From assembly GCA_049323935.1 (NCBI GenBank), contig JBMONN010000004.1, positions 16,486 through 80,485 of the forward strand: a stretch of DNA of 64,000 nucleotides. Direction: 5' to 3'. Shown here in pieces: positions 1 through 64,000 of the stretch (the first letter of the stretch is position 1; every line of letters starts with the position of its first letter). The translations under genes were made by a program, and so were the position numbers. Source of the stretch: Thermodesulfobacteriota bacterium. Its GTDB lineage: Bacteria > Desulfobacterota > Desulfobulbia > Desulfobulbales > SURF-16. Under the pieces are notes generated by a model. That model did no database searches. It was not told the DNA's origin and saw nothing but the letters and a program-made list of their open reading frames with translations.

Positions 1-489
1 CGGAATTTTGGCGTGGACCTCGGTCCAGGGTTTGCTGTAGTAATCCTTGCCCATCTCCGCCTCAAGCCTGGTCGCGTAGGGTGTCTTGCAGGTCAGGCAG
101 ACGCCGCCGGCTTTCAGTCGGGACGGGTCGATTTCGAGCTGATCCTTGATCATGTAGGCATGGCCGCGCGGCTCGTTGTATTCGACGCCGAAACCCCAGC
201 CGTTGAAGAGCAGGGCCATGTAGGGAAACTCGGAAAGCTTGTCGTAGGTGATGTTGTCGGCGTCAAAGCCCCGTTTGTACTTGCTCTTGCCCGGTTCGGT
301 GGGCTCTTCGGTCTTGCCCCACAGATCGTAGTGAACCGGATAGGCCTTGCCCCACTCGGCGGGATCGATCTCATCATCGGCGATCTTCACCGGCCGCACC
401 GCCTCGACCTTTTCCGGGGCATTGCAGCCGCTCATCAGCAGGCCGGCGGCAGCCAGCAGAACCAGAGACATTGCCAATTTTTTCTTCAT
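1..489 (-). CDS. nrfA: Cytochrome c nitrite reductase NrfA (pentahaem), N-terminal ~163 codons; gene continues past the left edge of the window
   Basis: The minus-strand frame is open from ATG (489-487) to position 1. It is missing from the ORF track only because it has no in-window stop. RBS GGGAGGAAAAT lies just upstream. Translation: MKKKLAMSLVLLAAAGLLMSGC... (signal peptide) ...YNEPRGHAYMIKDQ...GGVCLTCKTPYA. The CxxCK active-site haem motif is diagnostic of NrfA. The gene lies directly downstream of nrfH in the same orientation. Confidence 0.85.
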   Translation of the reverse strand, partial: MKKKLAMSLVLLAAAGLLMSGCNAPEKVEAVRPVKIADDEIDPAEWGKAYPVHYDLWGKTEEPTEPGKSKYKRGFDADNITYDKLSEFPYMALLFNGWGFGVEYNEPRGHAYMIKDQLEIDPSRLKAGGVCLTCKTPYATRLEAEMGKDYYSKPWTEVHAKIP

Positions 490-510
490 ATTTTCCTCCC
501 TCTTTGAGTT

Positions 511-580
511 GATGGCGTCGCAAAAAGTCTTTTTTTTTACCACAGAGCGCACAGAGAAAACTTTTAAAATTACAAATAGG
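511..580 (-). repeat. Truncated (half) copy of a ~130-bp MITE/REP-like palindromic intergenic element
   Basis: GATGGCGTCGCAAAAAGTCTTTTTTTTTACCACAGAGCGCACAGAGAAAAC matches the reverse complement of the right halves of the full copies at 31464-31597 and 56424-56552. Shared blocks are TTTTACG, the CACAGAG doublet and the A/T tract. Confidence 0.6.
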
Positions 581-593
581 GACCTCGAATCCC

Positions 594-1058
594 TCACAGG
601 GTCATGATCTGGCCGACGCCGCGATGGGCGATGCGCCGGTGACACTGCCAGCAGAGGCGCTGCTGGTCGATGTGGTCAACGGTGGTTTCATGGCAGCGGA
701 TGCAGTTGGCCTGCACCACCGCCCGGCCATGGTCGGTGATCTCGATCCGTTCCGGCACCTTGCCGGAATAGAAGGCAACGACGTCCTTCATGCCGTCGAT
801 GCTCTTCCAGACATAGTGGGCCGCGATGTTATGGTTGGGTAGATGGCAGTCAACGCACAACTGGCGGCGGTGGGCGCCGGCATGGGACCAGGCGTCATAC
901 TGGGCTTCCATGACATGGCAGCCGGCGCAGAAGTCGGGCGTCTCGGATTTTGCCAGCAATTTCGGCGGCCCCAGGGCCACGAACAGGCCGACGAAAACGG
1001 CGATGGCCAGGACGATCAGGATGGAGACGCCGATCCCCTTCCTCTTTGTGTTCCCCAT
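594..1058 (-). CDS. nrfH: NrfH, membrane-anchored tetrahaem cytochrome c quinol dehydrogenase (NapC/NirT family)
   Basis: 154 aa with an N-terminal TM helix (GIGVSILIVLAIAVFVGLFVAL). Four CxxCH motifs: CAGCH, CVDCH, CIRCH, CWQCH. Immediately upstream of nrfA on the same strand. Confidence 0.9.
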   Translation of the reverse strand: MGNTKRKGIGVSILIVLAIAVFVGLFVALGPPKLLAKSETPDFCAGCHVMEAQYDAWSHAGAHRRQLCVDCHLPNHNIAAHYVWKSIDGMKDVVAFYSGKVPERIEITDHGRAVVQANCIRCHETTVDHIDQQRLCWQCHRRIAHRGVGQIMTL

Positions 1059-1496
1059 AGGCGGACCTCCTTTGTCTCTGGTGAGTGGGGGTGAACGGAT
1101 GGTTGTGGTTATTTCTTTAGCAAGGGGTATGCCATAAAGATTTTTGTTGATATTCCATGATGATAAGTCAAATTTTTCCTGGGGGTGTTACGGATTGGTA
1201 GCGATTTGCGGGCCGATCTTGTTACCGTGTGGTAACTGCGCGGCAATGGAGATTCCCCGGCATCGGCGAAGAAGTGCGGGCAATTGCCCGGTGATCGTGT
1301 TATACTTTTTCTTTCGGTCGATCTTGCTGTTATCATTGTCTTTTCCGGCAATGGCCCCTGGCGGTTTGCCGCATTGGTCGGTCGGCGGAATCGGAGCGGA
1401 AGCTGATCTGCTTCATTGTAGGGGAAAAGGGGGGGCGCCGTCAGCATATTTTTTTTGTCAGATTTTTTTGCGAAACCCGGTGACAGGCTGCTACAG

Positions 1497-2456
1497 ATGG
1501 AGAACAGAAGCGCATTTACGGAACTGAGGAAGTGGCTGGAGGGACAGATTGTCGGCCAGGAGAGACTGGTGGAACGGCTGCTGATCGCCCTGCTCGCCGA
1601 TGGCCATCTGCTGGTGGAGGGGGCGCCCGGGCTGGCCAAGACCAAGGCGGTTAAGTGCCTGGCGGCAGGGATCGAGGCCGATTTTCACCGGATTCAGTTC
1701 ACTCCGGATCTGCTGCCCGGCGATGTGACCGGCACCGACATCTACCAGCCGGGCGCCGGCGAGTTTACCTTTCAACCCGGGCCGATCTTTCACAATATCG
1801 TCCTGGCCGATGAGGTGAACCGGGCCCCGGCCAAGGTGCAGTCCGCCCTGCTTGAGGCCATGGCTGAGCGGCAGGTCAGCATTGGCCGACAGACATACAC
1901 CCTGCCAGAACTGTTCCTGGTCATGGCGACCCAGAATCCCATCGAGCAGGAAGGCACCTACCCGCTGCCCGAGGCGCAACTTGATCGGTTTCTCATGCAC
2001 GTCAGGGTCGATTACCCGTCGGTGGCGGCGGAACGGGACATTCTCGCCCTGGCCCGTCAGGAGGCGGGCCGACAACGGCAGCGACCGGAAAGGGTCGTCA
2101 GTCAGGAGGAGATCCTCCTCGCCCGGCAGGAGGTGCTGGCCATCCATATGGCGGCGGCGGTGGAGGAGTATATCATCCAGCTGGTCATTGCCTCACGTAA
2201 TCCGGCTGACTATGGCGACCGTCTCGCCGGCTTGATCGACTACGGCGGCAGTCCCCGGGCGACCATCGCCCTCGATCGCTGCGCCCGGGCCGTTGCCTGG
2301 CTGCGGGGCCGCGATTTTGTCAGTCCGGATGACGTCCAGGAGGTGGTCCATGATGTTCTGCGCCACCGGCTCATCCTCAGTCTGGTCGCCGAGGCCGCCG
2401 GCACGACGCGGGACAGGGTCGTTGATCTGCTTTTGGAGCATGTCCCGGTGGTCTGA
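1497..2456 (+). CDS. MoxR-family AAA+ ATPase (first gene of Bat-type operon)
   Basis: Walker A GAPGLAKT, Walker B VLADEVNRAP, and the typical MoxR N-terminus ...IVGQERLVERLLIALLADGHLLVEG. The ORF track starts at a TTG (1455); the ATG at 1497 (MENRSAF...) gives a canonical length. Confidence 0.9.
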   Translation: MENRSAFTELRKWLEGQIVGQERLVERLLIALLADGHLLVEGAPGLAKTKAVKCLAAGIEADFHRIQFTPDLLPGDVTGTDIYQPGAGEFTFQPGPIFHNIVLADEVNRAPAKVQSALLEAMAERQVSIGRQTYTLPELFLVMATQNPIEQEGTYPLPEAQLDRFLMHVRVDYPSVAAERDILALARQEAGRQRQRPERVVSQEEILLARQEVLAIHMAAAVEEYIIQLVIASRNPADYGDRLAGLIDYGGSPRATIALDRCARAVAWLRGRDFVSPDDVQEVVHDVLRHRLILSLVAEAAGTTRDRVVDLLLEHVPVV

Positions 2457-2457
2457 G

Positions 2458-3393
2458 ATGACGGCGGAATTTTATGCTGGGCCGGAAAACGGCGCTTACT
2501 GCGGGCTGGAGGAGCTCATTCGTCTCCGTTTTGGGGCGCGCGGTCTTGCCTTCAGTCGCCAGCAGAAGGCCTTTGCCGCTCTCGTCGGGCCGCACCGGTC
2601 ACGCTTCCGCGGCCGCGGCGTCGAGTATGACGAGGTCCGGGTCTATCAGGCCGGGGATGACAGCCGGAACATGGAGTGGCGGGTGACGGCCCGCACCGGA
2701 ATTCCTCATACCAAGCTGTTCCGGGAGGAGCGGGAGCGGCCGGTTTTTCTGCTCGTTGACCAGTCGCTATCCATGTTCTTCGGCAGCAGACGTTGTTTCA
2801 AATCAGTGGCAGCGGCCCGGGCGGCGGCGCTGCTGGCCTGGGCCGCCCTCCACAACAATGACCGGGTGGGCGGTCTTGTCTTCAATGACACTGGGCAGGC
2901 TGAAGTCCGGCCACGACGCAGCATCCGCACCGTGTTGCGCCTGCTGCACGACATTTCCCTCTTCAACCGGCGACTGCGCCGGGGGAGTGGGCCGGCGGGC
3001 GGGGTGCTGGACCGGGCGCTGGAGGAAACCCGTCGGCTGCTCCGGCCCGGTTCCAATATTTTTGTCATCAGCGATTTCCAAGGGATGACCGCTGTCGGCG
3101 ACAGCCACCTCCAGCAGCTGCGCCGGCATAACGATATCAGCGTGGTGCTGGTCCGTGATCCCCTGGAGGAGCACCTGCCGTCCCCCGGCCTCTACCATGT
3201 TACCGACGGCGAGCGGCGGGCGCTGATCGACAGCCGCGCAGCAGAAATGCGACGGCGCTATGAAGACGCTTTCCAGGAAAAGGCGGCGGACGTTGCCCGG
3301 CGACTGACGGAGCTTGGCATTCCGCTGCTCCGGCTCTCCACCGAGGACTCGGCCGAGACTTTTTTTCGCCACGCCTTTGGGGGGAGAACATGA
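2458..3393 (+). CDS. DUF58 family protein (vWA-like, MoxR partner)
   Basis: ATG lies 1 nt after the MoxR stop. It carries the motif RGRGVEYDEVRVYQAGDDSRNMEWRVTART, characteristic of DUF58 proteins that follow MoxR. The upstream part of the 2293 ORF overlaps MoxR and is rejected. Confidence 0.8.
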   Translation: MTAEFYAGPENGAYCGLEELIRLRFGARGLAFSRQQKAFAALVGPHRSRFRGRGVEYDEVRVYQAGDDSRNMEWRVTARTGIPHTKLFREERERPVFLLVDQSLSMFFGSRRCFKSVAAARAAALLAWAALHNNDRVGGLVFNDTGQAEVRPRRSIRTVLRLLHDISLFNRRLRRGSGPAGGVLDRALEETRRLLRPGSNIFVISDFQGMTAVGDSHLQQLRRHNDISVVLVRDPLEEHLPSPGLYHVTDGERRALIDSRAAEMRRRYEDAFQEKAADVARRLTELGIPLLRLSTEDSAETFFRHAFGGRT

Positions 3394-3854
3394 ACCCGGA
3401 TCCCCTTGCCGCCCTGCGTGACATCCATCTGCCGGCGCCGGTCTGCCCGTGGCCACCGGCGCCGGGCTGGTGGATCGTCGGCCTGCTCGGTGTTGCTCTG
3501 CTCATCGGCTCATTCGTTCGCGGACGCCGATGGCGCCGGCGGACGGCCTACCGGTGGGCAGCGTTGCGCGAATTGCAGCGACTGGCCGACAACCCGGATC
3601 ATCGCCTGGTTGTTGAAGAGATGGCGGCGCTGGTCAAGCGCGTGGCGATTGCCGGTTTCGGGCCTCAGCAGGTGGCCCGGCTGACCGGGGAAGAGTGGCT
3701 GCGTTTTCTCGATCGCACCGGCAGGACGGACCAATTCACCGTCGGACCGGGGCGGGCCCTGGGGGAAGACCGTTACCGTCGCGCCGGCGCCGCGGATGTG
3801 AAAACGCTCCGGCGCCTTGTCGGCCGCTGGATTCGGGAGCACCGGCGATGCTGA
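3390..3854 (+). CDS. DUF4381-like small membrane protein
   Basis: The start overlaps the DUF58 stop. N-terminus LRDIHLPAPVCPWPPAPGWWIVGLLGVALLI (one TM helix), at the conserved position between DUF58 and BatA in Bat operons. Confidence 0.6.
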   Translation: MNPDPLAALRDIHLPAPVCPWPPAPGWWIVGLLGVALLIGSFVRGRRWRRRTAYRWAALRELQRLADNPDHRLVVEEMAALVKRVAIAGFGPQQVARLTGEEWLRFLDRTGRTDQFTVGPGRALGEDRYRRAGAADVKTLRRLVGRWIREHRRC

Positions 3855-4852
3855 GCTTTCTTTGGCCCTGGGCGTTTGTGCTGCTGCCTGCTCCGCTTGT
3901 CGTCTACCTGGTTGTGCCGCGGGCCGTGCGGCCGGAGGCGGCACTGTGGGCCCCTTTTTTTGCGGAAATAGCACGGTTTTCCAGTCAGGGACAAGCGGGG
4001 AGGGCAAAGCCGGCCCTGACCCTGGCGCTTGTCGGCATCTGGCTGCTGCTCATTCTCGCCCTGGCCCGGCCGCAATGGATCGGTGAGCCGCTCTTCATGC
4101 CGGTTTCCGGTCGTGATCTGCTGCTGGCGGTGGATATTTCCGGCAGCATGGCCGAGGAGGATCTGGCGGTCAACGGCCGCCAGGTTGCACGCATCGATCT
4201 GGTCAAGGAGGTGCTGCATGCGTTTCTCGAACGGCGAATCGGCGATCGGGTTGGCCTCATCCTCTTCGGCACCGAGGCCCATGTCCGTTCGCCCCTCACC
4301 TTTGACCGGCGAACGGTGAAAAAACTGCTGGATGAGGCACAGATCGGCTTTGCCGGCCAGAAAACTTCCATCGGCGACGCCATCATGCTGGCGGTGAAAC
4401 GGCTGCGGGAGCGACCAGCCACGAGCCGGGTGCTCATCCTCCTCACCGACGGCAGCAATACAGCAGGCAATGTCGCACCCCGGCAGGCGGCAGAGCTTGC
4501 CGCCCGCAGCGGCATGACGATTTATGCGGTCGGTGTTGGTGCGGATGAGCGCATCGTCCGCGATCTTTTCGGCACCCATCGGGTCAGGGGCGGAGGAGAT
4601 CTTGACGAGGAGCTGCTGCGGGAGATGGCGACAGTCACCGGTGGCCGCTACTTCCGGGCCCGGCAGGGCGAGGAGCTGCACGAGATTTACCGGCAGATCG
4701 ACCTGCTGGAACCGGCGGTGCAGGAAGAGGAGGTTGTCCGGGTGATCCGGGGACTGTTTCATTGGCCCCTTGGCGCCGCCCTGCTCCTCAGTTTTCTGCT
4801 GGCCCTGCATTCCCTGCCGCGGCACCGCCCGGCAACGGTCAAGGGGGGATGA
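3848..4852 (+). CDS. batA: BatA-like vWA-domain membrane protein
   Basis: The start ATG overlaps the upstream stop (ATGCTGA). N-terminal TM helices (MLSFLWPWAFVLLPAPLVVYLV). vWA MIDAS motif LLLAVDISGSM, ...LLTDGSNTAG. C-terminal TM helix. Confidence 0.8.
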   Translation: MLSFLWPWAFVLLPAPLVVYLVVPRAVRPEAALWAPFFAEIARFSSQGQAGRAKPALTLALVGIWLLLILALARPQWIGEPLFMPVSGRDLLLAVDISGSMAEEDLAVNGRQVARIDLVKEVLHAFLERRIGDRVGLILFGTEAHVRSPLTFDRRTVKKLLDEAQIGFAGQKTSIGDAIMLAVKRLRERPATSRVLILLTDGSNTAGNVAPRQAAELAARSGMTIYAVGVGADERIVRDLFGTHRVRGGGDLDEELLREMATVTGGRYFRARQGEELHEIYRQIDLLEPAVQEEEVVRVIRGLFHWPLGAALLLSFLLALHSLPRHRPATVKGG

Positions 4853-4855
4853 GCG

Positions 4856-6679
4856 ATGGCGGCGTTCTGGCACGATTTTCATTTGCTGCGACCATGGTGG
4901 TTGCTGGCGCTTTTGCCGGCGCTGGTGCTGACCCTGGCGCTGCGGCGACGCCACACCGGCTGCGGACCGTGGAGTCGGGTCGTTGATGCCGCTCTGTTGC
5001 CCTATCTGCTCGATGAGGACCGACCGGCGGGACGAGGTTGGCCGCTGTCGTTTCTGCTGGCGGCCTGGATTGCCGCCACTTTCGGTCTGGCTGGCCCGGC
5101 CTGGCAGAAATTGCCCCAGCCGGTCGGCAAAAGCGCGGATGCCCTCGTTCTCATCCTTGATCTGTCGTTGTCGATGTATGCCGAGGATCTGAAACCGAAC
5201 AGATTGACCTGGGCGCAGCGCAAGCTGACCGATATTCTGCGCTGGCGCCAAGAGGGATCGACCGCGCTGATCGTCTATTCCGGTCAGGCCCACATCGTCA
5301 CCCCCCTGACCGAGGATGCCAACACCATCCTGGCCATGGTGCCGGCCCTGGCGCCGGAGATCATGCCGGTCTATGGCAGCAACGTCGAGGAGGCGATGGC
5401 CCGGGCCCTGGATTTGCTGGCGGAGGCCGGCCCGGGGAGCAAGGATATCCTCCTCCTGACCGATGAGGTGGACAGAGAGGAGGTCGGCGCGGTTGCCGAT
5501 CTCCTTGCCGGCCGCGAGGTGCGGCTCTCCGTGATCGGGATCGGTACCACGGCAGGGGCGCCGGTGTTGTTGCCCAACGGCGAATTTTTACGGGACAGGG
5601 CGGGCGCGGTGGTGGTGCCGCGGCTGGAGGACGCCCTCTTGGCGGAAATGGCAGCGGACAACCAGGGTGGTTATCGCGACATCAGCCTGACCGATGAGGA
5701 CTTCCGCTCCCTGTTGACGGCGGGAGGCGGCGTGATCAGTCAGCCGGAAAAGGGCCGCGGCGAACGCTTCACCGATCAGTGGCAGGATCAGGGCTTCTGG
5801 CTGCTTTTTCTGGTCATTCCGGCGGCCCTTGCCGCTTTCCGCCGCGGCTGGCTGCTGGTCCTGCTCCTGCTCTTCTTATCCGCCGGAGAGAAGGCACAGG
5901 CCGCTTCCTGGGATGATCTCTGGTGGACCGGCGAACAGCAGGCGGCGCGGGCCTTTGCCGGCGGTGATTACGCCGGTGCCGCTGCCCGTTTTGTCGCGCC
6001 CGCCTGGAAGGGGGCCGCGGCCTATCGGTCCGGCAGTTTCGCCGAGGCGGCCGTCGCCTTCAGCGCCGACGACACCGCCGACGGTCATTACAACCGCGGC
6101 AACAGCCTGGCCCGCCTCGGTCGCTATGACGAGGCCATTGCCGCCTACGAAGAGGCCCTGGCCCGCAATCCCGATCATGAGGACGCCCGTTTCAACCGGG
6201 AGCTGGTCGCCGGCCTGCGCCGCCAGCAGGACCGGCAGCAACAACGGCAGGACGAGCGGGCGACGGCGGGAGAGCCGTCGCCCTCCCAGACCGGCGGCCA
6301 GGAAAAGGGGATGCAGCAGGACCAGGGCAATGCGTCGTCGTCGCCGCAACCCCAGGAGCAAGAAGCGGCCGCTGCCGCGGCTGCACCGTCTGCGGGCGGG
6401 GCGGGACAGACGGAAGGGGGACTGCATGAAGCAGCGGCCAGCAAACAGGATGGAAAAATAGCGGACACGGCGGAGGCGGCCGAGCAGAGAGAGCGGAAAG
6501 GACAACCCGTTATTGAGGATTCCGCTGACCCCGGAGCCGAGGAAGAAGAGCAGGAGCTGGTCCAGCTGCTGCGCCAGGTGCCGGAAAATCCCGGTGGTCT
6601 GCTGCGCCGGAAATTCGCCTTTGAGGCCAGGCAGAACGGCGGGCCGCGGGTGAATGATGAGAAGGGGAAATTCTGGTAA
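4856..6679 (+). CDS. batB: BatB-like vWA + TPR protein
   Basis: N-terminal TM helices and a vWA-like segment (LVLILDLSLSMYAED, LLLTDE). TPR (YNRGNSLARLGRYDEAIAAYEEALARNPDHEDARFN). Gln/Glu/Ala-rich low-complexity tail. Confidence 0.75.
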   Translation: MAAFWHDFHLLRPWWLLALLPALVLTLALRRRHTGCGPWSRVVDAALLPYLLDEDRPAGRGWPLSFLLAAWIAATFGLAGPAWQKLPQPVGKSADALVLILDLSLSMYAEDLKPNRLTWAQRKLTDILRWRQEGSTALIVYSGQAHIVTPLTEDANTILAMVPALAPEIMPVYGSNVEEAMARALDLLAEAGPGSKDILLLTDEVDREEVGAVADLLAGREVRLSVIGIGTTAGAPVLLPNGEFLRDRAGAVVVPRLEDALLAEMAADNQGGYRDISLTDEDFRSLLTAGGGVISQPEKGRGERFTDQWQDQGFWLLFLVIPAALAAFRRGWLLVLLLLFLSAGEKAQAASWDDLWWTGEQQAARAFAGGDYAGAAARFVAPAWKGAAAYRSGSFAEAAVAFSADDTADGHYNRGNSLARLGRYDEAIAAYEEALARNPDHEDARFNRELVAGLRRQQDRQQQRQDERATAGEPSPSQTGGQEKGMQQDQGNASSSPQPQEQEAAAAAAAPSAGGAGQTEGGLHEAAASKQDGKIADTAEAAEQRERKGQPVIEDSADPGAEEEEQELVQLLRQVPENPGGLLRRKFAFEARQNGGPRVNDEKGKFW

Positions 6680-8427
6680 TGCGTCCCGTCTGGCTGTTCA
6701 TTGTCCTGTTCTGGTTGATTGGTTTCCTGCTGCCGGCCGGGGCTCGGGCCGCTGCTTCCGCCGCGGTGGACCGGGACCGGCTTGCCCTGGATGAAACCCT
6801 GACGCTTACCATTAGCCGGGAAGGCGGCCTTTTTTCCTCCCTCGATCTGGCCGGGCTGGAAGAGGACTTCACCGTGCTGGGCCAGAACCGGGGCAGCAGT
6901 ACCCGCATCCTCAACGGCCAGGCCGCCACCGAAACCACCGTCCAGCTCGTCCTCTCTCCCCGCCGGGCCGGGACCCTGACCATCCCGCCCCTCGACCTGG
7001 GCGGGGAAAAAACCCCGGTTATCACCGTCCAGGTCGACAAAGAGGCGGCGCCGGACCCTGGGGCTGCCGGCCAGGCCCTGTTTGTTGAAGCAACGGTTGA
7101 CGCCCCGTCGGTCATGGTCCAGGGCCAGCTCCTCTTCACCGTGCGGATTTACGCGGCCGCCGGAGTCGAGGTCCTCGATCCCGGCCCACCGCAGCCGCCA
7201 GACGCCGTGGTCGAACCCCTTGAGCCCGTTGCCTATGAGAAAAAAATAAACGGGGCGAGCTATCGCGTCTTTGAACTTCGCTCTGTCCTTTTCCCGCAGA
7301 AAAGCGGGAGTCTGGCCATTGCGGGGATGCTTGTGCAGGCCAGGGTGACCCGTCCGCAGCGGTCCCGCAGTTTTTTTGAGCCGACCGCCGGCACGGAGAC
7401 GATCAGCCGGCGCACGGCGCCGCTCACGATTACCGTGCTGCCGCAATCGCCCGACTATCCGGCTGGGGCGACCTGGCTGCCGGCCGCAGAGGTGACGGTG
7501 ACCGAAAAATGGAGCCGGCCGCCTGCCGAACTGCGGGTTGGCGACGCGGTGACCGTCACCATCGACCTGACCGCCGTCGGGGCGCGGGCCGGGCAACTCC
7601 CTCCCGTTGGTCTGCCGGCGGTTGACGGCCTCAAGCTCTATCCGGGCAAAGCAGAGACGGAGAACCGTTTCTCGGCAGGCGGCATCGTCGGCAGCCGCCG
7701 GGAAACCGTGGTGCTGGTTCCGTCCCGGCCCGGCGTCTTTCCCCTGCCGGAGCAGCGGATTGCCTGGTGGAACACGAAAAAATCGGCCGTGGAGTATGCC
7801 GTCATCCCTGACCGGGAACTGCGGGTGGTGCCAGGAGCGGAGAGCCAGGCCGTTGTCGGGGACAACGCGGTCCGGCCGGGTGACGAAGGACGATCCGCCG
7901 CCCCGCCTTTCGCCGGCGAGGCGGAGAGGCCGGCAGATCGTCGCTGGATGCTGGCCTGCGCACTGCTCTCCATTGCCTGGCTTGTCACCCTGCTGCTGCT
8001 TTTCCGCCTGCACCGCCGTCTGGTGCGCCGCCCGACCCCGGAGGCCAGTGGCAACAAGAGGGAGCGATCGTCGCGGGAGCGCGAGGCCTTTGCCTCTCTG
8101 GCTGCTGCCTGCCGGGACAATGATCCCCAGGCGGCGCGCCAGGCCCTGCTGGCCTGGCTCCGGATCAGCAGGCCCGACCAGAAGGTCAGCACCCTGACCG
8201 ATATCGGCCTGTTGGTGCCGGAGAAAAGACTGCATTGTCTGCTGGAGGAAATGGACGCAATCCTTTACAGTAAAGATGGGACAACCGGCGGCTGGCGGGG
8301 TGACGAGCTGCTGGCCGCGGTGCGCCGGCTGCGCGATGAGGGCAAAAGGGGCACAAACCGGGAGAGTGCGCTGCCTCCCCTCTATCCCCGGCGCGATGCG
8401 GCGGAGCAGGAAGGGCGAACGAAATGA
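6679..8427 (+). CDS. batD: BatD-like (oxygen-tolerance family) protein
   Basis: The start overlaps the batB stop. Signal peptide (MRPVWLFIVLFWLIGFLLPAGARAAAS), a long beta-rich ectodomain and one TM helix near the C-terminus (WMLACALLSIAWLVTLLLLF). Its position in the operon matches BatD. Confidence 0.65.
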   Translation: MRPVWLFIVLFWLIGFLLPAGARAAASAAVDRDRLALDETLTLTISREGGLFSSLDLAGLEEDFTVLGQNRGSSTRILNGQAATETTVQLVLSPRRAGTLTIPPLDLGGEKTPVITVQVDKEAAPDPGAAGQALFVEATVDAPSVMVQGQLLFTVRIYAAAGVEVLDPGPPQPPDAVVEPLEPVAYEKKINGASYRVFELRSVLFPQKSGSLAIAGMLVQARVTRPQRSRSFFEPTAGTETISRRTAPLTITVLPQSPDYPAGATWLPAAEVTVTEKWSRPPAELRVGDAVTVTIDLTAVGARAGQLPPVGLPAVDGLKLYPGKAETENRFSAGGIVGSRRETVVLVPSRPGVFPLPEQRIAWWNTKKSAVEYAVIPDRELRVVPGAESQAVVGDNAVRPGDEGRSAAPPFAGEAERPADRRWMLACALLSIAWLVTLLLLFRLHRRLVRRPTPEASGNKRERSSREREAFASLAAACRDNDPQAARQALLAWLRISRPDQKVSTLTDIGLLVPEKRLHCLLEEMDAILYSKDGTTGGWRGDELLAAVRRLRDEGKRGTNRESALPPLYPRRDAAEQEGRTK

Positions 8428-8476
8428 AAAGCGGGAGGCGGCACGTGAGGCGCACGGCAAACGGTTGGCGGCGACG

Positions 8477-9133
8477 ATGAGACTCTTTTGGCGGATTTTT
8501 TTGATCATCCTGCTGCTGGCGGCCCTGTTTCTCATCCAGTTCGTCCTCTTCGGCGCCGAATTCGAGCTGCTCTTCAACCAGGAGGCGTGCCGGCAGTGGT
8601 TCGCGGCAATGAAGGCCTGGGGCTGGCTGGCCGGTATCGGCCTGCTGGTGACCGATCTCCTCCTGCCGGTACCCGCCACCGGCATCATGGCTGGCCTCGG
8701 CGCGGTTTACGGCTTCGGGATCGGACTGGCGTGCAGTGTCATCGGTTCGACCGGCGCCGGCATCGTCGGCTATGCGGTGGCCCGTTACGCCGGCCGGAAG
8801 GCGCTCCATCGCCTGGCCTCGGCAGAGGAGCTGGCGCGTTTTCACTCTTTTTTTGAGCAGTGGGGCGGTCTGGCCATCATTGCCAGCCGGATGCTGCCGA
8901 TGCTGCCCGAGGTCGTGACGATTCTGGCCGGGCTGGCGCGGATGGCCTGGGGAAGATTTCTCTTTTCCCTGCTGCTCGGCACGGTGCCGACCGCCGCCCT
9001 CTTTGTCTGGATCGGCGTCTCCTCCCGGCAGGCGCCGGGCTATGGGCTGGTGCTTGCAGTGCTGCTGCCGCTCGCCCTCTGGCCGCTTGCCGCCAGGTTG
9101 CTGCCGCCGCCGGCTCCTGTCGGCGAAAAGTAG
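8477..9133 (+). CDS. TVP38/TMEM64 (DedA-related, SNARE-associated) family membrane protein
   Basis: MRLFWRIFLIILLLAALFLI..., with multiple TM helices. Typical family segments: LLPVPATGIMAGLGAVYG, GYAVARYAGRKAL, and RMLPMLPEVVTILAGLARM. The upstream part of the 8276 ORF overlaps batD. Confidence 0.75.
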   Translation: MRLFWRIFLIILLLAALFLIQFVLFGAEFELLFNQEACRQWFAAMKAWGWLAGIGLLVTDLLLPVPATGIMAGLGAVYGFGIGLACSVIGSTGAGIVGYAVARYAGRKALHRLASAEELARFHSFFEQWGGLAIIASRMLPMLPEVVTILAGLARMAWGRFLFSLLLGTVPTAALFVWIGVSSRQAPGYGLVLAVLLPLALWPLAARLLPPPAPVGEK

Positions 9134-9150
9134 GGTGTCTGCCCCCCCTG

Positions 9151-10578
9151 ATGACACTGGTAAATGGAGAGTGTGTTGTGAAGCGACCCGGATCGGGAAA
9201 AGGACCGCAACGTCTTCTCGTGCGCATCGTCGTCCCTTTCGCCCTGCTCTTTGCCGGCGCCGCCCTCATCTTCTGGCTGCTCTCCTCCTGGCTCATCGTC
9301 CGCTCCCTGCACGATGATCTCCGCCAGCAGATGACCAGAGTCGCCGGCGTGATCTCCCGGGCAAGCTATGTGCTGAACCCGCACATCCTCGCCCAGATGC
9401 GGGATGTCGTTAGTGCCGAGATCATTCTCTTTGACGGCGAGGGGGACATCCTCCACTGCACCATCCCCGGCTGGCAGCAGGCGGCAACGGCGGCCGCGAT
9501 CAGGGAAAAGGGTTTTGTCGATGCGGCCGCGGTCCCGCCGGTCATCGAATTTGCCGGGAGCCGCTATCATGCCGTTATCCAGCCGCTGACCCTGCCGGGG
9601 CATGGCCAGGCCTTTCTCTGTCTCTGGAAGAAGGCGGGCGAGGCCGAACGGTTGCGCTCCCGTATCCTGGCCGCCACCGGCTGGCTGGCGCTCGGCGGCA
9701 TCGTCGTCCTCTCCCTGCTCGGCTATTTCATCGTCCGCACCATCACCCGGCCGCTGGAGGAGCTCGCGCACCTGACCAGCCGGATCGCGACCAACGATTT
9801 CAGGCAGCGGGCAAGGGCGCGGGGCCGCGATGAGATCGCCCTGCTGGCCGACTCCTTCAACACCATGCTCGACCGGCTGCAGGACTATGAACAACAGCTC
9901 GTCCAGTCGGAAAGGATGGCCACCGCCGGGAAAATGGCCGCCGGTCTGGCCCATGAGGTGCGAAACCCCCTGACCAGCATCAAGATGTTTGTTCAGGTGC
10001 TCCTCAACCGGCTGCGCGATCAGCCGGACAACCGGGAGATGGTGGCCGCCCTGCTGCGGGAGATCGAACGGCTGGAGCGGATCATCGACCAGCTCGTCGA
10101 GCGGGCCCGGCCGAGCGAACCGGCCCGACGGCCGGGCGCCATCAACGAACAGCTCACCGAGGTGCTGGCCCTTGCCGGTCCGGCCCTGGAAGCCGCCGCC
10201 GTCACCCTGGAAAGCCGGCTGGCCCCGGACCTGCCCTCGCTCTGCTATGATGGGGAAAAGATGAAACAGGTCTTCTGGAATCTGCTCATCAACAGCCGGG
10301 AGGCGATGGGCAAGGGCGGCGGGATCGAGGTGATCTCGCAGCCCGGGCCCGGCGGGGTCACCATCACCGTTGCCGACAGCGGGCCGGGTATCCCGGAGGA
10401 GGCCATTGAGGAGTGTTTCGCCTCTTTTTACACGACCAAGCCGGAGGGGCTGGGGCTCGGGCTCTCCACCAGCCGCGACATCGTCGAGCGGCACGGCGGC
10501 ACCTTGACCCTGGCCAATCGCCCCGGCGGCGGCCTGGTCGCCACCATCTTTCTGCCCGCGGACAAGGAGGGGGCATGA
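9151..10578 (+). CDS. Sensor histidine kinase (two TM helices, HAMP, HisKA, HATPase); NtrB/AtoS-like
   Basis: HAMP (TRPLEELAHLTSRIATNDFRQR...DEIALLADSFNTML). H-box AAGLAHEVRNPLTSI. N-box FWNLLINSREAM. G-boxes VADSGPGIPEE and GLGLGLSTSRDIV. Start taken at ATG 9151; GTG 9178 is an alternative. Confidence 0.85.
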   Translation: MTLVNGECVVKRPGSGKGPQRLLVRIVVPFALLFAGAALIFWLLSSWLIVRSLHDDLRQQMTRVAGVISRASYVLNPHILAQMRDVVSAEIILFDGEGDILHCTIPGWQQAATAAAIREKGFVDAAAVPPVIEFAGSRYHAVIQPLTLPGHGQAFLCLWKKAGEAERLRSRILAATGWLALGGIVVLSLLGYFIVRTITRPLEELAHLTSRIATNDFRQRARARGRDEIALLADSFNTMLDRLQDYEQQLVQSERMATAGKMAAGLAHEVRNPLTSIKMFVQVLLNRLRDQPDNREMVAALLREIERLERIIDQLVERARPSEPARRPGAINEQLTEVLALAGPALEAAAVTLESRLAPDLPSLCYDGEKMKQVFWNLLINSREAMGKGGGIEVISQPGPGGVTITVADSGPGIPEEAIEECFASFYTTKPEGLGLGLSTSRDIVERHGGTLTLANRPGGGLVATIFLPADKEGA

Positions 10579-11969
10579 GCACCATTCTGGTAATTGATGA
10601 CGAGGAGATGATCCGGCGCGCCTTCAGCGAGTTTCTCAAAGACGAGGGCCACACCGCCCTGCTGGCCGCGGACGGCGAGGCGGCCCTTGTCCTGCTCGAA
10701 AGGCAACGGCCGGACATCGTCTTTCTCGATTACCGGCTGGCGAGCCGGGACGGCCTCGCCCTGCTGCCGGAGATCCGGCAGCGGCTGCCTGGTGCCGCCG
10801 TTATCTTCATGACCGCCTTCGGCACCATGGCGGTCACCATCCGCGCCATGCAGCTCGGCGCCTATGAGTATCTGACCAAGCCCTTTGATCTGGCCCGGGT
10901 CCGCGAACTTATCAACCGTATCCTGACCGGCAGACAGTCCCTGGCCGCCCTCGGCGACGAACCGCCCCCCGCCCTTTCCCTCGACCGCATGGTGGGCCGC
11001 AGCGCGGCCATGCAGGAGATCTACAAGATGATCGGTCTGCTCACCACCCAGGATGTCACGGTGCTGATCACCGGCGAAAGCGGGGTGGGCAAGGAGGTGG
11101 TCGCCCGCGCCATCCACGACAACAGCCCGCGCCGGGAGGCGCCCTTTGTCGCGGTCAACTGCGGCGCCATGCCGGAAAACCTGCTGGAATCGGAGATGTT
11201 CGGTCATGAAGCGGGCGCTTTTACCGGCGCTCTTGCCCGCCGGATCGGCCGTTTCGAGGCCGCCGGCCGCGGCACCATCTTTCTCGATGAAATCGGCGAA
11301 CTGCAGCCCGCTCTCCAGGTCAAACTGTTGCGGGTTTTGCAGGAAAAGAGTTTCGAGCGGGTTGGGGGCAACAGCCCGGTGCCGATGGCGGCCCGGGTCA
11401 TGGCCGCCACCAACAAGGATCTGCATGCCGAGATGGTGGCCGGCCGTTTCCGCACCGATCTCTTCTACCGGCTCTACCTCGTCCACCTTGCCATCCCTCC
11501 CCTGCGACAGCGGCGCGAGGATATTCCGCTGCTGGTCGAGCACTTTATCAGCCGCTTCAACCGGGAACAGGGGCGGGCGGTGCGCGGGGTGGCGGCCGCC
11601 GTTATGCGGACGCTGCTCGACGCGGCCTGGCCCGGCAACGTGCGGGAGTTGGAAAATGCGATCCGGCGGGCCATGGTCCTCTGCCGCGACGACATTCTTC
11701 TGCCAGAATTTTTTGAATTGCCCGACCCGGGCGAGCCGGTAGCCGGTGATGCCCTCCCATTGGCCGCCGCGGCACAGCAGACCTTTGCCGCCCTGCTGGC
11801 GACAAAGGAACGGCCGCCCCAGCTCATGGAGCATCTCGTCGCCATCGTCGAGAAAACGGTGTTGGCGGCGGCGCTGGCGGCCTGCAACGGCAATCAGGTC
11901 CACGCCGCCCAGCTCCTCGGTCTGCACCGCTCGACCCTGCGGAAAAAGATGGCCGATTACGGGCTGTGA
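10575..11969 (+). CDS. Sigma54-dependent response regulator (NtrC/AtoC family; PrsR-like by context)
   Basis: ATGA overlap with the kinase stop. REC domain (ILVIDDEE, VFLDYRLASRDG). Sigma54-interaction AAA+ domain (GESGVGKEVVARAIH, GAFTGA loop in EAGAFTGALARRIGRFE, IFLDEIGEL). C-terminal Fis-type HTH (QVHAAQLLGLHRSTLRKKMADYGL). Confidence 0.9.
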   Translation: MSTILVIDDEEMIRRAFSEFLKDEGHTALLAADGEAALVLLERQRPDIVFLDYRLASRDGLALLPEIRQRLPGAAVIFMTAFGTMAVTIRAMQLGAYEYLTKPFDLARVRELINRILTGRQSLAALGDEPPPALSLDRMVGRSAAMQEIYKMIGLLTTQDVTVLITGESGVGKEVVARAIHDNSPRREAPFVAVNCGAMPENLLESEMFGHEAGAFTGALARRIGRFEAAGRGTIFLDEIGELQPALQVKLLRVLQEKSFERVGGNSPVPMAARVMAATNKDLHAEMVAGRFRTDLFYRLYLVHLAIPPLRQRREDIPLLVEHFISRFNREQGRAVRGVAAAVMRTLLDAAWPGNVRELENAIRRAMVLCRDDILLPEFFELPDPGEPVAGDALPLAAAAQQTFAALLATKERPPQLMEHLVAIVEKTVLAAALAACNGNQVHAAQLLGLHRSTLRKKMADYGL

Positions 11970-12070
11970 GCGGTCGAGACGGCTTTTTTTCTGGGCCCCG
12001 GGGGAGAAAGTTTCCCGGGGCAGGCCGGGAGAAAGGGGCGACAGCATTGTGCGCAGATCTCAATGGATTC

Positions 12071-12086
12071 GGGCGCCGCTTTTGCT
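12071..12086 (+). promoter_or_regulatory. Candidate sigma54 (-24/-12) promoter upstream of the TPR lipoprotein gene
   Basis: GGGCGCCGCTTTTGCT has GG and GC at the exact GG-N10-GC spacing. The -12 region TTTGCT is good. It lies 73 nt before the ATG at 12159. The -24 region is only partly consensus. Confidence 0.3.
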
Positions 12087-12158
12087 GTATACTGACCGAA
12101 AGGCCGCAATCATTGTTGCGCCCACTCTTGTCAACCACTGCCGATAAGGGCACCGATC

Positions 12159-14459
12159 ATGAAAATGTCATTGCCGACCTTCACCCTTGCCTCTCTTGTC
12201 GTCGCTCTGTTTGTGTTCTGCTCCTGCTCTCCGGACGCCAACAGGAAGGTGGAATTTTATGAAAAAGGACGCGCCAGCCTGCAGGCGAACAACGTCAAGG
12301 AGGCGATCATCGAACTGCGCAATGCCGTGCAGCTTGATCCGAAATATGTCGAGGCCCGCTATCAGCTCGGTCTTGCCTATCTCAGGGATAATAATCCCAG
12401 ACAGGCGTTCGAGGAATTGACCAGGGTCTGTTCGCTTGCCCCACAGCACGTCGATGCCCATCTGCGGGTGGCCCGCCTGCTTTTTGAGGGCAAGCGGATA
12501 GCCGAGGCAAGATCCTTTCTCGACAAGGTGCTCGATGGCGCGGCCGCAAACGAGGAGGCCCAGCTGCTTCTTGCCGATATGGAGCTGGCCGACAATCATG
12601 CCGACCGGGCGGCAGAGGTGATCGACAAGATTGTCGCCAGCAATCCGCAAAGCGAAGCGGCCTTTGCCCGCAAGGCGCAGCTCCTTGCCATCGGCAAAAA
12701 ATATCCGGAGGCCGAGGCGGCGATCAGGCAGGCGATTACCCTTATGCCGGACAATTTCGTCAATCACCAGTTTCTCGTTTCACTGTTGCTGGAGCAGGGG
12801 AAAAGCGAAGAGGCCAAGTCCTATCTCGATCAGTTGACCGCCCGCTATCCGGAACAGGCGGAACCCCTGCTCGGACTGGCGGCGCTGCACATGAAACTGC
12901 ATGACTACGGGCAGGCCGCAGCCACCATCGAACAGGCCCTGTGTCTGCAACCGGGCGAAACCAGGCTGTATCTTCTCCTGGCGGACATCCTGGTGCAGGA
13001 CAAAAAGGCCGACAGGGTTGACAAGACGTTGCGGGACGCCCTTGCCCTGGCCAAGGAGCCGCTCACCATCCGTGCCGCCCTCGCGAATTACCTCTGTGAA
13101 ATGGGCCGTTTTGCCGAGGCAACGGCCGAGGTGGCGATCATCCTGCAAGAGAACAACCGCCACCCCCTGGCCAATCTGGTCCGGGCCCGCCTGTTGCTGC
13201 AGGAAGGGAAGAACAGCGAGGCCCTTGCCGCCCTCGCTGAGTTGATCCAGCAGCAGCCTGACTGGGGTGAGGCCTATTATTACCAGGCCCGTGCCCAGCT
13301 TGGGGCAGGGCGGCAGGAGCTCGCTCATCAGGCGGCAATCCAGGCGGTCAAATTCAGCCCCAGGGACGGCAAAAGCCATCTGCTCCTGGCCCGGCTGCTG
13401 CTCGACCAGGGTGATTTCGCCGGCGCCGGCCGGGAGGCGGCCGTGGCCGGCCGGCTTGATCCGGCAAGCGTAGCGGCGGCAATCATTTACGGCCGCAGCC
13501 TGCTGGGCATGAAGGAGTATGACAAGGCGGCGGCTGTTTTTGAAAAAATCCTTGCCAAACAAGGAGAGAACGCCGAGCTGTTCAGCCTGCTGGGCCAGAC
13601 CCGGGCCGCCATGGGGGACAGGGAGAAGGCGGCGGCCCTCTTTGAGAAGGCGCTCGCCCTGGCGCCTGCTTCGACCAGGGATCTGCAGGCCGTCGCCCGC
13701 ATCGCTCTCGGGCAGGGCAAAAAGAAGGAAGCACTGGCGCGGGTCGAAGAGCAGATTGCCCTGGCGCCGGATCATCTCGACCATCTGCTGCTGCTTGGCA
13801 CCATCGCCCTGGAGGTCCGCGATTTCGGGCGGGCGGTGGAGGCGTTCCGGCGCGCCCGGCAGCAAGGGCCGGAAAAAATCGAACCCTATATCTTGCTGGG
13901 CGATGCCTTGGTCAAATCCGGCCAGCCCGATCTGGCCGCGCAGGAGTTTCAGACCATTCTCGCCAAAAAAACCGACCATATCCCGGCGCTGATGGGCCTG
14001 GCCAATCTCCATGTGCTGCAAGGGAGAAAGCAGGAGGCCCGCGAACGCTATCGTCGCATCCTCTCGCTGCAGCCGGAGCAGCCGATTGCCGCCAACAACC
14101 TGGCCATGCTCATCCTCGACGAGGACAAGCCCGACCTCGGCGAGGCCCTGCGACTCGCCAGCCTGGCCAAGGAAAAGCAGCCGAACAATGCCGCCATCAT
14201 CGATACCCTGGGCTGGGTCCATTACATTCGCAAATCCTATGCCCTTGCCGAGGCGGAGTTTCGTCAGGCGGTCCGTCTCGCCCCGGATAACCCGCTCTTT
14301 GCCCAACACCTCGAGCTGGCGGCCAAGGAGGCGCAAAGTAAAAAGCGGCAGGAGGGCTATGCCAGCGGCCGCGAGCAGTTTGATCCCGCCGGCCTATCCC
14401 TGGAAGGGCAGACAGGCGAAGACAAGGGGAGGCAGGACGAGGTGCCGCGCGGCTGGTAG
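12159..14459 (+). CDS. PrsT-like PEP-CTERM-system TPR-repeat lipoprotein
   Basis: Signal/lipobox-like N-terminus (LVVALFVFCSCSP). The opening segment YEKGRASLQANNVKEAIIELRNAVQLDPKYVEARYQLGLAYL is typical of PrsT, and TPRs continue along all 766 aa. It sits directly after the HK and sigma54 RR and directly before PEP-CTERM genes. Confidence 0.7.
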   Translation: MKMSLPTFTLASLVVALFVFCSCSPDANRKVEFYEKGRASLQANNVKEAIIELRNAVQLDPKYVEARYQLGLAYLRDNNPRQAFEELTRVCSLAPQHVDAHLRVARLLFEGKRIAEARSFLDKVLDGAAANEEAQLLLADMELADNHADRAAEVIDKIVASNPQSEAAFARKAQLLAIGKKYPEAEAAIRQAITLMPDNFVNHQFLVSLLLEQGKSEEAKSYLDQLTARYPEQAEPLLGLAALHMKLHDYGQAAATIEQALCLQPGETRLYLLLADILVQDKKADRVDKTLRDALALAKEPLTIRAALANYLCEMGRFAEATAEVAIILQENNRHPLANLVRARLLLQEGKNSEALAALAELIQQQPDWGEAYYYQARAQLGAGRQELAHQAAIQAVKFSPRDGKSHLLLARLLLDQGDFAGAGREAAVAGRLDPASVAAAIIYGRSLLGMKEYDKAAAVFEKILAKQGENAELFSLLGQTRAAMGDREKAAALFEKALALAPASTRDLQAVARIALGQGKKKEALARVEEQIALAPDHLDHLLLLGTIALEVRDFGRAVEAFRRARQQGPEKIEPYILLGDALVKSGQPDLAAQEFQTILAKKTDHIPALMGLANLHVLQGRKQEARERYRRILSLQPEQPIAANNLAMLILDEDKPDLGEALRLASLAKEKQPNNAAIIDTLGWVHYIRKSYALAEAEFRQAVRLAPDNPLFAQHLELAAKEAQSKKRQEGYASGREQFDPAGLSLEGQTGEDKGRQDEVPRGW

Positions 14460-14584
14460 ACCGGGGCGTTTTTTTTGCAAACGTCATCTCCTGTGCGGCG
14501 GCCTGTCTGGCGCAAGCGGCAGGATGAGCGGGCGGCGCCGAGGGAAGGAGATAAGGATATCGGCATGATTACCCATGCGGCAAA

Positions 14585-14607
14585 TTCCGTTTTCCGGGAA
14601 AACGGAA
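14585..14607. promoter_or_regulatory. Perfect 11-1-11 palindrome TTCCGTTTTCC-G-GGAAAACGGAA (candidate enhancer-binding-protein site / UAS), unit 1
   Basis: Read directly from the sequence. It overlaps a second inverted repeat, CCGGGAAA-N9-TTTCCCGG (14595-14619). It lies ~175 nt upstream of the sigma54-like promoter at 14781 and is conserved (1 mismatch) at the same relative place in unit 2 (19195). Confidence 0.5.
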
Positions 14608-14780
14608 CGGTTTCCCGGATTTTTCCGGCGTGCTATTGGCTGAAAACCGGCCGCCGGGGCGATCGGCCCTTCCGCTACGCTGTGGTGGCGGAGGTGTAAC
14701 CTGTTGCAATACGGATTAAAAAATGGTCGTCCGCCTGGAAAGTGGCAAGGAGGATCGATGTTGTTCTTTTTGGAAGAAAA

Positions 14781-14796
14781 CGGAATGGATTTTGCA
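14781..14796 (+). promoter_or_regulatory. Candidate sigma54 promoter of the PEP-CTERM gene, unit 1
   Basis: CGGAATGGATTTTGCA has exact GG-N10-GC spacing and a strong -12 TTTGCA. It lies 70 nt before the ATG at 14866. The same 15-mer recurs at 19389-19403 in unit 2. Confidence 0.45.
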
Positions 14797-14865
14797 AAAA
14801 AAAATTAAATAATTTGTGCCTGCCAGTCTGTAACAACACGAATACCTGACAAAAAGGAGACAAAA

Positions 14866-15540
14866 ATGAAAAAACACAAAACTGGGATACTGGCAACGGC
14901 CTTGGCCCTGGGCATCACTGCCTCGCCGGCCATGGCAGCCATCGATCTGTTCGACTGGGCGTTTTATGTTGATGGAACCACATATGAGTTGACGGCCGGA
15001 GATTCGATGCCGACCTCGGGCACCTTGGTCGACGGCCTCGGCAGCCTTACCTGGTCGACCAGTGTTGCCGGCAGTCACACCTTTCTTGCCTTTTTCGATC
15101 TGGAGATAGACGAAGCGGTCAATACCTATTTTAATGAATACGGCGCCGCCCATGGCAGTGCCGCAGCCGGTCAATCCTGGGAGATCGATGAGCCTGGCTA
15201 TCTGTTTGGCGATATTTATAACAATCTGCTGGCCGGGTCGCTGGATAACAGCAATGGTGTTCCGGTAAGTTTTCCAGATGACGTCTCCTTTGCCCTGGGC
15301 TGGGATTTTACCCTTGGCGTCGGTGAGACGGCGACCATCGTCCTCAACCTGACCAACGCCGCGCCGCAGGCCGGTTTTTTTCTCAGCCAGACTGATCCTG
15401 ACAGCGCTGAAAGTGTATATTTTTCCAGCACCCTGCGGACGAGCGGTGAGCCTATTCCCGAACCAGCCACCATGCTGCTGATGGGGACCGGGCTGGCCGG
15501 CCTCTTCGGGGTGGGCCGCAAACGGATGAAGAAGGCGTAA
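14866..15540 (+). CDS. PEP-CTERM sorting-domain protein (small secreted protein)
   Basis: Signal peptide MKKHKTGILATALALGITASPAMA. C-terminus ...SGEPIPEPATMLLMGTGLAGLFGVGRKRMKKA carries a PEP motif, a hydrophobic helix and a basic tail. RBS AAAGGAG upstream. Confidence 0.85.
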   Translation: MKKHKTGILATALALGITASPAMAAIDLFDWAFYVDGTTYELTAGDSMPTSGTLVDGLGSLTWSTSVAGSHTFLAFFDLEIDEAVNTYFNEYGAAHGSAAAGQSWEIDEPGYLFGDIYNNLLAGSLDNSNGVPVSFPDDVSFALGWDFTLGVGETATIVLNLTNAAPQAGFFLSQTDPDSAESVYFSSTLRTSGEPIPEPATMLLMGTGLAGLFGVGRKRMKKA

Positions 15541-15558
15541 GGCGGCAGGATGGCGCTG

Positions 15559-15578
15559 CCGTTTTCGGGGGAAAACGG
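15559..15578 (+). other. Intergenic hairpin CCGTTTTC-GGGG-GAAAACGG between the PEP-CTERM gene and the large gene (unit 1)
   Basis: 8-bp perfect stem with a 4-nt loop. It shares the CGTTTTC/GAAAACG core with the upstream palindrome. It recurs at 19834-19853 with one mismatch. No T-tract follows it. Confidence 0.4.
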
Positions 15579-15652
15579 GAGGAGCCGACTGCGGACGTCG
15601 AGCATGACAACAAACGGGAGAAGTGAATAACACGGAAGATAAAGGGGGAAAA

Positions 15653-18169
15653 ATGAAGAATCGAAAAGCCTACACCATTGCGGCCCTGACCGGGGTCGGC
15701 CTGCTGCTGTCGGCCTCGCTGGCCTCGGCGGCGGTGAGCAGAATACTCTGTGTGCCCTGGCAGGGGAATCCGAATGCCCCGCATACCGCCATCAGTGGCC
15801 AGGCGGTGAAGTTGACCGCTGTCATTTACGGCGATGCGACCGGCGGCTCGGTCAGTTATTCCTGGGATTTTCAGGACGGCACCGCGCCGGCCAGCGGCAC
15901 CATTGCCGTCCCCGCCAACGGCGTTTACAACCTGGAGGTGACCCACACCTACAGTGCAGCGGTGAACACCCCGTTCACCACCACCTTGAGTATGGACGGC
16001 AAATCCGACACCTATAAGATCCTCATCGCTCCGGACAACAACGACTCCAAAACCAACATCGCCATCGACAAGGCCCTCTGGTACCTGCATAAAGACATGG
16101 TGCGGACCACCGCCGGTTCACCTGCGGTGCCGGCCGGCTACTGGAACGACTATTCCTACTATGTCGGGCGGTCCGGGGCGCCGGTCTGGGCTTTCGAGGT
16201 GCAGGGGCATCTGCTCAGCGTGGAGGCCAATCCCCTGCAGCCGCTGGAAGACCCCTATGTCGATGATGTCCAGCGGGGCATCAACTACATCCTGAGCAGG
16301 ACATATGCCCAGAGCATGAACGCCCAGACCCATGGCCATCCGGAGGATTATGACGGCGACGGCGATGGTGACGAGGGCAACGGCTATGGCCTTGTTGCCT
16401 ATTATGACAGCGGTCATACCAACTATGAGCAGGGACTTGCCATGGGAGCCATTGCCGGTTCCGGGGCGCCGGACGCTGTGGCGGCCACCGGCCAGGCGAC
16501 CTATGTGCTCGGGCGCACCTATCGGGACATCGTCCAGGATATGGCTGACTGGTATGGCTGGAGCCAGATCGACGGCACCGCTTTTCCGCCGAGCGGCGCC
16601 CTGGGCGGCTGGTATTATACGGCGGCGAATAATACGGGATGGAACCCGAATTATGGCGACAACTCCGCCTCCCAGTGGGCCTATATCGGCCTTGAAGCAG
16701 CCCAGAACAATTTCGGCGCGGCAATTCCCACCTGGGTGAAGACCAGGCTGGCCGGCTATCTCCACAACCAGATCGCCTACAACAACCGGGGCTTTGTCTC
16801 CTATCGCTCCGGCTACTCTTGGTATAGTGACTTTACCACCCCGAACGTCTGTCTGACCGGTGGCGCCCTGGTCGGCATGAAGCTGGTCGGTCAGAGCCTC
16901 TACGATGCCCAGAACGGCGCCGGCAGCTACAGCACCGATCTCAATCTGGCCACCACCTTTCTCGGCAACAACTGGCTCGGCCAGGCAAATCGATGGACGG
17001 AGAACTGGTACGGCCACCGCGCCTATTACACCATGTACGCCATCATGAAGGGCCTGCGGCTGCACAGCCTCGACTCGCTGCCCGGCACCCCCGGCACCGC
17101 TGACTGGTATGGCGATTATGTCGGCGTCATGCTGCCGGATCAGTATGCGGACGGTCACTGGCGCGGCACCGGCTGGATGGATGGCTACATCGTCAACGAC
17201 ATGGGGACCGCCTTTGGCGTGCTGATCCTCACTCCGAGCGTCTTTTCGCCGCCGCCGGTGGCCTGTTTCAACGCCAACCCCAATCCCGGCTACATGGACG
17301 TGCCGATCTCCTTTGATCCGTCCTGTTCGTACCATTCCGACGGGACAAAATCCATTGTCCTCTATGAGTGGGATTTCGACAACGACGGCGTTTATGATGT
17401 GACCTCGACCACCCCGGATGTCCAGACATTTACCTGGGATGACGCCACCTATGACCTTGGCACCTATCCGGTCACCCTGCGGGTAACCGATGACTCGGAC
17501 GACCCGGTAACGGATACCGCCACGATTGATGTCAATTTGACCCTGCCGCCTCATCCGCCGGTGGCCGATGCCGGTGGCCCCTATATGACCACCCAGTGCG
17601 GCGCCGACTCCCTGACGCTTGATGGCTCCGGCTCCTTTGATATTGACGAGGGGACCAGTGAAAGCGGCAACCCGCCGTTTGATACCATCACCGACTGGGC
17701 GTGGGATCTTGACAACGCGCCATGGGATTATGTCAATGAGAGTGGTGAAAGCGTTGCCCTGAGCGCTGCCGACATTGCCACCTATTTCACCTTGGGTGAG
17801 AAGCAGATCGGCCTGAAGGTAACGGACAACACGGCAGCGGCCTATCCGGGCAGCCAGCAGCCCGATCTGACCGGTGAGGGATTTGACACGGTTACCGTCT
17901 ATGATGACTGCCTGTGTACCCTGAGTGCCCGTGCCAAGCTGAATAAGGTGCAACTGGTCTGGGCCAATACCGGTGCCGCCAGTTATGACATCTATCGCAG
18001 CACGATCGGGCCGAACAGCGGCTTCAGCCTGATTAAGGATAACCTTGTCACCAGCTACGCCACCTATCTGGACAGCGGTTTGACGATCGGCACCCCCTAC
18101 TGGTATCGGGTCGTTGACAGCAATGGCTGCGGTTCGGTAGCGGTAAAAGTTGTTCCGACAACCCGCTAA
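15653..18169 (+). CDS. Large secreted multidomain protein: PKD-like + alpha/alpha-toroid-like (prenyltransferase/terpene-cyclase-like repeats) + PKD-like x2 + FN3-like C-terminus (paralog A)
   Basis: RBS AAAGGGGGA precedes the ATG at 15653. Signal peptide MKNRKAYTIAALTGVGLLLSASLASA. PKD-type signatures: SYSWDFQDGT, YEWDFDNDGVYD...VTLRVTDD, and WAWDLDN...GLKVTDN. The central Trp/Tyr/Gly-rich region (ALWYLHKD..., NSASQWAYIGLEAA...) resembles prenyltransferase/squalene-cyclase repeats. The C-terminus (VQLVWANTGAASYDIYRS...YWYRVV) resembles FN3. Confidence 0.8.
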   Translation: MKNRKAYTIAALTGVGLLLSASLASAAVSRILCVPWQGNPNAPHTAISGQAVKLTAVIYGDATGGSVSYSWDFQDGTAPASGTIAVPANGVYNLEVTHTYSAAVNTPFTTTLSMDGKSDTYKILIAPDNNDSKTNIAIDKALWYLHKDMVRTTAGSPAVPAGYWNDYSYYVGRSGAPVWAFEVQGHLLSVEANPLQPLEDPYVDDVQRGINYILSRTYAQSMNAQTHGHPEDYDGDGDGDEGNGYGLVAYYDSGHTNYEQGLAMGAIAGSGAPDAVAATGQATYVLGRTYRDIVQDMADWYGWSQIDGTAFPPSGALGGWYYTAANNTGWNPNYGDNSASQWAYIGLEAAQNNFGAAIPTWVKTRLAGYLHNQIAYNNRGFVSYRSGYSWYSDFTTPNVCLTGGALVGMKLVGQSLYDAQNGAGSYSTDLNLATTFLGNNWLGQANRWTENWYGHRAYYTMYAIMKGLRLHSLDSLPGTPGTADWYGDYVGVMLPDQYADGHWRGTGWMDGYIVNDMGTAFGVLILTPSVFSPPPVACFNANPNPGYMDVPISFDPSCSYHSDGTKSIVLYEWDFDNDGVYDVTSTTPDVQTFTWDDATYDLGTYPVTLRVTDDSDDPVTDTATIDVNLTLPPHPPVADAGGPYMTTQCGADSLTLDGSGSFDIDEGTSESGNPPFDTITDWAWDLDNAPWDYVNESGESVALSAADIATYFTLGEKQIGLKVTDNTAAAYPGSQQPDLTGEGFDTVTVYDDCLCTLSARAKLNKVQLVWANTGAASYDIYRSTIGPNSGFSLIKDNLVTSYATYLDSGLTIGTPYWYRVVDSNGCGSVAVKVVPTTR

Positions 18170-18200
18170 GGCAGCACGGCGCCTGAAGAGGCGACGTATT

Positions 18201-18241
18201 CAACACGCCGGCGATCGACGACCGCCGGCGTGTTGTCTTTT
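18201..18241 (+). terminator. Rho-independent terminator after paralog A
   Basis: AACACGCCGGCG-(loop)-CGCCGGCGTGTT stem followed by GTCTTTT. Confidence 0.65.
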
Positions 18242-18269
18242 CCCCGCTAAACATCTTTTTTTAGTGGCC

Positions 18270-19106
18270 ATGGCAACCTTCCATTCGTTTTTCCGATTTC
18301 TTCCCAGGGGAAGCAGTCTTGCCGCCGTCATAGCCGTGCTCAGTCTGCTTTTTGTCTTTCCAGCGTCAGGGGTGGCTGCCGAGGCGCCGTCCTTTACTCT
18401 CAAGGTGACTGACTCCCGCATCGACCTTGTGGCCAACGAGGCGCCACTTGGTGAAATCCTCACCGCGATTTCCCGGGAATTCCGGCTTACTTTACGGGCC
18501 GCAGAGCTCCCTGGTGAGCTGACGAGCTGCCGGCTGGCCTCTGTTCCCCTTGAACAGGGGCTGGAGAAACTACTGGAGAGCTGGAATTATGCCTTGCTTT
18601 ACAAAAAAGAGGGTCAGGGCCGCGCCCTGCCGGACATTCTCTGGGTTATGAATCGCAATCCGAACCGTGTGGTTGTCGAGAGGCGAGGGGAGCCCGGGAG
18701 TCAGGGGGGGGCAAGGGAGCAGCTGCTGCCGCAGGAAGAGGGTGGAAAAAGTTATCGGAAAGAGGATATCGCCGCAGTCTTTGCCGATGGCGATACGGTG
18801 TTGCTCGACATTGACGTCCGCCCGGCCGATGGCTCGGAATTTGGCGAAGCGGCGTCGCAGCCCATGCCTGAGGAAGAAGAGCGGCCGCTGGGAATAAAAA
18901 TCACCCGGCTCGCCGAAACCTCGCCGATCAATATGATTGGACTGCGGGAAGGGGATGTGGTGAGGGATGTGAACGGGGCTGCAGTGGGGTCAGCCGCAGA
19001 TCTGGTTCGCTCCCTGGCAGGAGCCGCAACGGGAGGTGTGACGACACTCCGCATCGAACGATGGCGGGATGGACAGATGGCCCCGCTTTATCTGGAAATG
19101 CGATAG
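18270..19106 (+). CDS. Single-pass membrane protein with STN-like (secretin/TonB N-terminal-like) domain and C-terminal PDZ domain (unit 1)
   Basis: MATFHSFFRFLPRGSSLAAVIAVLSLLFVF (TM/signal). The segment IDLVANEAPLGEILTAISREFRLTL...VPLEQGLEKLLESWNYALLYKK follows the STN/N0 pattern. C-terminus GIKITRLAETSPINMIGLREGDVVRDVNGAAVGSAADLVRSL is a PDZ signature. Confidence 0.7.
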   Translation: MATFHSFFRFLPRGSSLAAVIAVLSLLFVFPASGVAAEAPSFTLKVTDSRIDLVANEAPLGEILTAISREFRLTLRAAELPGELTSCRLASVPLEQGLEKLLESWNYALLYKKEGQGRALPDILWVMNRNPNRVVVERRGEPGSQGGAREQLLPQEEGGKSYRKEDIAAVFADGDTVLLDIDVRPADGSEFGEAASQPMPEEEERPLGIKITRLAETSPINMIGLREGDVVRDVNGAAVGSAADLVRSLAGAATGGVTTLRIERWRDGQMAPLYLEMR

Positions 19107-19194
19107 GCGGGTTGACCATCCGGGTCCGTTGTCCGAAAATGACCAGGGCTGGCGCAAAGCAAAGGGATGTCGTGATGTGTATCCAGTCGGGAAA

Positions 19195-19217
19195 TTCCGT
19201 TTTCCGGGAAAGCGGAA
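19195..19217. promoter_or_regulatory. Palindrome TTCCGTTTTCC-G-GGAAAGCGGAA (unit 2 copy, 1 mismatch)
   Basis: Same relative position as 14585-14607. The flanking GGTTTCCCGGA(C/T)TTTTCCGGCGTGCT is also conserved. Confidence 0.45.
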
Positions 19218-19387
19218 CGGTTTCCCGGACTTTTCCGGCGTGCTTTTTGCCGAAAGAGGGATCGTGCCGGCCGGCCCTTCCTTCCACTCTGTGGTGGTTG
19301 GGGTGTAACCTGTTGCAATACGGATAAAAAAATGATCGGCGTGGGGAAGAAAAGGGCGGATGGCGGCAACTGTTCTTTTTGGGCGCC

Positions 19388-19403
19388 GGGGAATGGATTT
19401 TGC
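19388..19403 (+). promoter_or_regulatory. Candidate sigma54 promoter, unit 2
   Basis: GGGAATGGATTTTGCA has GG-N10-GC spacing and is identical to unit 1 except at its first base. Confidence 0.4.
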
Positions 19404-19439
19404 AAATTCAGTTTAGATAATTTGTTTCACAGTCTGCGA

Positions 19440-19815
19440 CGGCACGAATGCCTGACAAGAATAAAGGGTCCATAGCTGGGATTCCGTCAATGGCCCTGGG
19501 CCTCATTGCCTCGCCGGCCATGGTAGCCATCGAAAATAACTTCGGCTGGGCGGGTGAAGACGTCTCCTTTGCCATGGGCAGGATTTCACTCTCGGGGGAG
19601 ACGAAACGGCAACCATTGCCCTGGATCTTTCCGATATAATGCCAGAGGGGCTTTTATCTGAGCCAGACGGGCCATGAAAGTGGCAAGATGTTTATCTTTC
19701 CAGGGCCCTGCGGACGAGCGGTGAGCCAATTCCCGAGCCAGCCACCATGCTGCTGATGGGGAGCGGGCTGGCCGGCCTCTTCGGGGTGAGCCGCAAAAGA
19801 ATGAAAAAGGGATAA
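19440..19815 (+). pseudogene. Decayed paralog of the PEP-CTERM protein gene
   Basis: Homologous to 14866-15540 at both ends: ...GCCCTGGGCCTCATTGCCTCGCCGGCCATGG... and ...CTGCGGACGAGCGGTGAGCCAATTCCCGAGCCAGCCACCATGCTGCTGATGGGG...AAAAGAATGAAAAAGGGATAA. The RBS and start region are mutated, ~300 nt of the middle are missing, and the frame is broken. The PEP-CTERM tail is no longer in frame with the 63-aa ORF at 19448. Confidence 0.7.
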
Positions 19816-19833
19816 GTCGGCAGGTTGGCGCTG

Positions 19834-19853
19834 TTGTTTTCGGGGGAAAACGG
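19834..19853 (+). other. Intergenic hairpin TTGTTTTC-GGGG-GAAAACGG (unit 2 copy)
   Basis: Counterpart of 15559-15578, with one stem mismatch. Confidence 0.3.
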
Positions 19854-19933
19854 GGAAGTCGCCTGTGGTGCAATATCAATGCGGATGAAAACGAATGGGG
19901 AGAAGTGACGAAATGCAGATAAAGGGGGAAAAA

Positions 19934-22900
19934 ATGAAGAATCGGAAAGCATACACCATTGCGGCCCTGACCGGGGTCGCCCTGTTGCTGTCGGCCTCAT
20001 TGGCATCGGCGGCGGTCAGCAAAGTTCGCGCGATACCCTGGCAGGGAGATCCAACGAAGTATCATACGGCAATTGCCACTGAATCATCGTCCTGGAATAC
20101 AAGCGGGAGCGATAATGTCTTGCGGGTCAGAGGGGAGGCCAAAAGTGGCAGCTATATTTCCTGGATCAGGGCCGTTATCACCAGGGGCGGTAGTACGGAA
20201 AGGGTGTGTCTTTATGATGTGAACGGCGGGAATTGCACGGAAACAAATTTGTGCACCGCTTCATACAGCGACGCCGCATTCGATCAGTCGACCAATATCG
20301 CTGCCTCGCCGATTCCGGATTCCATTACCCTGGAGGTCCTCGGGACCAATTGCTCATCCTCAAGACAGGTGGAACTCCTCCAGAACGGGGTAAGCGTCGG
20401 GGGGGCGGAGATAAATACCGCTTATGACTGCACCTGTACTCCTGCTTTGCAAAGCCCAACCCTTGCTGGTGCCAGCGGGGCGAGATTGAAAGGTGTAATC
20501 GACACCACGAATACCGATACCGTATGGTATCGGTGGGACTTTGGCGATGGTTCCATGTCTGATGTGACCGCGTTGAGTGGCAAAACCCGCTATAATGTCG
20601 CAGCCAATCATGCCTACAGCGGCACACCAGGGGCACCATTTACCGCTCGACTGCTGGTCGATGGAGTGGACAATAGCATGACCCATGCAATTGCCGATTC
20701 CTACCTGGTGAAACTTGAAGCTGATACCCTTGATGCCAGGATTAATGTGGCAATTGACGAAGGCCTCTGGTGGCTCTACCAGCAAGGGAACAATCTGGGC
20801 GGTTATGCCAGTTATCCTCGCACGTACGACGGGTCCCCGTACATGACCTGGCTGCAAACAAGTTATGTCTATACCCTGGTGACGCCGACCGCCTCGGCCG
20901 TTCATGCCTTCGGCATCAACGGCCACAAGATGAAGGGCAATGTCAATGAGGACCCCTATGTCGAGGCCGTGCAACAGGGGATGAACTACCTGGTCAAAGG
21001 GTACAACTTATACCCGACCTATCCGGCGCTCCGAGCCAGTGCGATCAGCTCAGTCAATCATGGCGGGGTTATCGACAACCCCGAGGCAGGTCAAGCTGCC
21101 CCCAACGGCTACGGGATAGAGGTCTATGATTGGGGCGGCAGCCACATTCCCTATCAGAGCGGCCAGATCATGGACGCCATCATCGCCTCCGGGGTCAGTC
21201 CCACTGATCTGACCGGACGGGATTTCACCCGGACCGATGCCACCGTTGTCCGCAACTGGACCTACGGCGAACTGTTGCAGGACATGGCCGATATGCACGC
21301 CTGGGGACAATCCGACTCGACCGGATGTAACGGCGGGGTGTGTGGTTCCTGGTGGTATGGTTGGAATTATGGATTCCCGGGCGATAACTCGGCCAGCCAG
21401 TGGGGCGCGATCGGCATGCTGCCGGCCCAGCAGCCCCCCTGGAATGTGGTCGTCCCGGCCTGGGTAAAAAATTACAACGCCAACTGGCTGGCCTACAGCA
21501 TGGGCTGCAGCGGCCCCTCCGCGGCGGTGACGTCCTGCAGTAATAATTTTTTCAGCTATAACGGCGTGGGTGGCTGCGCCGGCGATAACTGCCAGCAGAC
21601 CACCACCTCCGGCATGGTGCAGATGATCTTCGATGGCCAGACCACCGCTGATCTCAAGTGGGGCAGGGCGCAGAAAAAAATTGCCGACGAGTGGCGTTCC
21701 TTCCTGCACGATGGTTCAAACTGGGGAGGATATCGCACCTATGGTTGGTACTCCTTTGCCAAGGCCATGCGCCTGTCGTTGCCTGAATCAACCACCCAGC
21801 TCGTGAAAACCGGCGGCGCCAGCTTTGACTGGTACTATGGCGATCCGACCACCACTGCCTGCACCACCGAGGCCAACTGCGAGAAGGGCCTGGCCCAGCG
21901 CATCCTGGAGACTCAGGCTGCCGATGGCCAATGGCCAAGCGGCAACCTGACCAACCCGCCGCTGACCACCGCCTGGATGATCATCACCCTCAAGCCGTCA
22001 CTCTTTGCCTCGTCGCCCATTGCCTGCTTTGACTACAGTCCCAAATCGACCTATTCCGGCGACACGGTGAGCTTTGATCCGACCTGTTCCGGCCATTCGG
22101 AGCCGGGCAAGACCATTGCCAACCTGACCAAATTCGAGTGGGATTGGGACAACGATGGTGATTACGATGCGGAAACCACGACACCCGACATGGTGACCAA
22201 TGTCTTCACCTGTGACACGCCGCCCTGCACCTTCCCGGTGACACTGCGGGTCACCGATGACAACGATCCGGCCCTCACCGCCACGGTCAAGCAGAATGTC
22301 GCGATCACCAATCCGCCCCATCCGCCCACTGCGGATGCCGGCGGCCCGTATATGACGTCACTCTGCCCTGCTGACTCCTTAACCCTGGATGGGTCGGCCT
22401 CCTTTGACCCGAACGAAGGCGAGTACGAGGCCGGGTGCACCGACTGTGATCCCGATACCATCACTGCCTGGGAGTGGGATCTGACCCCGCCCCTCACCGG
22501 TTTTGACGATGAATCCGGTGAAACAGTGACTGTCGCGCCGGGGACGTATTTCGCCGCGGCCGGCAACCAGGATGTCGGCCTGCGGGTTACCGACAATACG
22601 GTCGAATCCTTCCCGGGCAGTGGCGAACCCAATCTGACTGATACCGATTTCGGTACGGTCGCTGTTGCCGATGATTGTCTCTGCACCCTCACCGCCAGGG
22701 CCAAGCTGAACAAGGTGCAGTTGGTCTGGGCCAATACCGGTGCCGCCAGCTATGACATCTACCGCAGCACGACCGGCCCCAACACCGGCTTCAGCCTGAT
22801 TAAGGATAACCTCGTCACCAGCTATGCCACCTATCTGGACAGTGGACTGACGATCGGCGTTCCTTACTGGTACCGAGTCGTTGACAGCAATGGCTGTGGT

Positions 22901-22936
22901 TCTGTCGCTGTTCGTGTCGTCCCGGTAAGCAGATAG
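19934..22936 (+). CDS. Large secreted multidomain protein, paralog B (extra N-terminal Cys-containing beta-rich insert + PKD-like + toroid-like + PKD-like x2 + FN3-like)
   Basis: RBS AAAGGGGGA precedes the ATG at 19934. The signal peptide MKNRKAYTIAALTGVALLLSASLASA is nearly identical to paralog A. PKD-type signatures: WYRWDFGDGS, FEWDWDNDGDYD...VTLRVTDDND, and WEWDL...GLRVTDN. Toroid-like centre (GLWWLYQQG..., NSASQWGAIGMLPA...). The last ~85 aa are nearly identical to paralog A. Confidence 0.8.
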   Translation: MKNRKAYTIAALTGVALLLSASLASAAVSKVRAIPWQGDPTKYHTAIATESSSWNTSGSDNVLRVRGEAKSGSYISWIRAVITRGGSTERVCLYDVNGGNCTETNLCTASYSDAAFDQSTNIAASPIPDSITLEVLGTNCSSSRQVELLQNGVSVGGAEINTAYDCTCTPALQSPTLAGASGARLKGVIDTTNTDTVWYRWDFGDGSMSDVTALSGKTRYNVAANHAYSGTPGAPFTARLLVDGVDNSMTHAIADSYLVKLEADTLDARINVAIDEGLWWLYQQGNNLGGYASYPRTYDGSPYMTWLQTSYVYTLVTPTASAVHAFGINGHKMKGNVNEDPYVEAVQQGMNYLVKGYNLYPTYPALRASAISSVNHGGVIDNPEAGQAAPNGYGIEVYDWGGSHIPYQSGQIMDAIIASGVSPTDLTGRDFTRTDATVVRNWTYGELLQDMADMHAWGQSDSTGCNGGVCGSWWYGWNYGFPGDNSASQWGAIGMLPAQQPPWNVVVPAWVKNYNANWLAYSMGCSGPSAAVTSCSNNFFSYNGVGGCAGDNCQQTTTSGMVQMIFDGQTTADLKWGRAQKKIADEWRSFLHDGSNWGGYRTYGWYSFAKAMRLSLPESTTQLVKTGGASFDWYYGDPTTTACTTEANCEKGLAQRILETQAADGQWPSGNLTNPPLTTAWMIITLKPSLFASSPIACFDYSPKSTYSGDTVSFDPTCSGHSEPGKTIANLTKFEWDWDNDGDYDAETTTPDMVTNVFTCDTPPCTFPVTLRVTDDNDPALTATVKQNVAITNPPHPPTADAGGPYMTSLCPADSLTLDGSASFDPNEGEYEAGCTDCDPDTITAWEWDLTPPLTGFDDESGETVTVAPGTYFAAAGNQDVGLRVTDNTVESFPGSGEPNLTDTDFGTVAVADDCLCTLTARAKLNKVQLVWANTGAASYDIYRSTTGPNTGFSLIKDNLVTSYATYLDSGLTIGVPYWYRVVDSNGCGSVAVRVVPVSR

Positions 22937-22970
22937 TTTTTTCTGAAGCCGTTTCATGTCGTGACCCTTG

Positions 22971-23014
22971 CCCCAAGCCGGCAGCCTCCCCAGGCTGCCG
23001 GCTTGGGGTTTTTG
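22971..23014 (+). terminator. Rho-independent terminator after paralog B
   Basis: CCCCAAGCCGGCAGCC-(TCCCCA)-GGCTGCCGGCTTGGGG, a 16-bp perfect stem followed by TTTTTG. Confidence 0.8.
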
Positions 23015-23045
23015 TGAGGGGGAATTTTTTTTAACCGTCCACACA

Positions 23046-23846
23046 ATGGCACATACAAATTTATCCTTTTTGGACTCGAACAGGGGCAGGACGTTTCGTG
23101 TCGTGGCCTTGGTTGTGGTGTTTTGGCTGGGCATCGCTGTCTTGCCGGTGCATGCGGGCGCCCCGCCCCCAGCCTTTACCATTGAAATGCATGATTCCCT
23201 GCTGGATATCACGGCGGAGAATGTGCCGCTGCGGCAGATTCTTGATGCGATTACCCAGAGGTCTGGGCTCATCCTGCGCTTTGCCGATCAGGATGGGGAG
23301 CTGGTTTCCTGCCATCTGACCTCCGTCAGTCTGCCGGAAAGTCTGGAGAAGATCCTGGGGAACTGGAATTATGCCCTGGTCTACAAAAAAGACCGTCAGG
23401 GGCGTTCTGTTCCCGACACGCTGTGGGTCATCAATAGAAACCCGCAGAGAATGACCGTTGATGTCGCGGCTGATGGACAGCGACTCACCCGGATAGGCGG
23501 CGCTGACTCGGTTGGGCGCGAAAATTTGCCGAAATTCAAGAAGGATGATATTCGCTCCGTTTTCGCGGATAGGGAAAAAATTCTAACAGACGTTGAGGCA
23601 GCGCCCTATTCTGTTGGCGAACACAACGAAGGGGTCGAGATCACCACTCTTGCCGATACCTCACCATTAAAGTTGATCGGCCTGCAAACAGGCGACGTGG
23701 TTCGTAATATTAATGGACAGGCGGTAAACTCGGCCGAAGAACTTGTCAACGCTTTCGCCACCCCCATTCCCGCCGATGTGTCAGTTGTCCGCATCGAAAG
23801 GCATCGTGACGGACGTATTGAGACAATTTATCTGCATTTGGAGTAA
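23046..23846 (+). CDS. Single-pass membrane protein with STN-like domain and C-terminal PDZ domain (unit 2 paralog)
   Basis: MAHTNLSF...FRVVALVVVFWLGIAVLPV (TM helix). LDITAENVPLRQILDAITQRSGLILRF...VSLPESLEKILGNWNYALVYKK. PDZ-like GVEITTLADTSPLKLIGLQTGDVVRNINGQAVNSAEELV. Collinear with 18270-19106. Confidence 0.7.
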   Translation: MAHTNLSFLDSNRGRTFRVVALVVVFWLGIAVLPVHAGAPPPAFTIEMHDSLLDITAENVPLRQILDAITQRSGLILRFADQDGELVSCHLTSVSLPESLEKILGNWNYALVYKKDRQGRSVPDTLWVINRNPQRMTVDVAADGQRLTRIGGADSVGRENLPKFKKDDIRSVFADREKILTDVEAAPYSVGEHNEGVEITTLADTSPLKLIGLQTGDVVRNINGQAVNSAEELVNAFATPIPADVSVVRIERHRDGRIETIYLHLE

Positions 23847-24290
23847 TGGACAGTCGGGACGGATTTTGCGGGAAGACGCACTGTACAAAAAATGACCAGC
23901 GCTGGCCTGTTGCTCGCCAGTATGTGTCGACAGGAGGGTGGGCAGGGATTTTTTTTGTCTTTTTTTATTTGTAAAATCAGAATGTTATTCGATGTTTTTC
24001 TTTCGTCGTTTTTTTCTTGTTGTTGGCATCTTTCCTGCTCTATTATCTAACTGCGATATGTCCCCCGCATATTGAGAGGTTCCTTCCCCCTTTTGTTGCT
24101 CTGATGCCGAGCTGGTTTGCCTTCCCCCGGCGGATCGGCTCGGCTCATTCAGCATCTCGGCAGCGCGGTCAGCTCGTAGCGTTTCCTGCGGGCCGCTCGC
24201 CGGCGCATCTTCTCGCCTGCCCATCCATTTCCCGTTTCCAGCCGCGGTTTTTTCGCGACTCGGCTACATCGCAAAACTGCATTGGTGAAC

Positions 24291-24839
24291 ATGAAAGAAT
24301 TGGTCATAGTGGTCGATACCGCAGACAATGAAGTCGGCAGCGAAGAGAAGTTTGCCGTCCATGCCAATGGCCTGCTGCACCGGGCCTTTTCTCTCTTTGT
24401 CTTCAATTCGCAGGGCAACTTGTTGCTTCAGCAGCGGAACCGGAATAAGTATCACACGCCTGGCCTGTGGAGCAATACCTGTTGCAGTCATCCGCGGCCC
24501 GGCGAAACCCTCGACGCCGCGGTGCGACGTCGGTTGCTGGAGGAGATGGGATTTTGCTGTGATGTGAAAGAGATATTTAGTTTCCGTTATGAATTGCCGT
24601 TGGAAAATACTATGATAGAACATGAGTACAACCATGTCTTTATCGGCTTTCATGACGGCGATCCGTTGCCGAATCCGGCCGAGGTCGAGGCGTGGCGTTG
24701 GCTTTCCCTGGCCGAGGTGCGCGCCGAGGCCGCCAGAGGGCCGCATCTCTTTACCCCGTGGTTTACGCTGATCCTGCACGACTACGGGCATCTTTTTGAT
24801 AAGGCACTGACGGCTGGCAAGGCGGGAAAACGAAAATGA
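24291..24839 (+). CDS. idi: Isopentenyl-diphosphate delta-isomerase, type 1 (Nudix)
   Basis: GLLHRAFSLFVFNSQGNLLLQQR...KYHTPGLWSNTCCSHPRPGE...RRLLEEMG...EHEYNHVF is the classic IDI-1 signature (catalytic Cys in TCCSHP, plus the Nudix-like box). GTG 24282 is an alternative start. Confidence 0.85.
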   Translation: MKELVIVVDTADNEVGSEEKFAVHANGLLHRAFSLFVFNSQGNLLLQQRNRNKYHTPGLWSNTCCSHPRPGETLDAAVRRRLLEEMGFCCDVKEIFSFRYELPLENTMIEHEYNHVFIGFHDGDPLPNPAEVEAWRWLSLAEVRAEAARGPHLFTPWFTLILHDYGHLFDKALTAGKAGKRK

Positions 24840-26071
24840 CAACGACGGAAAGAGAAAAAAGAAAGGTTGGGCTCTGGCTCATCGGCGCACGCGGTTCAAT
24901 TGCCGCCACCGTCATGCTCGGTGCCTCCGCCCTGCGCCGGGGAGAGACCGCGGCCACCGGCCTGGTGACCGCGGCAGCCCCCTTTGCCGGTCTTGACCTG
25001 CTGCCGGTGACGGATTTCGTTTTCGGTGGCTGCGATATCCGCCGGCAATCATTGCGGGACGCGGCCCGCCAGGCCATGGCCGAAGGGGTGGCGCTGGATC
25101 AGTCCTTTCTTGACCGGATCGGCCCGGAACTTGACGAGGTGGAGAGCGACATCAGCCCCGGCACCTGCCGCAACTGCGGAGAGATGATCGCCGGTCTGGC
25201 CGAGCAGGCTGTTGCGGGCAAAACGGTGAGTGCGGAGCTCGCCGAAATCCGTCGGCAGCTCAGTGCCTTTCGCGCCAAACGGCGGCTCGGCAGGGTCATA
25301 GTGATCAATCTTGCCTCCACCGAGCCGCCCCTGCCGCTTACCCCCCTTCACCATGACCCGGAGCTGTTTGTCGAGCGGATCGCCGCCAATGACGGCGAGG
25401 CGGTCCAGGCCAGCACCCTCTATGCCTATGCCGCCATTCTCGAAGGCTGCCCCTACATCAACTTTACGCCGTCCAGCGGCGCGTTGATCCCGGCCCTGGT
25501 CCGGCTCGCCGAGCAAAGCGGGGTACCGGTGATGGGCAATGACGGCAAGACCGGCGAGACCCTGGTGAAATCGGCGCTCGCCCCCCTCTTTCTCTCCCGC
25601 AACCTGGAGATCCTGAGCTGGGAAGGGGTCAACATGCTGGGCAACATGGACGGTCAGGTGTTGAACGACCCCCGCAATTGCCAGTCCAAGCTCAAATCAA
25701 AAGATCAGGTGCTGCGCAATATCATGGGTTACGAACCCCACTCCCGGGTCCATATCCACTATGTGCCGTCGTTGGGCGATCAGAAGACCGCCTGGGATTT
25801 CATCCATTTCCAGGGCTTTCTCGGGGTCAGGATGTCGCTGCAGTTCACCTGGCAGGGTTATGACTCCATTCTCGCCGCCCCCCTGGTCCTTGACCTGGCC
25901 CGGCTCGCCGATCTGGCCCACCGGCACGGCGAGGGCGGCCTGATGCCCCAGCTTGCCAGTTTTTTCAAATCCCCTCTCGGCGTGACGGAATACCGCCATG
26001 CCGCCCAGTATGCCATGCTCACCGACTATGCGGCAAAAAAAAGAGAGATCAATGAGCCATCCCATCAATGA
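24836..26071 (+). CDS. myo-Inositol-1-phosphate synthase family protein (sugar-phosphate cyclase)
   Basis: ATGA overlap with idi. N-terminal Rossmann segment VGLWLIGARGSIAATV. Conserved blocks: YINFTPS, GVPVMGNDGKTGETLVKSALAPLF, LSWEGVNMLGNMDGQVL, KSKDQVL, and GDQKTAWDFIHFQGFLG...SILAAPLVLDLARL. Confidence 0.75.
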   Translation: MTTTEREKRKVGLWLIGARGSIAATVMLGASALRRGETAATGLVTAAAPFAGLDLLPVTDFVFGGCDIRRQSLRDAARQAMAEGVALDQSFLDRIGPELDEVESDISPGTCRNCGEMIAGLAEQAVAGKTVSAELAEIRRQLSAFRAKRRLGRVIVINLASTEPPLPLTPLHHDPELFVERIAANDGEAVQASTLYAYAAILEGCPYINFTPSSGALIPALVRLAEQSGVPVMGNDGKTGETLVKSALAPLFLSRNLEILSWEGVNMLGNMDGQVLNDPRNCQSKLKSKDQVLRNIMGYEPHSRVHIHYVPSLGDQKTAWDFIHFQGFLGVRMSLQFTWQGYDSILAAPLVLDLARLADLAHRHGEGGLMPQLASFFKSPLGVTEYRHAAQYAMLTDYAAKKREINEPSHQ

Positions 26072-26093
26072 AAAATGCAAGGAGGCAGCACCA

Positions 26094-26807
26094 GTGAAGA
26101 AAAAGGCAATGCGAACGCTTGTCATGGCCGCTCTCGCCATGCTCTGTACCCTTGGCAACTCCTTTGGCCAGCCGGCCCAGGTCGCCCCGGCCCCACCGCC
26201 ACCGCCGGCGGAAGAGATGATCGCGCCACCCCCGCCCCTGCGCATGATTGAGCCCGGGATCTACGAGATGGGCGACATCCGCATCAGCAAGGAGAAGCAG
26301 CGGCTGGAATTCCCGGCCGAGGTCAACATGGACAAGGGACTGCTCGAATATGTCCTGGTCGGCAATAGCGGCAAGGTCCATGAAAGCCTGCTGCGCACCG
26401 GGGTTTCCCCCTATGCCCTGCAGATCTCGCTGTTGCTGCTCGGGGTGGAGGGTTCGCTAAACCCCTTGACCCAGCAGGGCGAGGCCCGCCAGCCGCAAGG
26501 TGGCCGGGTTGCGGTCCGGGTGGCCTGGCAGGAAGGCGGCAAGGAAAAAAAGGCGGAGGTGGAAGAGTGGATCAGCAAGGGCGACAAGCCGGCCGGTGCG
26601 ATCCCCTGGGTCTTCACCGGCTCGGTGGTCATGGACGGGGTGTTCATGGCCCAGGTGGAAAAATCCATCATTGCCCTCTTTCATGACCCGATTGCCCTCA
26701 TTGATCATCAGCTTGCCGAAGGGACCAGTGACGAGATCTGGCAGGTGGCGGGCAACGTGCCGCCGGTGGGCACCAAGGTGACGGTTGTTATCGAGAAGAT
26801 GAAATAA
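26094..26807 (+). CDS. Secreted hypothetical protein with Pro-rich linker
   Basis: GTG start 7 nt after AAGGAGG. Signal peptide (M)KKKAMRTLVMAALAMLCTLGNSFG, then a PAPPPPPAEEMIAPPPPL linker. I do not recognise a family. It is translationally close to the following gene. Confidence 0.6.
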   Translation: MKKKAMRTLVMAALAMLCTLGNSFGQPAQVAPAPPPPPAEEMIAPPPPLRMIEPGIYEMGDIRISKEKQRLEFPAEVNMDKGLLEYVLVGNSGKVHESLLRTGVSPYALQISLLLLGVEGSLNPLTQQGEARQPQGGRVAVRVAWQEGGKEKKAEVEEWISKGDKPAGAIPWVFTGSVVMDGVFMAQVEKSIIALFHDPIALIDHQLAEGTSDEIWQVAGNVPPVGTKVTVVIEKMK

Positions 26808-26827
26808 ATTGCAGGAAAGGAGAGACG

Positions 26828-28018
26828 ATGAAAACAAAGATCACGGCACTATTTGCGCCGCTTGCCATGCTTGTGTTGCTTGTTCTGGCCCCGGCGGTGG
26901 GGGGCGACGAAATCCTGCGCGGCAACGAGCCGGCCGTCACAACCGATATCTCGCTGAAAAACGAGGTCCAGCATGCGGTGGAACGCTCTCTCGCCTGGCT
27001 TGAGAAAAATCAGAATCCGGCCGGCCACTGGTCGCAGCCCGATCATCCGGCCCTGACCGCCCTGGTGCTGACCGCCTGTATGGGCGAGCCAAGCGGCAGG
27101 CTGCGAGCCAAACCGCCGGAGTTTGTCGAAAAGGGCTATCAGTATCTGCTGCAATGCGTCAAGCCGGACGGCGGCATCTATGTGCGCGACATGGCCAACT
27201 ACAATACCGCTGTTTCCATGATGGCGCTCATCAGCGCCGCCAACCCGGCCTATGAAGGGGTCATCAGAAAGGCCCGCAATTTCGAGGTGGGCCTGCAGGA
27301 CGATTTTGACAAAAAGGGCGAGACGGATAACCCGCTGGACGGCGGGGTCGGCTATGGCGGCAAGTACAAGCATTCGGATCTCTCCAACACCATGTTCGCC
27401 CTCGAAGCCATCCATTACAGTAAGAATCTCGTCCAGGACAGCAAGGATGCTGATCAGGCAAAGGAGCTGAACTGGCAGGCGGCGATCCGTTTCATCGAAC
27501 GGTGTCAGAATCTGCCCGGGCATAACGATCAGCCGTGGGCCAGCGATGACCCGCAGAACAAGGGCGGCTTCATCTACTTCCCCGGCGACAGCAAGTCCGG
27601 CGAGATGGATCTCGGCAATGGCCGCAAGGCCCTGCGATCCTATGGCAGCATCAGTTATGCCGGGTTGCTCAGTTACATCTATGCTGATCTGCAAAAGGAC
27701 GATCCCCGGGTGACGGCGGCGCTGGACTGGCTGCAAAAGAACTATACTCTCGAGGAGAATCCCGGCATGGGGCCGGAAGGACTTTTCTACTACTATCACA
27801 CCATGGCCAAGGCCCTGTCCGCGTATGGAACGCGGGAACTTGTGCTCGCCGACGGCAGCCGGGTGGACTGGCGGCGGCAGCTTGCGAAAAAGCTGCTCAA
27901 CCTCCAGAACAGCGACGGCTCCTGGGTCAACGCAAACGGCCGCTGGTGGGAAAAGGACCCGGTGCTGGTCACCGCCTATGCCGCCATTGTCATGGAAATC
28001 ATTCACCGGGGACTGTAA
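26828..28018 (+). CDS. Secreted prenyltransferase/squalene-oxidase-repeat (alpha/alpha toroid) protein
   Basis: Signal peptide MKTKITALFAPLAMLVLLVLAPAVG. Repeats of the terpenoid-cyclase/prenyltransferase type: AVERSLAWLEKNQNPAGHW, YQYLLQCVKPDGG, ALDWLQKNYT, and LLNLQNSDGSW. Confidence 0.7.
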   Translation: MKTKITALFAPLAMLVLLVLAPAVGGDEILRGNEPAVTTDISLKNEVQHAVERSLAWLEKNQNPAGHWSQPDHPALTALVLTACMGEPSGRLRAKPPEFVEKGYQYLLQCVKPDGGIYVRDMANYNTAVSMMALISAANPAYEGVIRKARNFEVGLQDDFDKKGETDNPLDGGVGYGGKYKHSDLSNTMFALEAIHYSKNLVQDSKDADQAKELNWQAAIRFIERCQNLPGHNDQPWASDDPQNKGGFIYFPGDSKSGEMDLGNGRKALRSYGSISYAGLLSYIYADLQKDDPRVTAALDWLQKNYTLEENPGMGPEGLFYYYHTMAKALSAYGTRELVLADGSRVDWRRQLAKKLLNLQNSDGSWVNANGRWWEKDPVLVTAYAAIVMEIIHRGL

Positions 28019-28888
28019 ATGAAACTCTCTTTCAGCACCAATGCCTATTCTCGCCATTCCGTCTTCACGGCGGTGGAGGGCATTGCCGCGGCCGGTTACG
28101 AGGGGGTGGAGCTGCTGGCCGACATGCCGCATCTCTACCCCTTTTCCTTCGGGGTCGAGGAGATGGCCCGCCTGCAAGAGCTTCTGCAGCGGCACCATCT
28201 TGCGGTGGCCAACATCAACGCCAACACGGCGATGGGTTATTACGGCCGGTCCTTCTGGGAATCGTTGTTCGAGCCGTCGCTCGCCAATCCAGATCCGCAG
28301 GCGCGCAAGTGGCGGATCGACTATACCCGGCGCTGCATCGCCCTGGCCCACCGGCTCGGCGCGCGAAACGTCAGCGTTACCTCCGGCTGCATGGTGCCGG
28401 GCATCCGGCCGGAGGATTCCCTGCTGCTTCTGCGTGATTCGTTAAAGGAGGTCGTCGCATTTGCCCAGGATTTCGGGGTGCGCATCGGCATCGAGTATGA
28501 GCCGGGGCTGCTGATCTCCTGTGCCGAGGAGCTGGCCACCTTTCTCGTGCTCTTTGATTCACCGTTTCTCGGCGCCAACCTCGATTTGGGTCACAGTCAT
28601 GTGCTGGGCGAGGATCACGGCGAGGTGCTCGCCTTGCTCGGCGACAAGGTCTTTCATATCCATCTGGAGGATATCAGCCGGCGTAAGCATTACCACCTCA
28701 TCCCCGGCCAGGGCGACATGGATTTCCCCGCCATCTTTGCCGCCCTGAACCAGCACGGCTACCAGGGATTCATAACAATCGAGCTTTACACCTGCGCCAA
28801 CAATCCGGACGAGGCGGCCCGCCTCTCCATCGCCTATCTGCGGGATCTTGCCAATCAGCCACACAGGGAGAAACACTCATGCGCATGA
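28019..28888 (+). CDS. Xylose-isomerase-like TIM-barrel protein (sugar-phosphate isomerase/epimerase; EboE-like)
   Basis: The start abuts the previous stop. GYEGVELLADMPH..., IGIEYEPGLL, NLDLGHSHV, HIHLEDI...HYHLIPGQGDMDF, and GFITIELYT are typical metal-ligand blocks of this fold. Confidence 0.75.
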   Translation: MKLSFSTNAYSRHSVFTAVEGIAAAGYEGVELLADMPHLYPFSFGVEEMARLQELLQRHHLAVANINANTAMGYYGRSFWESLFEPSLANPDPQARKWRIDYTRRCIALAHRLGARNVSVTSGCMVPGIRPEDSLLLLRDSLKEVVAFAQDFGVRIGIEYEPGLLISCAEELATFLVLFDSPFLGANLDLGHSHVLGEDHGEVLALLGDKVFHIHLEDISRRKHYHLIPGQGDMDFPAIFAALNQHGYQGFITIELYTCANNPDEAARLSIAYLRDLANQPHREKHSCA

Positions 28889-29679
28889 TCGAACCCCATA
28901 TTCACACCATGGTGCGGACCACCGATGACTACTACAACATGGCGGTGGCCGGCATCGTCGCCTGCGTCGAGCCCTCCTTCTGGTCCGGGCTGGACCGCCG
29001 GGCGGTGGCCTGCTTCGAGGATTACTGGGAACACATGATCACCACCGAAACGGCGCGGGCCGCCAAATACGGCCTCCGCCACTACACTATGCTGAGCCTC
29101 AACCCCAAGGAGGCGCGCAACGCCATTGCCCATCAGGTGTTGGACAGCATGGAGAAATTCCTCGACCGGGAGAACGTGGTCGGCATCGGCGAGATTGGCT
29201 TTGACCTTATTGCTGGTCAGGAAGAGGAGATTTTTCGCCGCCAACTGCGCATGGGCAATGAACGGAAAATGCCGATCTGCATCCACTCCCCCCATCACAA
29301 CAAGCTGAAAGGGATCGAGCGGATCATCGAGATCATCGAAGATGAGGGGGTGGCCCAGGAACGGATCGTCATCGATCACAACACCGAGGAGACCATCGAG
29401 CTGTCCCGGCAGACCCGCTGCTGGCTCGGCATGACCGTCTATTATGTCACCAAGCTGAGCGCCGAACGGGCGGTGAACATCATCGGTCGCTACGGCGCGG
29501 ATCGGATGATTGTCAACGGCTCCGCCGATTGGGGCTACTCCGATCCCCTGGCGGTGCCCAAGGTGGCCATGTTGATGCGAAAAAGCGGCGATTTCTCCGA
29601 GGCGACCATCAAACAGATCGTCTTTGACAATCCGTATCAGTTTTTGCGGCATTCCGCCCGCTTCGATCTGCCGGCCTAG
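28879..29679 (+). CDS. TatD-related metal-dependent hydrolase (EboB-like)
   Basis: Overlaps the upstream gene by 10 nt. MIEPHIHT (HxH metal site), VVGIGEIGFD, PICIHSPH, VIDHN, and GSADWG give an amidohydrolase/TatD ligand pattern. Confidence 0.7.
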   Translation: MRMIEPHIHTMVRTTDDYYNMAVAGIVACVEPSFWSGLDRRAVACFEDYWEHMITTETARAAKYGLRHYTMLSLNPKEARNAIAHQVLDSMEKFLDRENVVGIGEIGFDLIAGQEEEIFRRQLRMGNERKMPICIHSPHHNKLKGIERIIEIIEDEGVAQERIVIDHNTEETIELSRQTRCWLGMTVYYVTKLSAERAVNIIGRYGADRMIVNGSADWGYSDPLAVPKVAMLMRKSGDFSEATIKQIVFDNPYQFLRHSARFDLPA

Positions 29680-29693
29680 GGTGGGAACGGGAC

Positions 29694-30533
29694 ATGAAAC
29701 TCGCCTTCAGCGCCAACGCCTTCCGCCGTCACAGCCTGGCCGAGACCATCGCGGTGCTGGCTGATCTCGGTTACGCCGGCATTGAGATCATGGCTGACAT
29801 CCCCCATGCCTATCCACCGCAGTTGACCAGTCGCGATGTTGATGCCATCGCCGCCCTGCTGGCGCGGCACCGGCTGGCGGTGGCCAACATCAACGCCTTC
29901 ATGCTCTGGGCGGTGGGTGATACCTGGCACCCCTCCTGGATCGAGGCCGATGAAGAGGCGCGCCGTATCCGCATCGAGCATACCAGAAACTGCATTCGGC
30001 TGGCCGCCGATCTTGGCGCGGCTACCATCTCCACCGAACCAGGGGGGCCGCTCAACGGCATGGAGCGCAGCGCCGCCCTGGAGCTGTTCCGCCAGGGGCT
30101 TGACCAGGTGGCGGCCGACGCGGCCCGGGCCGGGGTGCGGGTACTGATCGAGCCGGAACCGGACCTGCTCATCGAGACCAGCGACCAGTTTGTCGAGTTT
30201 TTCCGGCAGCTCGACCCGGCCGTCTTCGGTCTCAACTTCGACATCGGCCATTTCTACTGTGTCGGCGAGGACCCGGCGCTCCTCGTCAGCCGGCTCGCCC
30301 CTGTTGCCCGTCATTACCACCTGGAGGACATTGCCTCCTCCCGCAAACATCACCATCTCATGCCGGGGGAGGGCGCCATTGATCTGACCGCCGTGTTGCA
30401 GGCGATAACGGCGAGCGGCTACGACGGCTTTGTCACGGTGGAGCTCTATCCCTACGAGGACAAGCCGGCGGAGACGGCGGCGCATTCGCTTGCCGTCCTC
30501 CATCGTCTGCTCGGCGATAAAGCGGACCTATAA
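29694..30533 (+). CDS. Second xylose-isomerase-like TIM-barrel protein
   Basis: GYAGIEIMADIPH, VLIEPEPDLL, NFDIGHFYCV, HYHLEDI...HHHLMPGEGAIDL, and GFVTVELYP. It is a paralog of 28019-28888. Confidence 0.75.
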   Translation: MKLAFSANAFRRHSLAETIAVLADLGYAGIEIMADIPHAYPPQLTSRDVDAIAALLARHRLAVANINAFMLWAVGDTWHPSWIEADEEARRIRIEHTRNCIRLAADLGAATISTEPGGPLNGMERSAALELFRQGLDQVAADAARAGVRVLIEPEPDLLIETSDQFVEFFRQLDPAVFGLNFDIGHFYCVGEDPALLVSRLAPVARHYHLEDIASSRKHHHLMPGEGAIDLTAVLQAITASGYDGFVTVELYPYEDKPAETAAHSLAVLHRLLGDKADL

Positions 30534-30536
30534 GCC

Positions 30537-31421
30537 ATGGGCCACAAATTGGCAAGGCGGGTGCAGGCCTGCCTGCAACTCATGCGATTGCCCAATATCT
30601 TCACCGCCATTGCCGATATTGTCGCCGGCTACCTCATGGTCCGTGGTTTTGCCGTGGACTGGTCCGAGCTGGCTGGACTGGTGGTCGCCACCGCCGGCAT
30701 CTACGGCGCCGGCTGTGTGCTGAATGACTGCTGCGACCTGGAGATCGATCGCCGGGAACGCCCGCACCGGCCTCTGCCGGCCGGGCTGGTAAGTCCCCGG
30801 GCCGCCTTGGCTCTCGCCATTTTTTTGTTTGCCATCGGCCTGGTCGGCGCATATGCGGCCGGACCCCTGTCGCTCTTCCTGGCCCTGGTCATCGTCGTTC
30901 TGGTCATTGTTTATGACACTGTGGCCAAGCAGCACGACATCGCCGGGCCGCTGGTCATGGGCGGCTGCCGGGGGGCAAATCTGCTGCTCGGCATGAGCCC
31001 GCACCTTGCCGTTGCCCTTCCGCTGCTTTTTCCCCTGGTCACCTTCCTCTACATCGCCCTGGTCACCCGGCTCAGCGGCCGGGAAATCAGCGGCGTGGTC
31101 GGCGGGCGGGCCGGCGCGGCCCTGACCGGCATCGCCGCCCTTGTTCTGCTTGTGGTCGTGCTGGTCGGTCGAGGCGACATGCGTCCCGCCGCCCTGGTCT
31201 TTCTTGCCGTGCTGGTCGGTCTCACCCTGCCCGCGCTGGCCCGGGCCATGCGGGAGCAAACGCCGGCGGCGGTGCAGGGCGCGGTGGGGGCGCTGATCCT
31301 GGCCCTGCCCTTTCTTGACGCGGCCTATGCCGCCGCCATCCAGGGGCTGATGGCCGGCCTAGTGGTAATCTGCTGTCTGATCCCCGCCCTGCTCGTCAAG
31401 CGGCTCTTTTATGTGACATAG
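30537..31421 (+). CDS. UbiA-family aromatic/polyprenyl prenyltransferase (EboC-like)
   Basis: About 8-9 TM helices. First Asp-rich motif NDCCDLEIDRRERPHRPLPAG. N-terminus MRLPNIFTAIADIVAGY is typical of the family. Confidence 0.8.
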   Translation: MGHKLARRVQACLQLMRLPNIFTAIADIVAGYLMVRGFAVDWSELAGLVVATAGIYGAGCVLNDCCDLEIDRRERPHRPLPAGLVSPRAALALAIFLFAIGLVGAYAAGPLSLFLALVIVVLVIVYDTVAKQHDIAGPLVMGGCRGANLLLGMSPHLAVALPLLFPLVTFLYIALVTRLSGREISGVVGGRAGAALTGIAALVLLVVVLVGRGDMRPAALVFLAVLVGLTLPALARAMREQTPAAVQGAVGALILALPFLDAAYAAAIQGLMAGLVVICCLIPALLVKRLFYVT

Positions 31422-31463
31422 TGACGACTGCCGGCAATGCCCGGCCTCTGTGCTGGCAAAATT

Positions 31464-31597
31464 GATGAAATCGTAAAACTGAAAATTAACCACAGAGACT
31501 GCGGAACGCACAGAGATAACTAATTGTAACTAAAGATGTTTTCTCTGTGCTCTCAGTGTGCTCTGTGGTGAAAAAAGACTTTTTACGGGTTCATCAA
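31464..31597 (+). repeat. Full copy of MITE/REP-like palindromic element (between UbiA and AP-family genes)
   Basis: GATGAAATCGTAAAA...AACCACAGAGAC..GCACAGAGATAAC...TTCTCTGTGCTCTCAGTGTGCTCTGTGGTGAAAAAAGACTTTTTACGGGTTCATC. Terminal inverted blocks CGTAAAA/TTTTACG; CACAGAG occurs twice and CTCTGTG twice. It aligns along its full length (roughly 85% identity by eye) with 56424-56552. Confidence 0.7.
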
Positions 31598-31614
31598 AAT
31601 AAGGAGAGAATGCG

Positions 31615-32955
31615 ATGAACGGAAAGAGAGTGGTTGTTCTCGATGTGGTCGGCCTGCGGCCCGAACATCTTACCGATGGGGCCAGGGCGCCCCATCTTGC
31701 CGCCCTGGCCGCCAGGGGGCGCCTGCACCGGATTAAACCGGTCTTTCCGGCCGTCACCCTGCCGGTGCAGGCCTCGCTGACCAGCGGGGTGCCGCCGCGG
31801 CAGCACGGCGTGGTCGCCAACGGCTTCTACAGCCGCGATTTTTTCAGCGTTGCCTTCTGGGAGCAGCCGGCGAGTCTGGTCCAGCACGAGCGGATCTGGG
31901 AGACTCTGCAACGGCGCCACCCTGGCTTCACCACCGCCCTGCTTTTTATGCAGAACAGCCTCTACGCCGACTGCGCCTGCGTTCTCACCCCGCGGCCCAT
32001 GCATACCGACGAGGGCCTGGTGCCGTGGTGCTATTCAAAGCCGGTGGGTTTTTACGAGGAACTGGCCGCCGAGCTCGGCCCTTTCCCGCTCATGCACTAC
32101 TGGGGGCCGATGACCTCCATCGCCTCCAGCCGCTGGATCGCCGGGGCCGCGGTGCGGACCATGGCACGTATCCGACCGGATCTGCTCTTTGTCTACCTGC
32201 CCCATCTCGACTACTGCTGCCAGAAGGTGGGGCCGGATCATCCCTCGGTGGCGGACGAGCTGCTCCTGGTGGACGCCGAGGTCGGCCGCATCGTCGAAGG
32301 GGTCGCCGATCTCGGCCTGCTGGAGGAAACGGTCTTTGTCGTGGTTGCGGAATACGCCTTCAACCGGGTGAGCGCCGCCATTCCCCTCAACCTGATCCTG
32401 CGGGAAAACGGTCTGCTCGCCACCCGCACCATCGCCGGCCGTGACTATGTCGATTTCGAACTGAGTCCGGCCTTTGCCATGGTCGATCATCAGCTTGCCC
32501 ATCTCTATCTGAAAAAAGGACAGGAACAGGCGGTCCGCCGGGTGCTTGAAAAAATCGACGGCATCGATTTTCTCCTCGACCGGCCCGGTCAGCGCCGCTT
32601 TGCCGTCGATCACCCGAACAGCGGCGACCTTGTGGCGGTGAGCGCCCGGGACCGCTGGTTTTCCTACCCCTGGTGGGAGGAGCGGACACGGGAGCCCGAT
32701 TTTGCCGGCCATGTCGATATCCACCGCAAACCGGGCTACGACCCGCTGGAGCTCTTCCTGGAACCGGGAACGCGACGGATTTCCCAGGAGAGCGGCCTGA
32801 TTCGCGGTTCCCACGGCTATCCGCCGCTGACGGCTGCGGACGAGGTGCCGCTGCTGGTCAGCGGCAGCGCGCCGGACAGCCTGGCAACCCTGCAAGGCGC
32901 TGACCTCTCTGTCTCCGATGTGCCGGCCCTGCTTGCCGAACTGCTGGGCGGCTGA
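31615..32955 (+). CDS. Alkaline-phosphatase-superfamily nucleotide pyrophosphatase/phosphodiesterase (EboF-like)
   Basis: VVVLDVVGLRPEHL...KPVFPAVTLPVQASLTSG (nucleophile Thr region), ...VYLPHLDY..., GSHGYP near the C-terminus. RBS AAGGAGAG upstream. Confidence 0.75.
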   Translation: MNGKRVVVLDVVGLRPEHLTDGARAPHLAALAARGRLHRIKPVFPAVTLPVQASLTSGVPPRQHGVVANGFYSRDFFSVAFWEQPASLVQHERIWETLQRRHPGFTTALLFMQNSLYADCACVLTPRPMHTDEGLVPWCYSKPVGFYEELAAELGPFPLMHYWGPMTSIASSRWIAGAAVRTMARIRPDLLFVYLPHLDYCCQKVGPDHPSVADELLLVDAEVGRIVEGVADLGLLEETVFVVVAEYAFNRVSAAIPLNLILRENGLLATRTIAGRDYVDFELSPAFAMVDHQLAHLYLKKGQEQAVRRVLEKIDGIDFLLDRPGQRRFAVDHPNSGDLVAVSARDRWFSYPWWEERTREPDFAGHVDIHRKPGYDPLELFLEPGTRRISQESGLIRGSHGYPPLTAADEVPLLVSGSAPDSLATLQGADLSVSDVPALLAELLGG

Positions 32956-33063
32956 CCCCCGGTAACAGTTTTCGGTTTGACTTCCGCCGCTTTTCCGTGG
33001 GAACATGGAAGGGTACGGAGCGCGTTGTTTTTCGACCCTTCTTTTGCCGAGAGAATACGACGC

Positions 33064-34935
33064 ATGGCCCAGTTTATCCCCTTGCTGCTCATCGCCTTGC
33101 CGGCCGCGGCGGCCGTTGCCGTTTTTTTCTGCCGCAGCCCCGGAGTGCGCGCCCTGCTGGTCGGCGCCACGGTGGCGGGGCTGGCGGCGACTGCCCTGGG
33201 CGGCCGTGCCACCTTTGCCCCTGATCCCGGCTGGCGCGCCAGCCTCGATCAGGCGATTGTCGCCGCCGATTTTCTCGTCCTGCTCTTGCTGTTTTTTTTC
33301 GGTTGCCGGCACCGCCACCGGCTGGTTATGGTGCTGACCATCAGCCAGGCGGGGCTTCTTGCCGGGCTCGATTTTTTTGTCATCAGGCCGGAACCACTGG
33401 CGCCGCTCTTTGTTCTCGATGCCCTTTCCCTGCTGCTGGTGCGGGTCGTCTGTCTGGTGGGGGGGCTGATCTGCCTGTTTGCCATTCCGTACATGGCGGT
33501 CCATGAACGGCATCAGCGCCTCAGCCGCTCGCGGCAGCCCGTTTTTTTCGCCATCCTCCTCCTCTTTCTCGGCGCCATGAACGGCCTGGCCCTGTGCCGT
33601 GATATCCTCCATTTTTATTTTTTCTTTGAGTTGACCACCCTCTGCTCCTTTGTCCTGATCAGCCATGACCGCAGTAAGGAGGCGGTGCAGAATGGTCTCA
33701 CCGCCCTGTGGATGAACAGCCTGGGCGGTCTGGTTCTGCTGCTTGCCATTTGGGGACTCTATGAGCAGCATGGAAGCACCGATATCCTGCATCTCGCCCG
33801 GGAACCGGCGGCCGGCCAGATGAGCCTGCTGCCTCTTGCCCTGCTTTTGCTCGCCGCCTTTACCAAGTCGGCTCAGCTCCCCTTCCAGCAGTGGCTGCTC
33901 GGCGCCATGGTCGCGCCGACCCCGGTCTCCGCTCTGCTTCACTCCAGCACCATGGTCAAGGCCGGGGTCTATCTCGCCATCCGTTTTGCCCCGGCCTTGA
34001 CCGACACTCCGCTCTCGCCGCTCCTCACCCTGACCGGCGGCCTGGTTTTTGTCGGGGCGGCCGGGCTGGCCCTGGGCCAGGACAACGCCAAAAAGGTGCT
34101 CGCCTGTTCAACGATCAGCAATCTCGGCCTCATCTTCGCCTGCGCCGGCATCGGCAGCCCGGCGGCGATCATTGCCGGCATGCTGCTGATCCTCTTTCAC
34201 GCCGTGGCCAAGGGATTGCTGTTTTTGTGCATCGGCGCCGCGGAGCAGCAGACAGGCAGCCGGGATATCGAGGTGCTGCGCGGCCTCTATGCCTCCATGC
34301 CGCTCACCACCCTTTGCGCCCTCGTCGGCATCGTCACCCTCATCCTGCCGCCCTTCGGCATGCTGCTCGGCAAATGGCTCGTGCTCACGGCCGGGGCGGC
34401 GAGTCCTCTCTTTTTTCTGCTGGTCGGGCTGGGCAGCGCCGTCACCGCCCTCTATTGGGTGCGGCTGGGCGGCACCCTGCTCGGGGTCTCGATGCCGCCC
34501 CGGCAATTGCGTGAGAACACCGCACCGCTCATGCTCCTGCCCCTGCTTGCCCTGGCCGCTGCCTCCCTGCTGCTTTCCTTCGCCTTTCCCTGGCTGGCGG
34601 CGTCGATGGGAACGACCGATCTTCCGGCCATCCTGTTGGGCGGCAATGCCCCGACCGTCCTCCTTGCCTTGGCTGCCGTGACCATTGGCGCCGCGTTCTG
34701 GGGGCTGCTGGCGATGCGCCGGGCCCTGGTCGCCGCCGCGGCAAGTCCCTATCTGTCCGGCGCCGAGAGTCCGACCCCGGGGCACTTCATCGGCCCGGGC
34801 GGGGAGGAGGTCACCCTCCGGGTCGGTAATTATTACCTGGCCAGTCTCTGTGGCGAGGCGAGGCTGGGCCGCTGGCTGACGATCGGCGCCCTTGCCATGA
34901 TTGGTCTTCTGTTGACGGGGGATCTATGGCGGTGA
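33064..34935 (+). CDS. echA: Ech-type hydrogenase membrane subunit A (NuoL/HyfB-like proton-conducting antiporter subunit)
   Basis: 623 aa, polytopic. Conserved antiporter-like blocks: FFELTTLCSFVLI, KSAQLPFQQWLLGAMVAPTPVSALLHSSTMVKAGVYL, and ISNLGLIF...HAVAKGLLFLCIG. ATG 33064 chosen; the upstream part of the ORF is unlikely to be coding. Confidence 0.8.
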   Translation: MAQFIPLLLIALPAAAAVAVFFCRSPGVRALLVGATVAGLAATALGGRATFAPDPGWRASLDQAIVAADFLVLLLLFFFGCRHRHRLVMVLTISQAGLLAGLDFFVIRPEPLAPLFVLDALSLLLVRVVCLVGGLICLFAIPYMAVHERHQRLSRSRQPVFFAILLLFLGAMNGLALCRDILHFYFFFELTTLCSFVLISHDRSKEAVQNGLTALWMNSLGGLVLLLAIWGLYEQHGSTDILHLAREPAAGQMSLLPLALLLLAAFTKSAQLPFQQWLLGAMVAPTPVSALLHSSTMVKAGVYLAIRFAPALTDTPLSPLLTLTGGLVFVGAAGLALGQDNAKKVLACSTISNLGLIFACAGIGSPAAIIAGMLLILFHAVAKGLLFLCIGAAEQQTGSRDIEVLRGLYASMPLTTLCALVGIVTLILPPFGMLLGKWLVLTAGAASPLFFLLVGLGSAVTALYWVRLGGTLLGVSMPPRQLRENTAPLMLLPLLALAAASLLLSFAFPWLAASMGTTDLPAILLGGNAPTVLLALAAVTIGAAFWGLLAMRRALVAAAASPYLSGAESPTPGHFIGPGGEEVTLRVGNYYLASLCGEARLGRWLTIGALAMIGLLLTGDLWR

Positions 34936-35792
34936 ATCTCACGTCCCTCATCCTGGTTCCAGTCGGCCTTGCCGCCGCGCTGCTCATCGGCGGTCTGCTC
35001 GCCGGCATCGACCGCCGACTGACCGCCCGCCTCCAGGCCCGGCAGGGGCCGCCGCTGACCCAGGCCTGGTGGGACGTGGTCAAGCTGTTCGGCAAGCGGA
35101 CCCGAGCGGTCAACCCGTGGCAGCCTTTCTGCGCCCGCATCTCCTTTGCCGCCGCCGCCACGGCGCTGGTGCTGCTCTGTTATGCCGCCAATTTGCTCCT
35201 CATCCTCTTTGTTTCGGCAACGGCCGGCGCCTTTCTTGTCTTCGGGGCGATGAGTTCGCTCTCGCCGTGGAGCCAGGCAGGGGCCCAGCGCCAGCTCTGG
35301 CAGCTCTGCTGCTGCGAGGCCCTGCTCTTCTGTTTTGCCGCCGGGGTCTCTCTCGTCAGTGGCGGCTTTGCGCCGGCCGCCCTTTTTGCCGAGTCGCAAC
35401 CGCTCCTCCTGCGCGCCCCGCTGCTCTTTGCGGCGATGCTCGTTGTCCTTGCCATCACCATGAAGAAGTCACCCTTTGATCTGGCCGCGAGCCACCATGC
35501 CCATCAGGAACTGGTGCGCGGGGTCTATAGCGAATACGGCGGCGCTGATCTCGCCTGGCTGGAAATGGCCCACTGGCTGGAGACCGTGCTCGTCCTCGCC
35601 CTCTGTGGCCTGTTCTGGGCGACTAATCCACTTGCTATGGTGGTCGTCGCCACCGGTGCCTTTCTGGCGGTTATCCTGCTTGACAATGTCGTCGCCCGTC
35701 TGACCTGGCGGTGGCTGGCGGGCCGGGTCCTGCCGGCCGCCCTGGTTGCCGCCGGGCTGACGGTTGCCTGGCTGGCCTGGAGCGGGCCATGA
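34926..35792 (+). CDS. echB: Ech-type hydrogenase membrane subunit B (NuoH/HycD-like)
   Basis: Overlaps echA by 10 nt. GIDRRLTARLQARQGPPL...DVVKLFGK is the NuoH/HycD signature. About 8 TM helices. Confidence 0.8.
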   Translation: MAVNLTSLILVPVGLAAALLIGGLLAGIDRRLTARLQARQGPPLTQAWWDVVKLFGKRTRAVNPWQPFCARISFAAAATALVLLCYAANLLLILFVSATAGAFLVFGAMSSLSPWSQAGAQRQLWQLCCCEALLFCFAAGVSLVSGGFAPAALFAESQPLLLRAPLLFAAMLVVLAITMKKSPFDLAASHHAHQELVRGVYSEYGGADLAWLEMAHWLETVLVLALCGLFWATNPLAMVVVATGAFLAVILLDNVVARLTWRWLAGRVLPAALVAAGLTVAWLAWSGP

Positions 35793-36226
35793 AGCTGCTC
35801 GCCACCCTGCTCGACGCGGCGCGGCGTCGTTCGCCCTGGCTGCTCCATTTCGACTGCGGCAGCTGCAACGGCTGCGACATCGAAACCCTGGCCTGCCTGA
35901 CGCCGCTCTACGATGTGGAACGCTTTGGCGCGATCAATACCGGCAATCCGCGCCACGCTGATATTCTGCTCGTCACGGGCACCGTCAACTATCGGAACCG
36001 GCGCACCCTGGAGATTCTTTACCGGCAGATGGCGGAACCGAAGGCGGTGGTGGCCATCGGCAGCTGCGGCCTGTCCGGCGGCATCTTCCGCCAGGCCCCC
36101 AATGTGGTGGGCGGGGTCGACAGGGTGATCCCGGTCGATGTCTATGTCCCCGGCTGCCCGGCCCGGCCGGAGGCGATCATCGACGGGGTGGTGGGGGCCG
36201 TGGCAAAACTGCGGGAGGGAGGATGA
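35789..36226 (+). CDS. echC: Ech-type hydrogenase small subunit C (NuoB-like, [4Fe-4S])
   Basis: ATGA overlap. HFDCGSCNGCDIE, ILLVTGTV, AIGSCGLSGG, and VPGCPARPEAI are the four Cys ligands of the proximal cluster. Confidence 0.85.
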   Translation: MKLLATLLDAARRRSPWLLHFDCGSCNGCDIETLACLTPLYDVERFGAINTGNPRHADILLVTGTVNYRNRRTLEILYRQMAEPKAVVAIGSCGLSGGIFRQAPNVVGGVDRVIPVDVYVPGCPARPEAIIDGVVGAVAKLREGG

Positions 36227-36603
36227 CAGAGAAGGCGCTCATGCTTGCCACGGAAGCGGTGAGCCGGGACGATCTGCCGGCCAGGGTGGCGACCCTCAAG
36301 GAACAAGGATACCGCTTTGTCGCCATTACCTGTGTCGGGGTAAAGGAGGGCCGGGCCGAACTGCTGTATCATTTCGACCGGGACCTGCAACTGACCCATC
36401 TGCGGCTGACCGCCGCCGACCGGCCGTTGCCCAGCATCACCCCGGTTTTCGCCGCTGCCTATCTGGCGGAAAACGAGATCCAGGACCAGTTCGGGCTGAC
36501 CTTCGTCGGGCTTGACCCGGACTATGGCGGCAGTCTCTATCTGGAGAAGGCGGCCGGCCCGGCCCCCTTTCGCCGCCGCCTGACGGCAGCAGGGGAGACG
36601 TAA
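36223..36603 (+). CDS. echD: Ech-type hydrogenase subunit D (NuoC-like)
   Basis: ATGA overlap. LLYHF..., AAYLAENEIQDQFGLTFVG is a NuoC/30-kDa-subunit motif. Confidence 0.7.
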   Translation: MTEKALMLATEAVSRDDLPARVATLKEQGYRFVAITCVGVKEGRAELLYHFDRDLQLTHLRLTAADRPLPSITPVFAAAYLAENEIQDQFGLTFVGLDPDYGGSLYLEKAAGPAPFRRRLTAAGET

Positions 36604-37680
36604 ATGGCGAAAACCGTCATGCCGTTCGGCCCCCAGCATCCGGTGCTGCCCGAGCCGGTCCAGCTTAATCTGACCAGCGAGGAGGAGATCGTCACCAGCG
36701 CCACCCCGGTCTTCGGCTATGTCCACCGCGGACTGGAAAAGCTGGTGGAGGTCCGCGATATCCGCCAGATGATCCAGGTGGTGGAGCGGGTCTGCGGTAT
36801 CTGCTCGATGATGCATGCCCTCGTCTACTGCCAGGCGATCGAGGAGCTGCTCGGCATTGCGGCGCCGCCGCGCGCCCGTTATCTGCGGGTCATCTGGTCC
36901 GAGCTCCACCGGCTGCACAGCCATCTCCTCTGGCTCGGCCTCTTTGCCGACGCCATGGGCTTTGAAAGCCTGTTCATGCAGATCTGGAAGGCGCGGGAGC
37001 GGATCATGGACATTAACGAGGCCACCGCCGGCAACCGGGTCATTTTGTCGGTCAATGTGCTGGGCGGAGTGCGGCGCGATCTTGACCGCGGCCAGATAGA
37101 CATGGTGCGAACCGTGTTGGTCGGGCTGGAGGCGGAGATGAAAAAAATCAACCGGGTGCTGTCTGCCGATCCCACCGTGCGCCGCCGCACCAGCGGCAAG
37201 GGGGTGCTGGCGAATGGGCAGGCGCGGGAGCTTGGCTGCGTCGGCCCGGTCCTGCGGGCAAGCGGGGTGGTCGAGGATATGCGGCAGCTCGGCTACGCCG
37301 CCTATGGCGAACTTGATTTCACCCCGGTGGTGGAAGAGGAGGGCGATTGCCACGCCCGTTGCCGGGTCCGGAGCCGCGAGGTGCTGCAATCCATCGATCT
37401 CATCCGCCAGGCCTTGGCTTGCCTGCCGGCCGGCGCGCTGGCGGTCCCGGCCAAGGGCAATCCAGTCGGCGAGATGACGGTCCGGGTCGAGCAGCCGCGC
37501 GGCGAGTGTCTTTACTATATCCGGGCCGATGGGAGCAAATATCTGGAACGGCTGCGCATCCGCACCCCGACCTTTGCCAACCTGCCGGCCCTGGCCCTCA
37601 TGCTGCCCGGCATGGAGCTGGCCGATGTGCCGGTGGTGCTGCTCTCCATCGACCCGTGCCTCAGTTGCACGGAGCGGTGA
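36604..37680 (+). CDS. echE: Ech-type [NiFe] hydrogenase large subunit E (NuoD-like)
   Basis: N-terminal Ni-binding motif RVCGICSMMH and C-terminal DPCLSCTER are both present. It therefore reads as a true group-4 hydrogenase rather than a complex-I NuoD. FGPQHP near the N-terminus. Confidence 0.85.
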   Translation: MAKTVMPFGPQHPVLPEPVQLNLTSEEEIVTSATPVFGYVHRGLEKLVEVRDIRQMIQVVERVCGICSMMHALVYCQAIEELLGIAAPPRARYLRVIWSELHRLHSHLLWLGLFADAMGFESLFMQIWKARERIMDINEATAGNRVILSVNVLGGVRRDLDRGQIDMVRTVLVGLEAEMKKINRVLSADPTVRRRTSGKGVLANGQARELGCVGPVLRASGVVEDMRQLGYAAYGELDFTPVVEEEGDCHARCRVRSREVLQSIDLIRQALACLPAGALAVPAKGNPVGEMTVRVEQPRGECLYYIRADGSKYLERLRIRTPTFANLPALALMLPGMELADVPVVLLSIDPCLSCTER

Positions 37681-37747
37681 CGGCGGATGAGGTCGGGTTG
37701 CAAAGGATTGACGCGGGCATGCGGTGAAAAAAGGAGAGAGAGACGAG

Positions 37748-38836
37748 ATGGCGCAGGGCAGGAGAAAAAAAGGGAAAAAAAGGCCGGGCGCCAGCATCAA
37801 GACCGGCATGTCGCCGGGAACCATGGCCTTCATCGGCGAGGAAAAGGTTGCGCGGACCCGCATTGATCTCATCCACTACAGCCCGACCTCCTTCACCGAG
37901 AACGAGGACGTCACGGTGGCGGCGTGCCGGGAGCAGGCGCGCGCCCCCGGCGTCACCTGGATCAATGTCAGCGGCATCCATGATCTTGGGCTGATCGAGA
38001 GCCTCGGCAAGGCCTTCGATTTCCATCCACTGACCCTGGAGGACGTCGTCAACACGACCCAGCGTCTCAAGGTCGAGGAGTTCGCCGGGTATCTCTTCAT
38101 CGTCATGAAGATGCTGACCTGGCGCGACGAGATCTCCTCCTCGGTGGACATCGAAAACGTCAGCCTGATCCTCGGCAAAAATTATGTCATCTCCTTTCTG
38201 GAGCGGGAAGGCGAGGTCTTTGCCACGGTGCGCAACCGCCTGCGGCTGGCCAAGGGCCGTATCCGTTCCATGCAGGCCGATTATCTGGCCCACGCCCTGA
38301 TGGATGCAGTGGTCGATCATTATTATATCGTGGTCGAGCGGTTCGGTGACCGGATCGACGAGATCGACGATCAGATTCTCGCGGAGCCGGGGCCGGAAAA
38401 CATCAAGGAGATTCATCTCCTCAAACGGGACATCATCACGGTGCGCAAGGCGCTCTGGCCGCTGCGCGAGGTCATCGGCGCCCTCGAAAAGGGCGAGAGT
38501 GCCCTGCTGCGGCCGGAAAGCAGGGTCTACTGGCGCGATCTCTACGACCACATCATCCAGATCATCGACATGGTCGATACCTTCCGCGACATCCTCGTCG
38601 GCATGCATGACAGCTATCTGTCCGCCATGAGCATTCGGATGAACGAGGTCATGCAGGTGCTGACCACGATCGCTACCATTTTCATTCCCCTGACCTTTAT
38701 CGTCGGCATCTATGGCATGAACTTCGCTTACATGCCGGAACTGCAATGGCCGCTGGGGTACCCGCTGATCTGGGTGGTCATGCTGCTGATCGGCGGCGGC
38801 CTCTTTGCCTTTTTCCGGCGAAAGAAATGGATTTGA
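37748..38836 (+). CDS. corA: CorA-family divalent cation (Mg2+/Co2+/Ni2+) channel
   Basis: Two C-terminal TM helices with the YGMNF signature (IVGIYGMNFAYMPEL) and a basic tail FFRRKKWI. A cytoplasmic alpha/beta + coiled-coil domain precedes them. ATG 37748 follows AAAGGAGAGAGAGA. Confidence 0.85.
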   Translation: MAQGRRKKGKKRPGASIKTGMSPGTMAFIGEEKVARTRIDLIHYSPTSFTENEDVTVAACREQARAPGVTWINVSGIHDLGLIESLGKAFDFHPLTLEDVVNTTQRLKVEEFAGYLFIVMKMLTWRDEISSSVDIENVSLILGKNYVISFLEREGEVFATVRNRLRLAKGRIRSMQADYLAHALMDAVVDHYYIVVERFGDRIDEIDDQILAEPGPENIKEIHLLKRDIITVRKALWPLREVIGALEKGESALLRPESRVYWRDLYDHIIQIIDMVDTFRDILVGMHDSYLSAMSIRMNEVMQVLTTIATIFIPLTFIVGIYGMNFAYMPELQWPLGYPLIWVVMLLIGGGLFAFFRRKKWI

Positions 38837-38875
38837 CAAGGCCGCCCTGGCCGCTGCGCAAGGAGAACAACCATC

Positions 38876-39259
38876 ATGTTCATGACCCCGCTGGTGCTGA
38901 AAAATCTCTTCACCCGCCCGGCCACCAGGCCCTATCCGCCCGAGGAACGCCCGCCGTTCTCCGGGGCGCGGGGGAGTCTGGTCAATACTGCTTCGACCTG
39001 CATCCTCTGCGGCATGTGTGCCAGGGTTTGCCCCTCCCGTTGTATTACAGTGCGGCGCCGGGACGGCATGTGGGAATACGATCCCTTTGCCTGCGTCTAC
39101 TGCGGCATCTGCGCGGAAAACTGTCCCACCGGCAGTCTGCTGCAAAGAGAGCAGCGTCCAGGGATTGCGCTTGATCGGCAGCGAATTGTGCTGGAGATCC
39201 CGGCGGCAAACAAGCAGAGCCAGGGGGGCGGAGGTCCTGCTGCCGCCGCACCGGAATAG
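38876..39259 (+). CDS. echF: Ech-type hydrogenase subunit F (NuoI-like 2x[4Fe-4S] ferredoxin)
   Basis: CILCGMCARVCP and CVYCGICAENCP motifs. Size and N-terminus (LKNLFTRPATRPYP) are typical of EchF/HycF. Confidence 0.8.
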   Translation: MFMTPLVLKNLFTRPATRPYPPEERPPFSGARGSLVNTASTCILCGMCARVCPSRCITVRRRDGMWEYDPFACVYCGICAENCPTGSLLQREQRPGIALDRQRIVLEIPAANKQSQGGGGPAAAAPE

Positions 39260-39262
39260 TCG

Positions 39263-40327
39263 CTATTTTGCCTTGGCGGCTGAAGTGAGCAAATCTAGCG
39301 TTTTCCCGCTGCATTCCTTCTCCCGCGCCCAGTCCAGGGCGGTTTTGCCGGTTTCATCAGCCAGTTCGGCGCGGGCGCCATTGCTGAGCAGCGCGGCAAG
39401 GATCTCACTCCTGTCGCCGTAGGCAGCGGCCATCAGGGCGGTGAAGCCGCCCGTGCTGGCGGCATTGACCTCCGCCCCGGCGGCAAGCAGCTGCTCGACC
39501 TGCTCAAGCAGACCGGAGCCGGCGGCCAGCATCAGGGCCGTTGCCCCGCGGCTGTCCCGGCCATTGACCTGAGCGCCACGGGTCAGAAGCAGGGCCGCAG
39601 CAGCGACCTGGTTGCGGCCCACGGCAAACATCAGGGGCGTGCGGCCGGCGGAGGAGAGGGCGTTTGCCGCGGCACCGCTGTCCAGCAGGAGTTCCATGGT
39701 CGCAACGTGTCCTTCCGCCGCGGCGCTCATCAGCGGCGTGACGCCGCCCTTGTCGGGCCGGTTGACGTCGGCGCCTGCCTTGACCAGGGCGGCAATCGAG
39801 CCGGTGTCCCCCCGTTCCGCCGCGGCCCGCAGGGCGGAGATGCCGCCTGGGAAGGCTGCTTCCGGGTCGGCGCCCCGGTCCAGCAGCTCGGCGACGATGC
39901 CGCCGTGGCCGGCGCCAACGGCAAAGAGCAGGGCCGGCAGCTGTTCCCGGTCAACAGCAGTGATGGCAGCGCCACGATCGAGAAGAAGCCGAACCGTGTC
40001 ACGGCTGCCGGAGCGCGCCGCCAGCATCAGCGGGCTGCGACCGGCCTGGTCACGGTCGTTGACCCCGGCCCCGGCATTAATGAGAAGCCGGGCCATTTCC
40101 TCCCGGCCGGCGCGGGCGGCAAGCAGCAGCGGGGTTGTCCCATCCGGGGTGCGGGTGTTGACATCTGCTCCGCCGGCCAGCAGTTCTATTGCCTCCTTGC
40201 CCTGGCCGAGGCGAACGGCACGGAAGAGATCGTCGGCGGTGCTGCGGCCCTGCACCGGAGCAGGCAGACAGCAGAGCAGCAGCAGGCCGAGTCCGCATAT
40301 CCTGGCCAGTAAAAGATCGTACCGCAT
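39263..40327 (-). CDS. Secreted ankyrin-repeat protein (~10 repeats)
   Basis: Signal peptide MRYDLLLARICGLGLLLLCCLPAPVQG. Repeated G.TPLM.AA..G....V..LL..GA..N units run throughout. Confidence 0.8.
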   Translation of the reverse strand: MRYDLLLARICGLGLLLLCCLPAPVQGRSTADDLFRAVRLGQGKEAIELLAGGADVNTRTPDGTTPLLLAARAGREEMARLLINAGAGVNDRDQAGRSPLMLAARSGSRDTVRLLLDRGAAITAVDREQLPALLFAVGAGHGGIVAELLDRGADPEAAFPGGISALRAAAERGDTGSIAALVKAGADVNRPDKGGVTPLMSAAAEGHVATMELLLDSGAAANALSSAGRTPLMFAVGRNQVAAAALLLTRGAQVNGRDSRGATALMLAAGSGLLEQVEQLLAAGAEVNAASTGGFTALMAAAYGDRSEILAALLSNGARAELADETGKTALDWAREKECSGKTLDLLTSAAKAK

Positions 40328-41739
40328 CAGCCGTTTTGCTCCGCAACCGCATCAGCAGCCTTTGCCGCCCCGTCGCGCGCTTCGGCGTCCTGGAGGAGGC
40401 GGACCACCCGATCATAGCCCTGCTCCGATGCCCAGGTTTTCGCACTCTTGCCGCTGCTGTCGGTAAGGCTGACTCTGGCACCGCGCTCGATGAGCAGACG
40501 AACCGTCTCTTCATGGCCGGCCCAGGAGGCGAACATCAGGGCGGTGGAACCGTGACTGTCTGTCAGGTTGAGGTCCGCTCCGCTATCGAGCAGCATGGCG
40601 ACGGTCGGAGTCAGGCCGCAACTTGCCGCCAGGGCCAGGGCGGTGACGCCACGGCTGTCCCTGGCGTCAATCTCGGCGCCGCCAGCCACCAGCAGCCGGG
40701 CCGCCTCCGTATGCCCGTGACTGGCGGCATACATCAAGGCGGTGCGGCCCGCCTTATTGCGGATGGCCACATCCGCCTGTTGATGATGTAAAAGGAGGCC
40801 GACCACCTCGTGATGCCCTTCGCCGGCCGCGCTCATCAGCGCGGTGACCATGCCGCGGTTGGTCGTGTTGATCCGTGCCCCGTGCCGGAGGAGGGCGGTA
40901 ACCGATTTCATGTCGCCGCGCCGGGCCGCGCTGATCAGAGGCGTCATGTCGCCGATGAAGGTGACATTCGGATCTGCCCCGTTTTCCAGCAGCACCGCCA
41001 CCGTTTCGCCGTGCATGCCGAGAACGGCACAGACCAGCGGGGTAAGTCCATCCTTGTTTTTGGTGTTGACCTGGGCCTTGGCGGCGAGGAGGATTTTCAC
41101 CCCTTCGGTCAGACCGTGTTTGGCCATGAACATCAGCACGCTGTTGCCGTCCGCGTCCATGGCATGAAGATCAGCGCCGGCGTTGCTGAGCAGTTCAACG
41201 AGGCGGCCGCTGCCCTTTTCATTGACAAACATCAGGGCCGTGGCCCCGTTCCGGGCCCGGGCGCGGACATCGACGCCTTTGACGAGCAGTATTTCCACCA
41301 CGGCGGTGTTGCCGTTTTTTACCGCCCACATCAGGGCGGTGATACCTTCGCCGTCCGCCACATGGGGGCTGGCGCCATGGTCGAGGAGCAGGCGAACGAT
41401 CTCATGGCGACCGCCGCGGACCGCCTCAAGCAGGATTGTTGTTTCATCCGGGTAACGGAGGTTGACATCGGCGCCGGCCGCTATCAGCGCCTCGACTATG
41501 GCTGGATTGCCGCCGGCCACCGCCAGTCGCAGGGGATTGTGTCCTATGGCGTCCGGAGTGTTGCAATCAGCGCCGGCGGCAAGCAGACGGCTGACCGTGG
41601 CCTGGTCGCCGTTGCGAACCGCCTGCATGATTTCCTGGTTCGGCGCGGTGGCGGCAGCGACGTGTGACACGAGACAGAAGAGGACGAAGGACAGGGCAAT
41701 GCCTGCTGCTGCCCGGGTTCTTTTTTGATATGGTTTCAT
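40327..41739 (-). CDS. Secreted ankyrin-repeat protein (~13 repeats)
   Basis: Start taken at MKPYQKRTRAAAGIALSFVLFCLVSHVAAA (signal peptide). The longer ORF to 42036 overlaps the upstream gene. Ankyrin consensus repeats run throughout. 1-nt overlap with the downstream ankyrin gene. Confidence 0.8.
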   Translation of the reverse strand: MKPYQKRTRAAAGIALSFVLFCLVSHVAAATAPNQEIMQAVRNGDQATVSRLLAAGADCNTPDAIGHNPLRLAVAGGNPAIVEALIAAGADVNLRYPDETTILLEAVRGGRHEIVRLLLDHGASPHVADGEGITALMWAVKNGNTAVVEILLVKGVDVRARARNGATALMFVNEKGSGRLVELLSNAGADLHAMDADGNSVLMFMAKHGLTEGVKILLAAKAQVNTKNKDGLTPLVCAVLGMHGETVAVLLENGADPNVTFIGDMTPLISAARRGDMKSVTALLRHGARINTTNRGMVTALMSAAGEGHHEVVGLLLHHQQADVAIRNKAGRTALMYAASHGHTEAARLLVAGGAEIDARDSRGVTALALAASCGLTPTVAMLLDSGADLNLTDSHGSTALMFASWAGHEETVRLLIERGARVSLTDSSGKSAKTWASEQGYDRVVRLLQDAEARDGAAKAADAVAEQNG

Positions 41740-41767
41740 CAGTCGTTTCCTCGCGTAAAGGGAATTG

Positions 41768-41807
41768 CCGGGCCGGAGGAAGACCGGCAGGACTTCCTCC
41801 GGCCCGG
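41768..41807 (-). other. Strong intergenic stem-loop (15-bp perfect stem) between the Cys/Asp-repeat gene and the ankyrin genes
   Basis: CCGGGCCGGAGGAAG-(10 nt)-CTTCCTCCGGCCCGG. On the sense (minus) strand only a weak T-tract follows. It could be a partial terminator or an RNA-stabilising element. Confidence 0.5.
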
Positions 41808-41824
41808 GCAGGGGCGTGTGCCGG

Positions 41825-43828
41825 TTACCGGCAGGCCCGGTTCTTGGCGCAGTTCGGATCGGCACAGTCGATGAGGCCGTCGCCGTCGTTATCGAGTCCG
41901 TCATTACAGACCTCATCCTTGAGGCAGTTGAGGGCGCCGGCGCAATCCGGATCAGCGCAGTCGATGAGGTTGTCGAGATCGTTGTCGATAGTGTCGGAGC
42001 AGTTCTCGACATAGACGCCGGTGCAGTTCGGGGCATCGAGACAGTTCTGATCGTTGCAGTCGATCAGGTAATCGCCGTCGTTGTCGATGCCGTCGGTGCA
42101 GACCTCGGCGCCGGTCTCGCAGCCGCCTTCACCGAGGCAGTCGGGATCGTGGCAATCAACATAGCCGTCGTCGTCGTTGTCGAGTTCGTCGCCGCAGGCC
42201 GTTTCCGGACACCAGGTGCCGGAGCAGTCGCCAATGTCGGCGCAATCGATCAGTCCATCGCCGTCATTGTCGATGCCGTCGGCGCACAGCTCGGTCTGGA
42301 TCGTGGCGGCAGGATCTTCATATTCGATATGAAGCACCGCGTTGTAAACCACGGTGGGCCGGTACTCGCCTTTGATAAAGAGGGCAAGATCGAGGTCCTG
42401 GGAGAGCGGCATGCCCTCCACATAGGAGATGCCGTCCTGAACCGTGTCGGCCGGATCGTCCGGGTTGAGGTCGAGCAGGGCGTTCCAGTTGGCGCTCCAG
42501 ATGAGCGGCGACGGTCCGTCCTTCCAGTCCAGCAGGTTGACGGTGGTGGTGGTGTCGGTGCCCACCGGATATTTGATGTAATCGGCCTCAAAGGGCAACT
42601 CCATGCAGTCCTCGGTGGGGATTTCAAGCGAGGGGATGTTCTGGCCGAACTTGGAAGACTTCAGCCGGTAGCGCGGTCCTTTGCCGGTAACCGGATCGCT
42701 CTCGTAGGGATCGCGGTCCATCGTGGTGTACCAGGCATTGGAGGTGCCGGTCTGCAGATCGGCCGACCAGCCGCCCGCGTCGTAGTCGCCGTCGCCGTCG
42801 AGATCCACCGGCGGGTTGGCAAGGAGCGGATCCCGGAACAGGGTGCCGGCCGGAATGAAGTCACCATCACCCTCGAAGCAGTCGCGGTCCGAGGTAAGCA
42901 CCCCCAGGGTGTTGATGTAACCCGGCAGCCGGCCGGTGGCGCCCTCGTTTTCGAGATCCTCTGGCCGAATCTGGTCATTGGGGCTGTTTGACACCTTATG
43001 GTTGACGGTGAGGATGGCCTTGGTGACCCGATAGTTGGCGCCCGGCACCTTCCAGGCATCCGGCACATTGAGACGGGCCAGCAGGCGAACCTCACCCGGC
43101 CGTTTGTGGCGGGTGCCCCAGCGGAAGAGGAGTTTGCCGTCATCCTTCTTGGTGACCGCATAATCGCGACCGATGGCGATGTTGATGAGATCCGATTCGT
43201 TTGGTTGGAGATTGAGCGGATCGACCGGGGTGGACGGATCGTCCGGGAAAAAAAGTTCATCCGACAGGGGCTGGCAGACCGTGTCCCACATCGGATCGGT
43301 GTAGAAATAGGGGATCTTCTCCGAACAGGAGAGGATGTGTTCCATCACCACGTACTGCTCGGCGGCGCACTTGACGGTGTCCCCGTTCATGCCGGCGCAG
43401 ACGCTGCCTTTGCGGCCGCCGGTCAGATAGTAGGGGGTATCGACGCTTGAGACAACGACACCGAGCTGGGTGCCCTGCAGATCCACATAGTTGCCGATCC
43501 ATCCTTCCTGGAAGACGCCGTCACGCGGCTTGCGTTCGGCGCCGACAAAATCGGTGACGGTGAAGGAAAAATCGGAATCAATGGGCCAGACCGTCATGCC
43601 GGTGAAGATATCGACATAGGGCTCGTTGCCCGGGCAGGGCAGGCTGGTGCAGATGATCGAATTATCCTGGGCATAGGTGGTGCCGGTAAAGGTGCCCAGG
43701 GTGTCGGTCATGGAAAAGACGTGTTTTTCGGACGCATGCTTTATGATGGCAGCCGAGGCCAGGTCGGCTTGGGCAAAGAGGCCCAGGATTCCGGCGCAGG
43801 CGATGCCGCTGTGTATATGCCACTTCAT
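41825..43828 (-). CDS. Secreted protein: ~500-aa unknown N-terminal domain + 5 Cys/Asp-rich (thrombospondin-type-3-like / MopE-like) repeats (paralog C)
   Basis: Start at MKWHIHSGIACAGILGLFAQADLASA (signal peptide), with AAGGAG 9 nt upstream. C-terminal repeats: CADGIDNDGDGLIDCADIGDC, CGDELDNDDDGYVDCHDPDC, CTDGIDNDGDYLIDCNDQNC, CSDTIDNDLDNLIDCADPDC and CNDGLDNDGDGLIDCADPNC. Confidence 0.8.
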   Translation of the reverse strand: MKWHIHSGIACAGILGLFAQADLASAAIIKHASEKHVFSMTDTLGTFTGTTYAQDNSIICTSLPCPGNEPYVDIFTGMTVWPIDSDFSFTVTDFVGAERKPRDGVFQEGWIGNYVDLQGTQLGVVVSSVDTPYYLTGGRKGSVCAGMNGDTVKCAAEQYVVMEHILSCSEKIPYFYTDPMWDTVCQPLSDELFFPDDPSTPVDPLNLQPNESDLINIAIGRDYAVTKKDDGKLLFRWGTRHKRPGEVRLLARLNVPDAWKVPGANYRVTKAILTVNHKVSNSPNDQIRPEDLENEGATGRLPGYINTLGVLTSDRDCFEGDGDFIPAGTLFRDPLLANPPVDLDGDGDYDAGGWSADLQTGTSNAWYTTMDRDPYESDPVTGKGPRYRLKSSKFGQNIPSLEIPTEDCMELPFEADYIKYPVGTDTTTTVNLLDWKDGPSPLIWSANWNALLDLNPDDPADTVQDGISYVEGMPLSQDLDLALFIKGEYRPTVVYNAVLHIEYEDPAATIQTELCADGIDNDGDGLIDCADIGDCSGTWCPETACGDELDNDDDGYVDCHDPDCLGEGGCETGAEVCTDGIDNDGDYLIDCNDQNCLDAPNCTGVYVENCSDTIDNDLDNLIDCADPDCAGALNCLKDEVCNDGLDNDGDGLIDCADPNCAKNRACR

Positions 43829-43981
43829 TTCTGTTTTCTCCTTCTTCATTTTCGTTGGTCCTGAAGAATGGTTCCGAGTTTTCCCTCCCGGAAAATCTTG
43901 CCTGTCATCCGGCAAGCAATGACGCGGAACCTGCAAGCGAAAAACTCCGTCCTCCCGTGCGCGTTAGATGGGACACATTGT

Positions 43982-43997
43982 GGCAAGGAATGTGCCA
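43982..43997 (-). promoter_or_regulatory. Sigma54 promoter of paralog C
   Basis: The minus strand reads TGGCACATTCCTTGCC, i.e. consensus TGGCAC-N5-TTGC with exact spacing. It lies ~155 nt upstream of the ATG and is embedded in a 10-bp inverted repeat CATTGTGGCA-N7-TGCCACAATG (43975-44001). Confidence 0.7.
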
Positions 43998-44198
43998 CAA
44001 TGTAAATAGAAGGGCGCTGGGGCGCCGCTGCTTGGGGTGGCGGGCAAGGGAAAAGGGATGGGGGGGGAGGGTGCGACAATATGCCGCAGCCGGGAAGGGC
44101 TGCGGGATGGGGGCAAGGGGGCGAAAAGGGCTGGCAGGAAGGGGGGATCGTCAGGAACTGGTCGCCAGTCCGCAAGTTTCTGGCGGGTTGATGATCAA

Positions 44199-44233
44199 TA
44201 AAAAAGGGGAGCCGGTTACGGCTCCCCTTTTTT
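44199..44233 (-). terminator. Rho-independent terminator of paralog D (bidirectional hairpin)
   Basis: AAAAAAA-GGGGAGCCG-GTTA-CGGCTCCCC-TTTTTT, 20 nt after the stop of the 44253 gene on the minus strand. Confidence 0.8.
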
Positions 44234-44252
44234 ATTGGCCGAAGGGGCCTGG

Positions 44253-47192
44253 TTATCTGCGGCTGATAAGTTTGCAGGCCTTGTCCTTGGCGCAGTCGGG
44301 ATCGAGACAGTCGATCAGGCTGTCGCCGTCGTTGTCAAAGGTATCGGTGCACATGCCCTTTTCCGAGGCCGCGCAACCAGGGGCGCCGGCGCAGGCCGGG
44401 TCGGCGCAGTCGATCAGGCCGTTGCCGTTGTTGTCGATGCGATCGTTGCAGATTTCCTGGGTACAGCCGGGCTGGCTGGCGCAATCGGGATCATTGCAGT
44501 CAACCAGGCCGTCACCGTCGTTGTCCACCGCATCGGAGCACAGTTCGGGGGTCGGCAGGCAGAGCGGACTGTTGAAACACTCGGAGTCGGCGCAGTCAAT
44601 GGCGCCGTCGCCGTCGTTGTCGACGCCGTCGCCGCAGTTTTCCGGATTGCAGGCCGGGGTGACGGCGCAGAGCGGGTCGGCGCAGTCGATGATACCGTCG
44701 CCGTTGTTGTCGATGCCGTCGTTGCAGATCTCCGTGGAGCAGACCGGCGCGTCGACACAGTCCGGATCGGCGCAGTCAATGAGGCCGTCATGATCGTTGT
44801 CGAGCTGGTCGCTGCAGTTCTCCGGCAGCTGCTGGCAGTTGATGTCACTGAAGCAGTTGTTGTCGGCGCAGTCGGTGAACCCGTCCCCGTCGTTGTCAAG
44901 GCCGTCGATGCAGTTCAGTTCCGGATTACAGTAGGCAACGGTGGCGCAGTCCGGATCGACGCAGTCCACCATGCCGTTGCCGTCGTTGTCCACCCCGTCG
45001 TAGCAGATCTCGCCGGTGCAGGCGCTGGTGGCCTCGCAGTCCGGATCGGAACAATCGACCAGACCATCGTCGTCGTTGTCAGCTCCGTCGCCGCAGAACT
45101 CCATGGAGTTCAGACAGATCGGCAGATTCTTGCAGTCCGAATCGGCGCAGTCGATGGTCAGGTCACCGTCATTGTCGATCAGGTCGTCACAGATCAGCTC
45201 CGGATTGCAGGCCTGGGCATCTACGCAGTCCGGATCAACGCAGTCGATGAGGCCGTCATTGTCGTTGTCGACGGCATCCGAGCAGTTTTCCGTCACACAG
45301 ATCGGCGCGTCGGCGCAATCCGTATCATTGCAGTCGATGAGGCCGTCGAGATCGTCATCCGTGCCGTTGGAGCAGATTTCGCCGCCCCGGCAGGTGACGA
45401 AGGTCTTGCAGTCCGGGTCCATGCAGTCGATCAGCCCGTCCTGGTCGTCGTCGATGGTGTTGACGCAGTTCTCGTCCGGGAAGCTGCATTCGATGTAATC
45501 GGCGCAGTCGGGATCCTCGCAGTCAACGTAGCCGTCGCCGTCGTTGTCGCTGCCGTCGAAGCAGTACGTTTCCGGACACCAGGCCCCGAAGCAGTCGGTG
45601 TCGGCGCAGTCGATGTAGAGATCATTGTCGTTGTCGATGCCGTCGGTGCAGAGTTCAATCTGCTCTGTCACCGCAGGATCCTCGTACTCGATGAGCAGGG
45701 TGGCGTTGTAGACCACAGTCGGTTTGTAGTCACCCTTGATAAAGACCGCCAGGTCGAAGTCCTGGGTCAGCGGCATTCCTTCCACATAGGAAACGCCGTC
45801 CGGCACCGTGTCGGTGGGATCATAGGGGTTGAGATCGTTGAAATTATTCCAGTTGGCGCTCCAGGCAAGCGGTGAGAGTCCGTCCTTCCAGTCGAGCAGG
45901 TTGATCCTGGTGGTGGTCGGTTCGCCGGCCGGATATTTGAGGTAGTCGTAGGTGATCGGCGGTTCCATGCAGTTGACGGTCGGGATGTCAAGCGACGGCA
46001 GGTTCTGGCCGAACTTGCCGGATTTCAGCCGGTAACGCGGCCCTCTGCCGGTCACCGGGTCCGGCTCGAAGGGATCGCGGTCGGTGGTGGTGTACCAGGC
46101 GTTGGTGGTGCCGGTCTGCAGGTCCGCCGACCAGCCGCCGCCGTCGATGACGCCGTCGCCGTTGCCGTCCACCGGCGGATTTGCCAGGGCCGGATCGCGG
46201 AACAGGGTGCCGGCCGGGATGAAATGACCGTCGCCCTCGAAACAGTCCTTGTCCGAGGTCAGGACGCCCAAGGTGTTGATGTAGCCGGGCAGCCGGCCGG
46301 TGGCCGCCTCATTCTCGAAATCCTCGGGCCTGATCTGGTCGTTGGGGCTGTTCGAGATCTTGTGGTTGACGATCAGCTCTGCCCGGGTGACCCGGTAGTT
46401 GGCGCCGGGCACCTTCCAGGCATTGGGGACCGGGAAGGAGGCGTAAAGCCGCATTTCGCTGGGCCGCTTGTGGAGCGAGCCCCAGCGGAAGAGAAACTTG
46501 CCGTCGTCCTTTTTGGTGATGGAATAGTCACGACCGGTGGCGATGTTGACCAGGTCGGATTCGTTGGTCGCCAGGGTGAAGGGGTCCACCGGGGTGGTCG
46601 GATCGTCCGGCTTGGCGAGCACGTCGGACAGGGGTTGGCAGAGCGACTGCCAGTACGGGTCGGTGTAAAAATAGGGGATCTTTTCCGTGCAGGTGAGGAT
46701 GTGCTCCATCACCGTGTACTGCTCGGCCGAACATTTGGTCTGGGCGCCGCCCAGTCCCGCGCAGATGCTGCCGCGGACGATGCCGGTCTTGAAGGCCGGA
46801 GTCTGGGGGTTGGAAATGACGACGCCGATCAGGCGGCCGTTGGCGTTGATGTAGTCGCCGATCCAGCCGTCATCGTAGATACCGTCGCGGGTTTTGCGCT
46901 CGGCACCGACGAAATCGGTGACGTGGAAGGCGAATTCGGTGTCAACCGGCTGCATGGTAACGCCGGTGAATTTGTCGATAAAGGGTTGCTCGCCGGTGCA
47001 GGTCTCCCCCTCGCAGACAATGGTCGGATCCTGAACGTAGCCGGTGCCGTCGAACTGACCAAGCAGATCGCTTTTGGAAAAGGTGTGCTGCGGTGACTGA
47101 TAGGAAACAACCGCCGCGGATGCAACCGTTCCACCGGCAAAGAGACCCCATAATGCCGCGCAGGCAGCACTGCTGTATATGCGCCACTTCAT
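44253..47192 (-). CDS. Secreted protein: ~500-aa unknown N-terminal domain + 15 Cys/Asp-rich repeats (paralog D)
   Basis: Start at MKWRIYSSAACAALWGLFAGGTVASA, with AAGGAGGA 9 nt upstream. The N-terminal domain is collinear with paralog C, including near-identical stretches (HVTDFVGAERK, NSPNDQIRPED, ATGRLPGYINTLGVLTSD.DCFEGDG). Fifteen repeats of C-x-[DN]-x-x-D-[ND]-[DN]-x-[DN]-x-x-x-D-C-x-D-x-x-C occupy nt 44256-45655. Confidence 0.8.
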   Translation of the reverse strand: MKWRIYSSAACAALWGLFAGGTVASAAVVSYQSPQHTFSKSDLLGQFDGTGYVQDPTIVCEGETCTGEQPFIDKFTGVTMQPVDTEFAFHVTDFVGAERKTRDGIYDDGWIGDYINANGRLIGVVISNPQTPAFKTGIVRGSICAGLGGAQTKCSAEQYTVMEHILTCTEKIPYFYTDPYWQSLCQPLSDVLAKPDDPTTPVDPFTLATNESDLVNIATGRDYSITKKDDGKFLFRWGSLHKRPSEMRLYASFPVPNAWKVPGANYRVTRAELIVNHKISNSPNDQIRPEDFENEAATGRLPGYINTLGVLTSDKDCFEGDGHFIPAGTLFRDPALANPPVDGNGDGVIDGGGWSADLQTGTTNAWYTTTDRDPFEPDPVTGRGPRYRLKSGKFGQNLPSLDIPTVNCMEPPITYDYLKYPAGEPTTTRINLLDWKDGLSPLAWSANWNNFNDLNPYDPTDTVPDGVSYVEGMPLTQDFDLAVFIKGDYKPTVVYNATLLIEYEDPAVTEQIELCTDGIDNDNDLYIDCADTDCFGAWCPETYCFDGSDNDGDGYVDCEDPDCADYIECSFPDENCVNTIDDDQDGLIDCMDPDCKTFVTCRGGEICSNGTDDDLDGLIDCNDTDCADAPICVTENCSDAVDNDNDGLIDCVDPDCVDAQACNPELICDDLIDNDGDLTIDCADSDCKNLPICLNSMEFCGDGADNDDDGLVDCSDPDCEATSACTGEICYDGVDNDGNGMVDCVDPDCATVAYCNPELNCIDGLDNDGDGFTDCADNNCFSDINCQQLPENCSDQLDNDHDGLIDCADPDCVDAPVCSTEICNDGIDNNGDGIIDCADPLCAVTPACNPENCGDGVDNDGDGAIDCADSECFNSPLCLPTPELCSDAVDNDGDGLVDCNDPDCASQPGCTQEICNDRIDNNGNGLIDCADPACAGAPGCAASEKGMCTDTFDNDGDSLIDCLDPDCAKDKACKLISRR

Positions 47193-47274
47193 TTTCTTTC
47201 GTCCTCCTTCGGAATTTTTCATTTGAAAACATGTCGTATCTAACGCGACCGCCGAGAGGACGGTGAAATGTTAA

Positions 47275-47290
47275 AGCATGATTCGTGCCA
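47275..47290 (-). promoter_or_regulatory. Sigma54 promoter of paralog D
   Basis: The minus strand reads TGGCACGAATCATGCT (TGGCAC-N5-ATGC, exact GG-N10-GC spacing), ~85 nt upstream of the ATG at 47192. Confidence 0.6.
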
Positions 47291-47363
47291 CATTGTTGCA
47301 TGGCTGGCGGGGGGAGACTGTCCATCGATTGTCCCAACAGGCTTGATATCGGCTTGACTCCAT

Positions 47364-47379
47364 GCAGGAAAATTTGCCA
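47364..47379. repeat. 16-bp direct repeat GCAGGAAAATTTGCCA, copy 1 (candidate activator site)
   Basis: Perfect repeat of 47424-47439, exactly 60 bp apart. It contains the near-palindrome GGAAAATTTGCC. It lies ~75-165 bp upstream (minus-strand sense) of the sigma54 promoter at 47275-47290. Confidence 0.45.
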
Positions 47380-47423
47380 TACTCAGGGCAGGAACAATCA
47401 CAGGCATATCTGGATGACGTCGC

Positions 47424-47439
47424 GCAGGAAAATTTGCCA
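47424..47439. repeat. 16-bp direct repeat GCAGGAAAATTTGCCA, copy 2
   Basis: See copy 1. A third partial copy, GATTTTGCCA, follows at 47443-47452. Confidence 0.45.
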
Positions 47440-47564
47440 GACGATTTTGCCATGGCCGCCGCCCTCATTCCCTTTTTGCCGGCTTTTCAGGTGTCGGTTT
47501 ATGATACCCCGCCAGAAAGCTGTTTCCGCTTTCGTTCTGGAGTCTCGCCCGTGCAGGAGGTTGC

Positions 47565-48539
47565 ATGCTGACAGGACTTTTTCGTGTTGGTCATTCTGTT
47601 CTCGCTTCCTTCATGATCCTTTTGGGGCTGCTGGCCGGCTGTGCCGGCGATGCCGGCACCCCCCTCCGCGTCGGCACCAACATCTGGATCGGCTATGAAC
47701 CCCTCTATCTGACCCGTCACTTGCAATATCTCGACGAAGATCAAGTCCATCTCGTCGAGTTCACCTCCAATACCGATTCCATCCATGCCTTTCGGCAGGG
47801 GGTGCTGGACGCCGCGGCCCTGACCCTGGACGAGGCGTTCCGGCTGGCCGACCAGGGGGTGGCGTTCCGGATTGTTCTTGTCATGGATATCTCAAGCGGG
47901 GCCGATGTCATCCTCGCCAATCCGGCGATCAGGGATGTGGCCGATCTCCGCGGGCAACGAATCGGGGTGGAGAGTACGGCGGTCGGCGCCTACATGCTGT
48001 CCCGCGCCCTGGAAAAAAGTGGCCTTTCCCTTCAGGATGTCGAGCTGGTCCCCCTGGAGATCACCGAGCATGCGGCTGCCTTTGCCGCAGGCTCGGTCGA
48101 TGCCCTGGTGACCTTTGAGCCGGTGCGGTCGAAACTGCTGCGCCAGGGGGCGCAGCAGCTCTTTGCCAGCAGCGAGATCCCGGACGAGATTGTCGATGTG
48201 CTCATTGTTCGACCCGAGGTGCTCAGCGAGCGGGAAGATGATGTCCGGGAGCTGTTGCGTGGCTGGTTTCGCAGTCTGTCGTACCTCGATCAGCACCATG
48301 ATGAGGCGCTGGCTGCCATGGAACAGCGTATGGGGCTGGACAGCGTCAGCATTGCCGCTAGTCTGGACGGGGTCTTGTTTGCGTCCATTGAAAAAAACAG
48401 GGAGATGCTGGCCGGCGACAATCCACTCCTTGTCAGAAACGGGCGACAACTGCTTGCTCATATGGTGAAAAAAAGAATGATCCGGCAGGAGTTTGCCATC
48501 GAGCCATTGCTGAGCGTCGATCTGCTTCAGGGCTTATGA
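47565..48539 (+). CDS. NMT1/THI5-like (SsuA/TauA-type) periplasmic substrate-binding lipoprotein
   Basis: Lipoprotein signal LLGLLAGCAG. LRVGTNIWIGYEPLYL, DLRGQRIGVESTAVGAYML and DALVTFEP are typical of nitrate/sulfonate/bicarbonate-type binding proteins. Confidence 0.7.
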   Translation: MLTGLFRVGHSVLASFMILLGLLAGCAGDAGTPLRVGTNIWIGYEPLYLTRHLQYLDEDQVHLVEFTSNTDSIHAFRQGVLDAAALTLDEAFRLADQGVAFRIVLVMDISSGADVILANPAIRDVADLRGQRIGVESTAVGAYMLSRALEKSGLSLQDVELVPLEITEHAAAFAAGSVDALVTFEPVRSKLLRQGAQQLFASSEIPDEIVDVLIVRPEVLSEREDDVRELLRGWFRSLSYLDQHHDEALAAMEQRMGLDSVSIAASLDGVLFASIEKNREMLAGDNPLLVRNGRQLLAHMVKKRMIRQEFAIEPLLSVDLLQGL

Positions 48540-48629
48540 GTGCCGGCCCGGACAGGGGCATCGCGCGCCACCACAGCCATTGATCTGCCGGTTTCTCCAT
48601 TAAGACGTTGATGATGTCAGGGTGAAAAC

Positions 48630-51338
48630 ATGGCGTTTCTGACCCGCGGCGCGCTGCGGACCACTATCCCTCTCTTTCTTTTCCTCTCCACCCTCCTTGT
48701 CGGCTTGCTGTTCTGGGCAGTGAACACGGCCCGGGACAGCCGGGTGCTCGAAGGGCAGGCGGCGGAGAGTGTCAGGGTGCGGCTCAGTCAGGAGGAGCGC
48801 TTTCTTGAATATTTTTTAATCCGCGGCGACCTCAATCAGGTGCAGAAGCGCATTTCCCTGCTCGCCCTCGATCCGCGCATCCGGCACGCCTATCTGCTCT
48901 GCGAGGATGGGGAGATACTCGGCGCCACCCGGCTGGCCATGATCGGCAAACAGGTGGAGACGATCATTCCCGTCCTCTCCGGCCAGGAGCAATTCCTGCT
49001 GCGCGATTATGGGGCCGAGTTTCAGCAGGCCCATGGGCTGGCAACCCACCTCAGCGACGACCGCCGGGGCATTGTCGGCGTCTCCTCGATCCTCGATCTG
49101 CCGTCTCTGCATCATACCGACACCGATCGCGTGGTCCTCTTCCTCTACTATGATCTGGAGTCGGCCAAGGCGGCGGCCTGGCAAGCCCACGCCCGGCATC
49201 TGCTCGAATACGGCGGTTTTCTCACCCTTCTCGCCCTGGGCCTCTGGTTCTTTTTTCAGCACGTGCTGACCCGGCGGGTCGAGATTCTCCGCCGCATGGC
49301 GGGCCGTCTGGCCCAAGGGGATTACACGGCCAGAGCCAATCTCGATGGCAATGACGAGCTGGCCGAGCTGGGGGCGGCCTTTGACCGGATGGCGCAGGAG
49401 CGTCAGGGCATGGAGGAGCAGCTGCATCTGGTACGTGCCTCAATCGACAGCGCCCAGGATGCGATCTGCTGGAGTGATGCCCAGGGGCGATTTCGTTTTG
49501 TCAATGATGCGGCCTGCCGGCTGCTCGGTTACTCGCGGGAGGAGTTGCTTGCCTTGGGGCCCGTTGATATCGATCCGGGACTGGCGCCGGAGCAGTGGCC
49601 TGATCATTGGCAGAGACTGCTGGCGTGCGGCTCCATCAGCCTGGAAACAGAGCTGCGCGCCAAAGACGGCCAGCTCATTCCCGTCGATGTCTCCGCCAAT
49701 ATGGTGACCTGGGCCGAGCAGGTCTACGATTGCGCCTTTATCCGGGATATCCGCGAACGCAAGAATAGCGAGCGCTCACTGCGGTTGGCCAAGGAGGAAT
49801 GGGAACGGACCTTCGATGCCATCGCCGACATCGTCACCATTCTCGATCCGGACGGGTGCATTGTCCGGGCCAACCGCAGGGCCGTGGAAATCTTTGCCGT
49901 CCCTGCCGGTTCCCTGCAGGGGAAATTCTGTTATGAGATCTTCCGGGGGAGTGACAGCCCCTGCGCAGGCTGCCCGGTCCGGCCAGGGGCCGGGGACAGG
50001 GAAATGGTGAGTTGCGAAATCGCCCATGCCATCAGCAACAGGATGTTCCAGGTTTCCCTTTCGCCGATTGTCGATGACGTGAACCGGCTGATCGGCGTGG
50101 TCCATATCGCCAAGGACATCACCGAGCAGAAACAACTGGAGGGACAGCTCCAGCAGGCCCAGAAGATGGAGGCCATCGGCACCCTGGCGGGCGGCATCGC
50201 CCATGATTTCAACAATATTCTTACCCCGATTCTCGGCTATTCGGAAATGGTGCAGGCCGCCCTGCCGCCGGCGAGCCCGGCCGCCGCCGATATCGCCGAG
50301 GTTATCAGGGGCGCGAAGCGGGCCACTGAACTGGTCAAGCAGATTCTCACCTTCAGCCGGCAGACGGACGACAGGCCCCAGCCGCTGAAGGTGCAGTTTG
50401 TCGTCAAGGAGGCCTTGAAGCTGCTGCGTTCCTCCATTCCCGCCACCATTGCCATTCGCCAGCATATCGACGAGAGCTGCCCGGCGGTGCTGGCTAATCC
50501 TGTCCAGATTCATCAGATTGTCATGAACCTCTGCACCAACGCATTTCATGCCATGCGCGAGCAGGGGGGAACGCTCGGCGTTTCCCTGACCGCCTTTGCC
50601 CTGAGCACCAACGATTTGGCCAATAAAATCGGCATCGCCCCCGGTCCTTATATCAGGCTGGAGGTGAGCGATACCGGCCACGGCATCGCCCCCGATATCC
50701 TCGGCAGGATATTTGAACCCTATTTCACCACCAAGACCAAGGGCGAGGGCACCGGACTCGGCCTCTCGGTTGTCCACGGCATCGTCAGCCGGCTGCACGG
50801 TGCGGTGACCGTCTACAGTGAAGCGGGCACGGGCTCGACATTTCATGTCTATCTGCCGACCATTGCCGCCGGCCCGGTGCCGTGGCAGGAGGAGGGGGCA
50901 AGCGATGATCCCCGCAGCCGGGGAGATGAAAGGGTGTTGGTGGTGGATGATGAAAAGGTCATTGTTTCTCTGTTGCGGCAGATGCTGGCCGGTCTCGGTT
51001 ATGCGGTGTCCGCCTTCACGGACAGCCGGGAGGCACTGGCCGCCTTTGCTGCGGAGCCGGAAGACTGCGACCTGGTCATCACCGACATGACCATGCCGAA
51101 CCTGACCGGGGTACAGCTGTGCCGGGAGATGAAGGCGATCCGGCCGGACATTCCGGTTGTCCTCTGCACCGGCTACAGTGAACTGATTGATCGGGAAAAG
51201 GCGCTGGCGCTCGGGATCAGCGAGTACATCATGAAACCGGTGCTGCAGCGGGAGCTGGCCCGAATCGTTCGCCACCTGCTGGATAAAAGGCACGACGGTG
51301 AGGAGCGAGGCCATCGCGACGGGGAAGCTGATCGATAA
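48630..51338 (+). CDS. Hybrid sensor histidine kinase (periplasmic-like domain, HAMP, 2 PAS, HisKA, HATPase, REC)
   Basis: Two TM helices flank a ~170-aa ectodomain. HAMP (RMAGRLAQGDYTARANLDGNDELAELGAAFDRM). One PAS domain carries FCYEIFRGSDSPCAGCP. H-box GGIAHDFNNILTPI. G-boxes DTGHGIAPD and GTGLGLSVVHGIV. REC (VLVVDDE..., VITDMTMPNLTG, KP). Confidence 0.85.
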   Translation: MAFLTRGALRTTIPLFLFLSTLLVGLLFWAVNTARDSRVLEGQAAESVRVRLSQEERFLEYFLIRGDLNQVQKRISLLALDPRIRHAYLLCEDGEILGATRLAMIGKQVETIIPVLSGQEQFLLRDYGAEFQQAHGLATHLSDDRRGIVGVSSILDLPSLHHTDTDRVVLFLYYDLESAKAAAWQAHARHLLEYGGFLTLLALGLWFFFQHVLTRRVEILRRMAGRLAQGDYTARANLDGNDELAELGAAFDRMAQERQGMEEQLHLVRASIDSAQDAICWSDAQGRFRFVNDAACRLLGYSREELLALGPVDIDPGLAPEQWPDHWQRLLACGSISLETELRAKDGQLIPVDVSANMVTWAEQVYDCAFIRDIRERKNSERSLRLAKEEWERTFDAIADIVTILDPDGCIVRANRRAVEIFAVPAGSLQGKFCYEIFRGSDSPCAGCPVRPGAGDREMVSCEIAHAISNRMFQVSLSPIVDDVNRLIGVVHIAKDITEQKQLEGQLQQAQKMEAIGTLAGGIAHDFNNILTPILGYSEMVQAALPPASPAAADIAEVIRGAKRATELVKQILTFSRQTDDRPQPLKVQFVVKEALKLLRSSIPATIAIRQHIDESCPAVLANPVQIHQIVMNLCTNAFHAMREQGGTLGVSLTAFALSTNDLANKIGIAPGPYIRLEVSDTGHGIAPDILGRIFEPYFTTKTKGEGTGLGLSVVHGIVSRLHGAVTVYSEAGTGSTFHVYLPTIAAGPVPWQEEGASDDPRSRGDERVLVVDDEKVIVSLLRQMLAGLGYAVSAFTDSREALAAFAAEPEDCDLVITDMTMPNLTGVQLCREMKAIRPDIPVVLCTGYSELIDREKALALGISEYIMKPVLQRELARIVRHLLDKRHDGEERGHRDGEADR

Positions 51339-51555
51339 ATGCCGACAGGATTTGGGTAGCCCCAACTGCAGGGGCGGTAGAAGGAAACGGTCAGGGTTGC
51401 TGCGATTGACTTTGTTTGCGCCTTCTGCATAGAATGTGGCAAGGCGGGGCGGGAAGCCTCCGCGGCCCAGGTTCAGCGTCGCGATGTGGAGGGAAAAGGT
51501 GTTTGCCGGAGTGGCCGACTTGTATGCGCACAAATAAAAACCGGAGGGCAATAAG

Positions 51556-53193
51556 GTGAAATGGTTTAAGAATCTCAGAGTAGGAGCCAGACTCATTCTC
51601 GGTTTCTCCGTCATGATTTGTTTTATGGCGGGGATTGGGGCTGCAGGCTACCTCGGCAGTGCCTCCATCGAGAAACAGCTTCGGCAGATTTTCACGGTCA
51701 ATCTGCCGGGCATCGATTATCTGATCGAGGCGGACCGGGATTTTCAGCAGCTGCTGGTGGCGGAGAGAACCATGATTTTTGCCGGGGCGACGACCGAACT
51801 CTTTGCCGGGCTGGTAAAAGAGTACGAGACCAATCTGCAGCAGGCCGGTGAGCGGTGGGAAAAGTACAAGAGCCTGGCGGTGAACCCGAAGGAGCAGGAA
51901 ATCATTCCCCGCTTCGAGCAGGCCCGTAGCGCCTGGCAGGTCATTTCCCGGCAGGTAGTGGAGAATTGTCGGGCCGGAACTCCGGAGGGAGAGCGGCTGG
52001 CCGTGGAGTTGAGCCTTGGCCAGGCCCGGATGAAATTCGAGGAGATGCGCGATTTCATCGATCAGCTCACTGAAATCAATCTGCAAATGGCGCAAGCCGC
52101 TCATCAACGATCGCAGCGGAACTATAAAACCGTTGTCATTACCCTCGTTCTTACCCTGGCAGCCGGCCTGCTGGCCGGTATCGTGCTGATTCTGGAGCTG
52201 GGGCGGGGAGTGACGCGACCGTTGCAGCGAGTGATCGCCGGTCTGTCGGCCGCCGCCGAACAGATTACCGCCGGTTCCGGTCATCTTGCCGCCGCCAGTC
52301 AGACCCTGGCCGAAGGGGCCTCCGAGCAGGCCGCCGCCATTGAGGAGACATCGGCGTCGATGGAGGAATTTACCTCCATGACCCGCGCCAATGCCGAAAA
52401 TGCCGGCCAGGCCCGGACCATGATGGTCACCGCCTCGGGCATCGTTCAGAAGGTCAGTCATCACATGGAGCAGATGACAGGGGCGATCACGGAAATCAAC
52501 CGGACCAGCGAGGAAACCGGCAAGATTATCAAGACCATTGACGAGATCGCCTTCCAGACCAATCTGCTGGCCTTGAATGCCGCGGTGGAGGCCGCCCGGG
52601 CCGGCGAGGCGGGTGCCGGTTTTGCGGTGGTGGCCGATGAGGTGCGCAATCTTGCCATGCGGGCCGCGGAGGCGGCCAAGAATACGGCGCAGCTCATTGA
52701 TGACACCATGAAGGCGGTCAAAAATGGCAATGAGCTGACCAGGGCGACCCAGGATGCCTTTGCTGAAAACATGGATATTGCCAGGAAGGTCGGCGAACTG
52801 GTGGAGGAGATTGCCGGTGCATCGGCCGAGCAGGCCAAAGGGATCGAGCAGATCAACCGGGCCATTGTCGAAATGGACAGCGTGGTCCAGCGGGTCGCCG
52901 CCAATGCCGAGGAATCCTCCTCCACCGCGGAGGAGATGAGCGCTCAGGCGGAACAGATGAAGGTGATGGTGGAGGATCTGGCCACGCTGGCGGGCCACGG
53001 CGCGGCTGGGGTGACCAGGGCGGGTGGTGGCGGAAAACCGAAGGGGCCGGCCCAGAGGAGCGTTTCCGGCCAACCGGGTCCGGCCCGGCCGACCGGGGGG
53101 GAAGAACCGCAAATGCCGAAGGCGCTGCCCGGCCGACGGGTGAAGGCGGAAGAGGTGATTCCCCTTGATGACGAGGAGTTCACCAGATTCTGA
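51556..53193 (+). CDS. Methyl-accepting chemotaxis protein (4-helix-bundle sensor, HAMP, signalling domain)
   Basis: GTG start after GGAGGG. N-terminus [17 protein letters not shown] is typical of 4HB MCPs. Signalling tip [46 protein letters not shown]. Confidence 0.9.
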
Positions 53194-53219
53194 AAATGGC
53201 CGGAAAAGACAGGCGGCAA

Positions 53220-53243
53220 GGGGGGGGCGGCATCGTCCCCCCC
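53220..53243. terminator. Convergent (bidirectional) terminator hairpin between the MCP and PhnD-like genes
   Basis: GGGGGGGG-CGGCATCGT-CCCCCCC, flanked by AA and TTT. Confidence 0.45.
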
Positions 53244-53283
53244 TTTGCTGTTGATGGTCTGGCCGACAGCGGAAAGCCGTCCG

Positions 53284-54120
53284 TTATTTCAACGGAATTT
53301 TTGCATCAACCTGCTTCATGATTTCGTAAAGCTTCGCATACTCAGCCGGATCGATGGCGGCAAAACCGGTCAGCGACTTGCCGATGGCGGTATAGACCTC
53401 GGGGTTCTTGACGTTGATCAGGGCCTGCCTGATTTTCTCGAAGGTCGCGTCATCGACCCTTGAGCCGACGACGATGACGTGTTCCGGCACCGGCTCGGAC
53501 TCGGCGACGATTTTCAGCCCTTTGTCGAGATAGGTCTGGGCCACCGAGGGCTGCATGCCGCCGGCGTCAAAGGCCTTGTTCAACACGCCCAGGGCGACGT
53601 TGTCGTGGGAGCCGACAAACTTGTAGGTCATGCCGTCGAAGATGCCGGCCGTCATCAGCATGTAGGCCGGCATGTAGCAGGACAGGGTCGATTCCCGGTC
53701 GCCGAAGGCGAAGTTCTTGCCCTTGAGGTCGGCCAGCGTACTGATCGGCGACTCCTGGCGGGCGACAATGACCCCCTTGAAGCTCGGCGTTCCCTTGCTG
53801 AGGACCACCGCGGCGATGCGGATCTTGCCGGGATGCTCGTTGTTGACCATGGCGAACAGCGACGGTCCCAGGTAGGAGATGTCGATTTCGCCGTTGATCA
53901 GGGCCTGTTTCGATGCGTCGTAGTCCTTGGCGCTGCGGAAGGATATCTCGGCCCCCAGCTCGGCGCCGAGATAGTCGCGCAAGGGCTTGAACATTTTCCC
54001 CAGTTCCGTCGGGTTTTTGAACGGATGGACGCCGAAGACGTAACTGTCTGCCGCCTGACTGCCGGTGGTGATCAGCAGCAGGCAAAAAAACATTGCCAAC
54101 AATACCACGGTTTTTTTCAT
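53284..54120 (-). CDS. PhnD-family (phosphonate/phosphite-type) periplasmic substrate-binding protein
   Basis: Signal peptide MKKTVVLLAMFFCLLLITTGSQA. YVFGVHPFKNPTELGKMFKPLRDYL...AKDYDASKQALINGEIDISYLGPSLF and GKNFAFGDRESTLSCYMP are a typical PhnD pattern. No ABC permease or ATPase gene is adjacent. Confidence 0.75.
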   Translation of the reverse strand: MKKTVVLLAMFFCLLLITTGSQAADSYVFGVHPFKNPTELGKMFKPLRDYLGAELGAEISFRSAKDYDASKQALINGEIDISYLGPSLFAMVNNEHPGKIRIAAVVLSKGTPSFKGVIVARQESPISTLADLKGKNFAFGDRESTLSCYMPAYMLMTAGIFDGMTYKFVGSHDNVALGVLNKAFDAGGMQPSVAQTYLDKGLKIVAESEPVPEHVIVVGSRVDDATFEKIRQALINVKNPEVYTAIGKSLTGFAAIDPAEYAKLYEIMKQVDAKIPLK

Positions 54121-54580
54121 CTTTCTCCTCCTTGCGTGTCAATAAGTAATTTGCCTCGGGAAAAAAACGGAGATGGGATCACAGGGCGTTCTGTTTAACT
54201 ATTTGGCAATTGGCAGAAAAACAGGAAGCCGGTATTGGCTGAATGCTGCCCGTCAATGCTCATTATGCGCACAGGCGACTCGGTCCCGTCAAGAACTTTC
54301 GTGAATCCTGCCCTGACAGGGACAACGCGCACCGGGCCGGTGTTGCCAAGTGTCTGTGGTTACATTGTGGCACAGGGGGAATCCGGCTCTGATCAGCGGT
54401 CATGAAATTTCTTGATTACCGTCTCGTCATCTGCCTAAGATGATGGAATCAGCCTGAGGGACGGGACGGCCGACTGGGTCGGTTTTTCTCGTGCGACGCA
54501 TCAACTGGGCGGCCGCATCAAAAAGACGGCCGCGGTCCCCGGTGGCTTCTGGGACAAGGTGAAACGACAAGAAAAAAGGT

Positions 54581-56425
54581 ATGTTCTGGAAAATTTTTCA
54601 TGCAAAAAGCGCCACCGTACGGCGGGATTTTCCCGCTGCCTGGCGACCGGCCCTCGATTCCTCGCTGGCCACCCTCCATCAGCTGGCCGGGGCCACGGAA
54701 AACGAATTTTTGCAGATCGGCGAACAGATGCAGGGCATTTATCTTCGTTCCGGGGAGATCACCCGGCTGGCCGATCATCTCGTCGAGTCGGCCTCCGGCG
54801 GCCGGATGCAGACCCTGCTCGAACGTCTGCGGCGAATGATGGCGGACATGGAGGATTATCTGGCCAGAGCGCGCAGCCGCAATGCCGATACCTTCGCCAC
54901 CCTGCGCCGTGTCCAGGAGCTGCTGGGGGGGATCTCCGCCCCGCTTCATGGCTTTCGCAAGATGGATATGACCCTGCATATGCTCGGCGTTTCCATCAAG
55001 ATCGAAAGCGCCCGTCTCGGCGACCTGGGCGCCGGTTTCGTCAATCTCGCCCTGGATGTGGAAAAACTCTCCCGCCAGATCAACGATAAATCCGAGGCGA
55101 TCATTCAGCACCAGCGCCTGCTGGCCGCCATGCTTGATGAAAATATCGAGGTGGTTGCCTCTACCGAATCGGTGCATGACGCCGAGGTCTCGGCCGCCCT
55201 CGCCGGCAGCGCCGACAGTCTCCATGCCCTCGAAGCGGTCAATGACCGTTTCACCCGACTGGGCGCCATGGTCGCCGCCGTCTCCGGTGAGATTGCCGGC
55301 AATATCGGCGCAGTGGTCTCTTCCATGCAGTTTCATGATATCCACCGGCAGCAGGTGGAGCATGTCGCCGAGGCCCTGGCAGGCCTGGCCGCGGATCTTG
55401 ACGCCGCCGCCTGCACCGACCGGGTGCGGGAGGCGTGCCGAGCCCTGATCGTCGAGACCGGTAATGTCTGCGAGCTGCAGGAGGCGCAACTGCGCTTCGC
55501 CGCCTCCGAGTTTCATGCCCAGGTCGCCTCGATTGTCGAAAACCTGCGCGAGGTGGCCCGCAAGCAGACGGCTCTGGGGGAAGAAACCCTGGCCCTGGCC
55601 GGAATGGGAGAGGGAGAGGACGCCTCGTTTCTCGACGGCATCAGTCGGGGCATGGCAACCGTCACCCGTTTGCTCGGTACCTTTGCCGGCGCGGATCGGG
55701 AAATGGCCGCCGCCCTCAAACAGGTGGCCGCAACCATCAGCGAAATCACCGTCTTTGTTGCCGATATCGAGTCCATCGGCTACGCCACCGTTCATATCGC
55801 TTTAAATGCCCAGATCAAAGCAGCCCACAGCGGGGTGGAAGGGGCGGCCCTCGAGGTGCTGGCCAAGGAGATCAAGCAACTCTCCGACGAAACGGTGCAG
55901 CAGACCGATGCCATCGCCACCGCCTTGGGGGAAATCAATGACCAGACAAAGCACCTTGCCCATACCGCCGATGAGGCCGAAGCGGTGCTTTCGTCCCGCA
56001 TCAGCGGCATGGGCGGCGAGGTTGAGGAAATTGTCCGTGTCCTTGGCGAGATGAGCGTCGAGCTGCGGGAGATCCTCGGCCGCTTGCATGACATGGTCGG
56101 TTCCTTGAGCGAGGAGGTGGAGCAGGTCACCGGCGGCATCGACGTCCATGAACGAAGTCACGCCATGGCCGAAGAGGTGGCGGCGGTGCTGCATGGGATT
56201 GTCGGCGAGTCCCGGGAGCTGGAGCCGGCCACCGAAGAATTTAAGGAAAATCTGCGGCGGATGGAAGAGCGCTATACCATGGAAAGCGAACGGCGCATCC
56301 ATGAGGCCATCGCCGCCCGCCGGGCCGGCCAATCGACCCAGGCCGCTGCGCCGGAGCAGATCCGCAGCGACGAGGCGCCGGCGACCGGGGAATCGGAATT
56401 CGGCGACAACGTCGATCTTTTTTGA
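54581..56425 (+). CDS. Soluble, highly divergent MCP-like protein with two signalling-tip-like segments
   Basis: No TM helix. There are two segments resembling the MCP hairpin tip. The first is MLGVSIKIESARLGDLGAGFVNLALDVEKLSRQ (nt ~54977-55080). The second is IALNAQIKAAHSGVEGAALEVLAKEIKQLSDET (nt ~55797-55895). The rest is long, helical and Ala/Glu-rich. It heads the STAS-cheY-cheA cluster. Confidence 0.6.
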   Translation: MFWKIFHAKSATVRRDFPAAWRPALDSSLATLHQLAGATENEFLQIGEQMQGIYLRSGEITRLADHLVESASGGRMQTLLERLRRMMADMEDYLARARSRNADTFATLRRVQELLGGISAPLHGFRKMDMTLHMLGVSIKIESARLGDLGAGFVNLALDVEKLSRQINDKSEAIIQHQRLLAAMLDENIEVVASTESVHDAEVSAALAGSADSLHALEAVNDRFTRLGAMVAAVSGEIAGNIGAVVSSMQFHDIHRQQVEHVAEALAGLAADLDAAACTDRVREACRALIVETGNVCELQEAQLRFAASEFHAQVASIVENLREVARKQTALGEETLALAGMGEGEDASFLDGISRGMATVTRLLGTFAGADREMAAALKQVAATISEITVFVADIESIGYATVHIALNAQIKAAHSGVEGAALEVLAKEIKQLSDETVQQTDAIATALGEINDQTKHLAHTADEAEAVLSSRISGMGGEVEEIVRVLGEMSVELREILGRLHDMVGSLSEEVEQVTGGIDVHERSHAMAEEVAAVLHGIVGESRELEPATEEFKENLRRMEERYTMESERRIHEAIAARRAGQSTQAAAPEQIRSDEAPATGESEFGDNVDLF

Positions 56426-56552
56426 TGATTTCGTAAAACTGAATATTAACCACAGAGACCACAGAGTTCCCTGAGATAACTGTTCGTAATAAAGGATTTT
56501 TTCTCTGCGTTCTCAGTACGCTCTGTGGTGAAAAAAGACTTTTTACGGGTTT
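56424..56552 (+). repeat. Full copy of MITE/REP-like palindromic element (overlaps the stop codon of the MCP-like gene)
   Basis: GATGATTTCGTAAAACTGAATATTAACCACAGAGACCACAGAG...GATAAC...TTCTCTGCGTTCTCAGTACGCTCTGTGGTGAAAAAAGACTTTTTACGGGTTTG. It aligns along its whole length with 31464-31597. Confidence 0.7.
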
Positions 56553-56666
56553 GTCTTTTTTAGGTGACGACCGGTGCTCTTTTCCTGATGCGGTGCGAAC
56601 GGCATGGCGCCAGCGGAGGAGGCGAGCGGTCGTCACGGACTTCTGAGAAGGGGAGGAAGAAACGCT

Positions 56667-57023
56667 ATGGATGAGCAGACAAGTAATGATTCGGGGCAGG
56701 AGAAGGGTGAACTCCTTCTTGACAGCGGTCCCCGCTTGACCATTGAAAACGCCGGTGAGTTCGCCCAACGCATCAGCGCGGGACTGGCGGCGGGCCAGGA
56801 TGTCGCCCTTTCCTTTGCCCGTGATGTCGAGATCGACATCACGGTTCTGCAGATTCTCTGTTCCGCCTGCAAAACAGCGGCGAGCCAGGGACGAACCATT
56901 GCCCTGCGCGGGAAGCGGCCCGCCGCCCTTGACGCACTGGTCGAGGCCTGCGGGGCGCGGCAGCCGGAAACCTGTAAACAGCACAACGATACGATCTGTA
57001 CCTGGTTTGGAGAGGAAAAATAA
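56667..57023 (+). CDS. STAS-domain protein (anti-sigma-antagonist-like, chemotaxis-cluster associated)
   Basis: ATG follows AGGGGAGGAAG. LTIENAGEFAQRISAGLAAGQDVALSFARDVEIDITVLQILCSACKTAASQGRTIAL is the STAS beta-alpha pattern. No conserved phosphorylatable Ser is obvious. Confidence 0.55.
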   Translation: MDEQTSNDSGQEKGELLLDSGPRLTIENAGEFAQRISAGLAAGQDVALSFARDVEIDITVLQILCSACKTAASQGRTIALRGKRPAALDALVEACGARQPETCKQHNDTICTWFGEEK

Positions 57024-57391
57024 TGGCAAAACTGATCATGACGGCGGATGATTCCGCCAGTGTCCGGCAGATGGTGGCCTTTACCCTCCGGCAGAACGGC
57101 TATGAGGTCGTCGAGGCGGTTGACGGGCAGGATGCCTTGAACAAACTGACCACCCAGAAGGTCGACATGCTGCTCACCGATCTCAACATGCCGAATCTCG
57201 ACGGCATCGGCCTGATCAAGGGGGTGCGCAGCGGCGGTCCGAACAAGTTCATTCCCATCATCATGCTGACCACCGAATCCCAGGATTCGAAGAAGGCGGA
57301 AGGCAAGGCGGCCGGCGCCACCGGCTGGATCGTCAAGCCATTCAAGCCGGAACAGCTGATCGCGGTGACCAAGAAGGTTTTAGGGGGGTAA
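57023..57391 (+). CDS. cheY: CheY-like single-domain response regulator
   Basis: 122 aa. Motifs ADDSASVRQM, MLLTDLNMPNLDG, IIMLTTE and VKPF, i.e. the acidic pocket, phospho-Asp, and T and K residues. Confidence 0.9.
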   Translation: MAKLIMTADDSASVRQMVAFTLRQNGYEVVEAVDGQDALNKLTTQKVDMLLTDLNMPNLDGIGLIKGVRSGGPNKFIPIIMLTTESQDSKKAEGKAAGATGWIVKPFKPEQLIAVTKKVLGG

Positions 57392-57394
57392 CTC

Positions 57395-59491
57395 ATGACT
57401 GATCAACATATCGCCACCTATCGGGAAGAGGCGGCCGAGCTGCTGGCCGAGCTGGAAACCTCCCTTCTTGATCTCGAAGAGACGCCGGATAACAGTGAGC
57501 TGATCAACCGAGTCTTTCGGGCCATGCATACGATCAAGGGGTCAGGTGCCATGTTCGGCTTCGACGAAATCGCCGCCTTCACCCATGAGGTGGAGACGGT
57601 CTTTGATCAGGTCCGCAACGGCAAGCTGGCCGTGACCAAGGAGCTGCTCGACCTCACCCTCCAGTCGCGGGACCATATCTCCGCCCTGCTCGATGCCTCG
57701 TCCGGCCTCGGCGAGGTTGATCGCAAACAGGGCGATGCCATTGTCGCCGGTCTGCGGAAACTGCTGCCACAGGCCGGCGGCGTCGTCAAAAAGGAGGAGG
57801 CCGCGCGGGCGCCGGCTCCCGCTGCCGCCGGGGAAAAAACCTGGCGCATCCGTTTCCGGCCCAATCGGGAATTGCTCCTGAGCGGCAGCAATCCCCTGTC
57901 GCTTTTGAATGAGCTGCACGATCTCGGCGCCTGCCGGGTGATTGCCCAGCTCGAGGATATTCCGACCCTGGACAGCCTCAACAGCGAACACTGCTATATC
58001 TATTGGGACGTTATTTTGACAACGAGCCGTGGCGAGGAGGCGATTCGCGACGTTTTTATCTTTGTCGAGGACGACTGTGAGATCCGGATCGTGGAGATCG
58101 ACGCCGGGCCGGAAGAAGATGCCGGGGAGTACAAGAAACTCGGTGAGATCCTGGTCGAACGCGGTGATCTGCAACCGGATGCGGCCCGGCAGGTGTTGGG
58201 CAAACAGAAGCGTTTCGGGGAGCTGCTGGTGGAAGAGGGGATCGTTGCCCCGGCAAAGGTGGCCTCCGCTCTCGTCGAACAACAGCAGGTCCGGACCGTG
58301 CGGCAGGAACGGGCCGCCCTTGATGCGGTGGCCAGCATCCGGGTGCCGGCGGAAAGACTCGATCAGCTCGTCAACCTGGTCGGTGAGATGGTCACCGTGC
58401 AGGCCCATCTCACCCAGGTGGCGGCCAGCAACAATGACCCGAAATTCATCGCCATCGCCGAGGAGGTGGAGCGGCTGACCAACGAGCTGCGCGATACGAC
58501 CCTCAATATCCGGATGCTGCCCATCGGCAGCACCTTCAGCAAGTTCAAGCGGTTGGTCCGCGATCTCTCCCGCGAACTCGGCAAGGAGATCGAGCTTGAG
58601 ACCTTCGGCGCCGAGACCGAGCTTGACAAGACGGTGATCGAAAAACTGAACGATCCCCTCGTCCACATCATCAGAAACAGCATCGACCACGGCATCGAGA
58701 TGCCGGCGGCCCGGCTGGCCGGCGGCAAACCGGCGCTCGGCACGGTGACGCTCGGGGCCGAACATTCCGGCGACTCGGTGCTCATCACCATCCGCGATGA
58801 CGGCAAGGGCCTTGATCCGGCCGTCATTCGCGTCAAGGCGGAGGAAAAGGGGCTGATTGCCGCCAATGCCGAACTGACAGACAAGGAGATTTTCGCCCAG
58901 ATCTTCGCCCCCGGTTTTTCCACCGCCGCCACCGTCACCAGTGTCTCCGGCCGGGGGGTGGGCATGGATGTGGTCAAGCGCGGCATCGAGGGGCTGCGCG
59001 GCGCCATCGACATCGACAGCAGGCTGGGCGAGGGCACCACCATCACCTTGCGGATTCCGTTGACGCTGGCCATCATCGAGAGCCTCCTTGTCAAAATCGG
59101 CGACCACCACTTCGTGCTGCCGCTTGCCGCGGTGGAGGAATGCGTCGAGCTGTCCCGCGCGGATGTCGCGGCGGCACACGGCCGCAATCTTGCCCGGGTG
59201 CGCGGTAGTCTCACCCCCTATATCTGCCTGCGCGAACAGTTCGCCATCGCCGGCGAGCGGCCGGAGATCGAACAGATCGTCATCGTCGCGGTACGGGGAA
59301 CCCGCATCGGCTTTGTCGTTGATTTCGTCATCGGCGAACACCAGACCGTCATCAAGCCGCTCGGTCGTTTCTATCAGCATGTCGAGGGTATCTCCGGCGC
59401 CACCATCCTTGGTGACGGCTCGGTGGCCCTCATTCTCGATCCCGGCATCCTGGCCCGGGACGCGGCAAGCAGTGAGCTGGAGAATCTGTGA
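57395..59491 (+). CDS. cheA: Chemotaxis histidine kinase CheA
   Basis: Hpt (FRAMHTIKGSGAMFGF), dimerisation domain, N-box DPLVHIIRNSIDHGIE, G1 RDDGKGLD, G2 SGRGVGMDVVK, and a C-terminal CheW-like domain (HFVLPLAAVEE...TILGDGSVALILD). Confidence 0.9.
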   Translation: MTDQHIATYREEAAELLAELETSLLDLEETPDNSELINRVFRAMHTIKGSGAMFGFDEIAAFTHEVETVFDQVRNGKLAVTKELLDLTLQSRDHISALLDASSGLGEVDRKQGDAIVAGLRKLLPQAGGVVKKEEAARAPAPAAAGEKTWRIRFRPNRELLLSGSNPLSLLNELHDLGACRVIAQLEDIPTLDSLNSEHCYIYWDVILTTSRGEEAIRDVFIFVEDDCEIRIVEIDAGPEEDAGEYKKLGEILVERGDLQPDAARQVLGKQKRFGELLVEEGIVAPAKVASALVEQQQVRTVRQERAALDAVASIRVPAERLDQLVNLVGEMVTVQAHLTQVAASNNDPKFIAIAEEVERLTNELRDTTLNIRMLPIGSTFSKFKRLVRDLSRELGKEIELETFGAETELDKTVIEKLNDPLVHIIRNSIDHGIEMPAARLAGGKPALGTVTLGAEHSGDSVLITIRDDGKGLDPAVIRVKAEEKGLIAANAELTDKEIFAQIFAPGFSTAATVTSVSGRGVGMDVVKRGIEGLRGAIDIDSRLGEGTTITLRIPLTLAIIESLLVKIGDHHFVLPLAAVEECVELSRADVAAAHGRNLARVRGSLTPYICLREQFAIAGERPEIEQIVIVAVRGTRIGFVVDFVIGEHQTVIKPLGRFYQHVEGISGATILGDGSVALILDPGILARDAASSELENL

Positions 59492-59544
59492 AGAAAACCG
59501 TGATCCATTGCTGGCTTCAATAACACGAAAGGGGAGGGGCGAAG

Positions 59545-62500
59545 ATGTTTGCGAACATGAATCTGAGCAGGCGGCTGGGGGCAGGTTTTGCGGTGGTGGT
59601 GGCGGTCATGCTGGTGCTGATCTGGGTCGGCATCCGCGACATGCGGGTGATCGAAAATGGGCTGGAACGCATTGTCACCGTCAACATGGTGCGCATCGAA
59701 TATGCCAATCAGGTGATGGATGCCACCTCCAAAATTTTCACCGATGTCCGCAATATCATCTTGAATCAGGATCCGGAGAAACGCCGCCTGTACGGGGAGC
59801 GCATTGCCAAAAGCCGGGAGGAGTATGAAAACAGCCTGAAAAAGGTCGAGGAGATGACCAACCCGGGCGACAGCAAAGCCCTGGCGCTCATCGGTCAGAT
59901 CAGGGAGGCCATCAGAACGTTGAAGGCCATCAACACCCGGATCATCGATCTTGCCATGGCCGGCAATGACGGAGAGGCCGAAGCCCTGCGGGAAAAGGAG
60001 GGAGAACCGGCGGAGCACGTTTTGCAGGAGCAGATCGAGGAACTGATCGCCCATAACATGGCCCGTAACGAAATGCGTCATGCCGAGGCGGTGGCGACCT
60101 ACATCACCGGCCGCAACATCATGCTCGGCCTGGGGGCGGCCGCGGTGCTGATTGCCGTCGGCATCGCCTTTTTGCTCACCCGTTCGACCCTGCGTCAGCT
60201 CGGCGCCGACCCGCGCGAACTTGGCGAGGTGGCCGCGCGGGTGGCGGCCGGCGAGTTGTCCGGCGAGATCCCCCTGGCCGCCGGCGACACGACCAGCGTC
60301 ATGGCGGCGATGGAGAAGATGGTCGAGAGCATCCGCCTGGTGACCGGTGATGTCGACACCCTGGGCCGGACAACCATGGAAGGCCGCATTACCCTGCGCG
60401 CCGACGAGAGCCGTCATCAGGGCGACTACCGCAAGCTGATCCAGGGCATCAACCTGATCGCCGACCGGCTGGTCGGCCTGCTCGACGCCATGCCGGCCCC
60501 GGCCATGATCATTGACCGCGATTTCACCGTCCTCTACATGAACAAGGCCGGGGCCGAGGCCGGCGGCCGCACCCAGCAGCAGCTCCTTGGGTCCAAGTGT
60601 TTCGATCATTTCCGCACCTCGGACTGCAAGACAGACCGTTGCGCCTGCGGCCGGGCCATGGCGGCCGGCATATTTGCCACCAGTGAAACCGACGCCCATC
60701 CCGGCTCGCTCAACCTCGACATCAGCTACTTCGGCACTCCGCTTAAGGACGACAAGGGCGTCACCATCGCCGCCTTCGAGGTGGTGACCGACATGACCGC
60801 GGTGAAAAAGGCGGCCCGGCTCGCGGAAAAGCAGGCCGAGTATCAGAACGGCGAGGTGAACAGGTTGATCGCCAACCTGGAGCTGCTCGCTGTCGGCGAT
60901 TTGGATTTTACCGTCGCGGTGGCGCCAGCGGACGAGGACACCCGGGTCATTGCCGACAATTTCACCAGGATCGCGGTGGCGACCAACCGGACCGTCGACG
61001 CCATCCGTACCCTCACCGGTGACGCCGAAATGCTCGGCCGTTCGGCCATGGAGGGCCGCATCACGGTCCGGGCCGATGCGTCGCGACACCAGGGCGATTT
61101 CCGCAAGTTGATCCTGGGGGTCAATGCCGTCGCCGACCGCCTGGTCGGCCTGCTTGACGTCATGCCGGCCCCGGCCATGATCATTGACCGGGATTTCACC
61201 GTGCTCTACATGAACCGGGCCGGGGCCGAGGCCGGCGGCCGCAGCCAGCAGCAGCTCATGGGCGCCAAGTGTTACGACCACTTCCGCACCTCGGACTGCA
61301 AGACCGACAAATGCGCCTGCGGCCGGGCCATGGCCGCCAGTCAGATGGCCTCCAGCGAAACCGACGCCCATCCCGGCTCCCTTAACCTCGATATCAGCTA
61401 TTTCGGCGTGCCGATCAAGGATGACACCGGCAATGTCATCGGCGCCTTCGAGGTGGTGACCGACATGACCGCGGTGAAAAAGGCGGCCCGGGTGGCGGAA
61501 AAACAGGCGAACTTCCAGAACAGCGAGGTGAACAAGCTGCTGGTCAATCTGGAAAGGCTCTCCATCGGCGATCTGGCGGTCGACACCGCGGTGGCGGCGG
61601 CGGACGAGGACACCAGGGGAATTGCCGACAATTTTGCCAAGATCAACACGGCGATCAACCAGAACGTGGCGGCGCTGAAAGAGATCACCGACAACGCCAA
61701 GCTGGTGGCCCGCGGCAACCTGCTGGTGGAGGTGAAAAAACGCAGCGACAAGGATGATCTGATGGAGTCGCTGGCCGCCATGGTGGCCAAGCTGAAGGAG
61801 GTGGTCATGGAGGTGCAGGGCGCGGCGGACAACGTGGCGGCCGGCTCCCAGCAGCTGTCGGCCACCGCCCAGCACATGTCCCAGGGGGCGACCGAGCAGG
61901 CGGCGAGCGCCGAGGAGATTTCGTCGAGCATGGAGGAGATGGCGGCCAATATCCGCCAGAACACCGACAACGCCATGCAGACCGAGAAGATCGCGGTGAA
62001 AAGCGCCACCGACGCCCGCGAGGGCGGCAAGGCGGTCAGCGAGACGGTGGGGGCGATGAAGCAGATCGCCACCAAGATCTCGATCATCGAGGAGATCGCC
62101 CGCCAGACCAATCTTTTGGCGTTGAACGCCGCCATCGAGGCGGCCCGGGCCGGCGAACACGGCAAGGGTTTTGCGGTGGTCGCCTCCGAGGTGCGCAAGC
62201 TCGCCGAACGGAGCCAGGCGGCGGCCGGCGAGATCAGCAAGCTGTCAACGAGCAGTGTCGCCATTGCCGAGCAGGCGGGTGAGATGCTGACCAAGATGCT
62301 GCCGGACATCCAGCGCACCGCCGAGCTGGTCCAGGAGATCAGCGCGGCGAGCAGGGAGCAGGACGCCGGGGCGGAGCAGATCAACAAGGCGATCCAGCAG
62401 CTCGACCAGGTCATCCAGCAGAACGCCGGGGCCGCCGAGGAGATGGCTTCGACCACCGAGGAGCTCTCCAGTCAGGCGGAACAGCTCAAATCGACCATCG

Positions 62501-62691
62501 CCTTCTTCACCCTGGAAAGCGGCGGTCACCGCCATCAGGTCGCCGCCGCGCCGCGCCACATGGCGGCGAGGCAGCTCGCCATCGGCCACCAGGCGGCCAA
62601 GCCGGTGAAGACGGTAAAGAAGGCGCCTATCCACCTCGACATGAACGGCGGCGGTAATGACCATCTCGACGACGAGTTTGAGAAGTATTGA
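59545..62691 (+). CDS. Large methyl-accepting chemotaxis protein: 4HB sensor, HAMP, two tandem (coiled-coil + 4-Cys PAS) modules, signalling domain
   Basis: N-terminus [23 protein letters not shown]. Two 224-aa tandem repeats, each with MEGRIT.RAD.SRHQGD.RKLI and a PAS-like domain containing KC[FY][11 protein letters not shown][RK]CACGRAM. Signalling tip [41 protein letters not shown]. Confidence 0.9.
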
Positions 62692-62875
62692 AAGGTGGAA
62701 TTTGGTTTTTGGGGTGATTCGGCACCGGTGTCGGTGTTGATGGGCCGTATCGCCGCCAACGGTACGACCGCACAGATGCCCCTTGCCATGAGCTCGCCGG
62801 GATCGAAACCCCGGCGAGCGACCAGGAAGTTCCCCCAATTCTCGAATAAACGCAACAGTGTAATGGGAGAAAGCT

Positions 62876-64000
62876 ATGGCTGATGGCGGAAGAAGATCGT
62901 GGACCGGGAGAGGATTAGTCTGTTTTTTGGTGATCGTGTTGTCGCTGGCTGGGACGAGTTTCTCCTGGATTCGACCTGCCACTGATTGGTGCGGTGATAC
63001 TCCTGCTCTTCAACTGCTGAAGGTTGGACCGGCTGTCGCCCTGGCCGCTGAGCAGGACGCTTCGGAGCAGAGAGCTGTTGTCGGCAAGGGCGGCGCTGCT
63101 CAGAACGGCAAGATTGATCGGCAACGTCTCAAGGCGACTGACGAGAACGGCTCGGTGCTGGTCAGTGTCCTCTGGGTCGCTCTGCCCGGTCTGCTGCTGG
63201 TGCTGATTCTTACCGGGTTGCTTTTTAAGAGTCGCACCTCCGCAACTTTCATCGATCGACTCAAGGTCGGCACCCGCGTTACCGCGTTGAGTCTGATTCT
63301 GCTTGCCATCATGATCGGGGTGGCCGGTTTCGGCATCCTGAAGATGAAGAGCATCGGCACCGAACTGGTTGCCATTGCCGAACGCGATATTCCGCTCACC
63401 GAGGCACTGGTGGAAATCAGCAACCATTCTTTGCGACTGGAGATTCATTTTCAGGCAGGTCTCGGTAAGGGAGCCGGTGGCGACCTGGACGAAGTCGGCG
63501 GCGAAATAGTTAAAGTCAGGACAATCGGCGCGGCCGTCCGGGAAGTCGTCGCCCGTGGCGAGGAATTGGCCGAGGAGGCGTTGTTTGCAGCGGCCAGCGA
63601 TGAGGAGCGCCGCGAGTTCGACCATGTCCTCGCCATCCTGAAGGAGATAGAGAAAAAACATGACACTGCCGAGACCCATGTTCTGGAAACCCTCGGCTTG
63701 CTGCAAAACGGCAGCATCAGTGAGGCGCGGGCCGCTGCCTTCAAGACCGAAAAGGAGCTGCATGAAATCGAGGAGATCGTCGAATCCCTGCTGACCGAGG
63801 TGGAAAAATTCACCAGCACCGCCGCTGCCCGGGCCGAACATGACGAGATCGTCGGAATCTGGCTGCTCAGCACCCTCACTGTTCTCGGCGCGGCCATTGC
63901 CTTTCTGCTGATTGTCCTCATTATTCAAGGCATCAATCGGGCTCTGGCCGAGGTTGGCGAGGCGGTGGAAAACATGGCGGCAGCCAGCGAGCAGCTTGCC
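62876..64000 (+). CDS. Probable methyl-accepting chemotaxis protein, N-terminal part (runs off the right edge)
   Basis: The frame is open from ATG 62876 to the window end, and is absent from the ORF track because it has no stop. Translation MADGGRRSWTGRGLVCFLVIVLSLAG...FIDRLKVGTRVTALSLILLAIMIGVAGFGILKMK..., then a ~190-aa helical ectodomain, then IWLLSTLTVLGAAIAFLLIVLII..INRALAEVGEAVENMAAASEQLA. Topology and context match an MCP. The exact start is uncertain. Confidence 0.6.
   Translation, partial: MADGGRRSWTGRGLVCFLVIVLSLAGTSFSWIRPATDWCGDTPALQLLKVGPAVALAAEQDASEQRAVVGKGGAAQNGKIDRQRLKATDENGSVLVSVLWVALPGLLLVLILTGLLFKSRTSATFIDRLKVGTRVTALSLILLAIMIGVAGFGILKMKSIGTELVAIAERDIPLTEALVEISNHSLRLEIHFQAGLGKGAGGDLDEVGGEIVKVRTIGAAVREVVARGEELAEEALFAAASDEERREFDHVLAILKEIEKKHDTAETHVLETLGLLQNGSISEARAAAFKTEKELHEIEEIVESLLTEVEKFTSTAAARAEHDEIVGIWLLSTLTVLGAAIAFLLIVLIIQGINRALAEVGEAVENMAAASEQLA

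Follow-up and report, generated by a model that had tools for sequence, protein, structure and literature searches.

Two abutting units with the same order of elements occupy part of the 64-kb stretch of DNA analysed here (the window), and the question they raise is what kind of system they encode. Each comprises a 23-bp palindrome, a -24/-12 element, a PEP-CTERM gene, the gene of a large signal-peptide protein (BIG1 in unit 1 and BIG2 in unit 2), a terminator hairpin and the gene of a small PDZ protein. All the elements listed in a preliminary description of this DNA were present, at or near the positions given there; its domain calls and the regulator context stood, while the universality of the triad, a transmembrane anchor in the PDZ protein and a fresh duplication did not. 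We propose, with a probability of about 0.5, that the locus is a sigma-54/enhancer-controlled, exosortase-linked cell-envelope module, tied to a terpenoid-cyclitol pathway and made up of two old paralogous units in tandem. The features are as follows.

8860..10578, +, sensor histidine kinase, HAMP-HisKA-HATPase (Pfam)
10575..11969, +, sigma-54-dependent response regulator, REC-AAA+-HTH_8, NtrC-like (Sigma54_activat 1.4e-67)
12159..14459, +, PrsT, TPR protein of the PEP-CTERM regulatory system (TIGR02917, 344.5 bits against a cut-off of 312.2)
14585..14607, no strand, perfect 23-bp palindrome TTCCGTTTTCCGGGAAAACGGAA, unit 1; candidate enhancer (UAS) for a sigma-54 activator
14782..14796, +, sigma-54-like -24/-12 (GG-N10-GC) element GGAATGGATTTTGCA, unit 1, 84 nt before the PEP-CTERM start
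14866..15540, +, PEP-CTERM protein, 224 aa, distant PepA-like N-domain and sorting tail
15559..15578, +, hairpin CCGTTTTC-GGGG-GAAAACGG, unit 1, between the PEP-CTERM stop and BIG1
15653..18169, +, BIG1, 838 aa: signal peptide, PKD, toroid, PKD, Ig-like, FN3; clade A
18202..18241, +, hairpin resembling an intrinsic terminator, 3' of BIG1 (-30.4 kcal/mol, z -4.1)
18270..19106, +, STN(N0)-PDZ protein 1, 278 aa, probable cleavable signal peptide; Pfam PDZ
19195..19217, no strand, palindrome copy of unit 2, one mismatch
19390..19404, +, sigma-54-like -24/-12 element, unit 2, ~80 nt before the PEP-CTERM remnant; kept in L008
~19440..19815, +, decayed PEP-CTERM gene, unit 2 (DNA alignment with unit 1)
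19834..19853, +, unit-2 copy of the intergenic hairpin, PEP-CTERM remnant to BIG2 (-21.5 kcal/mol, z -3.4)
19934..22936, +, BIG2, 1000 aa, BIG1 architecture plus a ~160-aa Cys-rich insert near the N-terminus; clade B
22970..23015, +, strong intrinsic terminator, 3' of BIG2 (-45.9 kcal/mol, z -7.2)
23046..23846, +, STN(N0)-PDZ protein 2, 266 aa
24282..32955, +, ebo-like cluster linked directly downstream of the module

Regulatory context and relationship of the two units

The placement of the module downstream of a histidine kinase, a sigma-54 response regulator and a PrsT-like protein was confirmed, and the last of these is a genuine PrsT by its TIGR02917 score; among the loci compared, only the window and the sister MAG (L008) carry it. 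The response regulator scored 375 bits against TIGR02915 (PrsR), under the cut-off of 502.6. The palindrome TTCCGTTTTCCGGGAAAACGGAA gave just two matches in the 64 kb, one for each unit, against 0 expected. In unit 1 some 175 bp separate it from the -24/-12 element downstream; the unit-2 copy is almost identical in L008, and the sequence showed no conservation in other genera. The GG-N10-GC element was likewise found in both units. The bare pattern is not rare in the window (3 found vs 2.35 expected), and its weight derives from position and context. Similar -24/-12-like elements precede the PEP-CTERM genes of L001, L002, L004 and L006, and in other loci the distance between promoter-like sites and annotated starts is 234-651 bp; the mean distance reported for PEP-CTERM promoter sites is 71 nt (Haft 2006, PMC1569441). 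Sigma-54 sites and PrsK/R/T were found upstream of PEP-CTERM genes in that report (PMC1569441), and pepA is RpoN-dependent and adjoins prsT (PMC9850573). This anatomy and the known families suggest that the histidine kinase next to the module would phosphorylate the NtrC-type regulator which, on the palindrome, would switch on each unit.

The PEP-CTERM protein of unit 1 is intact, scoring above the cut-offs of PF07589 (29 bits; cut-off 20.7) and TIGR02595 (21.8 bits; cut-off 16), with a weak match to floc_PepA (28.6 bits against a cut-off of 80). Its unit-2 counterpart is decayed, as had been described: in the DNA alignment the start is gone and ~330 bp were lost internally, the sorting tail being kept, and in L008 the same gene decayed in a different way. 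The intergenic hairpin of unit 1 (-27.6 kcal/mol, z -4.1), conserved in unit 2, may act as an attenuator or RNA-stability element; the unit-1 transcript would carry the small PepA-like gene and then the large gene, with this hairpin in between. The strong terminator noted after the large gene was recovered in both units, the one after BIG2 having an 18-bp stem with 13 GC pairs and a T-run, and folding of 14 STN-PDZ units (the two of the window and those of 12 loci) gave a GC-rich hairpin 3' of the large gene every time. Such a terminator would reduce read-through into the STN-PDZ gene.

The preliminary description called the units a tandem duplication, a reading that was addressed by their divergence. 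BIG1 and BIG2 share 42% amino acid identity end to end (E 4e-165), and the two small PDZ proteins 40%. At the DNA level the similarity of the units is a mosaic: the regulatory region, PEP tail, signal peptide and FN3 end are 70-90% identical and the remainder 43-65%. BIG2 is 54-63% identical to clade B proteins of L004, L015, L016 and L036. Judged from these comparisons, the units are juxtaposed ancient paralog clades with homogenised ends; two adjacent units of the same architecture are indeed present, but the age of the clades and the 42% identity speak against a fresh duplication. The pN/pS values were 0.10 for BIG1 (vs L008), 0.17 for BIG2, and 0.26 and 0.38 for STN-PDZ proteins 1 and 2, respectively, and as measured by these ratios the large and small proteins of both units are under purifying selection. 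The unit-2 promoter is kept in L008 even though the unit-2 PEP gene decays there. Together, the low pN/pS of all four proteins and the retained promoter indicate that both units are functional.

The large proteins and their toroid domain

BIG1 and BIG2 had been called giant, which is overstated for proteins of this size, although relatives reach ~5200 aa. Their PKD segments (Pfam, 2.6e-10 and 4.2e-10) and FN3-like C-terminus (PDB Fn3-like 3mpc, 1.1e-5) were verified. The AF2 model of BIG1 (pLDDT 83.6) places a helical block, residues 130-526, between beta domains, and this central domain aligned with the neighbouring 396-aa SQHop_cyclase_C-type family over 308 columns (hhalign Prob 97%, E 1.3e-10), which bears out the earlier reading of a prenyltransferase/terpene-cyclase-type alpha/alpha toroid. 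The 396-aa family itself matched squalene-hopene cyclase 2sqc (9.3e-9), class II sesquiterpene cyclases (~1e-3) and Pfam SQHop_cyclase_C (34.1 bits; cut-off 26.1); the 396-aa periplasmic toroid is a paralog of the BIG toroid. Because the BIG toroid gave no direct match in Pfam or PDB sequence searches and the DxDD acid motif is absent from the toroid region, a catalytic cyclase role is unsupported; our guess would be that the toroid binds an isoprenoid.

A signal peptide combined with PKD domains, an alpha/alpha barrel and FN3 is a layout typical of secreted carbohydrate-active enzymes. The large protein might accordingly be read as a secreted (alpha/alpha)6 glycoside hydrolase or lyase that remodels exopolysaccharide around the PEP-CTERM protein, the ebo-like neighbours being coincidental. 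The abundance of conserved Trp, Tyr and Asp in the central domain would fit such an enzyme, as would the association of PEP-CTERM systems with EPS loci (PMC1569441) and the effect of PepA on the balance of bound vs soluble EPS (PMC9850573). We consider this reading unlikely, as Pfam, NCBIfam and PDB sequence searches returned no such match for the large proteins, whose sole significant remote homology is to the SQHop_cyclase_C-type family; furthermore, EPS biosynthesis genes were not found in the window, and the recurrent neighbours are YdjY, toroid and ebo-type genes rather than glycosyltransferases.

The whole-chain Foldseek search placed complement C3 and C5 and TEP1, in which a TED toroid accompanies Ig-like domains, among the top matches (with C4 also matched; ~1000 columns, E 7e-9 to 5e-7), raising the alternative of an alpha-2-macroglobulin/TEP-like surface protein whose toroid, as a (thio)ester domain, captures targets covalently or anchors itself to the matrix. 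TED domains and terpenoid cyclases belong to one fold superfamily, and a D-N-S-x-S-Q-W motif is conserved where an inner helix begins. In the alignment with the stand-alone toroid, however, this stretch falls on an ordinary prenyltransferase-type repeat; neither CGEQ nor any C-x-x-Q motif occurs in BIG1 or BIG2, Pfam gives no A2M, MG or TED match, and the Foldseek TM-scores are just ~0.2, with Ig-like repeats dominating the matches. A TEP-like protein is hence very improbable.

The envelope module proposed above would have the large protein exported by Sec, its toroid displayed on PKD/Ig/FN3 spacers as the surface partner of the small protein, which would be exported, cut by exosortase and fixed at the cell surface or in the matrix. 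No exosortase gene lies within the 64-kb window, and exosortase processing is therefore unproven here.

The STN(N0)-PDZ protein

The N-domain of this protein is STN/N0-like, as had been proposed: its profile matched the PilQ N0 (E 2e-4), and Pfam STN was matched in 4/7 and 17/79 family members. Its PDZ domain was found by Pfam. The AF2 model of protein 1 is weak overall (pLDDT 58) and better in the N-domain (~80). Instead of the single transmembrane segment assigned before, we see by eye what is probably a cleavable signal peptide, so that the protein is probably soluble and periplasmic. The family comprises 86 clusters at E <= 1e-30. It occurs in 12 of 33 well-flanked short-form loci and is confined to Desulfobacterota-type loci; of the conserved triad envisaged earlier, only the PEP-CTERM/large-protein pair extends to many phyla.

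An analogy to GspC had also been drawn. Read as a type II secretion adaptor, the protein would deliver the large protein to a secretin, through which it would cross the outer membrane. The model's best Foldseek match was the PDZ of Vibrio EpsC/GspC (7.8e-3), the top NCBIfam match was GspC_delta over the PDZ region (1.9e-10 for the unit-2 protein), the N-domain resembles a secretin N0, and the gene always lies immediately 3' of the large gene and was duplicated along with it. Nevertheless, the GspC_delta scores (26.6 and 41 bits) are far short of the cut-off of 150, the PDZ domains of RseP and DegP score higher with a larger family profile, and whereas GspC has an HR domain and a membrane anchor, here there is an N0-like domain in place of the HR domain and a probable cleavable signal peptide. 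Neither the window nor the inspected loci contained T2SS genes, and the STN-PDZ protein is absent beside most large-protein relatives in other phyla. The sequence relationships of the STN-PDZ and large proteins do not mirror each other (r 0.32), which argues against a tight one-to-one pairing. Membership in GspC was rejected on the missing HR domain, the score and the gene content nearby, and a GspC-like adaptor role seems rather unlikely.

Somewhat less doubtful, although still tentative, is a role in periplasmic signalling or feedback, in which the protein would inform the histidine kinase driving the sigma-54 promoters about the condition of an outer-membrane receptor or of the exported proteins. 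It would do so like a TonB-transducer signalling domain provided in trans, or by DegS/RseP-type PDZ sensing. Among the STN-PDZ loci that span 15 kb or more, 8/9 have a histidine kinase and sigma-54 response regulator flanking the module, vs 3/43 STN-PDZ-free loci (p 1.9e-6); this association is uncorrected for shared ancestry and confounded by phylogeny, because every STN-PDZ locus is Desulfobacterota-like. The closeness of the PDZ to the RseP and DegP sensors, the position of the gene behind a terminator, fitting a low-copy regulator, and the resemblance of STN-PDZ paralogs within one genome, which do not follow large-protein clades, also favour signalling. The TonB-dependent receptors of L001, L004 and L007 consist of Plug and barrel only and have no STN of their own; the 64-kb window, however, revealed no TonB receptor, and L028 and L075 carry the kinase and regulator without STN-PDZ. 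Within the proposed envelope module, the protein would be a Desulfobacterota-specific soluble periplasmic accessory whose PDZ binds an exported partner and whose N0-like domain docks by strand addition on a genome-specific envelope component, perhaps the periplasmic domain of the kinase or an outer-membrane channel.

Conservation and the ebo-like neighbourhood

Neighbourhood counts were made on the 33 well-flanked (complete) short-form loci, with partner genes sought within 10 kb. YdjY genes were found near 18 of the large genes, a stand-alone toroid near 17 and ebo-type genes near 11, the ebo linkage being limited to about a third of these loci; many large-protein relatives, the giant ones above all, have no partner gene within 10 kb. 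In the window, the cluster encodes IDI, inositol-phosphate synthase, YdjY, the 396-aa toroid and a TIM barrel, together with TatD, a second TIM barrel, an EboC-like UbiA and an EboF-like phosphodiesterase; these genes adjoin the module in other loci too. The meroterpenoid thallusin, for which a dedicated cyclase is not known, has been linked to the ebo core genes (preprint 10.64898/2026.05.21.724671). As the periplasmic toroid paralog is encoded beside YdjY and the ebo-like cluster, we infer that both toroids, one periplasmic and one outside, may act on the isoprenoid part of the prenylated cyclitol or meroterpenoid product of that pathway, by binding or by modifying it. In the literature we found no description of a recurring small-protein/large-protein pair beside an ebo-like pathway. 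The preliminary description had overlooked that YdjY, a stand-alone toroid paralog and an ebo-like prenylated-cyclitol cluster are conserved neighbours of the module.

Homologs of the PEP-CTERM N-domain adjoin the large gene in 26 of the 33 loci, and the pair was seen in Desulfobacterota, Rhodocyclaceae, Nitrospirota, Planctomycetota, Acidobacteriota, Verrucomicrobiota, Methylococcaceae and Brocadiaceae. In Verrucomicrobia the sorting tag is VPDSG-CTERM in place of PEP-CTERM (26.9 bits vs a cut-off of 22). The conservation of the small partner beside the large protein across phyla, together with this exchange of tags, strengthens the exosortase link suggested earlier; the cross-phylum pairing itself had passed unnoticed.

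Layout and proposed control of the two units

Every part of the two abutting units between 14.5 and 23.9 kb was found in both of them and in the identical order, which confirms the layout proposed in the preliminary description. The genes concerned are the following:

8860-10578, kinase (HK)
10575-11969, sigma-54 regulator (RR)
12159-14459, PrsT
14866-15540 (+), small PEP-CTERM protein of unit 1, 224 aa
15653-18169, BIG1, large protein of unit 1, 838 aa
18270-19106, STN-PDZ protein 1, 278 aa
~19440-19815, remnant of the PEP-CTERM gene of unit 2
19934-22936, BIG2, large protein of unit 2, 1000 aa
23046-23846, STN-PDZ protein 2, 266 aa

The 23-bp palindrome TTCCGTTTTCCGGGAAAACGGAA is exact at 14585-14607 and has one mismatch at 19195-19217; no third copy exists elsewhere in the window, where the chance expectation is 0. 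About 175 bp downstream of the palindrome each unit carries a GG-N10-GC element (GGAATGGATTTTGCA), located 84 nt from the PEP-CTERM start in unit 1 and about 80 nt from the remnant in unit 2. The bare GG-N10-GC pattern is not rare in the window (3 seen vs. 2.35 expected), and it is the position and the neighbours of the element, not the pattern itself, that make it informative. A sigma-54 -24/-12-type site plus a candidate activator palindrome precede the PEP-CTERM start, as in promoters of the PrsK/PrsR/PrsT type. Sigma-54 sites were described upstream of PEP-CTERM genes, together with PrsK/PrsR/PrsT (Haft et al. 2006, PMC1569441), and in Aquincola the pepA gene, located next to prsT and encoding PepA, the flocculation protein of Zoogloea/Aquincola, is RpoN-dependent (PMC9850573). 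From this anatomy and these two reports we infer that a sigma-54 activator would act through the palindrome. The window palindrome was not found in other genera, and L004, a locus with a BIG2 relative, carries a different one.

Strong terminator-like hairpins are located 3' of the large genes (-30.4 kcal/mol in unit 1 and -45.9 kcal/mol in unit 2), and each of the 14 STN-PDZ units whose RNA was folded, two from the window and one from each of 12 loci, has a GC-rich hairpin immediately 3' of the large gene. The tail AAAATGACCAG[G/C]GCTGGC follows each STN-PDZ gene (19128-19150 and 23886-23908) and bounds the repeat unit at its 3' end; L008, the locus of a sister MAG, has a copy as well, 3' of its first STN-PDZ gene.

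A kinase, a sigma-54 regulator and a PrsT-like protein do lie upstream of the units, as described earlier, and the latter is a genuine PrsT according to TIGR02917 (344.5 bits, cut-off 312.2). The regulator scored 375.1 bits with the PrsR model TIGR02915 (cut-off 502.6), and the NtrC and AtoC models scored above PrsR. As for the kinase, TIGR02916 (PrsK) was absent from the best 25 of its 88 NCBIfam matches; the leading ones among these 25 were AtoS/ZraS-like, every one under its cut-off.

The protein encoded at 14866-15540 is a PEP-CTERM protein (PF07589, 29 bits with a cut-off of 20.7; TIGR02595, 21.8 bits with a cut-off of 16) whose C-terminal tail reads ...IPEPATMLLMGTGLAGLFGVGRKRMKKA. Domain scores and DNA alignment agree with the view that this gene is intact in unit 1 and decayed in unit 2, where the start is gone, about 330 bp of internal sequence were lost and the tail was kept. 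The frame of PEP-CTERM, sigma-54 and PrsT is already known. With the PEP-CTERM/exosortase and PrsK/R/T system (PMC1569441) the window shares a small secreted protein ending in a PEP-CTERM tail, a long non-coding upstream region with a -24/-12 site about 80 nt before the start, and an adjacent sigma-54 activator, kinase and true PrsT; with PepA (PMC9850573) the small protein has a weak likeness from end to end. Unlike in the Prs system, however, the PEP-CTERM gene does not form a single-gene operon but is paired with a conserved large toroid protein, the regulator falls under the PrsR cut-off, and a different palindrome takes the place of the upstream motif. Exosortase and EPS genes are absent from the vicinity (exosortase genes, EpsH/Xrt, from the whole 64-kb window), and the protein falls into no named NCBIfam PEP-CTERM subfamily.

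Origin and conservation of the module

The units had been interpreted as a tandem duplication. The shared architecture stands, but recent copying does not. DNA identity between units 1 and 2 is 70-80% in the regulatory region, 90% in the PEP tail, 87% in the large-protein signal peptide and 86-87% in the large-protein FN3 end, and 43-65% in all remaining segments; at the protein level, BIG1 and BIG2 are 42% identical along their entire length and the two STN-PDZ proteins 40%. BIG1 clusters with its relatives at loci L001, L002 and L009 (64-74% identity) and BIG2 with those at L004, L015, L016, L007 and L036 (54-83% identity), identity across the two clades being 38-46%. Both clades are also present in a 4.24-Mb Desulfobacterales genome, 1.9 Mb from each other, each accompanied by a separate set of kinase, sigma-54 regulator, YdjY, toroid and TonB receptor. 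The mosaic DNA identity and the separate, old clades imply that two ancient paralogous modules were brought into tandem; the similar ends of the window units were presumably homogenised by gene conversion.

The sister MAG locus L008 (98% identity) has the same two-unit arrangement. Its comparison with the window indicates that both units are under purifying selection, with pN/pS values of 0.10 for BIG1, 0.17 for BIG2, and 0.26 and 0.38 for the small PDZ proteins. The PEP-CTERM remnant of unit 2 decayed differently in these two MAGs, and the palindrome and promoter element of unit 2 are nearly unchanged between them; unit 2 has retained its switch and lost its own small PEP-CTERM protein. A further instance of module multiplication was observed in L081 (6657-8746), where a back-to-back pair of STN-PDZ genes is flanked by toroid proteins of 771 aa and >2500 aa.

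A scan of GTDB species representatives yielded 234 loci with large-protein relatives, belonging to many phyla. The best 80 of the 234 loci and seven fetched before were analysed, and 33 of them contain a complete short-form gene (<=1200 aa) with at least 900 bp on each side. Word-indexed protein searches under-report both families (34 and 5-16 matches); the genome scan and exhaustive HMMER gave fuller counts.

Neighbours of the large-protein gene in the 33 loci with a complete short-form gene
Homolog of the PEP-CTERM protein N-domain, directly adjacent: 26/33
STN-PDZ gene directly downstream: 12/33
Stand-alone toroid within 10 kb: 17/33
YdjY within 10 kb: 18/33
Ebo-type genes within 10 kb: 11/33
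Sigma-54 regulator within 10 kb: 13/33

Conservation of both partners next to the large gene, as the idea of a triad implies, was thus seen for the PEP-CTERM protein, whereas STN-PDZ was restricted to Desulfobacterota-type loci. A kinase plus a sigma-54 regulator occurred at 8 of the 9 loci with STN-PDZ vs. 3 of the 43 without it (p 1.9e-6, by a statistic that ignores phylogeny). At locus L006 (12432-13370), an unrelated 312-aa protein holds the place of STN-PDZ directly after the large gene; it has no Pfam domain on record and a marginal HEAT_2 match in a lenient scan. The locus retains its kinase and sigma-54 regulator.

The sorting tag of the small protein is PEP-CTERM in most lineages and VPDSG-CTERM in Verrucomicrobia. 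As the small partner adjoins the large gene with its tag swapped, the N-domain and an exosortase-type anchor are conserved jointly with the large protein. None of the small partners compared reached a named NCBIfam PEP-CTERM subfamily, and all showed a weak resemblance to PepA. In the proposed scheme, the cell would export the small protein, process it with an exosortase and fix it at its surface; the large protein would leave by Sec and work with it. PEP-CTERM proteins are very common in environmental bacteria and, to our knowledge, almost nothing is known about the roles and partners of individual ones; a PEP-CTERM family with a dedicated conserved partner in at least 8 phyla, its tag exchanged by lineage, therefore represents a testable pair.

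The large toroid protein and the STN-PDZ family

The reading of the large protein as a PKD/toroid/FN3 combination was supported. Pfam PKD domains were identified at residues 44-103 and 549-627 of BIG1, with no Pfam match between them (103-549) and no NCBIfam match over the protein. The AlphaFold model (pLDDT 83.6, pTM 0.77, from a 27-sequence alignment) consists of a beta domain (28-126), about 12 helices (130-526) and beta domains (540-833), and the C-terminal domain matches an Fn3-like structure. The profile of the helical block aligned end to end with the family of a 396-aa protein whose gene lies at 26828-28018, 9 kb downstream (hhalign probability 96.95%, E 1.3e-10, 308 columns). This protein is above the Pfam SQHop_cyclase_C threshold, and its family profile matched squalene-hopene cyclase 2sqc (9.3e-9) as well as class II sesquiterpene cyclases; through it, the helical block is connected by profile homology to the terpenoid cyclase/prenyltransferase toroids. 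The kinship between the large protein and the 396-aa toroid is seen by profile-profile comparison only, since BLASTP was not significant (E 0.46), and the toroid profiles A1 and A4 retrieved PKD and FN3 matches from PDB sequences and no toroid structure.

With the terpenoid cyclases and prenyltransferases (squalene-hopene cyclase, class II sesquiterpene cyclases, MstE) the large protein has in common a helical toroid with 'GGW...D.S..W' repeats, and with the SQHop_cyclase_C family its profile-profile homology. The Ig-toroid-Ig layout recalls that of TEPs (the TED of alpha-2-macroglobulin/complement), and Foldseek, run on the whole chain only, listed complement C3, C5 and TEP1 among its matches, with low TM-scores; complement and TEP proteins also pair Ig-like domains with a toroid of the same superfamily. 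In contrast to these toroids, that of the large protein is extracytoplasmic and set among PKD, Ig and FN3 domains, and unlike the cyclases and the TED it shows no direct Pfam match. The class II acid motif DxDD is absent from the toroids of BIG1 and BIG2 and from the 396-aa protein, the three of which have a QDxxD motif in common, and BIG1 and BIG2 contain neither the C-x-x-Q (CGEQ) motif nor A2M or MG Pfam matches. Lacking CGEQ and DxDD, the toroid gives no indication of a thioester or of a canonical class II cyclase active site. A thioester or ester role for S338-x-x-Q341, within the stretch DNSASQW, by analogy to CGEQ was rejected: C-x-x-Q does not occur, and the stretch corresponds in the alignment to one of the ordinary prenyltransferase-type repeats in the stand-alone toroid.

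In many relatives the PKD-toroid module lies inside giant proteins of 2000-5200 aa from Verrucomicrobiota, Planctomycetota and Gammaproteobacteria (L001 15233-22583; L027, L029, L042, L046-L050, L059, L066, L071 and L078). Some giant relatives have He_PIG, PASTA or cadherin-like repeats, and most are without small partner genes.

The assignment of an STN/N0-like and a PDZ domain to the third protein of the unit held in profile comparisons. The window copies matched PDZ_2 and PDZ_6 at about 6e-6, slightly below the gathering score; PDZ was matched in 74 of 79 family members, and the family profile reached the PDZ domains of RseP and DegP (5e-17 to 1e-12). The N-domain profile matched the PilQ N0 domain 4ar0 at 2e-4, five more PilQ chains also leading the list, and Pfam STN (PF07660) was found in 4/7 and 17/79 family members (best 1.2e-5) with no match for STN-PDZ protein 1 alone. 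In the AF2 model the N-domain (41-113) is beta-beta-alpha-beta-beta-alpha-beta, with pLDDT ~80; Foldseek with the weak model of this small protein returned PDZ matches only, none at E <= 0.001. The earlier description of a single-TM membrane protein probably does not hold: by eye, the N-termini of the family run through A-x-A directly into the first strand, as in cleavable signals, so that mature STN-PDZ is probably soluble in the periplasm and not single-pass. An exhaustive HMMER search gave 86 clusters at E <= 1e-30, and about 120 of the best 150 matches were full-length (235-300 aa). STN-PDZ is a real, unnamed protein family.

The best fold match of the STN-PDZ model is the PDZ of EpsC/GspC, but membership in that family is contradicted by the scores of the GspC models NF041515 and TIGR01713 (26.6 and 41 bits vs. 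150; 25.1 vs. 101.6), which cover the PDZ region only. With GspC (TM anchor, HR, PDZ) the family shares a C-terminal PDZ nearest in fold to that of EpsC, with the STN (N0) of secretins and TonB proteins the signature of its N-domain, and with all of these an envelope location. It differs from GspC in having an N0-like domain where HR would be, a probably cleaved signal peptide in place of the anchor, and no adjacent T2SS genes; none were found in the window or the inspected loci. No description of an STN-PDZ fusion in a soluble protein of ~260 aa was found in the literature searched, and the family would represent an undescribed pairing of the secretin/TonB N0 with PDZ in a soluble periplasmic protein.

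STN-PDZ may serve as a secretion adaptor, as suggested in the preliminary description, or may provide a signalling link to the kinase. Arg is the last residue of every large protein linked to STN-PDZ; recognition of this C-terminus by the PDZ is unsupported, as relatives that lack STN-PDZ have the same FN3 end and Arg would be an unusual ligand residue for HtrA-type PDZ domains. A mirror-tree comparison gave no signal of co-evolution with the large protein (r = 0.32), and STN-PDZ sequence relationships track the genome, not the large-protein clade. These genome-specific relationships, the co-occurrence with HK and RR, and the position behind a terminator make the data lean slightly towards signalling over the adaptor role.

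The ebo-like cluster and a possible envelope system

An ebo-like 'ino'-type cluster at 24282-32955 encodes IDI, inositol-phosphate synthase, YdjY, the 396-aa periplasmic toroid, two xylose-isomerase-like TIM barrels, TatD, UbiA and an AlkP-family phosphodiesterase. TatD and Phosphodiest were found by Pfam; the EboC-like UbiA prenyltransferase scored 230.5 bits and EboE 37.7 bits, each with a cut-off of 250. The gene content fits the 'ino'-type ebo arrangement: with the eboA-F cluster (PMC5133447, PMC6282210, preprint 10.64898/2026.05.21.724671) it shares TatD (EboB-like), the EboC-like UbiA, an EboE-like xylose-isomerase-type TIM barrel and an EboF-like AlkP-family phosphodiesterase, and with the 'ino' arrangement an inositol-phosphate synthase instead of EboD. 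IDI, YdjY and the periplasmic toroid are additions to the described operon, and a further difference of the window cluster is its linkage with a PEP-CTERM/large-protein module and with a sigma-54 two-component system. No EPS or TonB-receptor genes were found in the window, and YdjY had incidental mentions only in the literature searches made. A further GG-N10-GC, TGGCATCTTTCCTGCT at 24024-24039, was noticed by eye about 245 nt upstream of IDI, with no palindrome copy beside it; this site suggests that the ebo-like operon, too, may depend on sigma-54.

Ebo clusters have been tied to the meroterpenoid thallusin, for which no dedicated terpene cyclase is known (preprint 10.64898/2026.05.21.724671). 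The 396-aa secreted toroid resembles class II terpene cyclases and could bear on this 'missing cyclase' question, although it carries a signal peptide and lacks DxDD. Work on ebo-type products (scytonemin-precursor export, thallusin) is at an early stage, and we know of no terpene cyclase or extracytoplasmic handling proteins for them; the large toroid and its periplasmic paralog connect the surface module to ebo-type clusters. Since this paralog travels with YdjY and ebo-type genes, both toroids are proposed to bind or modify the isoprenoid moiety of the ebo-type product. There is perhaps one chance in five that the set of PEP-CTERM protein, toroid, YdjY and toroid paralog (with a TonB receptor in some genomes) is an undescribed multi-phylum envelope system for such a product, in which the two SQHop-type toroids would act as extracytoplasmic isoprenoid-binding receptors or as the missing class II cyclases, the exosortase-anchored small protein would hold the outer toroid at the cell surface, and free STN-PDZ would couple the system to the sigma-54 switch in Desulfobacterota. 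If so, the product handled would be a prenylated cyclitol or a thallusin-like meroterpenoid. The triad could not initially be placed in any described system, and no description of the combination, nor of the large toroid partner, the STN-PDZ family or the ebo linkage, was found in the literature searched; a distinct envelope system is a real possibility for the wider gene set.

Other features of the window include a MoxR-DUF58-VWA-VWA/TPR-BatD (Bat/aerotolerance-like) operon upstream of the kinase (1455-8427) and long ORFs of 576, 494, 703 and 989 aa on the minus strand (36142-39145 and 41825-47222), which had no Pfam match at the thresholds used and may be overlapping-frame artefacts of GC-rich DNA or uncharacterised genes. 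Two adjacent genes at 39263-42036 (-) encode ankyrin-repeat proteins (354 and 569 aa), an unusual feature for a Thermodesulfobacteriota MAG.

Follow-up and report, generated by a model that had tools for sequence, protein, structure and literature searches.

A phased array of TTCC(S)GGAA-type palindromes as the probable enhancer of a sigma-54-type PEP-CTERM gene promoter in a Desulfobulbales-like bacterium

The palindrome that lies in the leader of a PEP-CTERM gene of this Desulfobulbales-like bacterium is probably the strongest of three phased TTCC(S)GGAA-type sites, which together would form the UAS of a sigma-54-dependent promoter of that gene. The same box stands before nearly all PEP-CTERM genes of the genome and in related Desulfobulbales-like genomes, and it therefore defines a surface-protein regulon.

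By analogy with other promoters of this type, the sites would be bound by the dimeric Fis-type HTH domain of a sigma-54 enhancer-binding protein, which would then oligomerise on the array. Looping of the DNA, possibly helped by an IHF-like bend near 14697-14706, would bring the activator into contact with the closed sigma-54 holoenzyme at the -24/-12 element, located about 190 bp downstream, and ATP hydrolysis would then open the promoter. In the second of two adjacent units, the same arrangement would drive a large exoprotein gene.

In many environmental bacteria, PEP-CTERM proteins and exosortases shape the flocs, the biofilms and the cell surface. To our knowledge, the sole described control circuit of PEP-CTERM genes is the proteobacterial PrsK/PrsR box. 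If this class of genes had a second enhancer of unrelated sequence, it would mean that the activator and its site are exchanged within a constant layout of sigma-54, a distant enhancer and single-gene operons. With the box, the surface-protein regulons of uncultured sulfate reducers and related bacteria could also be predicted in a simple way, and the segment 14580-14630 represents a short, defined DNA bait for finding the activator.

The array and the promoter at the locus

The window, which is the whole stretch of 64,000 nucleotides that was analysed, corresponds to C4:16486-80485, and the genome measures 3.74 Mb with 58% G+C. The genes upstream of the palindrome encode a HAMP histidine kinase with two TM (9151-10578), an NtrC-type sigma-54 activator comprising a receiver, an AAA+ domain with the GAFTGA motif and HTH_8 (10575-11969, plus strand), and a PrsT-like TPR protein (12159-14459). 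In the PrsT model (TIGR02917), the PrsT-like TPR proteins score 344 and 361 bits against a cut-off of 312, which they pass only when their segments are summed. The predicted target, a PEP-CTERM gene on the plus strand (14866-15540), encodes a secreted protein of 224 amino acids that matches TIGR02595 at residues 197-220. It is followed by the genes for an 848-amino-acid secreted protein and a PDZ protein, and then by the second unit. An exosortase gene is present in the genome.

The first site of the predicted UAS, TTCCGTTTTCC-G-GGAAAACGGAA (14585-14607), is a perfect 11-1-11 palindrome composed of four TTCC/GGAA half-sites, with the core TTTTCC-G-GGAAAA (6-1-6). It is overlapped by a second inverted repeat, CCGGGAAA (14594-14601)-N9-TTTCCCGG (14611-14618), and the letters of both are as the first-pass annotation had given them. 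The right arm of this repeat is also the second site, TTTCCCGGA (14611-14619), which has the same letters in unit 2 and in the related genome G003 and reads TATCCCGAA in G002. The third site is the half-box TTTTTCCGG (14620-14628), kept in unit 2 and G003. The centres of the three sites, none of which is assigned to a strand, lie near 14596, 14615.5 and 14626.5, with gaps of about 19.5 and 11 bp that would amount to roughly two helical turns, followed by one.

The 3.74-Mb genome has only eight perfect palindromes in which arms of 11 nt flank a single-nucleotide spacer, as compared with one in the block-shuffled genome. In a whole-genome scan, the exact 23-mer, or copies of it with up to three mismatches, occur only in units 1 and 2, and all matches with four or five mismatches are coding; the whole 23-mer was therefore rejected as a genome-wide site. 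A reading as a repeat or mobile element was likewise rejected, the region of about 300 nt having only two copies in the genome.

The sigma-54-type promoter CGGAATGGATTTTGCA is located on the plus strand at 14781-14796, and the 3' end of this 16-mer lies 70 nt before the ATG of the PEP-CTERM gene. Its GG (14782-83) and GC (14794-95) are separated by exactly ten nucleotides, in agreement with the earlier description, and its -12 element is TTGCA. The genome encodes rpoN, and the GG-N10-GC spacing and the TTGCW -12 element are those of a sigma-54 promoter by sequence, while the local -24 half, CGGAAT, is far from the consensus TGGCAC. Transcription is predicted to start near 14807 (about 14805-14810), giving a leader of about 60 nt. 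A scan of 14300-15700 revealed no sigma-70-type promoter.

An A/T-rich block located between the array and the promoter (14692-14725, no strand assigned) is conserved in unit 2 and in G003. Within the block, the minus strand reads CAACAGGTTA at 14697-14706, an IHF-like core that is adjoined by an A-tract; G002 keeps TCAACATATTA and the A-tract. Of the 42 PEP-CTERM promoters, 13 have the CAA-N4-TTR core, a low-information motif, between box and promoter, versus 4.5 ± 2.1 in shuffles. IHF may bind at 14697-14706.

The array of unit 2 (19195-19238, no strand assigned) begins with a one-mismatch palindrome, TTCCGTTTTCCGGGAAAGCGGAA, at 19195-19217, followed by sites 2 and 3. The sigma-54-type promoter of this unit, GGGAATGGATTTTGCA, is a copy of the unit 1 element and lies on the plus strand at 19389-19404. 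The start of the palindrome and the GC are 209 nt apart in unit 1, as compared with 207 nt in unit 2. The reported recurrence of both elements at the same spacing was thus correct to within 2 nt, except that the promoter had been placed one position too early, at 19388-19403. Units 1 and 2 represent a single segmental duplication, which covers a leader of about 300 nt and the start of the gene, and because the whole region was duplicated as one segment, the recurrence in unit 2 provides no independent evidence. Independent support comes from the orthologous loci of other genomes and from the genome-wide core motif. The PEP-CTERM gene of unit 2 is decayed and the first intact gene downstream is that at 19895, encoding 1013 amino acids, whereas the PEP-CTERM gene is still intact in the G003 ortholog of the unit.

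Recurrence of the core motif in this genome and its relatives

Of the 11 PEP-CTERM genes, 9 have the core TTCC[CG]?GGAA within the 400 nt that precede them, as compared with 87 of all 3021 genes of the genome (2.9%; Fisher p = 6e-13), and the core precedes seven PEP-CTERM genes on other contigs. The enrichment upstream of other PEP-CTERM genes that the first-pass annotation had looked for is therefore seen with the core TTCC(S)GGAA. That annotation paired the palindrome, as a candidate enhancer, with the -24/-12 element, and this pairing before PEP-CTERM genes is upheld by the enriched core together with the conservation of both elements at orthologous loci.

The leaders of nine other PEP-CTERM genes nearly all carry TTTTCCGGAAA(A)-like palindromes, often two or three of them, and a GG-N10-GC element is found 100-190 nt after the palindromes, for example TGGCACGACAAATGCT and TGGCACGGATGATGCT. 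Such a GG-N10-GC site lies 85-150 nt before the ATG in 8 of 10 PEP-CTERM genes, with the boxes 100-190 nt farther upstream. Conversely, the core is located at -40 to -260 of 12 out of 134 intergenic sigma-54-like promoters, and seven of these 12 belong to PEP-CTERM genes. Among the five remaining cases one looks real, C35:201318, where two boxes and the promoter TGGCACGCGGCTTGCT precede the gene of a 140-amino-acid cysteine-rich protein; two more, on inspection, are chance cores inside coding sequence.

There are 12 exact copies of TTTTCCGGAAAA, and 97 copies when up to one mismatch is allowed, where the base composition would lead one to expect 0.1 and 4 occurrences, and none of the other W4-S4-W4 palindromes occurs more than twice in the genome. 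The exact core is absent from 2 of the 11 PEP-CTERM genes here and from about 40% of those in relatives.

The sample from relatives comprised 50 further PEP-CTERM loci, 41 of them with a gene model, of which 33 have a sigma-54-like site. Together with nine sites of the genome itself, this gives 42 PEP-CTERM sigma-54 sites across the order, and the 240 nt upstream of each were compared with 1231 background windows by an unbiased count of 8-mers. The top 8-mer, TCCGGAAA, is present in 21/42 regions and in 24/1231 background windows (p = 7e-25), and TTCCGGAA in 18/42 and 13/1231, respectively. Both CCGGAAAA and TTTTCCGG, the latter being the word at site 3, occur in 23/42 regions and 57/1231 background windows, and TTCCCGGA, the word at site 2, in 9/42 and 23/1231. 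The +1 variants TTCCGGGA/TCCCGGAA and TTCCCGGA are also enriched upstream of PEP-CTERM promoters, as is the outer-arm word TTCCGTTT. The core itself is found in 26 of the 42 regions versus 0.2 ± 0.4 in shuffles.

The exact cores are centred between -101 and -196 from the GC of the -12 element, and the centre of the local palindrome lies near -199. The aligned sites read WWTTCCGGAAWW, and at a distance of 5-6 nt they have a weaker half-site, CGGA(A); by this alignment the local 11-1-11 palindrome can be regarded as the fully symmetric, four-half-site form of the same site.

At the orthologous loci of G003 and G002 (both of the own genus) and of G009 (another genus), a palindrome-like box and the GG-N10-GC/TTGCA element are kept while the flanks have diverged. 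The core at this locus has the 6-1-6 form TTTTCC-G/T-GGAAAA throughout, represented by CTTTCCGGGAAAC in G002 and by TTTTCCTGGAAAA in G009. The distance from the start of the promoter to the ATG is 85 nt in the genome studied (G000), 86 nt in G002 and 85 nt in G009, and the GG and TTGCA are invariant. The locus of G003, which shows 88% DNA identity, is orthologous to unit 2; the core of its main palindrome is degenerate (TTTTTTGGGAAGG), and sites 2 and 3 are kept.

The mean number of exact boxes is 4.7 in 31 PEP-CTERM-positive genomes (1.5 for the reversed-pattern control) and 1.7 in 9 negative ones (control 1.3), means that are descriptive only since related genomes are not independent. A clear array, TTTCCGGATTTCCGGAATCGGTTTTCCGGAAAA, is also present in G028, which belongs to another family of the order, where it is located 95 nt upstream of CGGCATGTTTTTTGCT.

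Comparison with known enhancers and the PEP-CTERM box

The classical layout of sigma-54 promoters consists of a UAS, an IHF site and the -24/-12 element, as in NtrC-glnAp2, NifA-nifH and XylR-Pu, where an IHF site between enhancer and promoter is frequent, although not obligatory. By sequence, the locus described here resembles these enhancers in its phased palindromes 100-200 bp upstream, its intervening A/T-rich, putatively IHF-like element and its GG-N10-GC promoter. The boxes of well-known activators are TGCACC-N5-GGTGCA for NtrC, TGT-N10-ACA for NifA and TGTAAA-N6-TTTACA for TyrR; the local sites match none of these, nor any other activator box known to us. A literature search for the motif string returned eukaryotic matches only and none from bacteria.

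The PEP-CTERM box was described in 13 species as a 17-nt motif 1 ending in TTTACA, which is located 63 ± 11 nt upstream of a sigma-54 motif 2 (Haft et al. 2006, PMC1569441). The genes have long leaders, the sigma-54 motif lies on average 71 nt before the start codon and the box co-occurs with PrsK/PrsR/PrsT (PMC1569441). The system described here is similar in that single-gene operons with long leaders carry a sometimes-repeated upstream motif followed by a sigma-54 motif, with 70 nt between promoter and ATG as compared with the mean of 71 nt. It is likewise regulon-wide, standing before most PEP-CTERM genes, and a TPR (PrsT-like) gene is found nearby. However, it differs in its motif, an A/T-flanked TTCC(S)GGAA in place of the 17-mer that ends in TTTACA, and in the distance of this motif from the promoter, 100-200 nt as compared with about 63 nt. 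In addition, the genome has no PrsR or PrsK above cut-off, and the Desulfobulbales-like lineage is outside the 13 species of Haft et al.

Neither TTTACA nor TGTAAA occurs in 14460-14866, and TTTACA is not enriched among the PEP-CTERM promoters (5/42 versus 2.9 ± 1.6 in shuffles). In the PrsR model (TIGR02915) the neighbouring NtrC-type regulator scores 374.4 bits against a cut-off of 502.6, with higher scores in the NtrC and AtoC models, and it ranks tenth among the 32 activators of the genome. No PrsR was detected in the genome above the cut-off (best 420 versus 502.6 bits) and no PrsK (TIGR02916) either (best 126 versus 300, in the kinase core only). The initial proposal of the palindrome as a candidate for the box named in the PrsR description is thus not supported, as TTTACA is lacking and the regulator scores below the PrsR cut-off. 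The element would work like the PEP-CTERM box, but judged by its sequence and its distance from the promoter it is not a member of that motif family. The activator is most likely not PrsR, which was not found above the cut-off.

Binding of PrsR (DVUA0057) upstream of PEP-CTERM genes has been demonstrated in Desulfovibrio vulgaris by DAP-chip (PMC3333781), and this type of regulation is therefore established. In Desulfovibrio, two non-orthologous activators, DVU0110 and DVUA0057, share one common motif in the control of an exopolysaccharide/biofilm regulon (Kazakov et al. 2015, PMC4641369). Both the organism and the motif differ from those described here; such a two-activator precedent would nevertheless explain that no single activator family tracks the box in the present genomes.

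Alternative readings and candidate activators

Two other functions of the palindrome were weighed against that of an enhancer. It is highly improbable that it acts as an RNA hairpin, terminator or attenuator in read-through from the TPR gene, or that it has no function and only seems conserved as a result of the recent duplication. A perfect palindrome is able to fold, and all five substitutions in unit 2 and G003 would lead to G-U pairs on the plus strand, the chance of which is about 1 in 32; this pattern is a curiosity and too little to alter the reading. The predicted fold of 14570-14640, however, has z = -0.88 and its minimum-energy structure lacks the 11-1-11 stem, no U-tract or terminator-like site was found at the locus and there is no Rfam match. 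Moreover, the commonest form elsewhere is a 6-0-6 palindrome, from which no useful hairpin can form, and G002 and G009 retain the TTCC/GGAA letters but not the pairing of the outer arms. Units 1 and 2 are paralogs and not independent observations, but the enrichment across unrelated PEP-CTERM genes and genera excludes mere recency. It is also quite unlikely that TTCCGGAA is the operator of a regulator other than an enhancer-binding protein, such as a repressor or co-activator connected with biofilm or c-di-GMP, with the true activator binding elsewhere in the region. Some exact boxes have no sigma-54 promoter, as at C24:52502, C27:51598 and C4:239542, and several boxes of this promoterless type lie near gene starts, which leaves room for a regulator of that kind. 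In addition, the distributions of the activator families do not match that of the box, and further conserved blocks exist between box and promoter. These blocks, however, are not common to different PEP-CTERM genes, and a position 100-200 bp upstream of the -24/-12 element, in phased multiple copies and near-exclusive to sigma-54-type promoters of one gene class, is the usual signature of a UAS.

The palindrome may, on the other hand, be the specific site of the neighbouring regulator, as the first-pass annotation had proposed, and this regulator would then form a PrsK/R/T-like module with the kinase and the PrsT-like TPR protein, serving the two adjacent units. The order of kinase, regulator, TPR protein and PEP-CTERM gene is similar to that of Prs loci and is the same in G002, the regulator carries GAFTGA and HTH_8, and the core of the local site is 6-1-6 in place of the common 6-0-6. 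G001, of the same genus, has neither an ortholog of the regulator nor the unit, so that the two co-occur within the genus. This arrangement is nevertheless unlikely, since the PrsR score is 374 versus 502.6 and the kinase is a two-TM HAMP kinase and not PrsK. Among the 39 relatives searched, only G002 has a close ortholog of the regulator, which is syntenic and shows 78% identity. In nine other genomes (G009, G001, G016, G005, G030, G028, G007, G038 and G011), there is no reciprocal best hit, and the identity of the best matches, 37-45%, would place them at the level of paralogs. The 6-1-6 palindrome and the promoter are kept before the orthologous gene in G009, where the genes upstream are unrelated and the contig has no activator gene, and the same core stands before the PEP-CTERM genes on other contigs mentioned above. 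Box and promoter are kept before PEP-CTERM genes in genomes that lack the regulator, and the distribution of orthologs argues against the regulator as the ancestral or general reader of the box, although it could conceivably bind in this genus as well.

With the enhancer taken as the preferred reading, its activator could well be a sigma-54 activator other than the neighbouring regulator and the PAS protein described below, or several of them. The neighbouring regulator is an unlikely reader in this sense, and so, equally, is a protein other than a sigma-54 activator. In a phylogenetic-profile comparison after the manner of Haft et al., the activator sets of G009, G028, G007, G038 and G011 were scored by reciprocal best hits, and most of the 32 activators of the genome have orthologs in G009. 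The activators C18:38090 and C42:41115 fitted these five genomes and were rejected, being present in 14-15 of 40 genomes with PEP-CTERM-negative ones included. Two short activators, C21:56968 and C5:16096, were also rejected, their gene contexts being cytochrome bd and flagellar. No single activator family follows the box across all genomes tested, and a search for the box beside activator genes, as a sign of autoregulation, gave nothing convincing.

The best alternative candidate is a PAS-AAA+-HTH activator, C38:138-1643, which is possible as the reader, although the evidence, which comes from its distribution and gene neighbourhood, is weak. Its PAS domain carries a cysteine-rich insert, and the protein falls into none of the specific NCBIfam families. 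Orthologs were found in 25 of 39 relatives. Activator and PEP-CTERM are both present in 23 of these relatives and both absent from 7, while 7 (three of them incomplete genomes) have PEP-CTERM only and 2 the activator only. This profile is the best among the candidates in the 39 relatives, and so is the gene neighbourhood. However, the activator was not found in G028, despite the clear box array there, and TTCCGGAA is absent within 260 nt of the sigma-54 promoter located just after the activator gene; for these reasons the protein is a candidate only.

It might be speculated that in Desulfobulbales-like bacteria PrsK/PrsR were replaced by the PAS-AAA+-HTH activator reading TTCCGGAA arrays, and that the local two-component regulator is a lineage-specific add-on to the same enhancer, a scenario that is doubtful at present. 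If true, the display of surface proteins sorted by exosortase would be directly coupled to redox/metal sensing and to c-di-GMP signalling. In at least 10 genomes, which represent six genera, the gene of the PAS activator is located within about 2-4 kb of a PEP-CTERM gene that carries the box, and there it is always followed by a sigma-54 promoter and a PilZ-like gene.

The second unit in a related genome

The locus L002 (G003:C249), from a genome of the same genus, is the ortholog of positions 18150–19900 of the window, that is, of unit 2, the duplicated copy in which the PEP-CTERM gene has decayed. In L002 the ribosome-binding site, the ATG and the PEP-CTERM gene are all still intact, and the encoded protein shares 91% amino-acid identity with that of unit 1, so the unit 2 gene of the present genome must have decayed recently. 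The main palindrome of L002 has a degenerate core, TTTTTTGGGAAGG.

Elements flanking the TPR and PEP-CTERM genes

A hairpin, CCGTTTTC-GGGG-GAAAACGG, is present at 15557–15578 and again at 19834–19853, about 17–20 nt 3′ of the PEP-CTERM stop codon and 5′ of the large gene. It has no U-tract at either position and is a different element from the TTCCGGAA box. Through processing or partial termination, it may determine how strongly the small gene is expressed relative to the large one.

The region 5′ of the PrsT-like TPR gene (11996–12086) contains another hairpin, CCCCGGG-N11-CCCGGGG, and a sigma-54-like element, GGGCGCCGCTTTTGCT (12071–12086). The element of this region is not conserved in G002, a second genome of the same genus, since the gap between the NtrC-type regulator and the TPR gene is there only about 49 nt.

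Box-associated loci outside the window

In contig C35 of the present genome, a near-consensus sigma-54 promoter, TGGCACGCGGCTTGCT, is preceded at a distance of 84–105 nt by a box pair, TTTTCCGGAAAA-N9-TCTTCCGGAAAA (201402–201434), and followed by a gene for a cysteine-rich protein of 140 residues. This promoter is predicted to drive that gene, which is the sole convincing member of the box regulon outside the PEP-CTERM class.

A conserved cluster in contig C38 (138–3700) comprises a 501-residue PAS-AAA+-HTH sigma-54 activator (138–1643) with a cysteine-rich PAS insert, a sigma-54 promoter immediately 3′ of its stop codon, a 214-residue protein with the PilZ-like signature RxxxR...DxSxxG, and a PEP-CTERM gene with a box. 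At least 10 genomes, belonging to six genera, retain this cluster (loci L163–L188), the orientation of the PEP-CTERM gene being inverted in the present genome and in G002.

In contig C42 (166780–166850), a simple repeat resembling (TTCTC)n and roughly 55 nt long separates the box from the sigma-54 promoter of a further PEP-CTERM gene, and could vary the enhancer–promoter spacing.

Follow-up and report, generated by a model that had tools for sequence, protein, structure and literature searches.

An ebo-type gene cluster of Thermodesulfobacteriota with an inositol-phosphate synthase in the cyclase position

An operon of nine genes in an anaerobic Thermodesulfobacteriota genome counts, judging by its gene families, among the ebo-type pathways to prenylated cyclitols and, on the same evidence, starts from an inositol-phosphate synthase. 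We put at roughly 0.6 the probability that it represents a version of an ebo-type pathway entered through this synthase (MIPS), with the cytoplasmic, envelope and control steps proposed below.

Organisation and conservation of the operon

In the window – the whole 64-kb stretch of DNA analysed here – nine co-oriented genes with abutting or overlapping ends occupy 24291–32955:

24291..24839, + strand: idi, type-1 isopentenyl-diphosphate isomerase (NF002995, 169 bits, cut-off 127; TIGR02150, 130 bits)
24836..26071, + strand: MIPS, myo-inositol-1-phosphate (inositol-3-phosphate) synthase (PF07994, 177 bits; PF01658, 121 bits)
26109..26807, + strand: secreted YdjY-domain protein, proline-rich linker (NF040466, 125 bits)
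26828..28018, + strand: secreted, single-domain alpha/alpha-toroid protein of the prenyltransferase/squalene-cyclase repeat fold (weak PF13243)
28019..28888, + strand: short xylose-isomerase-like TIM barrel 1, TIM1 clade (PF01261, 151 bits)
28879..29679, + strand: TatD-family metal hydrolase, EboB-like (PF01026)
29694..30533, + strand: short xylose-isomerase-like TIM barrel 2, TIM2 clade (PF01261, 142 bits)
30537..31421, + strand: UbiA-family membrane prenyltransferase, EboC-like (PF01040, NF035940 EboC)
31615..32955, + strand: nucleotide pyrophosphatase/phosphodiesterase of the AP superfamily (NPP), EboF-like (PF01663, 171 bits)

Spacing between the genes ranges from −10 to +37 bp – the exception being 193 bp 5′ of the NPP gene – and idi and MIPS overlap by 4 nt at the MIPS start, the genes being translationally coupled. 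Pfam and NCBIfam searches confirmed the genes, strand and families named in the original prediction, and the layout argues for a real, tightly packed operon; the organism's hydrogenase context is of the Ech type, as is typical of anaerobes (Pfam annotation).

The nine-gene order is identical at four related loci (L001, L004, L006 and L007), whose proteins are 62–98% identical, and more distant Desulfobacterota retain, in similar order, eight of the nine genes (L088) or seven (L089 and L090). The idi gene, present at all four close loci and absent from L088–L091, is on this sampling limited to the closest clade. Six of the genes – MIPS, the two short TIM barrels, TatD, UbiA and NPP – form a core seen in Bacillus cereus plasmids, Haloferax pHV3, an alphaproteobacterial MAG, Nitrospirota, Planctomycetota/Gemmatimonadota and many Desulfobacterota. 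Given the order kept in relatives and the core in other phyla, the arrangement is not due to chance.

Relatives of EboB, EboC and EboF

Canonical eboABCDEF clusters, hosted by Bacteroidota, Cyanobacteria and eustigmatophyte plastids (Yurchenko 2016, Klicki 2018), have EboB, EboC and EboF homologues in common with the window, as well as a similar logic of sugar-phosphate cyclase, TIM barrel and prenyltransferase. Against a Cytophagaceae reference (L025), full-length identity is 43% for TatD/EboB, 33% for UbiA/EboC and 37%, over 436 aa, for AP/EboF. In trees, the TatD and AP proteins nest within EboB- and EboF-like families as sister clades to the canonical ones. TatD is 93–98% identical inside the close clade and 77–98% across Desulfobacterota; the NPP protein is cytoplasmic, without a signal peptide.

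For the UbiA protein, the best NCBIfam family is NF035940 (EboC), at 230.5 bits (under the cut-off of 250), against 146 bits for the SCO3242 family; the next-best models are an unnamed prenyltransferase and the archaeal geranylgeranylglycerol-phosphate geranylgeranyltransferase. The score falls within the 205–326 bits of UbiA proteins from clusters that bear EboA, EboD or EboE or that PGAP names eboC, and UbiA proteins of MIPS-type clusters (159–326 bits) overlap those of clusters containing EboA or EboE (205–318 bits). The motif N63DxxD67xxxD71 is invariant in the alignment, as is Y56, reported as an EboC-type residue (PMC9235831); EboC enzymes of three phyla farnesylate hydroxyquinolines in vitro (bioRxiv 10.64898/2026.05.21.724671; PMC9235831). 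The family searches, the full-length matches and the trees thus agree that the cluster is a relative of ebo. The original prediction went further, seeing the eboB, eboC, eboE and eboF families reproduced; this holds for EboB, EboC and EboF but not for EboE, as the TIM barrels fall in other clades.

The cyclase module

No EboA, EboD or EboE was found at the window's cluster in the comparison with EboA–F: MIPS stands in place of the canonical EboD, which resembles 3-dehydroquinate synthase (DHQS), and a pair of short TIM barrels (each about 280 aa) stands in place of the roughly 400-aa EboE. MIPS aligns over its full length with the Archaeoglobus fulgidus enzyme (A. fulgidus MIPS, 1u1i) at 296 bits and about 48% identity (counted from the alignment), with D225, K274, K278, K306, D332 and K367 all kept. 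By this identity and these catalytic residues it looks like an ordinary inositol-3-phosphate synthase, yet it is embedded in the pathway.

That the TIM barrels are themselves EboE is ruled out by their EboE-model scores (18 bits for TIM1 and 38 bits for TIM2, cut-off 250), their shorter length and their separate tree clades. Nor is the TIM gene recently duplicated, as might have been supposed: TIM1 and TIM2 are ancient paralogues, 41% identical, whose respective orthologues occur in Bacillus, Haloferax, Planctomycetes or clusters of the gamma ebo type. The extra short TIM of those gamma-type clusters groups with TIM1, as do the barrels of Bacillus p1 and Haloferax pHV3; the TIM2 clade takes in Bacillus, Haloferax and the planctomycetotal TIM upstream of UbiA. 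IolE and IolO, from inositol catabolism, are among the named families closest to the two barrels; all Iol-model scores are far under the cut-offs, and an NCBIfam search found no IolG, IolD, IolB or IolC.

The placing of MIPS in the cyclase slot was upheld by the eboD-less ebo type with ino1–ino3 in the preprint cited above and by a Desulfatiglandales locus (L008, CAXXJJ010000001), which reads TonB-dependent receptor–YdjY–toroid–EboC–EboB–EboF–EboD (522 bits)–EboE (417 bits). Shared with the window are the sigma-54 regulator, YdjY, the toroid (at 63% identity), homologues of EboC, EboB and EboF, a PKD protein close by, and a sigma-54 promoter and leader hairpin with a C-loop. Where the window has MIPS and its pair of short TIMs, L008 has DHQS-like EboD and EboE; it also carries a second YdjY as well as a TonB-dependent receptor, and idi is missing. 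The common shell is phylum-specific, and its pairing with EboD and EboE supports a swap of cyclase modules; in the tree, the TatD protein of EboD-type L008 is sister to that of MIPS-type L089.

Secreted proteins and the envelope

The insertion of two secreted proteins, also part of the original prediction, is borne out by their signal peptides: MRTLVMAALAMLCTLGNSFG for the YdjY-domain protein, from its probable start at 26109, and MKTKITALFAPLAMLVLLVLAPAVGG for the toroid. The YdjY-domain gene is kept in the clusters of L001, L004, L006, L007, L088 and L089 and in EboD-type L008, and is replaced at L090 by a DedA/VTT-family membrane protein. Escherichia coli ydjY has a DedA gene on each side; the window and E. 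coli proteins are related through HMM only, their pairwise comparison not being significant.

The AF2 model of the toroid (pLDDT 81.6) matches (alpha/alpha)6 barrels in Foldseek at TM ~0.5, a fold common to drimenyl-diphosphate synthase and the monodomain meroterpenoid cyclase MstE. Its sequence contains no DxDD class II acid motif, and a weak alignment places Asn at the position of the catalytic Asp of drimenyl-diphosphate synthase. The toroid has more than 7000 homologues, is 58–85% identical across Desulfobacterota, and sits in the same cluster in all three contexts sampled.

TonB-dependent receptors lie within or beside ebo-type cores in five architectures (L001/L006, L089, L008, L013 and L092), and none is present in the 64-kb window; other MIPS-type clusters carry instead a periplasmic-type sGDH-like dehydrogenase and a cytochrome c.

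Upstream genes and candidate control elements

Upstream of idi lie regulatory genes, paralogous gene pairs and putative control elements:

8860..10578, + strand: HAMP–HisKA sensor histidine kinase that probably regulates the locus (Pfam HAMP, HisKA, HATPase_c)
10413..11969, + strand: NtrC-type sigma-54-dependent response regulator (Pfam Response_reg, Sigma54_activat, HTH_8)
15623..19106, + strand: pair 1, PKD-domain large protein and PDZ-domain protein, paralogue of pair 2 (Pfam)
19895..23846, + strand: pair 2, PKD-domain large protein (19895–22936) and PDZ-domain protein (22968–23846) (Pfam)
23881..23892, + strand: CTGTACAAAAAA, candidate upstream activator site for the sigma-54 regulator (invariant in the upstream-region alignment)
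24024..24039, + strand: predicted sigma-54-type −24/−12 promoter, TGGCAT-N5-CTGCT (9/11 consensus positions)
24054..24074, + strand: leader hairpin 1 with a C-rich loop, CGAUAUG-UCCCCCG-CAUAUUG (kept in L007, L004 and L001)
24106..24144, + strand: leader hairpin 2, 16-bp stem, UUCCCCC loop (RNAalifold, hairpin scan)

In L008, L088 and L089 the cluster is immediately preceded by a kinase orthologue (36–45% identity) and adjoined by one of the regulator (55–60%). The two PKD/PDZ pairs are 42% and 39% identical to each other. Such a pair directly precedes the cluster in L001, L004 and L007, as pair 2 does in the window; in L088 the pair is separated from the cluster by the genes for kinase and regulator, and a PKD protein also flanks the clusters of L008 and L090.

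The candidate activator site is invariant in the window, L007, L004 and L001 and occurs elsewhere, among 93 loci and the window, only beside the L089 sigma-54 regulator. GG-N10-GC boxes align in L007, L004 and L001 and are also present in L088, L089 and L008 (11/11); as background, 128 kb of window sequence contains 17 sites matching at least 9 of 11 positions. L088, L089 and L008 have analogous 5′-proximal hairpins with UUCCCC(C) loops and different stems. For hairpin 2, RNAalifold predicted 22 pairs from four sequences, 7 of the 22 with compensatory changes.

Proposed pathway and alternatives

We propose that MIPS converts glucose-6-phosphate to inositol-3-phosphate, which the two short TIM-barrel enzymes (of the IolE/IolO-like dehydratase/epimerase family) and the EboB-like TatD hydrolase would remodel; MIPS and the TIM barrels together would stand in for EboD and EboE. 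The EboF-like NPP-type phosphodiesterase would act on a phosphate ester and the EboC-like UbiA add a prenyl chain, idi raising the donor supply in the window's clade. The lipophilic product would then move to the cell envelope, where the YdjY-domain protein and the terpenoid-cyclase-fold toroid (lacking the class II acid motif) may modify or carry it, sister lineages adding a dedicated TonB-dependent receptor and TonB. The sigma-54 promoter would drive the operon, governed by the upstream sensor kinase and NtrC-type regulator. A quinoline meroterpenoid like saccharoquinoline or thallusin is one conceivable product, a prenylated cyclitol lipid another. Several points weigh against this reading: the promoter matches at just 9/11 positions, the window has no TonB-dependent receptor, the toroid matches only at TM ~0.5 and has no DxDD motif, and the nine-gene cluster contains no dehydrogenase or aminotransferase and so no explained route from inositol phosphate to deoxy-inosose or a quinoline. 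EboE, reported as essential for thallusin in Stieleria, is absent, and with EboA and EboD missing too, the chemistry may not be that of canonical ebo; the late oxidative step proposed for thallusin resembles an O2-dependent reaction, which this anaerobe would be unlikely to carry out.

A recent preprint (bioRxiv 10.64898/2026.05.21.724671) ties ebo core genes to thallusin and saccharoquinoline in five phyla, names Desulfobacterota among the carriers, describes an eboD-less actinomycetotal type with ino1–ino3 and eboB/C/E/F, and reports stable Fe(III)–thallusin complexes. The operon might thus make the known drimane-quinoline meroterpenoid as a secreted metallophore, its metal complex being re-imported through the receptor of sister loci, with YdjY and the toroid as periplasmic partners; the receptors that repeatedly adjoin ebo-type cores and the fold shared with drimenyl-diphosphate synthase and MstE fit this. 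We nevertheless think it rather unlikely. The EboE that the preprint calls essential is missing. The preprint likens the rearrangement of saccharoquinoline to thallusin to dioxygen-dependent ring cleavage, and the hydrogenase context of this organism is that of anaerobes. Moreover, the toroid is exported and lacks the acid motif, no receptor lies in the window, and no aspartate-handling enzyme is evident.

Distinctly unlikely, in our view, is a structural or carrier lipid. In this reading a DGGGP-synthase-like UbiA would form a polyprenyl ether of inositol phosphate, which would be flipped and, in the periplasmic leaflet, either form part of the envelope or carry molecules that are exported. 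The archaeal model among the UbiA matches, the ordinary-looking MIPS, the very strong, housekeeping-like conservation of TatD and the toroid, the DedA associations of YdjY and the precursor-traffic role proposed for ebo in Nostoc (Klicki et al. 2018) all lean that way. However, the window encodes neither a flippase nor a CDP-alcohol transferase or glycerol-phosphate enzyme, EboC enzymes act on hydroxyquinolines, the link to E. coli YdjY is through HMM only, and the TIM enzymes, TatD and NPP would be left without an obvious role. That the adjacency is functionally meaningless – with MIPS and idi belonging to the general metabolism of inositol and isoprenoids, and the TIM, TatD and AP genes to a catabolic set for sugar or inositol – is highly improbable: the ordinary MIPS residues and the kinship to IolE and IolO would allow it, but the core recurs from Bacillota and Halobacteria to Alphaproteobacteria, Planctomycetota, Gemmatimonadota and Desulfobacterota, stop and start codons overlap, and the Iol scores and missing Iol genes speak against catabolism.

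A lineage-specific variant of a widespread system

The closest described counterpart of a MIPS-entry pathway is the ebo cluster of the saccharoquinoline/thallusin producer Saccharomonospora sp. CNQ-490 (same preprint). Like the window, it lacks a DHQS-like EboD and combines an inositol-3-phosphate synthase and two putative isomerases/dehydratases (the likeness to Ino1–3 being by description) with TatD (EboB), UbiA (EboC) and AP-family (EboF) genes. The window differs in having two TIM barrels in total, with neither canonical EboE nor EboA; in a UbiA that scores higher with the EboC model (230 bits) than with the actinobacterial SCO3242-family model (146 bits); in its extra idi, secreted YdjY and toroid, and sigma-54 two-component system; and in its anaerobic Thermodesulfobacteriota host. 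Bacillus cereus plasmids (e.g. NZ_CP045607.2) and Haloferax volcanii pHV3 carry the same six families, and in Bacillus the TIM1–TatD–TIM2–eboC–NPP order recurs with orthologous TIM clades (plasmid p1: TIM-TatD-TIM-eboC-NPP(-MIPS), its UbiA named EboC by PGAP). In both sets MIPS lies at the opposite end and idi, YdjY and the toroid are missing; in Bacillus the genes upstream encode, in their stead, a TPP enzyme and a PQQ-type sugar dehydrogenase. A literature search for the function of these plasmid sets found none.

The earlier remark that no described role was known for such a cluster in an anaerobe does not extend to its core, which is neither rare nor undescribed. Many lineages carry this core, and a description of it has recently appeared, which makes the operon a lineage-specific variant and not a new kind of system. 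What is undescribed is the envelope and regulatory layer of Desulfobacterota, which would comprise YdjY and the toroid, the TonB-dependent receptors of relatives, the conserved sensor kinase and sigma-54 regulator, the sigma-54-type promoter and the C-rich-loop leader hairpins.

Organisation of the operon

Nine genes on the forward strand, packed almost without gaps, make up the operon at 24291–32955, and every gene family named in the original prediction is borne out by Pfam and NCBIfam.

Genes of the operon and the hydrogenase operon that follows it (window coordinates, strand, product)
24291–24839, +, idi; 4-nt overlap with the following gene
24836–26071, +, inositol-phosphate synthase (MIPS)
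26109–26807 (open reading frame from 25998), +, YdjY-domain protein with an N-terminal signal peptide
26828–28018, +, alpha/alpha-toroid protein with an N-terminal signal peptide
28019–28888, +, first short TIM barrel (TIM1); first base directly after the toroid stop codon
28879–29679, +, TatD; 10-nt overlap with TIM1
29694–30533, +, second short TIM barrel (TIM2)
30537–31421, +, UbiA
31615–32955, +, NPP-type alkaline-phosphatase-family protein (AP); 193-bp AT-rich spacer on its 5′ side
32977–37680, +, hydrogenase of the energy-converting group-4 type, with NuoL/MrpA-, NuoH-, NuoB-, 30-kDa and NuoD-like subunits

The same gene order is conserved in the close relatives L001, L004, L006 and L007, the last of which (JBMONO010000009, a contig of a second MAG) is 94–98% identical to the window throughout the cluster. 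Among NCBI proteins, the window's toroid has a 100% identical counterpart from a Thermodesulfobacteriota MAG. The two proteins that had been read as secreted and inserted – the YdjY-domain protein and the toroid – indeed each carry an N-terminal signal peptide, and the spacer at 31422–31614 (193 bp, AT-rich) is the sole long gap within the operon. Rates of change are unequal along it: TatD is 93–98% identical in relatives whose UbiA and MIPS are 62–64% and about 76% identical, respectively, and is still 77–86% identical in loci whose UbiA falls to about 40%.

The Ech/Mbh-type [NiFe] hydrogenase operon that starts 21 bp past the AP gene fits an anaerobic host. We considered it as part of the system and set it aside: the window, L007 and L004 alone have it next to the cluster, and what lies 3′ of the cluster in L001, L088 (the locus whose toroid UniRef assigns to Desulfacinum infernum), L090 (Desulfobulbaceae) and L091 (an alphaproteobacterial MAG) are ribosomal or other genes, with no Ech-type hydrogenase. 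As it is absent after the cluster in these relatives, it is probably a separate unit.

Further along the window, two large adjoining ankyrin-repeat proteins of 354 and 569 aa are encoded at 39263–42036 (−) – an unusual pair for a free-living bacterium – and a signalling block at 47565–62691 holds a hybrid PAS histidine kinase, two methyl-accepting chemotaxis proteins and CheA, as well as two phosphonate/NMT1-type periplasmic binding proteins. Open reading frames of up to 989 aa without a Pfam match (41825–43936, 44253–47222, 54518–55795 and 14716–15633, all −) may in part be shadow ORFs, the sequence being 60–65% G+C.

Kinship with the ebo family

The ebo genes were defined by Yurchenko et al. 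(2016); inositol is never mentioned there, and that paper was accordingly dismissed as a source of the MIPS variant. Taking the canonical eboABCDEF cluster of a Cytophagaceae MAG (L025) as reference, we assigned the EboB and EboF relatives, for which there is no curated model, by sequence identity and neighbour-joining (NJ) trees. TatD aligns with EboB of L025 over its full length (43% identity, 263 aa), is no closer to housekeeping TatD than canonical EboB is (both about 41 bits on TIGR00010) and forms the sister clade of canonical EboB within an EboB-like family. The AP protein shares 37% identity with canonical EboF across 436 aa and falls within an EboF-like family, beside homologues from Bacillus, Nitrososphaeraceae and L008 (a Desulfatiglandales locus of EboD/EboE type), in a sister group of the canonical clade. 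The placement of both proteins inside Ebo-like clades, as had been anticipated, thus held in the trees.

UbiA is 33% identical to EboC of L025, and its top NCBIfam family is EboC, whose model scores it 230.5 bits, just short of the curated cut-off (250). Clusters that are surely ebo score 215 (L023, from Hahella, with EboA and EboE) and 205 bits (L008, with EboD and EboE) on this model, and UbiAs from MIPS-type clusters span 159–326 bits, with those of Bacillus (326), L001 (253) and L091 (250.2) passing the cut-off. The window UbiA has the NDxxDxxxD motif and Tyr56, the residue that sets EboC-type enzymes apart (PMC9235831).

The kinship does not extend to EboE, to which family the TIM barrels had been ascribed. 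TIM1 and TIM2 reach 17.7 and 37.7 bits on the EboE model (cut-off 250; genuine EboE 413–458), fall about 120 residues short of EboE (about 380–410 aa, NF035939) and form clades apart from it in the tree; throughout the 64-kb window, EboE yields a single local match of 44 aa. Neither is EboD present, with no tblastn match to the L025 or L008 protein anywhere in the 64-kb window, nor EboA (NF035937/NF035938), which has no match in the window to the L025 or L023 protein and none among the cluster proteins. Planctomycetota have likewise been reported to be without EboA (10.64898/2026.05.21.724671). The family resemblance therefore stands for the relatives of EboB and EboF and fails for EboE, with EboA and EboD absent as well; UbiA can in practice be counted as an EboC, although its score formally falls below the cut-off of the model.

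Nor does a recent gene duplication account for the two barrels. TIM1 and TIM2 are only 41% identical and each has its own orthologues across other lineages, so they are two old enzymes; ebo clusters of gamma-proteobacteria in which EboE is retained also hold TIM1 orthologues.

Exchange of the cyclase module

MIPS (PF07994, PF01658) matches its Archaeoglobus fulgidus counterpart over the full length at 296 bits (about 48% identity, counted from the alignment) and keeps all six catalytic residues – D225, K274, K278, K306, D332 and K367. The cluster thus includes what is, judging from its sequence, probably a genuine inositol-3-phosphate synthase.

That this enzyme fills the slot of EboD, as proposed, follows from a natural experiment provided by L008, in which the genes run in the order sigma-54 regulator, TonB-dependent receptor, YdjY, toroid, EboC-like protein, TatD, AP, EboD, EboE, a second YdjY and a PKD protein. 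The toroid is 63% identical to that of the window, and EboD and EboE score 522 and 417 bits. Both loci share the surrounding shell and the relatives of eboB, eboC and eboF, whereas L008 has EboD and EboE where the window has MIPS, TIM1 and TIM2, and this is the sole exchange. In the tree, moreover, TatD of the EboD-type L008 is sister to TatD of L089, a MIPS-type locus of an uncultured Desulfobacterium, which suggests that the cyclase swap occurred more than once.

The central idea of the original prediction – a cyclase-variant ebo cluster – is therefore correct, but it is not undescribed, since a preprint of May 2026 (10.64898/2026.05.21.724671) reports such a cluster from another phylum: the Actinomycetota type has no eboD and is flanked by ino1 (encoding MIPS), ino2 and ino3, the latter two encoding putative isomerases/dehydratases. 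The window's TIM1 and TIM2, of the sugar-phosphate isomerase/epimerase family, are putative orthologues of Ino2 and Ino3 of Saccharomonospora sp. CNQ-490. The same preprint lists Desulfobacterota among the carriers of ebo core genes, reports that thallusin needs the ebo genes and that EboC farnesylates hydroxyquinaldic acids, and makes no mention of TonB, siderophores or anaerobes.

Distribution of the MIPS-type core

A word-indexed search with UbiA returned only about 17 homologues at 37% identity or above, and a scan of species genomes found identity above 60% only in L007 and L006. The impression of a rare cluster is nonetheless an artefact of the fast-evolving UbiA: searches with the toroid gave more than 7000 homologues, the best 120 of these being 58–100% identical, and those with TatD gave 1824 at E up to 1e-10. 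The cluster was present in every homologue context sampled (L088, L089, L090, L091 and L092, the last from Nitrospirota). A six-gene core in the order TIM–TatD–TIM–eboC–NPP–MIPS lies on Bacillus cereus plasmid p1, the same six genes are found on pHV3 of Haloferax volcanii, and MIPS–TIM2–UbiA–TIM–AP sets occur in many Planctomycetota and one Gemmatimonadota MAG. In the search of plasmids, the hits were confined to Bacillus, haloarchaea and Aureibacter.

Predicted regulation and a candidate leader RNA

At 8860–11969 the window codes for a histidine kinase with a HAMP domain and a sigma-54 activator of the NtrC type; their orthologues directly adjoin the cluster in L008, L088 and L089, the regulator being 55–60% identical. 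The 444-bp region 5′ of idi contains blocks that are conserved in relatives whose proteins diverge by about 35%.

Conserved blocks 5′ of idi (window coordinates)
23881–23892, CTGTACAAAAAA, candidate upstream activator site
24024–24039, −24/−12 box TGGCAT-N5-CTGCT
24054–24074 and 24106–24144, leader hairpins with UCCCCC loops

The block CTGTACAAAAAA is invariant in four relatives, where some 140 bp separate it from the sigma-54 box on its 3′ side; across all loci analysed and the window, its first 11 bases recur only beside the sigma-54 regulator gene of L089 (about 3369–3379), making it a candidate binding site for the activator. The simple sigma-70 and terminator scan found nothing informative within the operon.

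Hairpins of the same type occur just 3′ of the sigma-54 boxes in L088, L089 and L008; C-loop hairpins are placed at 2328, 5567 and 5601 of L088, 3531 of L089 and 7800 of L008. Their stems vary with compensating changes, their loops remain UCCCC(C), and the predicted sigma-54 transcripts have them at the 5′ end. In L088, a hairpin with the CGAUAUG stem seen in the window precedes the kinase gene, and the window has a further hairpin at 22970–23009 (17-bp stem, UCCCCA loop) between the PKD and PDZ genes. That different stems keep the same loops after sigma-54 boxes argues for an element acting at the RNA level, and these C-loop hairpins may constitute a new leader RNA motif; no Rfam family matches the leader at the gathering threshold, and relaxing E to 10 brought up nothing but noise.

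Secreted proteins, receptors and other accessory genes

In Desulfobacterota, ebo cores come with YdjY and the toroid whichever of the two cyclase types they have. The toroid is modelled (pLDDT 81.6) as a single (alpha/alpha)6 barrel, with fold matches at TM of about 0.5 to monodomain ‘squalene-hopene cyclases’, the drimenyl-diphosphate synthase SsDMS, the meroterpenoid cyclase MstE, AprG and the farnesyltransferase beta subunit, and it has QW-type repeats. These likenesses might single it out as the missing terpene cyclase. However, the TM of these matches is only about 0.5, the protein is exported, its sequence contains no DxDD-type acid motif of class II terpene cyclases, and in a weak profile alignment its SDLSNT stretch meets SDVADT of SsDMS with Asn at the acid position, so that a cyclase role is a minor possibility. 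We read the toroid as a putative periplasmic terpenoid-binding or -processing protein.

For YdjY, the single-sequence AF2 model is unusable (pLDDT 38), the sequence finds no relative in the PDB, and pairwise alignment with the YdjY of E. coli gives no significant match, the kinship being visible through the HMM only. In E. coli (NC_000913.3, 1833401–1835515), the DedA genes ydjX and ydjZ stand on either side of ydjY, and L090 has a DedA/VTT-family membrane protein at 6059–6718 and no YdjY – hints that YdjY proteins may be connected with lipid transporters of the DedA type.

TonB-dependent receptors, in some cases together with TonB, are encoded in or beside the ebo-type cores of L001 and L006, L089, L008, L013 (Methylocaldum) and L092. 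In L001 (11087–14120) and L006, a receptor and a TonB_C protein lie between UbiA and AP, at the exact position of the window's 193-bp spacer; the clade of the window either lost both or never gained them. MIPS-type cores without YdjY and toroid have an sGDH/PQQ-like beta-propeller dehydrogenase on their 5′ side (L091, 6058–7901; L009, 5170–7013; L086, 4359–5780). In two of these clusters a probable cytochrome c comes next; the following gene is the cytochrome c in L091 and an unannotated 120-aa ORF at the same position in L009. Because both families are usually extracytoplasmic, an extracytoplasmic step is again pointed to, and this set may be an alternative accessory module for it.

A Bat-type operon (MoxR AAA+ ATPase, DUF58, VWA, VWA-TPR and BatD) lies about 16 kb upstream of the cluster at 1455–8427 (+). 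In loci of gamma-proteobacteria, MoxR–DUF58–BatA/VWA genes directly precede the ebo-type core, and in L092 they lead directly into TBDR–TonB–TIM–TatD–TIM–UbiA–AP; counting all loci with the association (L010, L013, L023, L041 and L092), it is recurrent. No paper in which EboC is named along with TonB, MoxR or Bat proteins came up in a full-text search.

Proposed pathway and implications

In the pathway we propose, MIPS would make inositol-3-phosphate, which TIM1, TIM2 and TatD would remodel, and the NPP-type protein would handle a phosphate ester. The EboC-like enzyme would carry out the prenylation, its donor pool fed by idi, and the lipophilic product would pass to the periplasm, where YdjY and the toroid would act; expression of the operon would depend on sigma-54. 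Candidates for the product are a meroterpenoid resembling saccharoquinoline, a metallophore, and a lipid or carrier of the prenyl-cyclitol kind. Thallusin itself is argued against by the absence of EboE and of O2. An O2-dependent late step is unlikely in the strict anaerobes, Bacillus plasmid-bearers and haloarchaea among which the MIPS-type core is so widespread, and algal signalling cannot be its general role there. A product other than thallusin would mean a new metabolite, prenylated and derived from a cyclitol, in bacteria of the sulfate-reducer type.

Within one phylum, then, the front end – EboD and EboE, or MIPS and two short TIM barrels – is interchangeable, and EboB, EboC, EboF and the envelope shell stay constant, which separates the cyclitol-making genes from those acting later. 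A broader reading, to which we give a probability of only about 0.3, is that, in anaerobic Desulfobacterota, ebo pathways of either cyclase type form the core of a larger, sigma-54-controlled envelope system, whose native product would be a prenylated carrier or metallophore facing the periplasm or outer membrane and re-imported by its producer, the algal signal being secondary. Such a system, if real, would comprise the sensor kinase, the NtrC-type regulator, the C-loop leader RNA, the secreted YdjY and toroid, the PKD/PDZ proteins and a dedicated TonB-dependent receptor, with the MoxR–DUF58–VWA (Bat) module as a neighbour in several phyla.

Of the biosynthetic gene sets of bacteria that still lack an explanation, ebo is one of the most widespread, and its connection with the algal morphogen thallusin is very recent. 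The recurring TonB-dependent receptors, the exported YdjY and toroid, the sigma-54 two-component control and the conserved leader offer testable leads to the native function of these genes.
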